The notes: generated from the sequence alone by a model not told the origin. Numbered from the stretch's first letter, positions 1 to 64,000 are shown. The stretch is DNA of 64,000 nucleotides from Basidiobolus meristosporus CBS 931.73 (GCA_002104905.1 MCFE01000197.1:70374-134373), one strand, 5' to 3'. Translations and numbers: made by a program.

Positions 1-1190
1 GAGGGCCAAGCCATTCCTAATGAGGTGGATGAAGATATCAAGAAGTTAATCTGGGATGAAGCCAGCAAATTTGTAGTACAGGATGAAACACTCTACCAAT
101 TTGATGATGAAAGCCTTATTGCCTATTACCCTTATGCTTCACACCTGGATTTAATTCATAAGCTACACAATGGATAAAGACATCCTGGAATTGAAGGAAC
201 CTATGGCCTTGTGAAAGTCAGAGCATGGTGGCCCAGAATGAAACATGACATTGAGAAGCTAGTTAAAGCATGCCCAAATTGCCAAATCAACCAAGGCCAA
301 CCACAGAGAATTGCTGAACTCTTTCCCTTGGAGCCTGTAAGACCGTTTGAAAGATGGGGAATTGATTTTATTGGAAGACTGGCAACTACCAGAAAATGCA
401 ACTGTTGAATCCTAGTAGCAATTGACCATGCCACTAAATAGCCAGTGGCTAAAGCTGTACCTATAGCCAGTGAACAAGAAATTGCAAGCTTCATCTACCA
501 TGAGATCCTTATGAAGTTTGGATGCCCTGTAGAGACTCTATCCAATAGAGGTGCAAACTTTATGGCAAAGACATTGGAAGCTTACCTGGAAATGCAGTAG
601 ATCAAACACTTGAAAGCCTTGACATATCACCCCAGAACTAATGGAGTCACTGAATGGTTTAGTGGATTATTTGGAAAAATGCTGACCAAGAATGCAAATG
701 GAGTTGTTAGTAGATGGGACAAGTATATAGACCAAGCACTCTTTGCATGCAGAGTCAGAGTACACAACACCACCCAGCAATTGCCACTTTACTTAGTGTA
801 TGGATGTGAACCAAGGATTCCAGGAGATCTCACACAACCAAAGCTTACAGACACCTTAGATGATGAAGATGAACTCAGTCAGCCAAGTAGACACCAGCAA
901 CTGGAACATATATGTCAAGAGGCACAGACCAAGGTATCTCAAAGTGCAGAAATGATGAAGCAGAGATTTGATAAGACTATAGCACCAGAAGCATGGACAG
1001 TTGGGAACTTGGTATTGCTAAGAAACAACACTTGGAAGAAGTTTGAGCTACAATGGACAGGACCATTCAAAATCACCAGAGAATGTCCATTTGCAACTTA
1101 CCAACTAGTGGACAAACAAGGCAACATCCAGGAAGACTTAGTGCATAGGGACAGACTCAAGCTTGCAAGACTTGCTGATAATACTGAACC
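1..1190 (+). pseudogene. Gypsy integrase pseudogene (ORF pieces 211-408 and 610-1206)
   Basis: Integrase motifs with in-frame stops. The C-terminus is cut at 1190 by the solo LTR-A insertion, so the last ORF residues (VMIT) come from the LTR. Confidence 0.88.
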
Positions 1191-1717
1191 TGTCATGATC
1201 ACATGACAACCATGAACACCCATGCCAAGTTTCAGCTTCCTAGCTCAACTTCTAAGAGATTCCTACTGGAACCTTCTACCACCTTCCAGAAAGTTCCTGA
1301 CCATTCCAAACCATTGTTACACAATGGAACATTCCATGGAAGCCTCCCATTGTATTTTCATAGTCCAGTACCATATATGGAAATACCAGGTCACATGAAT
1401 TAGTCACATGATCAGGTGACCCAATAAATTTCCCCATCCTGTCTCAGTGCCTTGCCTTCTATATTATTATCCCCAGCACTGCTGCTGTGCCTCACCCCAC
1501 AACCCTATTAGTATTAGCTAATATCTCTCAGCATCAGTATAGCCAAAAAGTATATAAAGTCCTATCCCCCTTAAGTATTCCTCAGTCTGATAAACACAGG
1601 TCTTGAGTAAACATCCTTGCCTTGGAAATCCGCCTTGCCTTGTTGATCCACACCTAAGTCCTTTTCTGGTCCTGCCTTGCCTAGCCCTACTCTCCTACCT
1701 TGTGTCTATTCACAACA
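1191..1717 (+). repeat. Solo LTR, family A (527 bp), 5-bp TSD GAACC
   Basis: TG...CA ends (TGTCATG...CACAACA), GAACC at 1186-1190 and 1718-1722, flanks rejoin into the G1 integrase tail, and a related copy lies at 5009-5370 (minus). Confidence 0.88.
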
Positions 1718-2052
1718 GAACCATCAAGATATGTTGTGTTGTATTATGATTAGTTTGGGGCTTGTTCTACAATGTAGAGGCTAATCAACAATATACAACA
1801 ACTTCCAGTATGCTAATACTGAAATAGTTTATTGGGAGTTTGATATACCAATAGAAGATATAACTTTCACTAATTTCCTCAATCTTAGGCTCAAAATATA
1901 CTGTAGGCAGTGTTTATCACTTCTACAGCAGTGTTCTGACCTTCTGTTGACTAATGGGCTTATTTACGTTTATAGTAACTTTTCCTTATATGGAAGTCAC
2001 TTTCCTTTCTGAGAAAATATTTCCTAATATGGAAATTCTGAACTCCCCTTTA

Positions 2053-2298
2053 ACCTAAAGGGGTGTGTTGTAGAAGTCTCTAAAGGGGTCTTTAGACCTA
2101 AAGGGGTGTCTAAAGGGGTGTCTTTAGAGTAAAGGGGCTTCTTGTAGTGGTCTCTAAAGTGGACTTTACACTAAAGGGGTGCCTAAAGGGGCTTCTTTAG
2201 AGTAAAGGGGTTTCTTAAAGGGGTCTCTAAAGGGGTCTTTAGACTAAAGGGGTGTCTAAAGGGGTGTCTTTAGAGTAAAGGGGTTTCTTAGAGGGGAC
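2053..2298 (+). repeat. TAAAGGGG-based tandem array inside LTR-B
   Basis: About 13 exact TAAAGGGG units plus 2 variants with short spacers. The same array is at about 47920-48150 with one 12-bp unit missing. Confidence 0.9.
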
Positions 2299-2529
2299 TT
2301 TTCCGACAGAAAAGTGGTAGTTTCTTGTAGAACTTAGATTGGATTCTTGTGAGCTTTGCAGTCTCTTTACTGATGTAGTACTGATCAAAGTCAGAATACT
2401 CAACAGTGCAAGTGATGCAGGGGAAGTCTTATAACCTTTAAACTTGTAATTGTAGTGTGGAGATTCTGGAAAGAGAGGCTCTCCCTTTATTTTTCAGCTG
2501 GGGAAGTCATATATATGAAAATTCTGAAG

Positions 2530-2720
2530 GATCAACGTTTTTGGGCGATTGCGCAAGCAATACACGTGATACGAAGCTAAAATTTTGCAGTGGCGCAGAT
2601 CGGACATAGGCGCAACACCTGTGAAAATTTCACGTGATTTGATTGGCTGGTTCAAAAGTTACACAAGATCAAAGTCACCATAGTAATCCTAGCAATAAGG
2701 CATAGTATATATAATAGTTG
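2530..2720 (+). promoter_or_regulatory. Putative LTR-B promoter (CpG-retaining; E-boxes, CCAAT box, TATA)
   Basis: CACGTG at about 2564 and 2632, ATTGG at about 2642, TATATATAA at about 2706, and a downstream AATAAA at about 2909. Function is inferred from motif order only. Confidence 0.4.
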
Positions 2721-3034
2721 GACTCTTTTGGTCATAACTCCTTAAGTACTGCTTCAAATGAGCTGTAATTTGAAACATGTGCTGGCTACTACGTGTTCTG
2801 TATGACATAATATTCTTGGGTGGATTGCTTGTCAGGGTCTGGAGCATTTGTTCATCAAAGTTGGAAATTCTTGATCTTTCACTTGTGTGTTACGATAGCA
2901 AAAAGCAAAATAAAGAAATGAGTGCAATATTGGTTTAGAGATATTGTAGTAATGGAATACTTTCCATTACCACAGATATTGGTATCACAAGAAAAGAGAT
3001 TCAGGAGAACCCTCTCAACTTTAACAGGGGAGAA

Positions 3035-3145
3035 TGATACAATCTGCTGCTTGAATGTTTAACTTAGATCAGTTCAAGTTTTGGTGAATACAATACTAGC
3101 CAAACTCCCTATTCCACTACAACTCTTTTACCAAGACTTTTAACA
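3035..3145 (+). repeat. G1 3' LTR with internal deletion
   Basis: Start and end match the full G1 LTRs (24875-25238, 28799-29143, 44429-44797). About 250 bp of the middle is missing, joined at the ATCAGTT microhomology. Confidence 0.8.
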
Positions 3146-5008
3146 CCACAACCTTTTGCTGTTCCTATAGTTGCCCCATAACTCCACTGCAGGCATTGCA
3201 ATAGAACTTATGGTTCTTGATGCTGTGGCTTTATCTATCAGTTAGATCTCAGCTTGGTCAGCAATGGAGGATGTGCAGACTGTGGTAGTTGGGTTGCCTT
3301 TCTTTGCAAGCTCATATACCTCATAGCAGTGTAGCTCAACTGCCTGTGCTTCCAACTCTTGAGAAAGCGGCTTTTATCTTGCTGGCAGATCTTCTTAGCT
3401 ATGATGGGACTCAGCTAGTTCTGGGCTTAGGGCATTAATTTGCAAGAGCAGCCGCTTACTAAGCATGCTAATATGTTCTTGAGATCTGCCATAATCTATA
3501 GCATTGCTCAAACCAACTCAATGCATAAAAGCTGCATATGCATCAAGTTGGCATAGGTAATCCACTTCAGAATAGATATTTGTACAATGTCAGCATATGG
3601 CTCCCAATGCTTCCAATGTACTAAGATGGAAATTGCCTCAGAAGGCCACTTGAATAAATACATATTTAGGACATGCAGTTCTTTCAGTTGTATTGTTACA
3701 TATGCATATAAGTATTGATTGGAGCTTGTGAGAAACACTTTGTATATTGGCTTCTCTGTAATATCTTGCTAATCCTTTAAATTTCTCCAGTATCTCAAAG
3801 TGCTCATTTAGCTTGAAATGTGCCAAACACAGCTTGGTCAGTGACATAGGAATATTGTTGAAGAGCAGATATATTGCAAACAGTGGACAGATTTTGCTCC
3901 AACAGATTGGCACAATATTGACAATCTTCAATTTTTGATTAATTTACATTCTAGCCAATGACTTTCAACTTGACAGCTCTGCTACAATTGACTATTAGCG
4001 TCTATATGTTTTCTTGGTGGGAAGAAGATGTACTTGATGTTGGTGTTTAGACAATAGCAATGTGTGTGAGTTTTGGGGAAAATCCCCTAGATCTCACATA
4101 TTTGCCAGCTATACTGCCAGTTGTGCCTAGAAGAGCCAGCTATATAGCTGATGCTGGGGTACCTCAGATGTGGAGCATAATATGAGCTTTAACATGATGG
4201 TCATATACTAGTGTCCTGCTGGATAGTATGCAAAACTCATCCAGCAATGAATACAGGTTGCTATCAAGGCTCAAGGGAGATTTAGGCCCATATTTCAGGT
4301 AGTCTGCCATCAGATTTCTGCTTTGATACTATAATACTGGTGACAAATTCATGTAAATGCAAATCAGTAGACAGCTAGATTTGCTGGCAGAGTACATGTT
4401 CAGTCAGAATCCATCAAGTGACAAGGAAAAGGTATAGTCATATATGCCATTAAAGTAGCCCTTGCTTCTTAGTTGTTTGTAATTCTTGCCATCATATATG
4501 TTGGAAATGTTTGTGCTTGATTGATACCAAGTGTAGAACTCTATTGCTTCACAATATTTGTGAGAGTGCATGAGCTTCTTGTGATGTGGTAATTCTGGAA
4601 TATATCTGGAGTGTGAACAATACTTTCATCCTATGGTGGTGAGTCCTTGACAAGTTGGATACCTTGCAATAGTAGCATTTACCAATGTGAATGCCATACA
4701 ACTATTAAAGTATGCTGGTATAAGGACAATCTCTGGGTCATATGTCACCAGCTGCATGATGGCTTTCCATTTGTACTAAGTACATGGTAAGTTGAATCCT
4801 GGAATGATTATGACAAGAAGTAGCAGCAGATTCTCAAAGTCTCCATTACCAATATTGGGGAAAGTAAGCCACTTCTCTGGCCACAACTTTGCATCATTCA
4901 ACAGTAAATAAATTACTATGATCACTTGGCTCCATAAGGCATCCATGGCACTTTATTCCAAGGGTGTTGTCTCACTACACATCAAGATTTTGCCAGGCTC
5001 ATTCTGGG
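3146..5008 (-). mobile_element. CMC-1 DNA transposon fragments (ORF2 3' part about 3146-3450, then degenerate transposase)
   Basis: 3150-3450 is the reverse complement of 54620-54900. 3450-5008 aligns with the transposase copies at 20430-22628 and 56470-57590. Confidence 0.8.
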
Positions 5009-5370
5009 TGTTATGAGTAGACACAAGGCAGGACAAGGAAAGGACTTAGGTGCAAATCCACAAGGCAAGGCTGTTTATTCAAGACCAAGCTTATCAGACT
5101 ATGGAATTCATAAGGGGGGAAAGCACTATATACCCTTCTTGGGAACATGGATGCCAAGATATATTTGCTGATAGTGATGGGGTTCTGGGGTATGATGCAG
5201 CAAGTGGGTCAACATAAAAATATTGTAAAGTGCAGACTCTAATGTCGCATGGGATAAGCAAAAGGTCAGCTGATCATGCAACTAGGTCATGTTACATAGG
5301 ATCATCATATATGGCATCAAAATACATAAATTCCAATGAGAAGCTTCCATAGAATGATCTATTGTACATC
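5009..5370 (-). repeat. Truncated, diverged LTR of family A
   Basis: Reverse complement resembles 1320-1717 and ends in ...CATAACA. Confidence 0.7.
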
Positions 5371-5374
5371 AATA

Positions 5375-6770
5375 TCTAAGCACACAAGTAATCTTAGAAC
5401 CTAGGACAGTAATAGCTCTCAAAAATCTAAGGACACTCCATAGCATATCAGAGTGCATATCATTTCTTGGAATAGTATCCTACTCTTGCAGACTTTTCAG
5501 ATATTTTGCCAGTATTGCAGCCCCTTTGACTGATATCCTTAACAAAGACAACACCTTGAAGTAGGACAGAGCTTTTGAGACTGCCTTGTGCACACTTAAG
5601 AATATACTTGCCAATTGGCCAAGCTCAAGAATATCTAACCTCAGGAAGGAGCTTACTCTCTGTGCAAGTGAATCATATTATGTAACTTGTGGAGTACTGA
5701 GTCCACACCATCAAAGAAAGAAGCACACATAGCTTTGAGTTCAAAAATCTAAATGTAGTGGAACAAGACTACCCAGTGCATGAAGGGGTGATGCTTGCCA
5801 TAACATACTGCTTAAAGACATTAGATACTGCATTCAGGGAATCAAGCATAACAAGAAAACTAATAATGCATTGCTCAAGTGCTTTTTACTCAGAAGGTAC
5901 TGCACAGAAGAATGAAAACTTGAAGTGAATAAATATAGCAATTTGACTTAAAGATTATCTTCTGCCCTGAGAAAAACAATACAGTTGCTGATGTGCTATC
6001 AAGACTAGGACAAGTTGCACCACTCAGCTTGGTGTATGATTTACATTGATCCAGCTTATTATCAAGGTACTTGGAGGACAAAGCCATTGCTAGTCAGGTG
6101 GATGATGATATTAAGAGGATAATCTTGGATGGATTTAGCAACGTTATAGTACAGAATGAAACACTCTGACAGCTTGTTGACAGAGACTGTATTGGATATT
6201 GCCCTAAGGCTGCTTGCCTGGACCTTGTACATTAGCTACACCATGAACTTGGACATCTTAGAATTGAAGGAACCTATAGCCTAGTGAAAGCCAGAGCACT
6301 GTGGTCCAGAATGAAACAAGAAATTGAGAACCCAGTGCAGACTGGCCAAAGTTGCCAGATCAAACAAGACCAAGCACAGTGAACTGCTGAACTCTCTCCC
6401 TCAAAGCATATCACACCATATGAGAGATGGGGAGTTGACTGTATTGGAAGACTGATAGCCTGTAGGATATGCAACTAGTGGATCCTAGTAGCAATGGACC
6501 ATGCTACCAAATGGCCAGTTACCAAAGTGTACAAGTAGCCAGTCAACAAGTAGCTACAAGTTGAAAAATCTAGTATACTACTCCAGAGCCCGTAGAGTAC
6601 TACAAGGCTAATAAATTGCCAGGAAAATGCCAACCAAGTATGCACACAAAGCTATTAGTAGATGAGATGAGTGTATAACCCAGCATTATATGCCTGCAGA
6701 GTCAGAGTGTAAACATTATTTAACAATAGCCATTTTACTCAGTGTATGGATGTGAATTAAGGATCTCAGG
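5375..6770 (+). pseudogene. Highly degenerate G1 Gypsy pol fragment (RT end, RNase H, integrase)
   Basis: Aligns with 26980-28330 and 1-800. Residual motifs SFLG, ADVLSR and WGVD. Confidence 0.8.
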
Positions 6771-7292
6771 AGCACCCACAATGCCAAAAACCTCAGCTGG
6801 CATTATAATGGCTTGATGGCAGCTTGGATTTAGTTCTGAGCATTACCACTGAGCTAATATACTAAATGGCATTCCCACTTGATGCCCCCTGGCACCATAC
6901 ATATATTCCACTAAAAAGTCACCCATCTCAATTTGCTTACCCACCACTACCATGCATATGCCTCATATGACTCAAATCAAAAAAATTTGGCTTTTGGCAT
7001 TCTAGCCTTGACATACACATACACCTGCTGCAATTGATGCACTTAAAATACCTCATCTTTACAGATATTCAGTGAGATACTTGCAGAGTTGCCATATATC
7101 TTGTATTGCTGGTAACATATGTATCTTGCAAGCATATGGTTGGTTGCTACCACTTTTACTATAAATACTTCCTGAATGTCAACAAGAACCTTTTGGTACT
7201 TGGCCAACATATTCCTTGTCCCTGATTGTTTCTAACACCCCTTGTGGGTGCGCTCTGGGTCTTGCCTGTGTGCTTTTTGTATTAAAGGTAAT

Positions 7293-8026
7293 AGACTTGT
7301 TCCGTTGGATAGTGCCACATTGAGCCATGAGTGCCAAATGATGCCATAGTGTGCCAGAGAGGTCAAGTGAGCCTATACTTGACCACAGAGTGCAAAACAT
7401 AGCTCCGCATCTTCATGCAAAGCAGCCCCTGTGTTTCACCCATTGCGCAGAAGAAAATCCATTTTTTGACCTTTTTTTGTGGATCAATGTAGCTCAGGAT
7501 TTGCAAGAGCATATGAGAACTGAAGATATGCATCTGGTACCCTATACCCATGGCACTCTGAATCTAGCTCCTGTAGCTTGTATCATGTCACAAAAATGAA
7601 TGGCACTATCTTGGTCCACTGGTACTATCTGGCACTATATTTAAATATTAGCCCTAAAGTAAGATCTATAAAAAGCACTTATAGTGCCAGATAGTACCAG
7701 TGGACCAAGATAGTGCCATTCATTTCTGTGACATGATACAAGCTACAGGAGCTAGATTCAGAGTGCCATGGGTATTGAGTACCAGATGCATATCTTCAAT
7801 CTGCTTGTGCTCTAACACATCCTGCACAACATTGATCCAAAAAAAAAGGTCAAAAAATGGATTTTATCCAACACAATGGGTGAAACACAGGGGCTGCTTT
7901 GCATGAAGATGCGGCGCTATGTTTCACACTCTGTGGCCAGGTAGAGGCTCATTTGGCCTCTCTGGCACACTATGGCATCATTTGGCACTCATGGCTCAAT
8001 GTGGCACTATCCAATGGAACAAGTCT
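7293..8026. mobile_element. Foldback (FB) non-autonomous DNA transposon, 734 bp, 3-bp TSD AAT
   Basis: Inverted arms 7293-7639 and 7680-8026 (347 bp each, about 30 mismatches), 40-bp spacer, termini AGACTTGTTC...GAACAAGTCT, AAT at 7290-7292 and 8027-8029. Confidence 0.92.
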
Positions 8027-8389
8027 AATATTCTTGATGAGACTGAGATATGATAGTACCTGCAACTTGACTTGTCTTCTTAAATCCCCACACATCCACT
8101 CCATAGAAAACTCCCAAAAGGGGAAGCAGGGCCTAATATTCTCTGCACACCAAGCAAGATGGAGTAGTGTATGCATGCAGCAGTGACAGAGATATATGTT
8201 AAGCCTTGTGCCTGTAGTGCATCTGCTCTCATCCCTCCATATACTTGTGCTCAAAAGCTGTACATATGTCATGTTGACATTGGTCCACTTCTATATAACT
8301 ATTCCTGAGATGTCAACATATGACTCCTAATGCTTCTAATGTACTTTTGGTGGAGATTGCTTCAGAAGGCCACCTGCACAAATATGTAT

Positions 8390-8795
8390 CTAGTTTACTG
8401 ATTCTTGCATTTTATTATTTCATATGACAAGATTGTAGATTGGAGCTGGTGGGTATTTTAAGAGTATTGGAGATATTGGAAGTGATTTGGGAGGACATGT
8501 AGATTATGTGGTTTTCACTTAATGATTTACTGAATGTAACAGTAGTAATTACACCTTCACATGGTCTTGGCTTATCAATCATGTAGAATAGGTTAAGGAA
8601 GGTCCCAAGTACATGTGTACAAAGTATGGGGCTGTTTGGACAACTTTGAGAATTTTCATGTTCTGGGTACCTGGTATTTTGATGAATATATTCTAAGTAA
8701 GCCCTAACCAAGGTATTTAGGCAGTATTCTCTAAGATTTGAAGGTATTAATCTAAGTGACTAAGTTAGGTGATATTTAGGTGGAATTACAAATTT
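8390..8795. repeat. Unclassified dispersed repeat N
   Basis: Related segments at about 9517-9850, 61190-61235 and 62540-62760 (shared GATATTGGAAGTGATTGGGAG...ACATGTGTGCAAAGTTTGGGGCTGTTT). No termini identified. Confidence 0.6.
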
Positions 8796-9332
8796 TTACA
8801 ACAGTGAGAAATACTTTGAATAGCAGGTTCTCTGTAGCCTGTTGCCAGTTCTTTCAGATTTTCATGGTGTCTTGAAGGGCTCATCAAGCTTGCAATGCCC
8901 CATTTGCAACTTGGTTAGCAGTATAGAGTTGTTGATGAAGAATAAGCTCACTGCTTGACTGAAAACTTTTGCTATAATACATTCCCTCTATCTGAGGTAT
9001 CTGTGGTTTTCAATTGGTCCCATACTTGGACCTATGGCTGGTAGCATGTAGACTTTACTGCAATTTTATACTTACTTCTACATATTCTCATTATGTAAAG
9101 ACAATGTTTTAGTATTGGTGTCTAGATAGCAACAATGTGTGTGAATTATGGAAGAATTCCTTAGATCTCAGACATTCAGCATCATTACTGTCCATTGTGC
9201 CTAGAAAAGCTGATTATATTGCTGATGGCAAGGGTACTTACCAATACTACTAAAAATATGAACTCTGATAGGATGGCAACTTGTAGTATCCAACTGAAAG
9301 CATAATTGACTTATTCCATCATTCCAGCTGAT

Positions 9333-9516
9333 CATAGTGCCAAATAGTGCCATAGCATGCCAGATGGTGCCTGAACATGCCACAGAGTGCCAGATGGTGC
9401 CATACAGTGTTAATTTGGGATCAAAATTGACATGCATATGACCCTAAAATATTAAATTAATAACAAAATATACAGCACTCTCTGGTGGATGATCAATGGC
9501 ACTATGGAACAAGTCT
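9333..9516. repeat. FB-related element end with a 10-bp tandem array
   Basis: About 7 degenerate copies of ATAGTGCCAG at 9333-9402. The segment ends in the FB terminus GGAACAAGTCT at 9516. Confidence 0.6.
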
Positions 9517-9879
9517 GATATATTCTGCTGAAATATTAGAGAGATATATTGGAAGTGAATTGGAGAATTAGAAGATTTACATGATATTCACTTGATGTTT
9601 TATTGAGTTGCAACACAGTATTTATACTTATTGCAGAACTATGTAAATGCAACTATTTGGTCATTATTAGGGGAGTCTCAGGAGTACATGTGCCAAGTTT
9701 TGGCTCATTTGGACAAGTTTCAGATTTTCCTAAAATTCTGTACTTCTCTAATTCCTAATAATTAGTAAATATCTTACAAACTAATTTTCATGTTGATAAT
9801 CTGAAATATATCATTTCACTAAGTGCTAGTTCATAATATATTAATAATTAGGTGGACTCCTAATTATTTCAACATATTC

Positions 9880-10515
9880 ATCCAGCAATGGAAACAGTAA
9901 GTTAAGCCTACATAGCAGTAAGACTTCTGTTAGAGCTCAGTGCTAATATTACATGACTGGCAGAAGATTCATGCTGGCTCTGAGCCATGGCAATCAGTCC
10001 ATATTGCTGCTGGCTGAGAATCTGGAGTAACTGCTGCTGTTGGGCCAGGAGTAACTGCATGGCATTCCTCAATTCTTGATTTTCCAGCATCCTGAGGAGG
10101 GCTTATTTTTTCTTCAGGATGGAGGTTTCTAATTTTTACTGTTTCCAATGCTACAAGTATTGTTATTGGAGTTGTAGTGGAATTAGGACTTACCTAGTCT
10201 TGAATTCACTAAAACTTGAGCTGATTTTTTGTAGAGGTTCAAGTGGCACCTCATATACATTTTGCTAGATCAATTGCGGAATGATTTTATTCCCTGATGC
10301 AGGTTGAGGCTGTTAATTCATTTGATCACATCATCATCACCCAAAGAAGTCTTTTTAACAATCCTTTTTTTGGTGTGATAAGGCTCCACTGATGCTTGTG
10401 CTTACTAGTACTGCTGATAAGATAGAAATATTGATATAGTAATAGACTAAGTCTATGATTAAATGATTGGACTAAAAAATGATTGAACTTCACCATTCAA
10501 CAGCATATTATAAAA
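9880..10515 (-). mobile_element. G1 Gypsy 5' LTR (10149-10515) plus start of gag, truncated
   Basis: The LTR matches 44429-44797. The adjacent Q-rich ORF (9908-10090) resembles the G1 gag start at 25260-25350. Confidence 0.7.
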
Positions 10516-10699
10516 CTTTACAATGTATAGCCAGGCAACTTTGCCAAGTCTTGTCCTAATAAGAAGTCCAGCTTCAAGCTCCTGCTATCATCCAGTGAAG
10601 AGTCTTTTCCTGAGGTGTTGTGAAACTACAAAGTCCAGTCACAATAATAGGCTTCCAACTAGACCATCCAATGGGAATTCAACAAACATAAGAGACATC

Positions 10700-11450
10700 A
10701 TATGCAATCATATCCATCCAGTCCTTAGGAATGCCTGTGAGCATCTACATCCCTCAATTAAGCCCTGTCCATGTCTTTGCCCTCAAAAGCTCCGGTACTC
10801 CCTCCTGTTTCATTGACCAGTCCTTGTTCCAGAAGCATAAAATCTCAACTATCATGGAATCATACCCTGTTCACGTAGAACTTATTGATAGAAGTTCCCT
10901 CTCCTCTAGAGCTGTAACTCTTAAGATATGTATAAACTAGCTGATCATTTCCAGTCACCATAAGACACTAGCCTTCAGCCTCATCAACTCTCCCCACTAC
11001 TCCATAGCCCTTGGAAACTTCTGGCAGAGATACTATATCCAGCTATCAACCGGAAGACCAAAACCCACACATTCTCCTGAGCTTATTATGTCAATACTGT
11101 GAAAGCACCTGACTCTTTGGGTAAAAGACTTGTTCTGTAGGATAATGCCACATAGTACAGCCTATTTATAGTACCAGATTGATCTGGCACTCTAATTTCT
11201 ACCAAAATGGCTGTGGTTGGATACAGCCACTGGTATTTTTACTCAATCTGAATTATGTTGCTCAGAAAAGTGCTTTTCTTACTTCATTTAGTATTCATAA
11301 TTCTCCAGACACATCACTCTCATTGGATGTCATCTTGTGTGAATATACTGTGCAGTGGTAAGTATCTTAACTATTTTACCTATTCTGCTGTTCACTCCTA
11401 TATATGACTTTCCTCTGTATTAACCTGGCAATATGCTGAATATCTTTAGT
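10700..11450 (+). pseudogene. Very degenerate Ty3/Gypsy protease and integrase remnants (family distinct from G1 and G2)
   Basis: ORF 10731-10940 reads ALKSSGTPSCFIDQS...PVHVELID, a decayed LIDSGAxxxFID retropepsin motif. FSIHNSPDTSLS resembles the FAYNNS..ST..SPF integrase segment. Confidence 0.5.
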
Positions 11451-11899
11451 ATCCAAGTGTATGCTCCACTCTCACTCTGAAATGATTAAATATCTTATTG
11501 TAGAGCTTCTGCTTCCTGCTAAATGCATCAATCCTTGGCTTGCTATGGGCTGTAATGCATCCTATTCTCTGACAATCCCCTCCTATTTAAGCTAATTCTG
11601 CCATATATTTCTCCCCTCCACTGAGTTCTGGATGATCCTTATTTCTGCCACTCAGTGACAATTCTAAGATTTGGCACTTAATTTTCCCTTTGAGGTAGTC
11701 AAGCCTTTCAAGAGTTTTGTTATGCTTTTCATATGGATAGAGCACAGTTGAGCTGCCACAATCCAATGAGGCTTTTATAATGCTGGCAGCTTGGTGTTGT
11801 TGACCCTTTTCACTATCTTATGACAGGACTGAGATGGTGCTTTGCCAACTCTACTGCTAAATAGGTAAGTAAACTTGATGGTGTTTAGACAGTTCTTTT

Positions 11900-13132
11900 G
11901 TGAGGTCTAGATGTCATTCTGATGGTCTTATTGCAGCTTCCATTAAGTTGTGCAAGCCAAACTGGCCAACAAATGCAAATGCCATGTATGGAAAATACCT
12001 GACAATGTTCTGACAGCATTGATGGGAACATCTACTGGCATTACATCAGTAGTAGAGTGGCCTACTGCTAGTAAGGTATAATGCTACTCTACCAGTTTAT
12101 CAATTGATATTTCCTGTTACTATCTCCCCTTGTGCTATTTATATATTCCATTGCAGACTCTCCCCATCTTACTTGCCTACCTACTACAACTGTGGGTATT
12201 CCACATGTGGATTTAATCAAAAACAAACTACAGCCTTGAACTATGAACTGCATGCACACACACCTGCTGCACTTGATACACTTATAGCTCCTTGGCTTTA
12301 TGCTTTTCAGTTTGATACCTGTAAAGTTGCCATGTACCTTGTATTACAGGTAACATTTAGATCTTGGAAACATATGCTTGGTTGCCACCACATTTGCCAT
12401 AACTACCTCTTGACTATCTGCAAAATAATTTTGGCATTTGGTAATGCATTCATTCTCCCTGTTGGATTCTAGGCCTCCCTATAGGTGCTCTCTAACTCTA
12501 GTTTTATTCAATTCAATGGTGAGTTATGAGGAAATTAGCAGGTACCCAGGAGAGGCCAAGTGTACTTGGGTAAAGTTATCTAAGTGCAAATCAGCTGCTT
12601 GCAATGTCCAGTGGCACCTTGCAGTACTTAATTGACTACCCATGCATTGAGACTGCTTAACTTCTTACTGCCAAAGGCATAGGTGCCTCCATGTGCACAT
12701 ATGTTGTCAGTATGCATTAACCCTTCCTAGCTGTCCTCCATAAGCCAGCTTATCACATCCTTAATATGTTATTAACGCAGCTGGAGTATGGGATACTAGC
12801 AACCAGACTTGCCTTCCTATCTGCCCATATGTTGGCTCCATTGGGAACCTCAAAAAGATTAAGGAAGTTAAGATGTCCCACACACCAAGCAACATGGAAT
12901 ACAGAATGGATGAAGCAGCAGCAGAGATATACACCTTTGGCCTTATGGAATTTTTGATTAATTTTATATTTCTGCCAATTGCTTATAGCTTCACAACCTT
13001 TCAGCAATTGCATACAACTTCTATATTCTCTCTCTGTGGAAACAAGATGTGCTTACTGTTGATGTTTAGACTGTAACAATGTGTGTGAGTTATGGAGTAA
13101 ATCCCTTGCATCTTACACATTCAATATCAATC
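11900..13132 (-). mobile_element. CMC-1 transposase and tail fragments
   Basis: Aligns with 19100-21400. The HSVFHVAWCVGHLN motif matches HSLLHLAWCVENIGP in other copies. Confidence 0.65.
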
Positions 13133-13500
13133 TGTTGAAATATCGGACTATTTGGTATCATTCAGCAGCTAAAAATTTACTTAACAATTCTGGACTAGTC
13201 TTAGTCACTGTAGGACTCATTTACTGCCTTAACTTTGCCACTTTCTCCAGATAGATGATTGTATGATTATTCCCCTATAGTCAGGATCAAATTAGCACTA
13301 TTACCAAACATTATGTACTGACCCTGAAACTGTTACAGAATGCTCCTGAGTATTGAGAAACCCTCCCTACTTAGTGTTACAGCTGTATTACTTCTACAAA
13401 GGTATAAATACTGAGCTTTTTTATGAATAAATAACAGTTCAACTATTATCACTATTTCTTGATAAGTTCCTTATATCCAAATCACTTCTTGATTGCAACA

Positions 13501-13512
13501 GGCTATGAGCCC
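13501..13512 (+). promoter_or_regulatory. Copia/Ty5-type primer-binding site (internal half of initiator tRNA-Met)
   Basis: GGCTATGAGCCC directly after the LTR. Copia-2 has GGTTATGAGCAC at 30532-30543. Both resemble the GGTTATG(A/G)GCCC sites of Ty5 and Drosophila copia. Confidence 0.75.
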
Positions 13513-13537
13513 CAATTGCCTTAATCTATTCTAAAAC

Positions 13538-16500
13538 ATGACTTCTACCAGCAAACAGAGCAATACCAACATCTTCCCTGTAAAGGGGAGGTTTGATGGG
13601 AAGAGCTAGAGACTTTGGAGAATCAAGATGCAGATCCACCTTGAGGAAAGAAAGCTTTGGAACATAGTAACAGGAAAGGAAGTTGAGCCCAAAGGAATAG
13701 CAGAAGATGTGGAGAAGTTTTAAGAGAAGAAGAGAAAGGCCTTCAATGCCATATGCATTAATGTGCAAGACTCCTTAAATGGACAAATTCATGCCTCAAA
13801 TACTGCCAAAGCAGCATGAGAATCCTTAGAGAAGATCTTTAGAGCAAAGTTAGTATCAAGCAAGCTTTATTTGAAACAAAAGCTCTTCAACATGAGGAAG
13901 AAGCCAGATGATGACATGCTACAACTCATTACCAGAATGGAGACACTTGCAGAAGAACTTTACAGTATTAATGATGGTGTAGATGATGAAGAAAAGATAC
14001 TTTGTCTGCTTTACAGCCTACTAGATGAGTATGAGACACTTATACTTTTATTTGAAAGCAGAGAAGACAACTTGACTTTAGACTATGTCAAAGGAAGACT
14101 TCTCCATGAAGAACTAAGGTGTAGTGATCAAGCAGAGAAAATTAAAGATAATGCTTTATTCAGTTCAGAAAGGCACACAGAAAAGAAGGGAAAGCAACAA
14201 AACCGAAGAAAACCGGGCTGCTGTAACTACTGTAAAAGGCCAGGACACAGGGCAAGTGAATGCAAGAAGAAACAAGTACACAAAAAACAGAAACTAGCGC
14301 AGGCAAACCATATAACTACTGATTAACAGCTATTTGTAACTGTACAAGAGAGTGCAAGTGGGACTGAAATTTGTTTTTACTAAGCTCAGCTGCTCAATAT
14401 TGGGTGAAAATGGACAAAAATTAGCTTTGGGAATCAGAGATCACAATATATACAAGTTACAATGCAAGATCATTGTACCTGAGCATGTCAACATTGATAA
14501 ACTGATGAAACCAGCTGGGAGATGTGGCATAGGAGGCTAGGACACATAGGGGAACAGAAAATGAGCCAATTAGTGAAAAATCAACTAGTTTTGGGCCTAA
14601 ATTATACAATCCCAATCAAATTGAATGTCTGTAAGGGATATTCATATGGCAAACAAGCTAGGCAACGTTTCAAGAGCTCAGGGGGCATCAATACCACCAA
14701 AATACTGGCTATTGTACACTCAGATATACGTGGCCCCATGAGAAAACTGTCCTTTGGAGCCAAGAGATACTTTATGACGTTTATTGATGACAAGACAAGA
14801 TATACAGGGGTGTACTTCCTCAAAACAAAGGATGAAACTTTAGAGACACTTAAACACTTCAAGAACATGACAGAAACACAAACTGGGTGTAAATTGAAGG
14901 TACTACAATGTGACAATGGAGGGGAATACTGCTCAAAAGAGTGTGCAAAATACTGCTCATCAACTGGTATACTTCAACCAAACACTGTTCCTTATACTCC
15001 ACAGCAAAATGGAGTAGCAGAACGTGCAAATAGATCAATAGTAGAGATGGGAACATCTATGCTACATGATAAGGGAATGGACTACAAGTTTTGGGCTGAA
15101 TCTGTTGCTACCACGGTATACATCAAGAACAGATGCTCAACAACAGCACTACGTGATTCTACACTCTTTGAAGCATATACAGGCAAAAATCAGATCTCCA
15201 GCACCTCAGGATCTTTGGCAGTGATGTTTTTTGTCACATCCCTGACAAAAAACGCTCAAAGTTAGAACCAAAGAGTAGGAAAGGGATCTTTCTTGGGTAT
15301 TGCAAAGAAACTACAGGGTATAGAGTGTATGATGGCAAAATTCAGAAGCTGATCAAGAGCAGGGTGTATGATGGCAAAATTCAGAAGCTGATCAAGAGCA
15401 GGGACATTGTATTTGAGGAGAATTCAGATCAGCAATCCACAGAAATCATTGGCCAGCTGCCTGATGATGCAATTAACACTAATGAAGAAGATACATACCA
15501 AATCCAGTCAGATACAGAAGATACTTCTACCAGTTCCAGATCAGAACAGATTATCCCAGTTAGGAGATATACCAGAATAAGAAATGCCTCTGGATCCTGG
15601 TGGCAGACATCCAATGATCATGAAGAAGCTTCTCTTGCCTTATATGCCAAACCTCAGAATCTGGAGCAGGCAATGCAAAGTCCAGATGCTACTAAGTGGC
15701 AACAAGCCATGCAGGAAGAGTACCAATCACTGATCAAGGCAAAAACGTGGGAACTGGTAGATTTACCAAATGGGAGAAAGCCAACAGGATGTAGATGGGT
15801 CTACAAGATCAAGATAGCCTCAAATGGTGCCATTGATAAGTACAAGGCTAGATTGGTGGCTAAAGGCTATTCCCAGATCCAGGGACTAGACTTCAAGGAA
15901 ACACTTGCTCCAGTTGCCTAGTTTAACTCTATTAGGACAGTTCTAGCCCTTGCAGCTGTACACAGTCTAGATCTACACCAAATGGATGTCAAAACAAACT
16001 TTCTAAATGGGAATTTGCAAGAAACTATATATATAAAGCAATCAGAAGGTTTTACCAATCCAAAAGGCCCCCTTAAGGTGTGCAAGCTTAGAAGATTGTT
16101 GTATAGGCTTAAGCAGGCACCTAGAGCATGGTATAACAAGATTGACACATATCTAGAGGAAATTGGGTTCTCTTGTAGCACTGTGGATCACAGTATATAT
16201 GTGAAACAGTTCAAAAGGGTGTGATTCTCCTAGTTCTTTATGTGGAAGACCTAATTATAGATACAAGTGACCAAGAGGTACTTAAATAGACAAAATCAGA
16301 TCTCTTCAGCAAGTTTGAGATGAAAGATCTTGGAAAATTGAGCTATTTTCTTGGAATTGAGGTCAAATTTGACATACCTAGGCAGAAAACTGTGCTAAAT
16401 CAGTCTCTGTACATCAGGGACATTCTTAGATGCTATACAATGGAAAATTGCAAATATGCAGCAACCATTATGGACAATAACCTGAAATTAAGCAAATCTT

Positions 16501-17220
16501 AGCCAGCTATAGATGAAAATGGCTCAAATATGGACCAAAACTTTCCCTATCAATCAATGGTTGGTAGCCTAATGTACTTGATGGTATCTACACATCCAGA
16601 TATTGCAGTAGCAGTTGGAATAGTCAGTCAATTCATGCAGAATTATGGATCAGATCAAATTGCAGCAGTTAAGCGGATTTTAAGATATTTACAGGTACCA
16701 TCAGTATGGTACTGGAATACTCTGGAGCAGCTAATAGGGAAAAATTTGATAGTTATAGTGATTCAGACTGGGGTAGGGATCTGATTGACAGACACTGTAC
16801 CACAGGTATGTATTTCTTTATGCTGGTGCAGCTATTACTTGGAATTGCCGGAAGCAACCAACTGTGGCCCTATTTACAACTGATGCCAAATATATGACTG
16901 GATGTCAAGCAACTAAGGAGGCTATATGGCTACAAAAATTATTCAAAGACTTAGGTTTTAATTCAGATGAACCAACATGTATTTACCAGGAAAATCAAAG
17001 TTGAGTTTCATTAGCTAGAAATCCTACTAATCATGCCAGAACTAAGCACATTGATATACAGCATCACTTTGTGAGGGAAGCTGTAGAAAATAACTTAGTG
17101 GAGTTAGTTTACTGCCCAACTGACAAAATGGTGGCAGACATATTGACAAAGCCTCTAGCTAGGCCACAGTTTGAGATCCTTAGAGAGATATTGGGATTAA
17201 GAAATTATTTAGTTGAAGGG
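13538..17220 (+). pseudogene. Copia-1 gag-pol pseudogene
   Basis: At least 8 stops or frameshifts, protease segment deleted near 14365, and an in-frame 39-bp duplication at 15325-15402. Confidence 0.9.
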
Positions 17221-17325
17221 GAGTGTTGAAATATTGGACTATTTGGTATCATTCAGCAGCTAAAAATTTACTTAACAATTCTGGACTAGTCTTAGTCACT
17301 GTAGGACTCATTTACTGCCTTAACT

Positions 17326-18730
17326 TTTTTCACATCATTGCTCTTTCACAAGCAAATGGACTAATGGGCTCACTTGGCTCCATAAGATATTCATGGCATC
17401 TTTTTCCACTGGTGCTGTATCATTGCATACTGGGATTTTGTCATGTTTATGCATGGTACTACTATGTAGGGAGATAGGCCCATAAGTCATCATTGATTCT
17501 TCTACTTCAGAGCTATCACTCCACAGGCCATGTTGATAAGGCTCTGGTGAGGCAAATTGCATCACAAACCTACCTAAATAAGTTTTTGCAAGGTGAAAGA
17601 TCAAGTTAGGTACCATTTTAGTAGTACCATGTAACTGGCAAGAAATACCTGAAATAGGTGTAACTGATGAATGCTCAAAGAAATTTTGTATAGCACAGCA
17701 CTGACCATGATCCTTTAAATCCACCCTATGCCATCTGTATTGTTTGTGGCTTAGATGCTTATTACAATGACCACATAGTTTTTTCCCATTACATATGGTG
17801 CTGAATCAATGTAGTCTTTCCATAGGGCAAACAGCTTGACACTCAACAGCATTATATTATTATGTAACTATTTTTGTCAATACTTTTGTGAGCTCATCAC
17901 AGATTTGTATTTGAGACACTGCACCTACATGAGTGTAATACTCATTTGTGACCCACCACAGTAAACTTTATAAACAAAGCTGTGGTACCACATGCACAAA
18001 TATTGGTAACATTATCTCCAATTTAGTCCTAATCATTCCCATATCTGTGCTGCCAAAAATAAGGCAAAGTTGTCTTGTTCCCAATCAAACAGCAATGCTG
18101 ACTGCAGCAGAAGATTTGCTCAACAACAGCTTGCTCTGACATTCAGCGCAGCAAGCAGGGCTACATTCAAAAAAAGGAAATGTGAACTCTTCAAGCTCTT
18201 GGTCCAGTTGGCAGTTTAGAGTCTCTGCAGAGCTGCAAGCTTGCCATTATGCACAAGTGGATGATGACTTCACAAATGCAGTACCACTAGTGAAAGACCA
18301 GCAAATGAGCATCATAACATCACCACCTCCTGTATTACCAGTTATATTGTTGCATCTTACCAAAGCATTAGGGAGGCAAGTAGTTGCAGTGACTAATGAG
18401 ATATTTGCAATAGGCCACCAAAATCAGGACATAGTCAACAGACAGGTTGAGTAGAAAATAAATATGGGGCAATCAGTATCCCAGTTAGAGAACGCAGTAT
18501 ATAGGCTGCAAAGCTAGAACTTAGGTAGCTCAATGTCACAGCCAAGATTGGAGCCATTTCATAATGTAATAGTAGAGAAACAGTGTATATTATTTAAGCA
18601 AAACAAAAGTTCCCACAGACTAAGCACAGAGAAGAGTGTAGCAGAGTGTGGGAGGGAAACACTGCAAGCTTAATGTCCAAGCCTAAAAGTCAGAAGATCT
18701 TAGGTATTTGAGAAACTGTTGAGTACAAGG
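17326..18730. mobile_element. CMC-1 central fragment: transposase N-terminus (minus, 17326-17830) and divergent ORF2 start (plus, 18040-18730)
   Basis: Same head-to-head layout and sequence as 52510-53870. Confidence 0.75.
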
Positions 18731-19048
18731 ATAGGAGTGGAATAACATCTCACAGACTGTAAGAAGTCTAGCATGGTTTAACCTTAATCATACCCCAGAC
18801 TTCACAAAAACTGGGTCAAGATCTTTCATCACAACAACAATATTGGCTTCAGATTGTTGTCTGCCAATATTTTCACTTTCTCATCCTGGACACTCAATCA
18901 CAACCTATGTCTGTGTACATTGATTTGCCATTGCCTATTGCTCCCACTCCTTACTTTATGATCCATCCACAGATTTTACCTTTTAGGCCCACAAATCTGT
19001 TTATATCCAATGAAACATCAGTGGTAGCTTGATTACAGATTGTGCTAA

Positions 19049-22000
19049 CCCTATGAAAAATAATTTGGTCCCGCAGGTGGATCCATTTCAGTTCAGCCAT
19101 CAGGATCCCATTTGGAGACTGTCATAATACCAGCAGCTTGGAATTAGTGACCCTCCTGATAATCTTATGACAGGATCATGACGGTGCTTGCTAATTTTAT
19201 AACAAAATGAAGGGATAAAACTTGACAAGATTTTACTGGTGCTGTGACAATAATTGCATGGTATTATTGAGTTCTTTTAGTGCTCTACAACTATTTGAAG
19301 TGGCTCCAATTGGGCAGGACATCCAGTTACCTTATATGGCAAGAAACGTGACAGTATTTCAGCAACCTCACTGTGAGACTCTGATGGCATTATATTGGCA
19401 GTATTACAGTCTACTGCTGGCTTTATATAATGCTACTGCACCAATTTACCAAATGGTATTTCCTTTTTCTACCTCCCCTTATGCAACTCATATATTCCTA
19501 TGTAGTATTACCCTACTTTATTTGTTTACCCACCACTACCTTGGGTATTCCATATATGGTCTGAACCAAAAAGAACTATGGCCTCCTGCCTACTAACCTC
19601 TACAAATGTGCACACCTGCCACAATTGACATACTTCTATCACCACAGCTTTGCAGCTTTTGGTGTGATGCTTGCAAATTGGCCATATACCTTGTACAATA
19701 ATTCCATGGTATTGTTGCGGTCTTATTGCGCTCTACCACTATTGTGAATAGATCCAACTGACCAGAACATCCAATTGCCTTATATGGCCAGAAACTTGAT
19801 GATATTTCAGCAAGCTCATAGTCAGACTTGGATGGCATTATACTGGCAGTATGGTAGCCTACAGCTGGTTCTGTATAGTGCTGTCATACCAATTCATCAA
19901 ATGGTATTTCCTTTTTCTACCTTTTCTTTGGCAATTCATATATTCCACTGTGGAATCACCCCTCTGTATTTGCTTAACCACTGCTACCTTGGGTATGCCA
20001 GATGTAGTTTGAATCAATAAAGACTATGGCCTCCTGCTTACTAACCTCTACAAATGTGCACACTTGCCACAATTGACATACTTCTATCACCACAGCTTTG
20101 CAGCTTTTGGTGTGATGCTTGCAAATTGGCCATATACCTTGCACTGCTTGTAACATATGCATTTTGCAAATAAATGCTTGGTTGTTGCCACTTCTGTCAT
20201 GAATACCTCCTGAATATCTGCCAAGAACTTCTCAGTATTTAGAAGATATATTCCTTCTCCCTGCTGGATCCTAGTCCCACTCATTGGTGTGCTCTGGCTT
20301 TTGAATGTGTGAATTCTGTATTGAATGGTGTAGAAGCTGGCATGTGACCATGAGAAATCTGGCATACCTTGGTAGGGTTTTCCTGATAAAAATCAGTTGA
20401 TTGTTGTACCTAACACAACTTTTCATTACTTAACTGAATACCCATGCATTGGAGCTGCTTAGCTGCTTAATGCTATAGGCATAGGTGTCTCCATGTGCAC
20501 AATAGTCCCCAGTACTTTCCAACTCCTCCTGGCTGTCCTCCATGTGCCAACTTGTCACATCCATGAAAGACCTGAAGGTAATATTCTTGATGGTATTGGA
20601 ATATGGTAGTACTTGCAACTTGACTTGTCTTCCTATCTCCTCATATATCTGCTCCATAGGAAACTCACAAAAGGTGAAGCAAGGCCCAATATTCTCCACA
20701 CACCATGCCAGATGGAGTAGAGAATGGATAAAGTAGTGGCAGAGATCTACATGTTCAGCTTTATGTTTGTAGTACAGCCACTCCAAACCCATCACAAACT
20801 CCTCACACAACAGCTGTAGATGTGTCAAGTTGACTTTGATGATCTGTTTCTGGATAAATATTCCTACAATGTCCACATATGACTCCCAATGCTTCCAATG
20901 TACTTTTGGTAGGAATGGCTTCAGAATGCCACTTGAATAAATATGTATCCAGTTCATCCAGTCTTTACATTTGTATTGTTGAAGATACATATGAGTATTA
21001 ATTAGAGCCTGTGAGAAGTACTTAGGGTAGCAGATACTTAGTAACATCTTCCCAATTTTTCAAATCTCTCTGGTATCTCAAATGGCTCATTTAGCTTAAA
21101 ATGCCCCATGCACAACTTGGTCATCAGTATAGGAATATTGTTGAATAGCAAATGCATTGCTCCCTGTGGAAAGCCTTTGTTCCAACATATACCCTCTATC
21201 TTAAGTATCTGCAGTTTCCAATTGATTTCATATTCTGGCCAATGGCCTATAGCTTGTCAACTTTGCTGCAATTGCATGCTGACTTCTGTACGTTCTCTCT
21301 GTTGAAAGATAATGCTCTCAGTGCTGGTGTTTGGGTAATAATAATGTGTGTGAGTTATGGAGAAAATCCCCTGGATCTCACACATTTGACAGCATTACTA
21401 TCTGCTGAGTCTGCAAAACATGCTATCTTACTAATGGCTGGGGCATCTCCAATGAAGAATATAATATGTGCTTTTACATGACAGCAAATCTCTGTTATCC
21501 TGCTGGAAAGCATACAAATTCATCCAGCAATGGATACAAGTAGCTATCCAGGTTGGACGGTGATTTAGGCCTAGATACCAGTGTGACTACCATCATATTA
21601 TTGCTCTGATACTGTAGGATGGGCAGCAGATTCCAATTGATGAGAATCAGTGGCCAGCAGAATTTGCTGGTAGAGTACTTCTTTAATGAGAATCCATCAT
21701 GTGCTAAAGCAAAGGCATAGTCATGCATACCTTTAGGCTTGCCCTTGCTTCTTAGCTGTTTGCAATGTTTGCCATCAAATATACTGGATATGTTTGCAGT
21801 TGATTGATACTGAGTGTGGTACTGTATAGCTTTGCAATATTTGTTGGACTGCATCAGCTTCCTCAGATGGGGTATGACCAGAGTATATCTGGAGTGTTAA
21901 CAATGTTTTCACTCAATGGTGGTGAATTACCAACAACTTGGACAGTTTGCAATAGTAGCATTTTCAGATGTGAATGCCATGTAACTGTTAACACATGCTG

Positions 22001-23077
22001 GAATCAGTACAGTCTCTGGATCATATGTTGCCTGCCACATGATAGTTGTCCACTTGTACCATGTACATGGTAGGTTGCATCCCAGTATGATTTTGGCAAG
22101 AAGTAGTAATAAGTCCTCAAAGCCCTCATTACTGATATAAGTAGAAACACACCACTTCTCTAGCCACAATACTACATCATTCACCAGTAGATGCACTACT
22201 GGTCTCACTTGGCTCCATAAAGTATCCTTGGCATTTGTTTCAATTGGTAATGTCTCATTGCATATAGGGATTTGACCAGGCTCATATGTGGTATTGTTGT
22301 AAGGGGAGATAGGCTCAAAATCTATCAGTGAGCCCTCTTTATCAGAGCTATCACTCTGCATGCAATATACTGAAGGCTGAGGTGAGCCTAAAGGTGTCAC
22401 AAACTCACCTGACTCAGTTTGTGCAAGGTGACAAAGACAGCTAGGTGCTAATATAGAAGTATCAACTGGGCGGCAAAATAATGTTGCTACAGTAGTGACT
22501 AATGAATGGTTAAATATGACTGGGATGGCAAAACACTGGCAATGATCCTTGTAATACTTCCTATGCTGTCTCCATGCTTCATGGCTGAGAGGCTTGAAAC
22601 AATAGCCACATGGTCTTTTTTTCTTCACTTACAGCATTTAATCAAAATACTCTTGTCCATGGGTCAAACAGTTTGACCTTCAACAATGTGATACCATTAT
22701 ATCATCTTTTGGTCAGTACACATGTGAGCTCAGGACATTCATGTATTTGAGATATAGCACCTACACAAATGTAAGATTCCATGATGACTTGCCATAGTAT
22801 GCATTATCAATAAAGTAGTGGCACCACATACACGTGTATATAAGTGTTTATGAGTGTCTGAGATCAGAAAGTGAGCAGATTAACAGGGAACCAAGCAAAA
22901 ACCACTTTTACACTGATGTGATGAGAAATTTTTAACAGGTTTTTTGTGAAATCTGGGGTGCTATTATTTTTCAACAGTCTCTGGACAGTGTCCTGATGGG
23001 ATCAGTACCTCTTAGTCATGGGATTTTAACTTTATGATGGCCTTTTGACAGGATCATCTTGATAATTTTTCATAGGG
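19049..23077 (-). mobile_element. TIR-bounded CMC-1 (CACTA/CMC superfamily) transposon, ORF2 deleted, 4-bp TSD CTAA
   Basis: Left end CCCTATGAAAAATAATT, right end ATAATTTTTCATAGGG, CTAA at 19045-19048 and 23078-23081. The flanks rejoin into contiguous host ORF2 sequence. Confidence 0.85.
19950..22680 (-). pseudogene. Tnp2/Transposase_21-like DDE transposase pseudogene
   Basis: N-terminal CGYC..H..H, then CVNSYMAF...CPSC, FALAHDGF...WPLILINWNLLP...GPKSPSNLDSYLYPLLDEF, HSLLHLAWCVENIGPCFTFCEFPMEQ (DUF4218-like) and C-terminal FLADIQEVF...HLFAKC. Confidence 0.8.
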
Positions 23078-24874
23078 CTAACCTATGCAAGTCCTTATAC
23101 ACAACACTAGCATTGTGCTCAAACTCACATTCAGCCTGTAACTTCATTCAAATCAACTACTCAATAAGTATTTGTGCCAAAATGCTTTTTTTCCATAAGT
23201 TTAACAGGAACCCCACTACTTTATGCCACTGTTCACTCACCGGCTCCAATATATCCTGGTCTTCAGCCAGCACTGCAAGTGCTAGCACCTCATTATCCAG
23301 TCTTTGTAATAAATTCTGGCAATATTTCAGTACATATTCCTGAGCACTGCTCTTGATTAAGTGCTGTAACCTTTACTGTTCTTGTTATTTCCCCAAAACT
23401 TCACCGCAGGTGCTGAAATAGTCTTTCAAGCTGCTGACATTATTATAACTCTGACTACAATGAAGGATTTAGAGGCAATTGTGGACAAATTGCATTTTTC
23501 TGCAAGCTTATCTACCTCATTGGAGTGTAGCTAACTGGTTGGGCTTGAAACTCCTAAGAAAACAGCTTTTGTCCTGTTGGTACTTGTCATTGGCTGTACT
23601 GCAATTCAGACTGTTCTGAGCTGAAGGCATATATTGGTGAGAACACAGCATTTTCTCACGCTTGCCTGTCTCCAGCTTGAGTAGACCTTTCTCTCTCTCA
23701 ATTATCCTTTATCACTGCCAGGTCTTTCACTGGTACTTGGTCCAAGTGCTTCTTGTAATGATCTACATTTTTGTCTTGATATATGCTGCACTGGGACATC
23801 CACTTTTTCCTTCTTGTTCTTGACTTGTGCTCTTTTTGCTAGCTGACATTTCTTTGCTATTTGTTTGACTGTTGGCCTGAGCTGTGATCAGCTCCTGCAG
23901 AAGTTGCTGGCTTCTATTACTGCCAGGTCCTTCACGGCTACCTTCAATTAGTTCCTCTTGAATGAGACTATGCTTTCTCTTGATAAATGCTCTGCTGATG
24001 CATCCATGTCCACCTGCTTGTCACTTGATGGCACTCTTTTGGCTTTCTGGCATTTCTCTGATGCTTGTTTAGAGCTTTTGGCCCTGCTTGTAGCAGGCTC
24101 TTGAGGAAGACATTGGTTGTTAGCTATAGCACCCTCACTCTTTTGCCTATGACAGTATCTGCTATTTTTGAGATACTTGTCAGCATACCAGTGCTAGCCC
24201 AACCTATTTACTTGCTTGCATCAAGAATAATGTTCATGGAACAGGCAAAGCACATTCTGCTTGGCCTTGAGCTCCTGAATGTCCCATGGTATACTGGCCT
24301 TGAGGTGATGCTGCGCTAGACTACTATCAACCTCTTAAAGATTAGCTTACTCTTCTATGTTGCAATCAACAGTTTCACAGATCTTCAACTTTTTTTAACT
24401 TAGTGATGGGTATAAACACCACAGTCTCTCCGTCCCATGCAATAATAGCACTTTTGGTGGGCTGTATCTTTAGCAATGTTATGCTTCAAAGACTGCACAG
24501 TGCACCTAATTGCCTTATTTGGGCTTTGGTATGAGCTTGCAACGTAGTTGCTAATATTAACAGTGGTGATGTTATGACAGCCACTTGCTGATCATCAACC
24601 AACAGCACAGCATTGGCTACATGCTCATCTGCCTGAGTATTATAGTCAGTTTGTAGCTCTGCAGAGATTCACAATTTATTACCTGACTGTGAGCCCAAGA
24701 GGCCTGCATTATTACCTTTTGTGAGCACACTGCTAATATGGCCTTTTTTGATTGTAGCTCACATGTTGTGCCAGTTGTCAAAGCAAGCTGATGTCCTACT
24801 GTTTTTCTACTGCTCTCAGCAGTGCATTTTAGTTGCAAACCTGATGACTTTCCTTTATTCTTTGGCAGGATATG

Positions 24875-27800
24875 TGTTATGATCTGCTGCCTAAATGTTT
24901 AAGTTGGATTGGTTTTTAATCAAATAAATTAGCTTATGTCCAGCTAACAAATGTATCAGTATTACCTTTCAGATCAGTAGTACTAGTCTGCTGATGAATC
25001 AGCATATCTTTATCATACAGAAATAGAAATATTAAGTATCATATAATAGGGTGATGATTATGCAACCAGATGAGTCATTAGCCACAGCCTACATTATGAA
25101 AAACAATCAGTCAGCAATTGATCTGGCAAAATGAATATAAGGTGCTGCTGAAACCCCAATAAAATCAGTAAGCTTTAGTAAATAAAATACTGCTAAGCTC
25201 CCTATTCCTATACAACTCTTATATCAACACTTGTAACATTGTAAGCAGCAATAATCCAAAACCTCCCCCCTGAAGAACAAAATAGCCTCCCTCAAGATGT
25301 CAGAAAATCACAAATGAATGAATGCTATGCAGCAGGTCCTAACCCAGCAGCAACAAGGAGTGAATACCATGGCCCAAAGCCTGTCAATAGCAGCTTTTGT
25401 GTGATGGTCCATGGGCACCATGGTAGAGTCAATGAAAACCTGAGAACTTGACTCTTCCAGATTGAAGAAGCTTTCAAGGCTAAGGAATTGCTCCAGAAAG
25501 CAAGTGCTATGCAGAATAATCCCACATCAAAAAATGTAAGGAAGGACTTTGATTTAATTGCCACCTGCAAGGACATATTGCAAGGTACTGCCCTCAGAGA
25601 AAAAATGGACACCAGTCATCAGGAACCTTCAGCCCTATTGAAGCCCTTGAACATAATAACATGGGAGATGAACTTGAAGAAGACTTAGAACTCACCTTCC
25701 ATATGACAGAAGAATTCTTATCCTAAGTGGCCTCAGCAAAGCAATTATACTTGAAAGGAGTATTCAATGGAGTACCTGCCAATATCATGATTGACTCTGG
25801 AGCATTGCATGAGTACACATCAGTGCAAATTGATTTGAAAGCTTGAATCAACTTGGAATGCACCAAATCAACCTCAGTCTTGACAGCATATGGGATTTCT
25901 CACATAATTTACCGTATTACTCAGCCAGTAGGAATGAAGATCTATGACTATGAAGAAGACCTACAAGTCTATATAGTTGGGAACTGCTAGTCTGACCTTG
26001 TACTTGGAAAAACCTGGCTATTTTGTTGTAGTCCATAAATCAACTGGAGAACCCATGCTACTCAGAAGCTGAAGGACAACAAGGCTTATGAGCTCTTACC
26101 TGCCAGACAGGATTTCCACTTGGTCAATACCAGTGTGTGTTAAACAAGTGAACTTAGCAAGACACAGCTTAGTAGAGCACTTAGAAATGGTACCCAGATG
26201 CTCCTCATGGCATATTACAGGAGGACTCCTCTACTCCAGTATTTCAGATGGTCCAGACTCTCTTGAAGGAATATTCAGATGTGTTTCCAAAAGTACCTGT
26301 AAGCCTTCCTCCAGTCAGAGATGTGGATAATGCCATTGACACCAGGGATAACCTCCCAGTGAGTAAGACACCTTAATGAGTGAGTTCATTGGAGTTGGAA
26401 GAGATGAAGAGTCAAATGGATCAGCTATTGGAGCAAGGACATATCAGACCCAGTAAGTCACCTTGGAGGGCCCCAGTACTTTTTGTGAAAAGAAAGGTGG
26501 AGCACATAGCATGTGTATTGACTACAGAGCCCTCAACTCAGCTACTCTAAAGAATAAAGACCCCATACCTTAAATTGATGAGCTTTTGGGCTGACTCAAT
26601 GGTGCCATCATATTCAGCAAGATTGACCTTGTGTCTGGATACAACTATATTAGGGTGAAACCAGAAGACATCCCTAAGAGAGCATTCAGGACCAGATATG
26701 GACATTACAAGTGCTTAGTCATGAGTTTGGCCTTACCAATGCCCCTGCAACATTCATGATGCTGACGTAAATAGTCTTTCAGGAATACTTAGACAGGCTT
26801 TTAGTAATCTGCCTAGGTAAGATATTGATATTGAGTAAGACAGAAGAGTAATACTTGGTGAATATTGGAAAGGTCTTGAAGAAGCTAACAGAGAACAAGT
26901 TGCATGGCAAGCTAGCAAAGTATGAATTCTTGATGGAACATGTTGAATACATGGGACACATAGTGAATAGCACAGGAGTGACCTTAGACCCCAAGGAGTT
27001 TGAAATCATCAAGAATATGAAGCAGCCCAATAGCATATTGGAACTCAGATCATTCCTTGGAATGGTGTCTGATTATTGGAGATTTATCAAGTCCTTTGCA
27101 AGTAATGCAGCCCCTTTGACTGATATTCTCAAGAAAGACAACACCATGAAGTAGGACATAGCCTGGGAGACTGCCCTTCAGGCTCTCAAGAACAAACTTG
27201 CTTAGCTGCCAAGCTTAAGAATCCCAGACTTCAGAAAAGAGCCTAATCTGTGCACAGATGCTTCAGATTATGCAATTAGTGGCGCACTGAGCCAAGAGCA
27301 TGAGGGAAAGTACTACCCAGTTACTTTTGAGTCCAAGAAATTGAACTCAATAGAATACAACTATCCAGTGCATGAGAAGGAGATGCTTGCTATAATACAC
27401 TGCTTGAAGACCTGGAGATGCTACACTGAAGGAGTCATGTGCACTGCAAAGACTGATAGCACCTCACTCAAGTATATGTTTACTCAGAAGGTACTATACA
27501 GAGGAATGACAAGATGGAATGAATACATTCAGCAACTCTACTTTGAGATTGTCTATTGCCTTGGGAAAAACAACACAGGCACTGATGCCTTATCAAGAAT
27601 AGAACAAGTTGCACAACTGAACCTGGTGCATGAATCAAATTTGTCTAGCTTAATACCAAAGTACTTGAAGGACCATGTCATTTATAATGAGCTGATTAAA
27701 GCAATCAAGACAATAGTCCAGAATGAAGCCAGATAAATTGTTGATGGAAGGCCTATAGCCTACTGCCCTTATATGGCTTGCCTGGATTTAATAAATAAGC

Positions 27801-29143
27801 TTCATAATGGATGTGGACATCTTGGAATTGAAGGACCCAATAGCCTTATCAAAGCCAGAGCATGGTAGCCCAGGATGAAACAAGATATTGAGATGCTAGT
27901 GAAAACAAGCCAATTCGCCAAATCAACCAAGGCCAACCACAAAGAGTTGCTGAACACCTTCCGTTGAGGCCTGTAAGACCACTTCAGAGATGGGAAATTA
28001 ACTTTATTGGAGGACTGCCAACCACCAGGAAATGCAACCATTAGATCCTTGTAGCAATTGGCCATGCCACTAAATGGCCTGTGGCTAGAGAAGTATCTGT
28101 GGCCAATGAACAAGAAGTTGCAAGTTTCATCTACCATGGGGTCCTAATGAAGTTTGGATGCCCTGTAGAGTATTAATCCCATAGAGGAGGAAGCTTTATT
28201 GCAAAGATATTGGAAGCCTACCTGGAAAAGAAGCTGATCAAATATGCAAACAGGGCTGTCAGTAGATGGGATGAGCATATAGACCAAGCAATTCTTTCCT
28301 GCAGAGTTAGTGTGCACAACACCACCCACAATTGCCATTTCACTTAGTGTATGGATGTGAGCTGGGGATTGCAGGAGATTGCATACAACCAAAGCTTACA
28401 GATTCCTTAGAAGATGAGCACAGTCAACCAAGTAGACATCAGCAGCTGGAACCAAGGTGTCAAGAGGCACAGGTAAAGAATCTCCAGGTGCAGAAAAGAT
28501 GAAGCAGGGATCTGATATGTCTATATCACCAGATGCCTTGACAGTTGGAACTTTTTACTGTTGAAAAACAACACATGGAAGCAGTTTGAGCCACAATGGA
28601 CAGGACCTTTCAAGATCACCAGAGGATGTCCATTTGCAACTTATCAACTAATAGACAAACATTGTAATATCTGGGAAGACTAAGTTCATATAGACAGACT
28701 CAAGCTTGCAAAACTTGCTGACAATACTGAACCATCATGATATTGGTATTACAAGAAAAGAGATTTAGGAGTACACTCTCAACTTTTGAAGGTGAGAATG
28801 TTACAATCTACTGTTTCTAATCAGATCAATTAGTTTTAGGCCTGGCCTATCAGCATATCAGTGTTATCTATTGGATCATTAGTATCATTCAGCAGATGAG
28901 TTAGCAGATTCTTATTATACAGAAATAGATATATGAAGTATCATACAATTGGGTGTTGATGATGCAATCATATGAGTCATCTGCCACAGCCCACATTTGG
29001 AAGTACAATTACTTGGCTATTGATCTGGTAAAATGCATGTAATGAGCAGCTGGAACCTCAATAAAAATCAGTACAAGCTTGAGTGAATACAATACTAGCT
29101 AAACTCCCTATTCCTCTGCAACTCATAAACCCAGACTTGTACA
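24875..29143 (+). mobile_element. Full-length degenerate G1 Ty3/Gypsy element (LTRs 24875-25238 and 28799-29143)
   Basis: Order gag, protease (IMIDSGA at about 25786), RT, RNase H (TDAS, DALSR), integrase, PPT. The LTRs are only about 70-75% identical and no clean TSD was found. Confidence 0.88.
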
Positions 29144-30162
29144 AATAAATGAAAGTGAGTCAAACCGCAAGAAAATAGGCTACATATAAATGTACATGAG
29201 GTGCCACAATTTCATTAAAGGTGCTTACTATGGTGGGGCATTATATATTCTTACATTTATGTCAGAGCAATATCTCAAATACAAGACTGTCTTAGATTCA
29301 CATGAGTATTTGCTGAAAAGTAATGCCACAGTGTTATGTTGTTGAGTATCTAGCTATTTGCCCCAGAGACAAGACTTCTTTAACTCAACACCATAAGAGA
29401 AGGGGAAGACATCCATGTGACTACTACAACAGGCCTCTTGGCCATGAAGCACCTGTTGGCATAAGAAGTATCACCATGATCATGGCCAGTGTTTGACTAT
29501 ATAAGCCATATTTGACCACTCATCAATCACTACTTTACCAATAATATAATACCAGCTGCTGAGTACTGTGATAATGGCACCAAGCTGTACATCTTACCTG
29601 AGTATACTAAGTGAGGTAGGTTTGTAACGCTTTTAGGCTCACCTTAGCCTTTGAGATATTGCCTGCAGAGTAATTGCTCTGGAGAAGAAGGCTCACTGAT
29701 GAATTGCTAGCCTTTCTTCCCTAACAACAGCAACCTGCATGAGCCGGACAAACTCAATATGCAATGGGACAACACCTGTGGAAAAATAGCCAATGCTACT
29801 TCAAAGAGGCAAGTGAGCCCAGTGATTCATCTAGTGGTGAATAATGTGATGTTATGGCTTTAGATGTGAGGTGTTTCCACTAATATTAGTAGAGGGGACT
29901 TTGAGGATTAGTATTACTTCTGGACTAATTCATTCCAGGATGCTACTAATCATGTACATGGTACAAATGGACTATAGTCATGCAGCTGGCTACACACTAC
30001 CCAGTGACAATCCCAATACCACATTGTGCTAGCAGTTGCCTGGCACTCTCATCATATAATGTCAACATTCCAAGGTGTCCAACTTGTCCAGAATCCACCA
30101 CCATAGGAAGAAACCTTTATGGACACTCTGGACAATCTCCAGTGATTCCTCACATAAATAAG

Positions 30163-32397
30163 TGTTGAAATAATGGATCATTTAGTATCAATCAGCAGCT
30201 AAGGTTATACCTAACAATTCTGGACCAGTATGGTCACTGTAAGACTAGCCTATAGCTCTAACTTTGCCACTCTCTTCAGATCTTTGTTCCTATGATTATT
30301 CCCCTTCAATTAAGATCAAATTTGCACCATCACCAAACATTATGTACTAACCCTGAACAGTATTACAGAATGCTCCTGAGTATTGAGAAGGTCTTCTCAC
30401 TTAGTATTACAGTTGTATTACTTCTACAAAGGTATTAGTACTGAGCTTCTTTGTGAGCAATCATCAGCTTAACTATAATCTCTGTCTCTTAATAAGTTTC
30501 TTATATCCAAATTACTGCTTAAATTGCAACAGGTTATGAGCACCAGTTGCCTTAATCTATTCTAAAGATGGCATATACCAGCCAACAAAACAATACAAAC
30601 ATCTTCCCTGTGAAAGAGAGGCTTAATAATAAGCGCTACAAACTTTGAAAATTCCAGATGTAGTTCCACCTTGAGGAAAAAAGCATTGGAGTATAGTAAC
30701 TGGGAGAGAAGTTGAACCCAAGGGAGCAGCAGAAGAAGTGGAGAAGTTTCAAGAGAAGGAGAGAAAAGTCTTTAATGCCATATATGTCTATGTGTAAGAT
30801 TCCTTCATTGGACAAATCCATGCTTCAAATACTACCAAAGCAGCATAGGAATCCTTACAGAGATCATTTATAAGCAAAGTCAGTATTTAGTAAGCCTTAT
30901 TTATAACAAAAGCTCTTCAACATGTGGAAGAAGCCAGACAATGATATGCTACAATTCATTACCACAATTGAGACATTTGCAGAAGAACTTGACAATACCA
31001 ATGCTGGTCTAGATCATGACAAAAAGATACTCTGTCTGCTTTGCAGCTTACCAGACAAGTATGAGCCACTTGTATTCTCCATTAAAGCAGAGAAGACAAT
31101 CTGACTTAAGGCTATGTCAAGGAATACTTCTCCATGAAGAAGCACAGATGTAATGATTGAGCACAGAAAGTTGAAGACAATGCTTTATTACTGCTCAGAA
31201 AGGCACACAGAAAAGAATGGAAGGCAACAAGTCAAGGAAAACCTGGTTTCTGCAACTACTGTAAGAAGCCAGCACTTTGGGTAAGCAAATGCAAGAAGAA
31301 ACAAGCAGACATAAAACATAAGCTGCGAGCAGGCAAACCACATAACTAATGATGAATAGTTATTTGTATCTGTACAACAGAGTGCAAGTAACTAAAGTAA
31401 TGCGTAGTATATTGCCTCTGGAGCATCACAGCATACTTGCAATATACAGGAGTGGTTCAGCAACTCAAAGACTATACCTGTAAGAAATGTTTATCTGGGA
31501 GATAACTCTGCACTAGAAGCAACTGCCAATGGGTCTATACAGCTAAATATGAGTGATATCTAAAGGGCAACAACAGCAAATACTGACTGGTATACTTTAG
31601 GAGCCTGGAATAACCAAGAACCTACTTTTGGTCACTAAGACAACTGCTCTTGTGCACTCAGACACATGTGTGCCAATGAGAGCACTGTTCTTTGGAGCCA
31701 AGAGACACTTTATGATGTTTGTGAATGACAAGACAAAATATACATTGGATGTTGATCCTCAAAACAAATGATGTGGCTTAAGTGACATTTAAGCTATTTA
31801 AGAGCATGGTGGAAGCACAAACTGGGTGTAAATTCTAGGTACATCAAAGTAACCACAGAGAGGAATACTGTTCAAAGGAGTTTGCAAAATGCTGCTTATT
31901 TACTGGCATACTTCAGCAAACCACCTGTACCACATACTCCACAGCAAAATGGAGTAGCAGATGTGCAACTAGAACAATAGCAGAGATGGGAAGATCTGTG
32001 CTACATGATGAGGCAATGGACTACATGTTTTGACCTGATTTTGTTGCTACCATAGCATACATCAAGAATAGATGCCCAACAGCAGCACTCTAATGATACT
32101 ACACTTTTTGAAGCATATACAGGCAAAAATCTGACCTCCAGCACCTCTGGATCTTTAGAAGTGGTGTCTTTCATCACATCCCTGACAGAAAATGTTTAAA
32201 GCTGGAACAAAGAGTAGAAACAGGACATTTTTTGGGCATTGTGATATTACTAAAGGGTATAGAGTGTATGATGCATAATTCCAAAGCTGATCAAGCACAA
32301 GTATGTTGTATTTGAGGAGAGTTCACACCAGAAAGCCACTGAGATCATATGCCAACTGCCTGATGATGCAATCAACACTAATGATGAAGATATATTC
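30163..32397 (+). mobile_element. Ty1/Copia element (Copia-2), 5' half: LTR 30163-30531, gag, protease, partial integrase
   Basis: Collinear with Copia-1 but diverged. It retains the protease remnant (YIASGASQH) that Copia-1 lacks. Confidence 0.88.
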
Positions 32398-32565
32398 CTC
32401 ATGGTAACTAGGTTGAGGGCCCTTTAGGCAATGCACATCCTAATTGTTCCATCCTTCTTATTCACAAAATCACTTGTGCTCCCCAAGGTGACTTGCTGAG
32501 TCTAATATATCCTTGCTCCAATAACTAATCTATTTATCTCTTCAACTCTTCCAGTTCCAATTGAT
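32397..32565 (-). pseudogene. G1 RT fragment
   Basis: Matches 47450-47600 and the reverse complement of 26390-26560. Confidence 0.7.
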
Positions 32566-32566
32566 T

Positions 32567-33196
32567 CCTGTGTGCCTTGTGCACTACCCTGAAAAGCTCC
32601 TTGATGACAGGTCTGAGGTGTAACTGTTGAAGGTAGGTGAAGTGATCAACTGCTAGTCAATATGTGAGAAGTGTTACAGATTGAAGGGGTGATTATCAAT
32701 GAGGGATTGACTTCCCTCAACTACTTTTCCAGATTGCCAAGTGATTACTAATGACCAGGTTCTTGGAGACTCTAGAAATCAGTGGAATTCTGGATGACAT
32801 CAATATGAGCTAAAAATACTCCAAGAAGGCCCTGGAAGGTTCTAAAAAGTGCAGCACATCCAACTAATCAAAAATCAGTAGTCTGAAACCTGAGAATCAT
32901 AGAGATATCATATATGGTATTGAAATGATAGGAATGGTGACACAAACTTGGGTCATGTGTCACAGGTACCACCACAGGTACTCACCTAATGTAGATACAT
33001 ATACTGATTGCAAAGCTGAACAATATCTTGGATTATTAATGTTAGTTACTAATCAGGAATAACATCATCTGGGGATAATACTAATAAGATGGTCAAAGAA
33101 GATTGGGGTAATACCAGTAAGATAAAATATGGATAAGTGCATAATAATGGCTATATGGATAAACTTGTCTGTGGGAGGTATGCTTACCCTACCACA
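32567..33196 (-). repeat. Truncated LTR of family D
   Basis: Reverse complement of 36791-37420. It ends ...CCCTACCACA and is followed by CCAG. Confidence 0.8.
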
Positions 33197-33399
33197 CCAG
33201 TAAAATCCCAATATACAATGAGACAACACCTGTAAAAAAAATGCTGATAATACCTCATGGAGCCAAGTGAACCCAGTAATCATCAACTAGTCACTGTTGT
33301 GTTGTTATAGAGCCATGGCTAGTTTCCTCCAATATCAGTAATGGGGGCTTTGAGGATTTACTTTTATATCTTGCCAAAATCATTCTGAGCAATTTCTAG

Positions 33400-35335
33400 A
33401 TGAGTTTTGTATGCTATGAAGCAGCACACTAGTAAATGACTAACATGTCAACATGCATGTGTTTATCTTCATTGGAGATTCCACAGCTGTACTACTTAAG
33501 AATAGGAGTAACAACAGAAAGCCTTGTGATTCCACACAGTTTGAGGCATGGTATGAATACAGACCAAGTGTAGAGCATCTAAGAATGCTTTGGTGTACAT
33601 CAGATGCTAAGAAACTGCCTGGTATTAAGGCAAATCATGAGCCAAGAAGCGTAAAATGCTTGTTTGTGGGCCACTACCATGAGAGTAAAGTATGTAGACT
33701 CTGTCTAGTACCAGAGCTAAGAGGCTGATCAGGTACAGAGAAGTGCTGATTGCTGCAAATTTAAAGTTTTTGCACACAATGACATCAGATTGTGACAGGA
33801 ATTATATCCTAAGTACACAGATAATCAGTATTGAATTAGTGTAAAACAATAAAATTCCTTTCACTTAAGATGACTCTATGTCCATGGCTGAGCCTCAATC
33901 AGTGTGTAGGAATATCCTAGCAGTGTGTATTACAGCATCACAAACCAGGAGATCCAACTTGACCAGAAATGGCCCAAGTTACTATATCAACAAGGGTACA
34001 AGCTTAGACTATGCCTGTACAGTCCAGAATGATGAGCCCAAGACTATAAAAGAGGCAAAGTTTTGAAGATCTGCAAAGACTGAGGAGTATCAGGCCCTGA
34101 TGGAAAATCAAACTTGGGACCTGGTCAAATTACTAATCAACTAAATATGAATTGGAAGCAGATGTGTCTTCAATACAAATGCAAGGCTGAAGGTTCATAT
34201 CAAAGATACATAGCAAGACTTGTGGCTAAAGGATCTTCTCAAAAATAAGTACTTGACTATACTAAAGCCTTTGCTCTGGTTGCCAAGTTTAATTCCATTA
34301 TATTGGTATTTGAAATTGCAGCCATATATCAGTATTTATAGATGACATGGATGCAAAAACTGCATTCTGGAATAGAGAACTTGATGAAGATATGTATATG
34401 GGCCAGCCTCAATGGTTTGTTGACCACAATAACCATCATTTGGTCTACAAACTTAAGAGATATCCATTTAGACTGAAACATTTACCAAGAGCCTGGAATT
34501 GCAAGATAGACTCTTTCTGGAATTTTCAGTGTCAACAGGGGTTCTGCTGACTGTAGTAAGTACTATAAGCAAAATATAGCAAGTCTAGTTCTATTAGATC
34601 TATATGTGGATGATCTTGTTATAGCCACCAATAACCTTGAAACATTGCAAGAGACTAAATCCAGCCTATCTAAGGACCTCAAGATATCCAATGTATAGCT
34701 CAGTCACTACTTAGGGATAAAACCTTCCATAGGCAGAAGCACCTAGACCATCACCCTATACCAGTCAAACATGTTCAAATTTTACTGAAGAAATACCAAA
34801 TGCAAGTTTGTAAACTGGCAGCTACCCCAATGTAGATCAAACTTGACTTGGTCAAAACCTAATCAAATCAATTGAGCTTGGTCCTATCAGAAAGCCCTGA
34901 CTGTCCTTATTTGTCTAAGGCCAGCATTCTGATATGTATTACGCTTGAAACATGTCCAGCTATCTCATACTTGGTGAGAGTTGTTGGTCAGCACAATAGA
35001 TGTATAGACCTAATTTTATTACTGCAGTTAAGTAGATTTTTAGATCCCCAAACAGAACTGCTGATATATGCATGAGGCATAACTACAAGGATACAGAGCA
35101 AGATCTTGTGAGATACCCTGAAGCTGATTGGGGACAAAACTCAGAAGACAGAAGATCTACCACAGGATACACCTTTCTTTACTGTCAAGGAGCAATTTCA
35201 TGGAATTCATGAAAGCAACCAACCATTGCACTTTCTACCACTGAAGAAGAGTATATAGCATTATGTGATGCCACAAAAGATGCAATGTGGTTAACAAGGA
35301 TTTTGAGATTTAAGCTTATGTCAAGAAATGCCTAC
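33400..35335 (+). pseudogene. Third, highly degenerate Ty1/Copia 3' half (integrase tail, RT, RNase H)
   Basis: MDAKTAF, LYVDDL, DWGQNSEDRRSTTGY and EEEYIAL remnants. It repeats a region already present in Copia-2, so it is a separate element. Confidence 0.8.
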
Positions 35336-35339
35336 CGCT

Positions 35340-36144
35340 TCATTTGCCCTATGAAGATAATTTGATGCTGCTGGTGGATTCAATCCAGACCAGCCATCAT
35401 GATCCCATCAGGAGACAATTATTTACACCAGCAGCTTGGAATTAACAACCATCTACATGATCTTATCACAGGAATACAGCAGTGTTTGGCTAATTTTCCC
35501 GCCAAATAAAGTTAAAAGATATAAAAGTGCTATTGCAGTGTTTTGCAAAGGGTGGCATGGCATTGTTGCAGCCTTAGTGCACTCAGCTACTATTTGAGTA
35601 GATCTAACCTGCCAGTACATCCAATTGCCTTATTTGGCAAAAAGCTTGACAGTATTTTGATGGTCTCATTGCAAGCCTGTACTGGCATTATCATAGCAGT
35701 ATAGCAGCCTACGGCTAGTTCTGCGTAATGCTACTGTACAAACTTACCAATAGGTATTTCCTTTTTCTACCCCCTTGCGCAATTCATAAAATCCACTATA
35801 ATATTTGCTTACCCACCACTACCTGTGTATTCTACATATAGATCAAATCCAAAAACTCTATGGCCTCCTGCTTACCAATCTCTACAAACATGCACACCTG
35901 CCACAATGCCCTATAAAGATAATTTGGTCCCACAGGTGGATCTAATCCAGATTGGCTGTTAAGATCCTGCCAGGAGACTGCTCTATTGTCAGCAGCTTGG
36001 AATTAATGACCATCTTCATGATCTTGTGATGCAATCACCATGCCATTTTGCTAATTTTATAGCCAAATAAAGTTGATAAAATATAACAGTGTTTGTTCAT
36101 TGTCTTGCCAACAGTGGCATGGCATTGCTACAGTCTTAGTGCGC
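35340..36144 (-). mobile_element. CMC-1 terminal fragments (second TIR starts at 35909); continues at 44126-44428 after the G2 insertion
   Basis: CCCTATAAAGATAATTTGGTCCC at 35909. Sequence is collinear with 19049-19600 and 50671-51200. Confidence 0.75.
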
Positions 36145-36790
36145 TGTGGTGGTGTATAGGTCCAAGGGAGAGATACGTCCAACACTTCTCAAGTGTTCTG
36201 TGTGTGGGATGTTCACTGGGTGCAATAACCTATGGCAAAAGCTTGCTAGGAATACTTGGGTTCTGTTTCTAATCTAATGTGAAGGGGAATAAAGCCACAA
36301 GCTTGTCAAGGGAAAACTATTGAGCTACAATCCCCAACTTAGTTGGAGTCTTAACAAAAGTATGTGCTGGGTTCAGCGTCCTTTGAGATGAGAATGTACT
36401 AAAGCTTCCAAAGTCAAAACAACTGTAAACTCCACTAGCAGGGACTTGATAAGAATGCAGCTGTGGTCAATAGTTACAAAGACAGAAAAGTATCTTTGCC
36501 TGTACAAGAACAAACTTGGGAAAGAATCAAATATAATAAAAGATACCTACTCTGAGTATTCCTCACAAGTAGTGCCTCCAAGGTCAGTTGGCTGTCAGCA
36601 CGGTTTCCTGGGAGTGTCCTGTGGTCTAGGGTTGGAAGTGCAGGTAGCAGCAGGTAGCAGTGATCACACTAATCAACAAGTTGGTATATTGATAAAAGGG
36701 ATGATGATTTATTGTAGAGGGATAGCCTCCCTTATATACTTTTCTCACTGGCTAAGTGATTACTAATCATGGTGTTCCAGAAGGTTCCGG

Positions 36791-37594
36791 TGTGGTAGGG
36801 TAAACATACCTCCCACAGACAAGTTTATTCATATAGTCATTATGATATACTTATCCATATTTTATCTTATCAGTATTATCCCATTCTTCTTTTGCCCATA
36901 TTATCAGTATTATCCCCATATGATGTTTACCCTGATTAGTTATTAGCATTAGTTATCCCATATGTTATTCAGCTTTGTGATCAGTAGATGTATCTATATA
37001 AGGCAAGTACCCGCGTCAGTACCCGTGACACATGACCTAGGTCTGTGTTACCATCTCTACCATTTCAATACCATATATGGTATTTCTATGTTGCACAGGT
37101 TTCAGACTACTGATTCCTGATTGGTTGAGAGTGCTGTGCCTTTTAGAACCTTCCAGGACATTCTTGGCATATTTTTAGCTCATAGTGATGTCATCAAGAA
37201 TTCCACTGATACCTAGAATCTTCTAGAACCTTGTCATTTGTAATCACTTGGCAATCAGGAAAAGTATTTAAGGGAAAGCAATCCCTCATCAATAAATCAT
37301 CCCTTCTATCAGTAACACTTCTACCTTATTGATTAGCAGTTGATCACTGCACCTGCCTTCAACAGTACATCTAAGACCTGCCATCAAGGAGCTTTTCAGG
37401 GTAGTGCACAAGACACACAGAGGCCTTTGGAGACACTTGGAGCACCTAGGGAGCTAAAGAAGCAGGAGCTCTTACCATAGTGACATATTGACAAAGACAC
37501 CAGCAGTTTAGACACAGAGGTTATTGCACCCATCAGACACCTCACACACCTTGAGTTGTGTAGCTTCTCCCAGGAGTACCTCTACACCACCACA
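36791..37594 (+). repeat. Solo LTR of family D (804 bp) inserted antisense into the G2 3' LTR, TSD CCGG
   Basis: TGTGGTAGGG...CACCACCACA ends, CCGG at 36787-36790 and 37595-37598, absent from the sister LTR, and homologous to LTR-C over most of its length. Confidence 0.92.
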
Positions 37595-38023
37595 CCGGAT
37601 ATCAATAGAAATCTTAATGACATCAGAATGACCTAAGAATGCTCTAAGTAGGTGCTGGAAGGTTCTAAGAGGCACAGCACATCCAACCAATTAGGAATCA
37701 GTATTCTGAAACCTGTGTAACATGGGGATACCATATATGGTATGGAAATGGTAGGGATGGTGATATGGGTTGATCATGTGTCACGGGTACTGGCGCGGGT
37801 ACTTGCCTAATATAGAAGCACTTGTAGCTAGAAATCTTACATAAAGTGAGGGGTAACTTATGCAATAAGGTAAGCAGGTGTGATAGTCAACCAGCTTATG
37901 GGATAGTACTGATTGGGTAAGACAAATGGGATAAAACTAAAATGAGTGTAGTAGGGATATAGGGAAGTAGAAAATAAGGGAATGAGCACATCTGTCAGTG
38001 GGTGTCACTGTCACCCCACTACA

Positions 38024-38037
38024 TCCACCCCCCTCTC
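38024..38037 (-). promoter_or_regulatory. G2 polypurine tract
   Basis: GAGAGGGGGGTGGA on the minus strand immediately before the 3' LTR. Confidence 0.85.
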
Positions 38038-38062
38038 AGCTTTGAACTTGGGTCAAAGCAAA

Positions 38063-39277
38063 CTAATCTTGATGTGCAAAATTCTTATGCTTGAATAACT
38101 TAAGTTGATTTCCAGCAACTGGTGCTCTCAACTGGGTGTTGTCAAGCTCAGATATGTAATAACTTCCATTTCCAATCAGTTTGGAAATGAGGCAGGGGCC
38201 AGTCCATTTGTTGTCAAACTTCCGACTCCATTGCTTGTCCAAGGTAGAATCATAGAGTAATACTGGGTCTCCTAGTGCTAGAGGTTTTGGTCTTGTTGGG
38301 TGTGATTTGTCAAAGGGCACCTTGTTCTTTAGTCATGAATCCTTAAGTTGTTCAGCAGCTCTGCTAATATTCAAGTCATGGTGATCAAGTTGCTCTATGC
38401 GAGTTGCAAGGAGGTCTTCAGTCTGCATATTGGATCTCCAATTCAATGAGTTCCAAGTGACTGTGATTAACTCAACTGGTAGTATGCAGTCATGTCCATA
38501 GAGTAGCTTGAATGGCAATAATCCAGTTGTTCTCTTGGTAGTAATTCTATCTGCCCAGAGTACTAGATGTAATTGCTGTGGCCACAGTGTTGTGTTATTC
38601 TCACAAGTCTTGACAAGAGAGTTCACCAATGGTCCATGTCCTCTCTCTATCATTCCATTGGCTTGAGGGTGGTAAGCTGTTGTGAAAGCTATGTGTATCT
38701 TGTACTTTGAGCACAACTCCTGGATCATTTGGGATGTCATCTCTCCTCTGTCAGCAACAAACTGTTGGATGCAGCCAAATCTGCAGATGATGTCTTCAGG
38801 TATAAATCTCCATATGGTATGGCTCTTGTTGTTAGGCAAGGCTCAAGCCTCTGCCCATCCACTAAGGTCATCTCTAGCAACAATCAGGTACTTTTTTGAT
38901 CCAGCTGTTGGCATGTAGACAAGGTCAATACCAACCTTTTGCCACAGACAGATTGTGTAAGTAGGATGCAGTGGTTCTTCATAACGCTTGGAGGATCTCT
39001 TCTGGCAGGCTACACATGACTCAACAAAGTGTTGGATATCATAGTACATGTTTTCCCAGTAGTACCTCTGAGCTGTAGTTTTTTATGTGGCTTCTTGTCC
39101 TCTATGTCCTCCTGGTTCTCCTTGGTGGATACTTGTCATGATGTTCAGTTGCTCTTGAGGGGTAGTGACTACTCTTCTTGGCATAAGTCCAGACTTCACT
39201 TGCTTAAAGAGAAGATCATCTTTAAGATAGTAGTAGTGTGCCTTCTTCCGGAGTTTTCTAAACTCCTGAATATCCAT
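38063..39277 (-). pseudogene. G2 integrase pseudogene
   Basis: HQGEPGGHRG...CVAC (HHCC), GIDL, VADRG, YHPQANGMIER and WTGP. Broken by one frameshift and TGA stops at 38843-38845 and 38333-38335. Confidence 0.92.
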
Positions 39278-39358
39278 CCAACTAGGTTACTTAAGTGTCC
39301 TTAGATATTCCTTAATCAGACTCCAGGTAGTTCTCTCTTGGTCTTTGATGGCAATCTG

Positions 39359-40975
39359 TCAGATCTCTGCATCAATAATATCATCAAAGTGAGGGTCCAA
39401 GTCTTCAAATAATTGTGGTCCCTTCCTGGAGAGTGCATCAGCCACAACATTTGTCTTGCCAGGGATATGTCTGACCTCAAAGTCAAACATTTTCAGCCAT
39501 GCCATCCATTGGTTTGTGGCATCATCAGGTAGGTCAGGCTTGTTGATCATTCCTATCAGTGGCTTGGCATCTGTCTCCAGGATAAAATGTGTCATGTAGA
39601 GTTGTGACTTCAGTTTCCTCAGCATCTTCACAACTCCAAGTAGTTCTCTCTTAATCTGAGAGTATCTTTGCTCTCTAGGAGAGAATAGGCAGCTCTCATA
39701 TCTGCAGGCATAGCGGTTGCCATCTTCATCATCTTGTCCAAGAAGTGCTCCAGCTCCTATAGGGCTTGCATCCACTGTCAAAATAGGCGGGCATTCAGTG
39801 CTTTGATAGTCATGAGGTCTTAGAACTGGTGGAGATACTAAGGCCTCTTTCAGTAATTGCATGGCTTCTTCTTGCTCTTCTCCCCAGATAAATGGGGTAT
39901 TCTTTCTCTGTAGTTGGTAGATTAGTTCTGCTATCTCCAAAAATCTTGGGATCCAGATCCTAAAGAACCCACAAGCAGCCACAAAGCCACCAGCTTGTGT
40001 AAGATTTGTGGGGGTAGGCCAGTTGAGTATCTTTTGTGTCTTGGAGTCTCCAGGTGAACAACCAAAGGTGTTGCATTTTTGTCCCACAATGGATATCTCT
40101 GATACACCAAAGCTGCTTTTCTCACCACTGATGGTGAGTCCTGCTTCTTCAATGGCTCCTAATATGGCATCATTGTCTACAATATGGTTATAGACAAACT
40201 TTCTTACTCCAGGCATAACTTCAGTGGTGTCCCAGGAATTTGGTTCTTTGATGCCTATGTCATCCACAAAGATAGCAAGTTTCTCAGGTATAAACAGATA
40301 CAGCACATTTACCATGCATCTTGGGAACTGAGCCACAAAGTTTGTAGCCCCTTGGCTGAGTCTTGTCATCCTTAACAGTCCAAATGGTGTCTGTAGTGCA
40401 AACATATCTCTTGATGTCTTATCAAGGGGGATCTGGTCATATCCTGAGTAGAGATCATATGTTAAGTAGATGGAGTGGCCACTAAAGCTTTCTGCAAAGT
40501 CATCAATAGATGGAGGTATAGCAGCATCTCTGATAGTGACAGCATTTGCAGGTTGCATATCTTGAATGAATTGGAGCTTTCCATTCTTCTTTTTGGTCAC
40601 AAACCATCTGTTAGCATAGGGTCCATGGCAAGGTTCTAGGATACCAGCTTCTATCTTCTTCTTAAGTAGGTCATGCACATCAGCTTGGAGTCCTCTGGGC
40701 AGTGGGTAAGGCTTAAATGACCAGGGTGTGTGGGGCACTGTATGAATCTTGATGGATTTTTCAACCGATGTCTTTAAGAGTCCCATCTCCTTGTCATTAT
40801 ATGAGAAGACCTTATCATGCCTTTTCAAGGTCTCCTTGAATAATAGTATCTCCTCTGGTGTTAGGTTTCCATCACCAATGATAAGTTGCTTAAGTCTCTC
40901 AGGTGTAAGTTGTATATCTTCTGGTGTTTCTTCTGGTGGTCTAATGTAATCAGCAGGCTGAGATCCATCAGTCAA
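39359..40975 (-). pseudogene. G2 reverse transcriptase-RNase H (uninterrupted 538 codons within a disrupted pol)
   Basis: RLSQGATN, FVDD, TVDAS, ETDAKP and ADALSR motifs. Confidence 0.95.
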
Positions 40976-41052
40976 TGGGGTAAGTGATGGTCTAATCTTC
41001 TGTTCTACTGTCTTGTATTTTGTTTGATCCGTAGCTGTTTGCTCCTGTATAC

Positions 41053-41979
41053 CTAATGAGCAGCTCCAAATGTTGGGTGTATATTGTCAGGCTCTTCATC
41101 TTCTTCCATAACAAGATGTGCCTTCTGGCAAGCAGTATGCGTCCTCTTATTGTTGGGTGTTACACCACAGAAGGTTGACTGTAGTCCTGGATTGGATCCT
41201 TGTATGGTGTACCATACTAACCCATTGGAATAGTTGGTAATTGTAGCCTTAGTACTGGCTTCCCATGGTCTACCTAGCAGAAGGTCAAAGTTTGCCTTAT
41301 GGCAGATGAAGAGGGGAAGCCAGACCTTGATTCCTTGTACCTCAATAGTGAACTTATGTACTACACCATAGAGTGGACTAGATCCTGAGTTTGCATTGGT
41401 CATATTCCATCCAATATCTCTATCAACAGGCAGTAGCTCCTTGCTTTTAAGTGTCTTCCAGAAGTCTAGCGGCATAACACAAATCTCTGAGCCACTGTCA
41501 ATATGGCAGTCAACAGGGTCATCATATGTATACCCTTTCACCACAGCAGTTGCAACTGAGTAAAAGGTCTGATATTCAGTAGTGTTATCATCCTTTTGGT
41601 GGTCTTCATGGTTTGTCTGAATTATATGGGTGTCCATATGTTCAACAGCTTGTTGTCTTGTTCTAAGCTGCTCATCAAAGGTCTTCCTAACAGATGGGGA
41701 TACACTCATGATTTCTCCAACCAACAAAGTGAAGTTCTGCTCCAGCAGCTTCTCAGTAATCGGTTGAGGGCTTGAGTAGCTTGCTATCTTTGAGGTCATC
41801 TGAAAGTGAGGCAATGGATCTTGGGTGGGCAGCATACTCGGCCTCTTGTCAATAACAACTTCAGGTTCTTCAAATCGTGGTCTTCTAAGGATGGGCTTGG
41901 CAGGTTCTTCAGGGAGGTGTCTTTTGGTAGCAAAGGCATCAACTTCATATTGTCTGTTGTCAGGGCTGCTTGGATTCAC
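41053..41979 (-). pseudogene. G2 aspartic protease region
   Basis: HIDSGSEICVM and FDLLLGRPW. It is frameshifted from the downstream KYKTV..KIRP segment. Confidence 0.88.
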
Positions 41980-42914
41980 TTTATGAGTCTCAATAGGGAC
42001 ATCAACAGTAAACTTTCTGGTTGCTGAGTCAGATTTCTGGAAAGGGCTCTCATCCCTCCTCTTTGGAAATTAGTGGGAATCCTTCTTCCTTCCTTGTCAG
42101 CAAGCATTCCATCAGCATAAAACTGTACTGCTCCTTCTCTGAGTAGCTGACTAAGCTCTGAGCATTCTTGTCTGGCATGCTGAGTAGAGTAACACCAGAA
42201 GCAGTGCCTGGGCAAAGGTCTTTGTCCCTCAGTAGCAACCTCAGCTGAGCCATTAATCTTGAGGGCTAGTTTTTGTAGCTGTTCAGCAAGTTGGTCAATT
42301 CTGTTGGTAGTGTAGGTCTGATTGTCCGCAGCAGCACTCCTTGGCTCCTTGGTTGACTGGTCTGGCAGATTAGATGTCAGGAGTCTCATAAAGGTAGAAG
42401 TTTGTTTTGCCTCTGGGAGAACATGTTTCATCTCTGCAAAGCAAGGAATGCCAGACTTGTCATCCTTGGCTGCATGTAAGTCAACTTTCCTTGCCAAGTC
42501 CTGGGGAAGCCCTTGTGCAAGGTAAAGTGTTATGGTAAACTCAGTCATAGCCTGGGACTCTAGGAGTGGCTTGGCCATATCTTCATACTGTTGAATGAAC
42601 TCTTCAAGTGGTAGCTTGGAAAGTCCAGTTCTTCCAAAGTGCCTGAGGTCTTCAATTCCATAGTATATCTGGGGTCTACCATACTTGGTCTGTAGGTAGG
42701 TCTTCATTAAGGCCCAGTCAGTGAGAATATCTCCTTGTCTGAGAAGCTTAGTGGTAATATCATTGGTGCAGTAGTAGGGGAAGTCTTCAGCCATTTCTTG
42801 TTCAGATAGGCTGCACATCTTGCAGAGCTTCTCCCATTTGAATATGAAGCTTTCCACATTCTTTCCATCAAACTGTGGGGCTCCATGTGAGAGTCATAAT
42901 GGCATAGAGTTCAT
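41976..42914 (-). pseudogene. G2 gag pseudogene
   Basis: ATG at 42914, in-frame TGA at 42894-42896, PQFDGKNV motif, and CCHC knuckle CFWCYSTQHARQEC. Confidence 0.88.
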
Positions 42915-43032
42915 TTTGGGCAGGTAGGTTGGTGTTGTAATCTTGGTAATATTGGTAGTCTCTTTTCAATAGGTGGATAACAGCTCAAATCTTCAGGTAG
43001 ATCTTGTTGGGTCCTAGGGAGCTTGTATGAAC

Positions 43033-43050
43033 CCCCCATGTTGGGTGCCA
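43033..43050 (-). promoter_or_regulatory. G2 primer-binding site, tRNA-Lys(CUU) type
   Basis: TGGCACCCAACATGGGGG lies 4 nt from the LTR. The known Lys1,2 PBS is TGGCGCCCAACGTGGGGC, and two of the three differences are CG to CA. Confidence 0.8.
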
Positions 43051-45768
43051 AATATGTGGTGGTGTATAGGTCCAAGGGAGAGATATGTCCAACACCTCTC
43101 AAGTGTTTTGTGTGTGGGATGTTCACTGGGTGCAATAACCTATGGCAAAAGCTTGCTAGGAATACTTGGGTTCTGTTTCTAATCTAATGTGAAGGGGAAT
43201 AAAGCCACTAGCTTGTCAAGGGAAAACTATTGAGCTACAATCCCCAACTTAGTTGGCGTCTTAACAAAAGTATGTGCTGGGTTCAGAGTCCTTTGAGATG
43301 ACAATGTACTAAAGCTTCCAAAGTCAAAACAACTGTAAACTCCACCAGCAGGGACTTGATAAGAATGCAGCTGTGGTCAATAGTTACAAAGTCAGAAAAG
43401 TATCTTTGCCTGTACAAGAACAAACTTGGGAAAGAATCAAATATAATAAAGGATACCTACTCTAAGTATTCCTCACAAGTAGTGCCTCCAAGGTCAGTTG
43501 GCTGTCAGCACGGTTTCCTGGGAGTGTCCTGTGGTCTAGGGTTGGAAGTGCAGGTAGCAGCAGGTAGCAGTGATCACACTAATCAACAAGTTGGTATATT
43601 GATAAAAGGGATGATGATTTATTGTAGAGGGATAGCCTCCCTTATATACTTTTCTCACTGGCTCAGTGATTACTAATCATGGTGTTCCAGAAGGTTCTGG
43701 ATATCAATAGAAATCTTAATGACATCAGAATGACCTAAGAATGCTCTAAGTAGGTGCTGGAAGGTTCTAAGAGGCACAGCACATCCAACCAATCAGGAAT
43801 CAGTATTCTGAAACCTGTGTAACATGGGGATTCCATATATGGTATGGAAATGGTAGGGATGGTGATATGGGTTGATCATGTGTCATGGGTACTGGGGCGG
43901 GTACTTGCCTAATATAGAAGCACTTGTAGCTAGTAATCTTACATAAAGTGAGGGGTAACTTATGCAATAAGGTAAGCAGGTGTGATAGTCAACCAGCTTA
44001 TGGGATAGTACTGATTGGGTAAGACAAATGGGATAAAACTAAAATGAGTGTAGTGGGGATATAGGGAAGTAGAAAATAAGGGAATGAGCACATCTATCAG
44101 TGGGTGTCACTGTCACCCCACTACAGCGCTTGACAACTATTTGAGTGGATCCAACCAGCCAATACACCCAATTGCTTTATATGGCAAAAAACATGTTGCT
44201 GTTTTGATGGCCTTTTTGTGAGGCTCTGATGGCATTATCATGGTAGTATGGCAGCCTACAGCTAGTTCTGTGTAATGCTAATTTACCACTTTACCAAATG
44301 ATATTTCCTTTTTCTACCTCCCCTTGCACAATTCATATATTCCACTGTAGAATTGCCCCTCTTTATTTGCTTACCCACTGCTAACTTGGGTACTCCACAT
44401 ATAGTTTGAATTGAAATATACTATGGCCTGTTACAAGTCTTGGAATAAGAGTTGCAGAGGATTAGGGAGTTTTGCTAGTATTGTATTCATCAAAACTTGA
44501 ACTGATTTTGGTTGAGGTTCCAGCAGCTCCATATACACATTCTGCCAGATCAATTGCTGACTAATTGTATTTTGTAATGTAGGCTATGGCTAATGATTCA
44601 TTTGATTGCATCATCATCACCCAATAAGGTCCTACTTAATATATCTATTTCTGTCTGATAAGGATCTGCTGATTCATTTGCTGACTAATGCTACTGATTT
44701 GATAGATAACCCTGATGTACTGATAGGCTAAACATATAACTAATAGATTTGACTAAAAACTGATCTAACTTAAACATTGAAGCAGTAGATCATAATATTC
44801 TCCCATACTAAAGTTAAGAGTGTTCTCCTGTATCGCCTTTCTTGTTATACCAATATCCTGATGGTTTAGTATTGTCAGCAATTCTTGCAAGATTGAATCT
44901 GTCTCTATAAACTAAGTCTTCCCAGAAATTACCTTTTTTGACTACTAGTTGGTAAGTTCCAAATGGGCATTTTCTGACGATCTTGAGAGGTCCTGTCCAT
45001 TGTGGTTCAAACTTCTTGCATGTGATGATTTTCACCAATACAAAGTTCCCAACTGTCAACACCTCTGGTGATTTAGTCTTATCAAATCTCTGCTTCACTT
45101 TTTCTGCACTCTGAGATACTTAAGCCTGTGCCTCTTGATGTCTTTGTTCTAGTTACTAGTATCTACTTAGCTGACTGAGTTCATCTTCTAAAGCATCTGT
45201 AAGCCTTTGTTGTGTGAGATCTCCTGAGATCCTTGGTTCACATCCATACACTGAGTAAAATGACAATTGGTTGATTCAGCAATGTGGGCATGTTTTCACC
45301 AGCTTCTGGATATCTTGTTTCATTTTAGGCCACCATGCTCTGGCTTTCATAAGGCTATAGGTTCCTTCAATTCCAAGATGCCCATATCCACTTCATAACT
45401 TATGCAATATATCTAGTTGAGCAGCATAAGGGCAATAGGCAAAAAGGCTTCCATCAACCATTTGGCTGAGTGTTTCATCCTGTACTACAGATTTGCTGGC
45501 TTCATACTGGACTATCTTTTTGATCTCTTCATCCACCTTATTAGGAATGGATTGGTCCCCAAGTACATTAGTGATAGGCTAGGTCAATCTGATTGACAAA
45601 CCAAGTTGAGTTGGGCAACTTGTTCTAGTCTTGGTAAAGCATCAGCAACCATGTCATTTTTCCCAGTACAGTAGACAATCTCCAAGTCAAATTGCTGAAT
45701 GTATTCACTCCATCTTGTCATTCTTTGGGATAGAACCTTCTAAGTAAACATATAATTGAATCTGGTAT

Positions 45769-46821
45769 TGTAGTGGGGTCACAGTGACACCTACCTACAG
45801 ATATTCTCATTCCCATATATTCAACTTCCTTACTTTTCTACTACCCTTATATTATTTTTATCCTATTTGTCCTACTTGATCAGTACTTTCCCATTAGCTG
45901 GCTGACTATCACACCTGCTTGTGTTATTGCATAAGTTATCCCTCACATTATGTAAAATCACTTGATGTAAGTGCCTCTATATTTGGCAAGTACCCGCGCC
46001 TGTACCTGTGACACCATCCCTACCATTTTCATACCATATATTGTACCCTAATGTAACACAGATTTCAGAATACTGATCCCTGATTGGTTGGGTTTGCTGT
46101 GCTGTTTAGAACCTTCCAGCACCTACTTAGAACATTCTTAGCTCATTCTGATGTCATTAAGTTTCTATTTTGATCACCAGAACCTTTTGGAACACTATGA
46201 TTAGTACTCACTTTACCGGTGAGAAAAGTATATAAGGGGGGGCAATCCCTCAACAATACATCATCATCCCTTTTATCACTATACCAACTTGTTAATTGAT
46301 GTGATTACTGCTGCCTACTGCTACCTGAACTTCCACCTGCAGATCACAGGACACTCCCAGGTAACTGTGCTGACAGCCAACTGATCTTAGAGGCAGTACC
46401 TGTGAGGAATATTCACAGTAGGTATCTTTTATTTTATTTGATTCCTTCCCAAGTTTGTTCTTGTACAGGCAAAGATGCCTTTCTGTCTTTGTGACTATTG
46501 ACCACAGCTGTATTCTTATCAAGTCCTTGCTGGTGGAGTGTAGAGTTGTTTTGACTTTGGAAGCCTTAGTACATTGTCATCTCAAAGGATGCTGAGCCCA
46601 GCACATACTATTGTTAGACATCAACTGAGTTGGGGATTGTAGCTCAATAGCTTTCTCTTGACAAGCTTATGGCTCTATTGCTCATCACATTAGATTAGAG
46701 ACAGAACCCAAGTATTCCTAGCAAATGTTTGCCAGAGGTTATTGCACCCAGTGAGCACCCCACACACAAAACACTTGAGCAGTGGTAAATTATCACTCCC
46801 TTGAGCTTATATACCACCACA
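45769..46821 (+). repeat. Solo LTR of family C (G2 LTR family), diverged
   Basis: Reverse complement of 43055-44125, TGTAGTGGGG...ACCACCACA ends, flanks GTAT and GCAT. Confidence 0.9.
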
Positions 46822-47599
46822 GCATCTGAAAGGCAGTCTCACAGGCTATGTCCCAATTCATGGTGTTGTCTTTGTTGAGAAAATCTGTTTAAGGGGTGCA
46901 ATACTTGCAAAGGACTTACAAATCCTTCAAATAGGAAACTACTCCAATGAATGATCAGAGTTTTGATTTGCTATGGGGCTGCTTCAGATTCTTGATGACT
47001 TCAACCTTCTTGGGGTTCAAGGTCACTCCTGTGCTGGTCTCTATGTCTCCCATTTATTCAACATGTTTGCTCAAGAATTCACATTTTGCTAGCTTGCTGT
47101 ACAGCTTATTCTGTGCTTCTTCAAGACCTTTTCAATGTGCACCAAGTGTTTCTCTTCTGTCTTGCTGTATATCAACATGTTATCTAGGTAGATTAGCACA
47201 AACCTGTCTAAGTATTCTTGGAAGACAGTTTGCATCAAGGTCATGAATGTTGCCAGGGCATTGGTAAGGCCAAAACTCATGACTAAGTACTTGTAATGTC
47301 CATATATGGTCCTGAATGCTGTCTTAGGGATGTCTTCTGGTTTCACTCTAATCTGGTTGTATGCTGATATGAGGTCAGTCTTGCTGAATATGATAGCTCC
47401 ATTAAGTTGGTCCAAAAGCTCATCAATCCAAGGTATGGGGTACTTATTCTTCATGGTAACTGAGTTGAGGGCTTTGTAGTCAAAGCAAATCCTGAGTGTT
47501 CCATCCTTCTTTTTCATAAAGAGTACTTGTGCTCTCCAAGGTGACTTGCAGGGTCTAATATTTCCTTGCTCCAATATTTGATACATTTGTCTCTTCATC

Positions 47600-48828
47600 T
47601 GTTGTGTTGTATTATGATTAGTTTGGGGCTTGTTCTACAATGTAGAGGCTAATCAACAATATACAACAACTTCCAGTATGCTAATACTGAAATAGTTTAT
47701 TGGGAGTTTGATATACCAATAGAAGATATAACTTTACTAATTTCCTCAATCTTAGGCTCAAAATATACTGTAGGCAGTGTTTATCACTTCTACAGCAGTG
47801 TTCTGACCTTCTGTTGACTAATGGGATTATTTACTTTTACAGTAACTTTTCCTTATTTGGAAGTCATTTTCCTTTCTGAGAAAATATTTCCTAATATGGA
47901 AACTCTGAACTCCCCTTTAACCTAAAGGGGTGTGTTGTAGAAGTCTCTAAAGGGGTCTTTAAACCTAAAGGGGTGTCTTTACAGTAAAGGGGCTTCTTGT
48001 AGTGGTCTCTAAAGTGGACTTTACACTACAGGGGTGCCTAAAGGGGCTTCTTTAGAGTAAAGGGTTTCCTTAAAGGGGTCTCTAAAGGGGCTTTAGACTA
48101 AAGGGGTGTCTAAAGGGGTGTCTTTAGAGTAAAAGGGTTTCTTAGAGGGGACTTTTCCAACAGAAAAGTGGTAGTTTCTTGTAGAACTTAGATTGGATTC
48201 TTGTGAGCTTTACATTCTCTTTACTGATGTAGTATCAATCAAAGTCAGAATACTCAACAGTGCAAGTGATGCAGGGGAAGTCTTATAACCTTTAAACTTG
48301 TAATTGTAGTATGGAGATTCTGGAAAGTGAGGCTCTCTTTTATTTTTCAGCTGGGGAAGTCATATATATGAAAATTTTGAAGGATCAAAGTTTTTGGGCA
48401 ATTGCGCAAGCAATACACATGATATAAAGCTAAAATTTTGCAGTGGCGCAGATCGGACATAGGCGCAGCACCTGTGAAAGTTTCACGTGATTTGATTTGG
48501 CCGGTTCAAAAGTTACATGGGATCAAAGTCACCATAGTAATCCTAGCAATAAGGCATAGTATATATAATAGTTGGACTCTTTTGATCCTAACTCCTTAAG
48601 TACTGCTTCAAATGAGCTGTAATTTGAAACATGTGTTGGCTACTGCATGTTCTGTATGTCATAATATTCTTGGGTGGATTGCTTGTCAGGGTCTGGAGCA
48701 TTTGTTCATCAAAGTTGGAAATTCTTGATCTTTCACTTGTGTGTTACGATAGCAAAAAGCAAAATAAAGAAATGAGTGCAATATTGGTTTAGTGATATTG
48801 TAGTAATGGAATACTGTCCATTACCACA
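47600..48828 (+). repeat. Solo LTR of family B (1229 bp), 4-bp TSD CATC
   Basis: About 96% identical to 1732-2974, CATC at 47596-47599 and 48829-48832, and the flanks rejoin into G1 coding sequence (ELEKMKR). Confidence 0.92.
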
Positions 48829-49483
48829 CATCTTTTCTAACTCCAATGGACTCACTGTGTAAGGTATCTTACTCACTGAGGGGGCTATCTTCTATGTCAA
48901 TGGCATGATCCACCTTTCTGACTAGGGGTAGGCTTACAAATTCATCTGGAAACACGGCTCAATATTCCTTTAAAACAGTCTGGACCTTCTGGGATGCTGT
49001 AGTGTAGGAATCCTCCTGTAATACCACCATGAGGAACATCTGGGTACATTGTCTGAGTGCTGTACAGAATGTGTCTTGCTAAGCCCACTTGTTTCACACA
49101 CATTGGAATTGATCAAGCTGAAATCTAGTCTGGCAGGTATTAGCTCATAAGTCTTGTTGTCCTTCAGGTTCTGAGTAGCATGGGTTCCCCAGTTAGCTGA
49201 TGGATTACAACAAAATAGCCAGGTTTTTCCAAGTGCAAAGTCAAATTTGCAGGTCCCAAATATATTGACTTGTAGGCCTTCTTCATAGTCCTTGATCTTC
49301 ATTCTTACTGACTGAGTAATATGGCTTATTATGTGAGAGTTCCCATCTGCTGTCAAGAAAACTCATATACCTCACTGGAGTGTAGATCAACTGGCTGCAC
49401 TTCATACTCTTGTGAAAACAGCTATTTTCTTGTTGGTAATTCTTCTTTGCTATAGTGGAATTCAGTCTGCTCTGGGCTTATGG

Positions 49484-49775
49484 TGTAGTGGGGTCACAGC
49501 AATACCCACCAACAGATGTGCTCATTCCCATACTTTTACTTCCCTATTTTCCTACTACCCTTATTTTATCCTGTATGTCTTAGTTGGTAAGTACTTTCCC
49601 ATAAGCTTGCTCACTAACACACCTACTTACCTTATTGCATAAGTTATTCCTCACTTTATGTAAGATTACTAGCTATAAGTGCTTCTATATTAGGCAAGTG
49701 CCTGCACCAGTACCTGTGACACATGGTCAACTTGTGTCAGCATCTCTACCATTTCTATACCATATATGGTATCTC
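49484..49775 (+). repeat. Truncated LTR of family C inserted in a CMC-1 ORF2 fragment
   Basis: Starts TGTAGTGGGGTCACAG, matches 45769-46050, left flank ATGG. Confidence 0.8.
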
Positions 49776-49923
49776 TTTGACTAAGTTTTTTGTGAAATCT
49801 GGGGTGCAATTATTTACCAACAGTCTCTTGACAGTGTCTTGACAAGATCAGTACCTCTTAGTCACGGGACTTTCTCTTTGTGATGGCCCTTTGACAGGAT
49901 CATCTCAATAATTTTTCATAGGG
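49776..49923 (+). mobile_element. CMC-1 right end (TIR ends at 49923)
   Basis: Matches 55445-55592 and 22935-23077. Confidence 0.85.
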
Positions 49924-51652
49924 AATTCACTGGGCCATTACATCTATGCTATCAGCTACTGCACCAAATTGCCTCATTAATGCTTTGCTATGACTAGACA
50001 ATATACTTGCTAATATAGGTGGTGGTGAAGTTATGGCAGCCACTTGCTGTACTTCAACTAAAGGTACTGCTTTTGCTACTTTCTCATCTGGCACAGCATT
50101 ATGGTCAGCTTGTGGCTCTGCAGAGATTCCCAATTGCCTACTTGACTGAGAGCCTGAGGAGTCCGCATTATTACCTTTAGAGGGCTCACTGTACACAGGG
50201 CCTTTTTTGGCTGTAGCACTGCTTTTTGTATTGAATATCACAGCAAGCTGTTGTCTAGCTGTCTGTCTGCTGCTGTCAGCGGTGGGGTTTGGTTGGGAAC
50301 CAGGTAACTTTGCTTTGTTTTTTGATGGCATATATATGGAAGTGAGTCAAACCAAATGGGAACAGTGTTACATATACATGTGTATGTGGTGCCACAAATT
50401 TATTTGTAATGCTCAATATGTCAGGTCATCGCTGAATCTTACATTCATATAGGTGCAATGTCTAAAATATAGGACTGTCATAAATTCACATGAGTATTGA
50501 CAAAAAAGTGATATAATAGCATTACATTGTTTAGTGTTAAACTGTTTACCCCATAGACTAGACTACTTTGATTCAATGCAGTAAGAGAAGAGAAAAAAGA
50601 CTATGTGACTATTGTGGCAAGCCTCTTGGCCATGAAGCATGCAGACAGCATAGGAAGTATTACAAGGATCCTCTATGAAAAATAATTTGGTCCCACAGGT
50701 GAATCCAATCCAAATCATCCATCAAAATCCTGCTTAGAGACCGTCATAATAACAGCAGCTTGGAATTAGTGACCCTCCTGACAATATTATAACAAGATCA
50801 TGACAGTGTTTTGCAAATTTTACAGCCAAATAAAGGGATAAAGCTTGACAATTTTTGATTGGTGCTGTGATAATATTTGCATGGCATTGTTGCGGTCTTT
50901 CAGCACTCTATTGCAATTTTAAGTGGATCCAGTTGGTCAGGACTTCCAATTGCCTAATATGGCAAGAAACTTAATGGTATCTTGACGGCCTCACAGCAAG
51001 ACTCTGATGGCTTTTTCTTGGCAGTATGACAGCCTGCCGCTGGTACTGTATAATGCCACCGTACCAATTTACCAAATGGTATTTCCTTTTTCTACCTCCC
51101 CTTGTGCAACTCATATATTCCACTGTAGAATCACCTTTCTTTATTTGCTTGCCCCCTACTACCTTGGGTATTCCACATATAGTTCAAATCAAAAAAAACT
51201 ATGGCCTCCTGCTTACTAACCTCTACAAACACGCACACCTGCTGCAATTGACATACTTCTATTACCTCAACTTTACGGCTTTTTAGTGTGAAACTTGCAA
51301 TGTTGCCATATACCTTGTACTGCTGGTAGCATATACATCTTGCAAACATATGCTTGGTTGTTGCCACTTCTGCCATGAATACCTCCTGATTATTGGCAAA
51401 GAACTTCTTAGTATTTGGCCAATATATTCCTTCTCCCTGCTGGATTCTAGTCCCCCTTATAGGTGCGCTCTGGCTTTTGTTTGTGTGAATTCTGTATTTA
51501 ATGGTGTAGAAGTTGGCTTGTGACCACAAGAAATCCGGCATATCTAGGTGGAGTTTTCCTGATAAAAATTGGTTGCTTGTTGCACCCTACCCAACTTTGC
51601 ATTACTATACTGATTACCCACGCATTGGGGCTGCTTAGCTTCTTAAAATGCA

Positions 51653-52078
51653 TAGCACTATCTTGGTCCACTGGTACTATCTGGCACTATATTTAAATAT
51701 TAGCCCTAAAGTAGAACCTATACAAAGCACTTATAGTGCCAGATAGTACCAGTGGACCAAGATAGTGCCATACATTTTTGTGACATGCTACAAACCTGTG
51801 GGGCTAGATTTAGAGTGCCATGGGTATTATGTACCAGATGCATATCTTCAGTCTGTCTGTGCTCTTTTATGTCATGCACAATTTTGATCCCAAAAAAAAG
51901 GTTAAAAAAAAGATTTTCTCCCGCACAGTAGGTGAAACACAGGGGCTGCATTGCATGAATATTCAGAACTATATGTCACACTCTGTGGCCAAGTTTAGGT
52001 CTGCTATGAATCTCAGGCACACTATGGCACTATTTGGCACTCATGGCTCAATGTGGCACTATCCAACAGAACAAGTCT
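51653..52078. mobile_element. FB element, left arm mostly deleted
   Basis: Retains the spacer TATATTTAAATATTAGCCCTAAAGT and a full right arm ending GAACAAGTCT. Confidence 0.85.
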
Positions 52079-53184
52079 ATTATATTGGATATGTTTCTGC
52101 TTGATTGATACTGAGTGCAGTACTGTATAGCTTTGCAATATTTGTTGGACTGCATCAGCTTCCTCAGATGGGGCATGACCAGAATATATCCAGAGTGTGA
52201 ACAATGTTTTCCCTCAATGGTGGTGGATTCCTGACAATTTGGACACGTTGCAACGGTAGCATTTTTGGATGTGAATGCCATGCAACTGTTAACACATGCT
52301 GGAATCAGGACAGCCTCTGAATCATATATTGCCAGCCGCATGACAGTTGTCCACATGTACCATGTACATGGTAAGTTGCATCCTGGTATGATTTTGGCAA
52401 GAAGTAGTAGTAAATCCTCAAAGCCCCCATTACTGATATTAGTGGAAACATGCCACTTCTCTAGCCACAACATTACGTCATTCACCAGTAGATGGATTAC
52501 TGGGCTCACTTAGCTCCATAAAGTATCCTTGGCATTTGTTTCAACAGGTGTTGTCTCATTGCATATAGGGATTTGACCAGGTTCATACGTGGTACTGTTG
52601 TTAGGGGAGATAGGCTCAATATCCATCAGTAAATCTTCTATGTCAGAGCTATCACTCTGCATGCCATATTCAGAAGGCTGAGGTGAGCCTAAAGGCATTG
52701 CGGACTCACCTGACTCAGTTTGTGCAAGGTGACAAAGACAGCCAGGTGCCAATATAGAGGTATCAACTGGCCGGCAAGATAATGTTGGTACAGTAGTGAC
52801 CAATGAATGGTCAAATATGACTTGGGTGGCAAAACACTGGCCATGATCCTTGTAATACTTCCTATGCTGTATGTGTGCTTCATGGCTGAGAGGCTTGCCA
52901 CAATAGCCACATGGTCTTTTTTCTCTTCTCTTATGGCATTTAGTCAAAGTAGTCTTGTCCATGGGGCAAACAGCTTGACCTTCAACAACATAACGCTATT
53001 ATATCACTTTTTGGTCAATACTCATGTGAACTTAAGACAGTCTTGTATTTGAGACATTGCACCTAGATGAATGTAAGATTCAATGATGACCCACCAAAGT
53101 AAGCATTATAAATAAAGTTGTGGCACCACATACACATGTATATGTAACACTATTTCCCCTTTGGTTTGACTCACTTCCATATAT

Positions 53185-55263
53185 ATGCCACCAAAAAATA
53201 AAGCAAAGTTGTCTGGTTCTCAACCAAACCCCACCGCTGATGGCAACAGAAGAACAGTTGGCCAACAGCTTGCTTTGACACTCAGTACAACAAGCAGGGC
53301 TACATCCAAAAAAGGCCCTGTGGACAGTGTGCCCATTGAAGGTAATAATGCAGACTCCTCAGGCTCTTAGTCAAGTAGGCAATTGAGAATCTCTGTGGAG
53401 CCACAAGCTGACCATTATGCTCAGGCAGATGAAAATGTAGCAAACAAAGTACCCTCTGTTGAAGATCAGCAAGTGGCCATGATAACATCACCACCACCCA
53501 TATTAGCAAGTATGTTGTCAGCTCATACCAAAGCATTAATGAAGCAATTTAGTGTAGTGGCTGATAGGATAGATGCAATGGCCCAGAGAAATCAGGAAGT
53601 AGTCCAGAAACAGGATGAGCGGATAATATATGTAGAGCAATCAATATCCCAGGTAGAGAAAGCAGTATCTTTGCTGCAAAGAAGGAACTCAAGTAGCTCA
53701 ATGTTGCAGCCACGAATTGAGCCATTTCCCAATGTAACTGCAGAGGAACACCGTACCGTCTTTGAAGCACAACAACAGTACCCAAAGATAAAGCCCACAG
53801 AAAACCTATCACAGCATGGGAGGGAGACAATGTGGTGTTTATACCAAAGCCTAAAAATTAAAAGACATTGAAGATATGTGAAGCCGTTGAGTGCAATAAT
53901 GAAGAGTGGGCTAATATACAAGAGGCCGTCCAAGGTCTAGCACAGCATCACCTTAAGGCCAGCATACCATGGGACCATCAGGAGCTCAAGGTCAAGCAGA
54001 ATGCACTTGACTTGTTCCATGAGCATTAACCTGGATTCAAATGGGCAAACAGATTTTGGGCCAGCATTGGTATGCTAAGAAAGTATTTTAAGAACAGGAG
54101 AAACTATCAAAGGCAGAAGAACAAGGGTGCCATGGCTAAAAACCAGCGGCTTCCTCAAGTGCCTGTTACAAGCAGGGCCAAAAGCTCCAGACAAGCATCA
54201 AAGAGATGTCAGGCAGCTGGAAGAGTGCCAATTGAGGACAAGCAGGCAGACATGGATGCACCAGCACAACATTTATCAAGGAAAAAGCGTAGTACCACTC
54301 AAGAAGCACCCAGTCAAAGTAGCAGTGAAGGACCTGGCAGTGATAAAAACCAGCCGCTTTTACAGGAGCCTGTCATAACTACGGTTGAGAGCTCAAAACA
54401 AGCTGAAAAGAAATGTCAGGTTGCCAGAAGAATGCCTGCAATGGATAAGTAGGGCAAAACAGATGCATCAGAGCAGAATTCATGAAGGAGAAAATGTAGT
54501 TCTTTACAAGAAGCACTTAGACAAAGTAGCAGTGAGAGACCTGGCAGTGATAAAGGAAAAGGTAAAGGGAAAAATGTGTACCCAAGCCTGAGAGAGGGAG
54601 GCATGCAAAAAAAACTGCAGTTCTTGCCAATTAACACAGCAAGCCAGGAACAGACTGAATCCCATCATAGCTAAGAAGAATTACCAACAAGAAAACAGCT
54701 GTTTTCACAAGAGTTGGAAGTGCAGCCAGTTGAGCTACACTCCAGCAAGGTAGATGTGTTTGTTGAAAAAGGTAATTTGTCTACCACTGCCTCCACAGCC
54801 CCCACAGCCTCCATTGTTAACAGAGCGGAGATCCCACTGACAGACAAGGCTACAATGTCAAGAGCTTGAAAGACTATCACAATGCCTTCAGTGGAGTTTT
54901 GGAACATTAATAGGCACACCAAGAAGTTGCAGCACTTCTTTAAGAGCAGTGCTCAAGAAAACGCACTGGAATATTGCAAGGATTTATTGCAAAGACTGGC
55001 AGATGAGTAGCTAGACCTTGCAGTGCCAGCTGAAGGCCAAGACATGTGGGAACCAGTGAATGAACAGTGGCATAAAGCCGTTGGGTTCCCGCCAAAGTTA
55101 TGGAACCAGAGCATTACAGCAGAAATACTAATTGAGTAGTGGATTTTAATGGAGTTACTTGTTGAGTGTGGGGTTGGGCTTAATGTTAGTGTAGGGTATA
55201 GAGACTTATATAGGTCAATACAATTGGCAATTGAGGTACAACTGAATTTTCAACAGAAATAAA
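53185..55263 (+). pseudogene. CMC-1 ORF2, accessory protein of unknown function (about 690 codons reconstructed)
   Basis: ORF pieces 53185-53370, 53383-53871 and 54072-54452 join through a few stops and one frameshift. It has a coiled-coil-like segment, a helical domain (EEWANIQEAVQGLAQHHL...W..Q...PGF...FWASIGMLRKYFKNRR) and a low-complexity region. Homologues at 18040, 24870, 50331 and 60047. Confidence 0.7.
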
Positions 55264-56078
55264 TCAATTTGTACGCATGAAAAGTAAGAGAAATGATTGA
55301 GTCAGGAAGTAAGGAGTGTGAAAAAGAGGTAATAGCCAATCAATTCACACAAACATAGGATGCAATAGAGTGTCTGGGATCAGAAAGTGCGCAAATTGGC
55401 AGGGAACCAATCAAAAGCCACTCATACATTGTTGTGATGAAAAATTTGACAAAGTTTTTTGTGAAATCTGGGGTGCAATTATTTTTCAACGGTCTCTGGA
55501 TGGTGTCCTGACAAGATCAGTACCTCTCAGTCATGGGACATTAACTTTGTGATGGCCTTTTGACGGGATCATCTCAATAATTTTTCATAGGGTATCAAGG
55601 CCAGTATTTTGCCACACAACTCATGTTTGACCATTCACCAGTAACTACTGCACTAACAATCTTGCCAGCCACTTGATACTTCTATAATTGCACCTAGCCA
55701 TACTTGTCACCTTCCACATACTGAGTCAGGTGAGTTTGTGACACCTTTAGGCCCACTGCAGCCTTCTGAATATGGCACGTAGAGTGATAGCTCTGAAGAA
55801 ACAGGCTTACTTATGGATAGTGAACCTATCTTCCCTAATAACAGTACCCTGCATGCACCTGACAAAATCCCATTATGCAATGAGACAACACCTGTAAAAA
55901 AAAATACCTAGGATCCTTTATGAAGTCAAGTGAGCCTAGTAATCTATCAACTGGTGAATGATGTGATGTTGTGGCTAGGGAAGTGGCGTGCTTCCACTAA
56001 TATCAGCTATGGGGGCCTTGAGGACTTATCACCACTTCTTGCCAAAATCATTCTAGGATGCAGCCTACCATATACATG

Positions 56079-56470
56079 AGACTTGTTCCATTGGATAGTG
56101 CCACATTGAGCCATGAGTGCCAAATGATGCCATAGTGTGCCAGAGGGGCCAAGTGGACCTATACTTGCCCACAGAGTGTGAATTATAGCTCTGCATCTTC
56201 ATGCAAAGCAGCCCCTCTGTTTCATGCATTGTGTTGGAGAAAATCCATTTTTTGACCTTTTTTTTAGGATAATGTTGTGCAGGATGTGTAAGAACACAAA
56301 AGGATTGAAGACATGCATCATAGGTGAAACACAGGGGCTGCTTTGCAAAAAGATGTAGAGCTGTGTTTCACACTCTGGGGCCAAGTATAGGTTCACTTGG
56401 CCTCTCTGGCACACTATGGGATCATTTGGCACTCATGGCCCAAAGTGGCACTATCCAACAGCACAAGTCT
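56079..56470. mobile_element. Centrally deleted FB element, 3-bp TSD ATG
   Basis: AGACTTGTTCC...CACAAGTCT ends, ATG at 56076-56078 and 56471-56473, and the flanks rejoin into transposase (TACATGGTATAAATGG). Confidence 0.9.
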
Positions 56471-57596
56471 ATGGTATAAATGGACAACCATCATGTGGCT
56501 AGCAACATATCACCCAGAGACTGTCCTGATACATGCATGTGCTAAAAGTTGCATGGTATTCACATTAGAAAATGCCACCATTGCAAGGTGTCCAACTTGT
56601 TAGGAATCTACCACCTTTGGGGGAAGACATTACTCACACTCTAGACATATTCCAGTAATACCCCATCTAAAGAAGCTCATGCAGTCCAACATATATTGTG
56701 AAGCTATAAAGTACTGCACTCAGTACTGATCAAGAGCAAACATATCAAATATATACAATGGTAAGCATTACAAACAGCTAAGAAGCAAGGGCTACTTTGA
56801 TGGTATGTATGACTATGTCTTTGTCTTGGCACTTGATGGATTCTCATTAAACAGGTACTCTACCAGCAAATCTTGCTGGCCACTGATTCTCATCAACCTG
56901 AATTTGCTACCTATTGTACAGTATCAGAGCAGGAATCTGATAGTAGTCTCACTGGTATCTGGGCCTAAATCACTGCCCAATCTGGATAGCTCCCTGTATC
57001 CATTGCTGAATGAATTTTGTATGCGTTCCAGCAGGATGACACTAAATGGCCATCATGTCAATTCCCATATTATTATCTGCATTGAAGATACCCCAGCCAT
57101 CTGCAAGATGGCCGGCTTTTCTAGGCACAATGGATGGTACTGTTGTCAAACATGTGAGATCCAGGGGACTTCCTCCAGAACTCACACACACTATTATTAC
57201 CCAAATACCAATACAAAGAACATCATCTTTCTGCAAAGAGAACATATAGAAGTCTGCATGCAATTGCAGCAAAGTTGGCAAGCTATGAGCCATTGGCCAG
57301 AATATGGAATTAATTGGAAATCAGGGATACTTAAGATAAAGGGTATCTGCTGGAACAAAAGCTTTCTGCTGGGAGCAATGCATTTGCCTTTCAACAATAT
57401 CCTTATACTGATGACCAAGTTGTACATGCAACTTTTCAAGCAAAATAAGCCCTTTGAGATACTGTAGAAATTTGAAAGAATTGGCAAGATATTACAGAGT
57501 ATTTGCTACCCTAAGTACTTCTCACAGGCTGCAATCAACATTCATACATGTATGCAACAATACAAGTGCAAGGACTGGATGAACTGGATAGGTAAT

Positions 57597-59190
57597 AGAC
57601 TTGTTCTGTTGGATAGTGCCACATTGAGCCATGAGTGCAAAATGATGCCATAGTGTGCCAGAGAGGCCAAGCAAGCCTATACCTTGCCACAGAGTGTGAA
57701 ACATAGCTCTTCATCTTCATGCAAAGCAGCCACTGTGTTTCACCCATTGTGTTGGAGAAAATCAATTTTTTGACCTTTTTTTTTTGGATCAATGTTGTGC
57801 AGGATGTTCAAGAGCACAAGCAGATTGAAGATATGCATCTGGTACTCAATACCCATGGCACTCTGAATCTAGCTCCTGTGGCTTGTAACATGTTACAAAA
57901 ATGAATGGCACTATCTTGGTCCACTGGTACTATCTGGCACTATATTTAAATATTAGCCCTTTTTCTATCAGGAAAACTCTACCAAGGTATGCCAGATTTC
58001 TCTTGGTCGCAAGCCAATTTCTACACAATTCAACATGGAATTCACACAAACAAAAGCCAGAGCACACTTATAAGGGGGACTAGAATTCAGCAGGGAGAAG
58101 GAATATATTGGCTAAATACCAAAAAGTTCTTTGCGGATATTCAGGAGATATTCATGGCAAAAGTGGTGGCAACCAAGCATATGTTTGCAAGATGTATATG
58201 TTACCAGCAATACAAGGTATGTGGCAACTTTGCAAGCATCACACTAAAAAGCTGTAAATCTGATGCCATAGAAGTATGTCAATTGTGTCAGGTGTGCAGA
58301 TATGTAGAAGTTAGTAAGCAGAAGGCCATAGTATTTTGATTTGGAGTATATGTGGAATACCCAAGATAGTAGTAGGTTAGCAATTAAAGGGGGGTGATTC
58401 TACAGTGGAATATATGAATTGTGCAAGGGGAAGTAGAGAAGGAAACCCCATCTGGTAAATTTGTATGGGAGCATTATACAAAACTAGCTGTGAGCCACCA
58501 TACTGCCATAATAATGCCATCAATGGCTTACAACAAGTCAATCAAACACTGTCAAGTTTTTTGCCATATAAGGCAATTGGATGTATTAGCTGGTTAGATC
58601 CACTCAGATAGCTGTAAAGGGCACTAAGACTGCAACAATGTCATGCCACCCTAGGCAAGACACTATACAAACACTGTTATATTTTTCAACTTTATTTGGC
58701 TGCAAAATTAGCAAAATGCCATTGTGATCCCATCATAAGATTTTGTAGATGGTCATTAATTCCAAGCTGCTGGTATTAAAGCAGTTTCCAGATGGGATCT
58801 TGATGGCTGATATGGATTGGATCCACCTGCTGGACCAAATTATTTTTCCTAGGGATAGTGCCAGTGGACCAAGATAGTGCCATGAATTTTTGTGAAATGT
58901 TACAAGCCACAGGAGCTAGATTCAGAGTGCCATGGGTATTGGGTAGTAGATACATGTCTTCAGTTTATTTATGCTCTTACACATCCTGCACAACATTGAT
59001 CCCAATACAAAGGTTAAAAAATGAACTTTTTGCAGCACAATGGATGAAACACAGGGGCTGCTTTGTGCAAAGATGAAGAGCAATATTTCACACTCTGTGG
59101 CTGAATTTGGGTCTACTATGCCTCTCTGGCACACAATGGCACTATTTGGCACTCATAGCTCAATTTGGCACTCTACAACTGAACCAGTCT
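57597..59190. mobile_element. FB element carrying a CMC-1 end in its centre, 3-bp TSD AAT
   Basis: Left arm 57597-57960, CMC-1 transposase tail plus TIR at about 57961-58854, right arm 58855-59190, AAT at 57594-57596 and 59191-59193. Confidence 0.82.
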
Positions 59191-62100
59191 AATGCTCATA
59201 GAACTGATCAAGCACATTCTGCTTAGCCTTGAGTTCTTGATGGTCCCATGGTATGCCAGCCTTGATATGATGCATGCTAGATTTCTTACAGCCTTTTGAA
59301 TATTAGCCCACTCTTCCTCACTGCACTCAATAGCTTCATGGAACCACAATGTGCTCAGCTTTATAGTCTTGGGTATAGGGATCATAGACACTACCTTTCC
59401 TGCTGTGATGGATTCTCTGTGTGCTTTATGTTTGGGCACTGTACTTGTGCTTCAAAGACTATGTGGTGTTCCTCCACTATTATATTGTGAAATGGCTCAT
59501 TTCTTGGCTGTGATACTGAGTGACTAGATTTCCTTCTTTGCAGCCTAAACACTGAATTCTCCACCAAGCATATTGAATGCTCCACACATATTATCCACTC
59601 ATCCTGCCGCTGGGATATTTCCTGATCTCTCCAGGCTATTGTGTCTATCCTATTAGCCACTGCACCCAATAGCATCCTTGATGCTTTGGTATGAGCTGAC
59701 AACATACTTGTTAATACTGGTGGTGATCTTTTGATGGCCATTTGCTACTTTTCTACCAGAGGTGCTGTGTCTGCTGCATTCTAATCAGCCAAAGCATTAT
59801 GATCAGCTTGCAGATCTGCAGAGATTCTCAATTGCCTACTTGACTGAGAGCCTGAGAAGTCCATATTATTACCTTTAGGAGGGACACTTTTGGCATGGTC
59901 TTTTCTAGATGTTGCCCTGCTTGTTGCACTACATGTCAGAGCATGCTGTTGTCCAACCATTTCTCTGCTGTTGTTGGCAGTGGGGCTTGGTTGGGAACCA
60001 GACTGCTTTGCTGTATTTTTGGCAGCATAGATATGGAAGTGAGCCAAACCAAATGGGAAGTAGTGTTACACATACATGTGTAGGTGGTGCCATGGCTTTA
60101 TTTATAATGCTAACCAAGGTGAGGAATAATTGAATCTTACGTTCAAGTAGGCGCAGTATCTCAAATACAAAACTGTCTTAAATTTGCATGAGTATTGACA
60201 AAAAAATGATTTAGTATCATTATGCTGTTGAGTGACAAGCTGTATGCCCCAAGGACAACACTACTTTGACTCAAAGCGTTAAGTGATAGGAATAACATAC
60301 ATATGGCTATTGTAATAAGACTCCTGGCCATGAGGTATGCAGAGGGAATAGGGAGTACTCTAAGGATCATGGCCAGTATTTTGCAACACAAGTCATATCT
60401 GAACCTTCATCAGTCACTACTGTACCAACAAAATCTTGCCAGTCACTTGATACTTCAATAATGGCACTCAGCCATACTTGCCACCTTGCACACACTGACT
60501 CAGGTGAATTTGCAACACCTTTTGGCTCACCTTAGCCTTCTGAATATGGCCCATAGATTGATAGCCTGGAAGAAAAAGGCTCACTGATTGATTGTGAGCT
60601 ATCTCCTCTCACAACAGCATCCTGCATGAGCCTGGCAAATTCCTAATGTGCTATTAGACAACACTTGTGGGAGAAAAAGCCAAGAACACTTTAGGGGGTC
60701 AAGTGGGCCCAGTAATCCATCTACTGGCAAATGATGCAATGTTGTGGCTAGAGAAGTGGTGTACTTCCCCTAATATTGGTAATGGGGGCCTGAGGATTTA
60801 CTGCAACTTCTTGCCAAAATCATTCCAGAATGCAACTTATCATGCACTAAGTATAAGTGGAAAACTGTCATGCAGCTGGTGATATATGACCCAGAGACCA
60901 TTCTGATACCAGCATGTGATAACAGTTACATGGTGTCACATCAGAAAATGCCATCATTGCAAAGTGTTTAACTTGTCATGAATCTACCATCACAGGAGGA
61001 AAACATTGTTCAAACTTGGGATATACTCCAGTAATACCCCATCTGAAGAAGCTCATTCAGTTCAACAAATACTGCAAAGCTTTAAAGTACTGCCCTCAGC
61101 TTCAATAAAGCATAAGCATTTCCAGTATATTTGATGGCAATATTACAAGTAACTAAGAAGCAAGGGCTACTCTAATGGTATGTATTGCTATAAATTTCTT
61201 GGAGATATTGGAAGTGATTGGGAGAACAAGTAGATTTTGCCTTGGCACTTGATGGATTCCCACTTAGCAAGTACTTTAGCAGCAAATTATGCTGGCTACT
61301 GACCCTCATCAACCTGAATCTGCTGCCAATCTTACAGTATCAGAGCAAATATCTGATGGTAGCCTCACTGGTATCCAGATCTATATCACTGTCCAGTCTG
61401 GATAGCTACCTATACCCATTGCTGGAAGAATTTTGTATGCTATCCAGTGGGGTACTAGTAAATGACTGTCATTTCAAAGTGCATGTTATTATCTGCATTG
61501 GAGATACCCCAGCCATCAGCAAGAAATCAGGCTTTTCTGGGCACAATTGAGAGTATTGGTGTCAAATATGTGAGATCCAGGGTATTTGCTCCATAGGTCA
61601 AACACATCATTATTATCCAAACACTAATATTAAGAACACCATCTTACCACAGAGAGAACATACAGAAGTTAGTATGCAATTGCAGCAAATTGGGCAAGTA
61701 ATAAGCCATTAGCCAGAATATGGAATTATTCAAAAGCTGGAGTTACTGAAGATAGAGGGAATCTGTGTGGGCAAAAGCTTTCCACTGGGAGCATTGCATT
61801 TGCTCTTTGACAACATCCCTCTAGAAATGACCAAATTGTAGTTGGGGCATTTTAAGCTGAATGAGCCCTTTGAGATACCGGAAAATTTTGAAAGAATTGG
61901 CAAGATATTACAGAGTATCTGCTACTCATAGTATTTTGCACAAGCTCCAATCAATATTCATATGCATATGCAACAATACACATGCAAGTACTGGATGAAC
62001 TGGTTATGCATTTATTCAAGTGGCTGTCTGGAGCCATTTCTACCAAGTGTACATTGGAAGCATTGGAAGTCACATGCTAACATTGTAGGAATATTTGTCC

Positions 62101-62530
62101 AGAAGCAGATCACCAATACCAACTTGATGCATCTACAGCTTTTATGTGGGGAGTTTGTGATGGGATTTGAGTGGCTATACTACAAGCATAGAGCTGAATG
62201 TGTAGATCTCTGCTGCTACTGCAACCATTCTCTACTCCATCTGGCTTGGTGTGTGGAGAATATTGGGCCTTGCTTCACCTTTTAGGAGTTTCCTATGGAG
62301 CAGATGTGTGGGGAGATATGAAGACCAGTCAAGTTGCAAGCACCACCATATCCCAGTCTCATCAAAAATATTACCTTCAAGTCTGCCATGGATGTGATGA
62401 GTTGGCACATGGAGGACAGTCAGGAAGAGTTGGAAAATAATGAGGACAGATGTGCACATGGAGACACCTATACCTTTGGTGTTAAGAAGCTAAGCAGCCC
62501 CAATATATTTAGAAAGGTCCCAAGTACCAT
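59191..62530. mobile_element. CMC-1 copy: ORF2 5' half (minus, 59191-60047) and transposase pseudogene (plus, about 60260-62530)
   Basis: Same divergent layout as other copies. ORFs 61218-61550 and 61962-62285 carry the Tnp2 and DUF4218-like motifs. Confidence 0.82.
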
Positions 62531-62883
62531 TGTAACAGTTTTGGAGTGATTGGAAGTGATTGGGAGAACAAGTGGATCATGTGGTTTTTCACATCATGGT
62601 TTATTGAATGTAAAAGTAGCATTTACACTTTTACATGGGCTTGGGGAAAACAAACATGTGGAACATGCTTAGGAAGGTCCCAAGAACATGTGTGCAAAGT
62701 TTGGGGCTGTTTAACCACTAATCAAAAACTCATGTTTTATTTGTGAAGGGGGCATTTTGAGAACCTACATAGACCATGAGCCAGGTCACCAAGAGGAAAA
62801 ACTATAATACAGGGAAAAGAACTGCGGGCGCAGGATGGTTCAGATGTAGCCCCCCCCCCTCTTCTTCGAATCATGTTGCATAG

Positions 62884-63771
62884 TCACCACGCTGTGTAGC
62901 CACCATCGATGACGATGTCGGAACCGGTGCAGAAGGCACTGGCCTCCGAGGCGAGCCATATGGTGGCCCCGCATAGCTCATCCGGTGCTCCCAATCTACC
63001 TTGTGGGGTGCGCTGACACCACTCCTGGAAGAGGGTGCGGAAGGAGCGGTTCAGGGCCGTCTCCATGTAGCCGGGGGAGATGGCGTTGCATCGGATCCCA
63101 TAGGCCGCCCACTCGGCGGCCAGCGACTTCATCAGGTGCTTCACCCCGGCCTTGGAGGCGTTATAGGCGCACTGGGGCTGGGGCCAATTCACGATGGTGC
63201 CCGACATGGAGGCGATGAAGATGATGCTACCGCCTCGTTTCCGGGCGATCATGTGACGACCGCAGGCCTGCGACACGAGGAAGGATCCGTTGAGGTTGAT
63301 GTCGACCACCCGACGGAATTTCTCCGCCGGGTACTCCTCGGCCTTCACCAGGTCGGCCACCCCGGCCGAGTTGACCAGGATGTCCACCGAGCCGAAGTCC
63401 CGTACGACGGCGTCGATCACCTCGTTCACCGAGGTCTCGTTGGTGACGTCCACCTTGTAGAATTTCCCCTGCAGGGAGTAGAGGGAGCGAAGCTTGGTGA
63501 CCGCCTCTTGGCCAACACTTTCCTGTAGGTCAAGTATGGCGACCGCCTTGAGGCCAACCGAGCAGAGCCCCTCCGCCATGCAGTACCCCAGGCCACCGGC
63601 CCCGCCGGTGATCACCGCGACCTTCCCGTCGCATCGGAACATGGACAGGTAATCCTTTGGAGTGGTGTGGGGAGGATAGCGGGCGTTGGATTCGGCCAAC
63701 GCGGTGGCGACTTCTTCGGTGGTTGGTGGGGTGGGCACGACCGCGACGTGTTTGACTGCCTCGGGGTCCAT
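62884..63771 (-). CDS. Short-chain dehydrogenase/reductase, D-arabinitol 2-dehydrogenase/sorbose reductase-like (295 aa, intronless)
   Basis: Intact ORF from ATG at 63771 with TGGAGGLG (Rossmann fold), NSAG, IASMSG, PQPQCAYNASK (YxxxK), ISPGY and C-terminal DGGYTAW. High GC3 and abundant CpG. Substrate cannot be determined from sequence alone. Confidence 0.93.
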   Translation of the reverse strand: MDPEAVKHVAVVPTPPTTEEVATALAESNARYPPHTTPKDYLSMFRCDGKVAVITGGAGGLGYCMAEGLCSVGLKAVAILDLQESVGQEAVTKLRSLYSLQGKFYKVDVTNETSVNEVIDAVVRDFGSVDILVNSAGVADLVKAEEYPAEKFRRVVDINLNGSFLVSQACGRHMIARKRGGSIIFIASMSGTIVNWPQPQCAYNASKAGVKHLMKSLAAEWAAYGIRCNAISPGYMETALNRSFRTLFQEWCQRTPQGRLGAPDELCGATIWLASEASAFCTGSDIVIDGGYTAW

Positions 63772-63792
63772 TCGAAATAGACGTGTAACGGT

Positions 63793-63900
63793 GAAGGGAA
63801 GGGAAGGGAAGGGAAGGAATGGAGTAGGGTGATGCGTGATGGGAACGAGAAAACTGTAGATCAAGTGGTGACAGCTGGCGGGTGCCCCCGGTATTTAAGC
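63793..63900 (-). promoter_or_regulatory. Putative SDR promoter/5' UTR: (CCTTC)5 pyrimidine tract and TATA-like CTTAAATA
   Basis: (GAAGG)5 at 63793-63817 on the plus strand and TATTTAAG at about 63892-63899. CT-rich tracts near transcription starts are common in fungi. Confidence 0.4.
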
Positions 63901-64000
63901 GAAAATCCTCAAGTGGGCAGGATCACCACCCCCACTCGCCCCCCTCCGCTGTTGACGGTGTGATCGGTGACCTGAACATGAAGCAACGACCTCGGCGATG

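Follow-up and report, generated by a model that had tools for sequence, protein, structure and literature searches.

[quoted passage not shown] Its parts, together with the older copy of the same family into which it is inserted (copy H), are the following:

18792-24873, minus strand: older copy H of the same family, in two parts (18792-19043 and 23081-24873)
19045-19048, no strand: left target-site duplication (TSD) of element A, CTAA, with an empty site holding a single unit in copy B
19049-19065, plus strand: left 17-bp terminal inverted repeat (TIR) of element A, CCCTATGAAAAATAATT
19247-20144, plus strand: tandem duplication in the left subterminal region, in element A only, 2 x about 448 bp, 83% identical
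20087-22660, minus strand: transposase pseudogene of element A, about 850 codons, Tnp2/Transposase_21 DDE type
22661-22841, no strand: remnant of the intergenic spacer of the divergent gene pair in element A, 181 of 222 bp
22842-22851, no strand: deletion junction of element A, lacking the equivalent of 53144-55367 in copy B
23061-23077, minus strand: right TIR of element A, reading CCCTATGAAAAATTATC on that strand
23078-23081, no strand: right TSD of element A, CTAA, matching the left TSD

The transposase pseudogene of element A is broken into at least six stop-free pieces, and the tandem duplication of its left subterminal region is missing from copy B. The deletion has taken the final 41 bp of the spacer, the whole of the second gene (ORF2) and about 100 bp further. 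Since element A has no equivalent of 53144-55367 in copy B, which includes all of ORF2, the description of 19045-23081 as a two-gene transposon in the first-pass annotation has to be withdrawn: only the transposase pseudogene is present. The 3' part of ORF2 found at this locus belongs to copy H, and is split by the insertion of element A.

Further copies and ends of the family are distributed over the window as follows:

17331-18787, plus strand: fragment of copy I, with transposase N-terminus, spacer and 5' part of ORF2
35347-35907, plus strand: solo left end F, flank TTTG
35909-36137, plus strand: left end E, flank AATG, with a Gypsy element interrupting from 36141
49776-49923, plus strand: solo right end, flank AATT, inserted in ORF2 of copy C
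49927-58854, minus strand: copy C, with its left TIR at 58854 and interrupted by copy B
50671-55592, plus strand: copy B, both TIRs present, flanks GATC (50667-50670) and TATC (55593-55596)
52963-53184, no strand: spacer of copy B, 222 bp, candidate bidirectional control region
53185-55262, plus strand: ORF2 pseudogene of copy B, about 690 codons, with one frameshift and about nine stops
59180-62546, minus strand: truncated copy D, with transposase, spacer and 5' part of ORF2

Every copy in the window is decayed and none is intact, and the family has repeatedly nested into its own older copies. The DDE core has been deleted from copy B, where a foldback-MITE fragment (51645-52083) is found instead, while spacer and ORF2 are retained; copy C contains the best-preserved piece of the DDE core (56730-57464, 245 aa) and the 5' end of ORF2 (49927-50331). 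Taken together, elements A and B give a family layout of about 5.8 kb, in which a 17-bp TIR starting with CCCTA is followed by some 590 bp of subterminal DNA on the left. Next come the Tnp2-type DDE transposase, encoded on the reverse strand by about 850 codons, the 222-bp spacer and the forward-strand ORF2 of about 690 codons. The right side consists of some 330 bp of subterminal sequence and the other TIR. Scans of the window for tRNA genes and Rfam families gave none.

A search for the 17-bp TIR (CCCTATGAAAAATWATT) allowing up to two mismatches returned six positions (19049+, 23077-, 49923-, 50671+, 55592- and 58854-), compared with 0.03 expected from shuffled sequences, and the end at 35909+ is a variant which is 1 bp shorter (CCCTATAAAGATAATT). 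All seven TIR positions listed earlier were thus recovered, and an additional CCCTA-type end at 35347+, absent from that list, brings the total in the window to eight. Five of these are left ends and three are right ends, and alignments within either type extend over 120 bp. The outermost bases are CC...GG in 7/8 ends and CT in the remaining one, and the base just outside the CCC terminus varies among the eight, which means that there is no hidden additional terminal base. The ends at 35909 and 49923 were also considered as the two ends of a single insertion (AATG/AATT), a pairing rejected as unproven because no copy shows their outer flanks side by side.

The length of the TSD was derived from both complete insertions in the window, each with its empty sites, and as there are only two complete end pairs the 4-bp rule is based on n=2. 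The flanks of element A (CTAA/CTAA) are identical at 4/4 bases and can be joined seamlessly on copy B (55215-55218), where exactly one 4-bp unit forms the empty site, while the flanks of copy B (GATC/TATC) correspond to a single GATC in five uninterrupted sister copies. The 4-bp duplications with rejoining flanks suggested for two end pairs are therefore borne out by sister copies lacking the insertion, of which there is one for element A and there are five for copy B, and the chance of finding flanks matching at 4/4 plus at least 3/4 bases is about 2.5e-4. The W-W centre noted in some of the flanks is in fact present in all six independent flanks (P about 0.001), the remaining ones being AATG, AATT, TTTG and CTAT, and never TTAA. 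If copy B is taken alone, GATC/TATC is explained equally well by a mutated 4-bp TSD and by a 3-bp ATC plus an extra base, the latter being what one would see if the TSD were 3 bp as in standard CACTA elements and the element boundary were one base off on one side. This is very improbable, as in element A all four bases are identical, the alignment of its rejoined flanks with copy B is gap-free only when exactly four bases are counted once, and the eight ends share no conserved base outside CCC.

The presence of a Tnp2/Transposase_21-like gene was confirmed in three independent copies, with Pfam Transposase_21 matches above the curated cut-off in copies A, C and D (E values of 3.5e-10, 5.1e-12 and 3.2e-10), together with the catalytic residues D (LALDGF), D (EDTPA), C(2)C (CQTC), H(3)H (HSLLH) and E (PMEQ), a signature characteristic of the CMC group. 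The last three, found in pieces from copy C and element A, have CrfC, HaLLH and mER as their conserved counterparts in the aligned relatives. Pseudogene pieces were searched one by one as separate queries, and the pieces from element A are colinear with positions 213-786 of a profile made from 40 full-length relatives (1001 positions; E 3e-56). At E <=1e-3 there are 1050 relatives of the transposase, and the full-length ones contain Transposase_21 (E 1e-20 to 1e-28) plus DUF4218; a 205-aa downstream piece aligns to positions 621-786 of the relatives' profile, without a Pfam DUF4218 match of its own, and a DUF1258 match was weak and sub-threshold (24 bits, cut-off 33). Named relatives come from Calcarisporiella thermophila, Basidiobolus ranarum, Rhizophagus irregularis and Circinella minor, and the closest named relatives are without exception from zygomycete fungi. 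In a tree confined to library representatives, the transposase falls in a clade with two proteins (support 1.0), with Circinella minor proteins as neighbours. A predicted model of the DDE piece had a mean pLDDT of 56 (about 70-83 for core residues 10-130), and its top Foldseek matches were RAG1 and HzTransib, both weak (E 6e-3 to 4e-2); a catalytic core resembling RAG1/Transib is a feature of the CMC/CMCT clade. A protein homology search restricted by sequence length and a word filter returned nothing for a 220-aa DDE piece and only the query itself for the closest relative, blanks which carry no information under these restrictions. The profile search of PDB sequences with the transposase gave no match, and metagenome contigs searched with its closest relative gave nothing, while a second relative as query gave two short contigs and no complete elements.

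The position of the transposase gene between the TIRs is constant in all copies, and in copies B, C, D and I it forms a head-to-head pair with ORF2, separated by a spacer of fixed length (220-223 bp; in copy B the start codons are at 52962 on the minus strand for the transposase and at 53185 for ORF2). The head-to-head genes about 220 bp apart reported earlier are therefore a property of these four copies, and not of 19045-23081. Conservation of the spacer equals that of its coding flanks, and the spacer is a putative bidirectional promoter. ORF2 gave chance-level Pfam matches only and matches no known family, searches of the ESM Atlas produced sub-threshold leads and no homolog, and no TET/JBP domain was present in the ORF2 pieces scanned. 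Protein-guided comparisons between copies gave a dN/dS seemingly below 1 for both transposase and ORF2, which according to a frame-shifted control is largely an artefact of transition bias, leaving a weak frame-specific signal in the transposase only. For ORF2, reading in the true frame does not reduce the dN/dS among the window copies relative to the wrong frames, so that its protein coding is putative within this window. This could mean that ORF2 is non-coding DNA or a captured host fragment rather than a functional gene of the element, and that the two-gene design is only apparent; next to the missing family match and the missing frame-specific signal of purifying selection, its low-complexity stretches, which are rich in Ser, Lys and Gln and include a 207-bp internal repeat, and the transposition of element A without ORF2 can be cited for this. 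We regard it as unlikely, since ORF2 is found at the same position, in the same orientation and with the same start (MPPKNKAK or MPSKNKAK) in at least five copies which differ by up to 30%, and its distance to the transposase start is constant at 220-223 bp.

As a whole, the family is in all likelihood a CMC-type (CACTA/EnSpm-Mirage-Chapaev) DNA transposon of a zygomycete-grade fungus, and a modest variation on a known type. It resembles EnSpm/CACTA elements, including fungal EnSpm, in its Transposase_21-matching DDE transposase with DUF4218-containing relatives, in its short TIRs with a terminal pentamer equal to CACTA at 4/5 positions, and in its second, predicted non-transposase protein of about 600-700 aa, which has no similarity to plant TnpA-type families. 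It differs from them in having CCCTA instead of CACTA ends (position 2 is C) and a 4-bp instead of a 3-bp TSD (n=2), and in that the second gene of EnSpm/CACTA is co-oriented within a shared transcription unit, whereas ORF2 is separate and faces away. Mirage is set apart by its 2-bp TSD, compared with 4 bp here. The ends of piggyBac elements begin with CCC and their TSD is TTAA, and a piggyBac-like element merely containing a Tnp2-like gene would share the CCC...GGG termini and the 4-bp TSD of the family, with CCCTA ends and a TSD of CTAA as further resemblances. The probability of this is next to nil: the transposase family is unrelated, 16 distinct ORF pieces of the element had Transposase_21 as their sole supported Pfam match and gave no piggyBac-type transposase, neither the TSDs (CTAA, GATC) nor the other flanks (AATG, AATT, TTTG, CTAT) are ever TTAA, and the Tnp2-type gene keeps its constant place between the TIRs in every copy.

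Another alternative is that, within CMC, the family should be placed on the Chapaev branch and not in EnSpm/CACTA proper, with the 4-bp TSD as a Chapaev hallmark. Chapaev and Chapaev3 have 3-4 bp TSDs with A/T-rich target centres, Chapaev3 preferring TWA targets between A and T (PMC4079192), and a 4-bp TSD with a W-W centre is what such a placement predicts. We nevertheless consider it improbable, as Chapaev termini are invariably CAC...GTG (PMC4079192) and not CCC...GGG, the relatives have the Tnp2/EnSpm architecture of Transposase_21 (E 1e-20 to 1e-28) plus DUF4218, and described Chapaev families are mainly from animals, whereas every named relative of this family is fungal. The CMCT transposons of Basidiomycota (Plavaka, ESTA and the TET-carrying EnSpm) have the same catalytic signature and often an additional gene (Kojima 2025, PMC12730594), but Plavaka has 2-3 bp TSDs and TGT or CATCA ends, ESTA has TA TSDs, and rust EnSpm elements combine CAC ends with 3-bp TSDs (PMC12730594), compared with CCCTA ends and 4 bp here. 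The C(2)C and H(3-4)H motifs are marks of the clade, and its TSDs range from 2 to 5 bp (PMC12730594), a range which includes the 4-bp TSD of this family; its CC...GG termini differ from the CA...TG found in most of the CMC/CMCT clade. A large expansion of CMC-EnSpm elements has already been published for Basidiobolus (PMC5751038). That the CMC-type family described here represents an undescribed zygomycete sublineage, characterised by CCCTA...TAGGG ends, a 4-bp NWWN TSD and a divergent, unrelated accessory gene of about 690 codons across a fixed-length 222-bp bidirectional control region, is a tentative suggestion, which we hold with less than even confidence.

With regard to mechanism, the transposase would cut at the CCC/GGG termini, and integration would proceed through cuts staggered by 4 bp, preferably at NWWN targets. 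The spacer may drive both genes, and ORF2 could by analogy act as an accessory protein comparable to En/Spm TnpA, while copies lacking ORF2 or the DDE core (A and B) would presumably be mobilized in trans by intact copies located elsewhere.

If these features are found genome-wide and are absent from Repbase, they would add a distinct terminal and target signature to CMC, from a poorly sampled branch of the fungi. Terminus sequence and TSD length in Tnp2-type transposons would then be more flexible than the CACTA/3-bp rule, which is of relevance for automated classifiers of transposable elements that rely on TSD length and terminal motifs, while the general principles of transposition remain unchanged. 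In addition, the spacer of constant length between the two divergent genes is a compact candidate for a bidirectional promoter in a transposon.

Finally, the window contains an intact SDR gene with 75% identity to a Mycoemilia scoparia protein and 71% identity to a Basidiobolus ranarum fragment, and these identities point to a fungal host.

The TIRs (terminal inverted repeats) and TSDs (target-site duplications) of this CMC-type family are real and well above chance. With up to two mismatches allowed, the 17-bp motif CCCTATGAAAAATWATT occurs at six sites in the window (19049+, 23077-, 49923-, 50671+, 55592- and 58854-), against a mean of 0.03 occurrences in dinucleotide-preserving shuffles. 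The seventh position listed in the first-pass annotation, 35909+, proved to be a variant one base shorter (CCCTATAAAGATAATT), and an eighth family end of the same variant type was found at 35347+. Searches with profiles derived from the ends gave five left and three right ends, each type being alignable over 120 bp, while left and right ends share only their first 16-17 bases; the family thus has a short TIR with differing subterminal regions. The two left ends at 35347 and 35909 have the same orientation and lie 562 bp apart. In no copy is the sequence outside 35909 continuous with that outside the right end 49923, hence simple nesting of one insertion does not account for this structure.

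Two copies have both ends, A (19049-23077, 4029 bp) and B (50671-55592). The remaining copies and fragments are as follows.

58854 down to 49927, reverse: copy C, divided by B
62546-59180, reverse: copy D
24873-23081 plus 19043-18792, reverse: copy H, divided by A
17331-18787, forward: copy I
3149-5002, 6856-9192, 11734-13121 and 29142-30132: further pieces of the family

The 4-bp TSDs claimed for the two end pairs were each backed by alignment to empty sites, i.e. uninterrupted sister copies. Element A is flanked by CTAA on either side, within the older copy H, and its flanks joined minus one CTAA align without gaps to copy B near 55215-55218, where B has a single 4-bp unit (TTGA). Copy B has GATC on one side and TATC on the other, and a single GATC stands at its target site in five sister copies that are uninterrupted there (A, B itself, 29433-29521, 60327-60398 and 17690-17758). 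From the identity of the flanks and the single-unit empty sites it follows that each complete insertion duplicated 4 bp of target, and that one of the two duplications later changed by a single base; the chance of one 4/4 and one ≥3/4 flank match, calculated from base composition, is ~2.5e-4. The A/T-centred flanks noted previously were also recovered, with A or T at both central positions in 6/6 independent flanks (CTAA, GATC, AATG, AATT, TTTG and CTAT; P ~0.001), a small sample made up of two end pairs and four solo ends.

The interpretation of 19045-23081 as a two-gene element had to be abandoned. When the window was mapped onto A and onto B, no complete copy was found. The transposase gene of A is on the minus strand (ATG 22660, stop 20087) and consists of at least six stop-free pieces, and a tandem duplication private to A (2 x about 448 bp) occupies 19247-20144. 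Of the intergenic spacer 181 bp are kept, after which, at 22842-22851, the sequence passes straight into the final 226 bp of the element, so that the stretch equal to 53144-55367 in B (the end of the spacer, ORF2 in full and a further 100 bp or so) is missing. The span is therefore a one-gene, internally deleted and nested pseudogene copy, with a transposase pseudogene alone. Copy B is the converse, having ORF2 and the N- and C-termini of the transposase, with a foldback-MITE fragment (51645-52083) in the position of the DDE core.

The assignment to the CMC group and to a Tnp2/Transposase_21-like gene was correct. Pieces of three independent copies matched Pfam Transposase_21 (Tnp2) above the curated cut-off (E 3.5e-10, 5.1e-12 and 3.2e-10), and transposase pieces also gave a sub-threshold match to DUF1258. 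When the 245-aa stop-free core from copy C (56730-57464) was used as the query of a full HMMER scan across 1.84 billion representatives, 1050 relatives were returned at E ≤1e-3, the best being only 47% identical; among ten relatives (551-1029 aa), Transposase_21 was present in 10/10 and DUF4218 in 5/10. A profile built from 40 full-length relatives was run against the stop-free segments of the window individually, and the pieces of A aligned colinearly to positions 213-786 of the 1001 in the profile; all searches used separate stop-free pieces, never a joined or stop-read-through protein. The profile alignment contained the following motifs.

LALDGF: first D
EDTPA: second D
CQTC: C(2)C
AMHL: conserved H
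HSLLH: H(3)H
PMEQ: E

This D, D, C(2)C, H(3)H, E-type signature has been described for EnSpm, Mirage, Chapaev, Transib and allies (PMC12730594). An upstream CxxSC...CPxC cluster of the relatives is also found in the N-terminal piece of copy B. For the core piece, AlphaFold gave a model of moderate confidence (mean pLDDT 56, residues 10-130 about 70-83) with a beta-beta-beta-alpha-beta-alpha core; the top Foldseek matches of this model in the PDB are nearly all RAG1 and Helicoverpa Transib, at E values of only 6e-3 to 4e-2, a consistent but weak result.

The head-to-head arrangement of transposase and ORF2 about 220 bp apart was confirmed in the family, although ORF2 is gone from A. The place and orientation of ORF2 are constant in B, C, D, H and I, and the distance from start codon to start codon is 222, 221, 222, 223 and 220 bp in five copies that are up to 36% divergent. 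The spacer is at least as conserved as the adjoining coding DNA, which fits a candidate shared control region. In B, ORF2 extends from ATG 53185 to about 55262 and is broken by one frameshift and some nine stops; its N-terminus reads MPPKNKAK (MPSKNKAK in C). It matched no Pfam family, and the ESM Atlas yielded nothing that resembled it convincingly; one stretch of it is probably helical, Ser/Lys/Gln-rich low-complexity sequence is also present, and a 207-bp tandem duplication in B (54137-54554, 72% identical) encodes a Ser/Lys/Gln-rich segment. Initial dN/dS values between copies appeared to be <1 for both genes, but two wrong frames gave values similar to the true frame, so the frame-specific signal among the window copies is weak for the transposase and absent for ORF2, and the case for ORF2 as a working gene rests on its fixed position.

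Set against other families by their descriptions, the family is a variant of an already known CMC transposon type, and may be an undescribed lineage. It resembles EnSpm/CACTA proper in the enzyme and in the domain architecture of its relatives, but differs in terminus (CCCTA instead of CACTA, position 2 alone), in TSD (4 bp instead of 3 bp) and in its divergent second gene. Chapaev shares the TSD length and A/T-centred target, whereas its termini are described as invariably CAC...GTG (PMC4079192) rather than CCC...GGG. Plavaka (TSD 2-3 bp, ends TGT or CATCA), ESTA (TSD TA) and rust EnSpm (CAC ends, 3-bp TSD) are all unlike it (PMC12730594), and CCC ends and 4-bp TSD length are the sole likenesses to piggyBac. 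For the clade overall, termini of the CA...TG kind 'in most cases' and TSDs 2-5 bp long have been described (PMC12730594), so that the features are within the known range and unusual only in combination. For Basidiobolus, a published study using Pfam-based counts reported a 'huge expansion' of CMC-EnSpm but gave no element anatomy (PMC5751038), and no description of CCCTA-ended CMC elements was found in the literature searched. In this family short TIRs enclose a gene for a Tnp2-type DDE transposase, and insertion duplicates 4 bp; the enzyme would cut and paste at the CCC/GGG termini and integrate at NWWN targets with a stagger of 4 bp, defective copies presumably being mobilised in trans, while ORF2 may encode a TnpA-like accessory protein and the spacer could act as a bidirectional promoter.

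Every named relative of the transposase comes from a fungus of zygomycete grade (Calcarisporiella thermophila, Basidiobolus ranarum, Rhizophagus irregularis and Circinella minor). In a FastTree phylogeny of 139 core sequences, the window protein forms a clade with two ENA proteins (P0001 and P0003; support 1.0), and the next group takes in Circinella proteins (support 0.83).

Insertion of the family into its own older copies is repeated (A in H, B in C, and the right end 49923 in ORF2 of C), and internally deleted derivatives have nonetheless transposed. Pairwise identity among the copies is 68-90%; the copies are old and have lost their CpGs. The CpG observed/expected ratio is 0.03-0.16 across the transposon-rich first 60 kb of the window (GpC about 1.0-1.35), and reaches 0.47, with GC to 53%, in 60001-64000, a contrast in line with methylation-driven decay of repeats. 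The latter region holds the sole intact and evidently functional gene in the window, a short-chain dehydrogenase (sorbose-reductase-like, 62884-63771, minus strand), whose best named relative is a Mycoemilia scoparia protein (75% identity) and which shares 71% identity with a Basidiobolus ranarum fragment. By these matches the host is itself a zygomycete-grade fungus.

Copies I and H meet head-on at 18787/18792 at non-homologous positions, which may reflect an inversion or deletion between copies. A foldback MITE at 7289-8031 has arms of about 350 bp that are 91% complementary, and fragments of it are found at 51645-52083, 56320-56472, 57593-57960 and 58855-59191, the last an arm directly adjoining the left end of copy C. 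Such fragments lie within the transposase regions of both B and C with differing junctions, and may reflect shared ancestry or repeated targeting. A Gypsy-type LTR element (36141-44129, LTR pairs about 97-98% identical) breaks into the family copy starting at 35909, and a stretch resembling a related solo LTR is present in inverted orientation at 46237-46616. Another repeat family, which has no relation to the CCCTA one, has two copies at 2110-2942 and 47965-48796 (91-97% identical) and contains a tandem unit of 72-73 bp.
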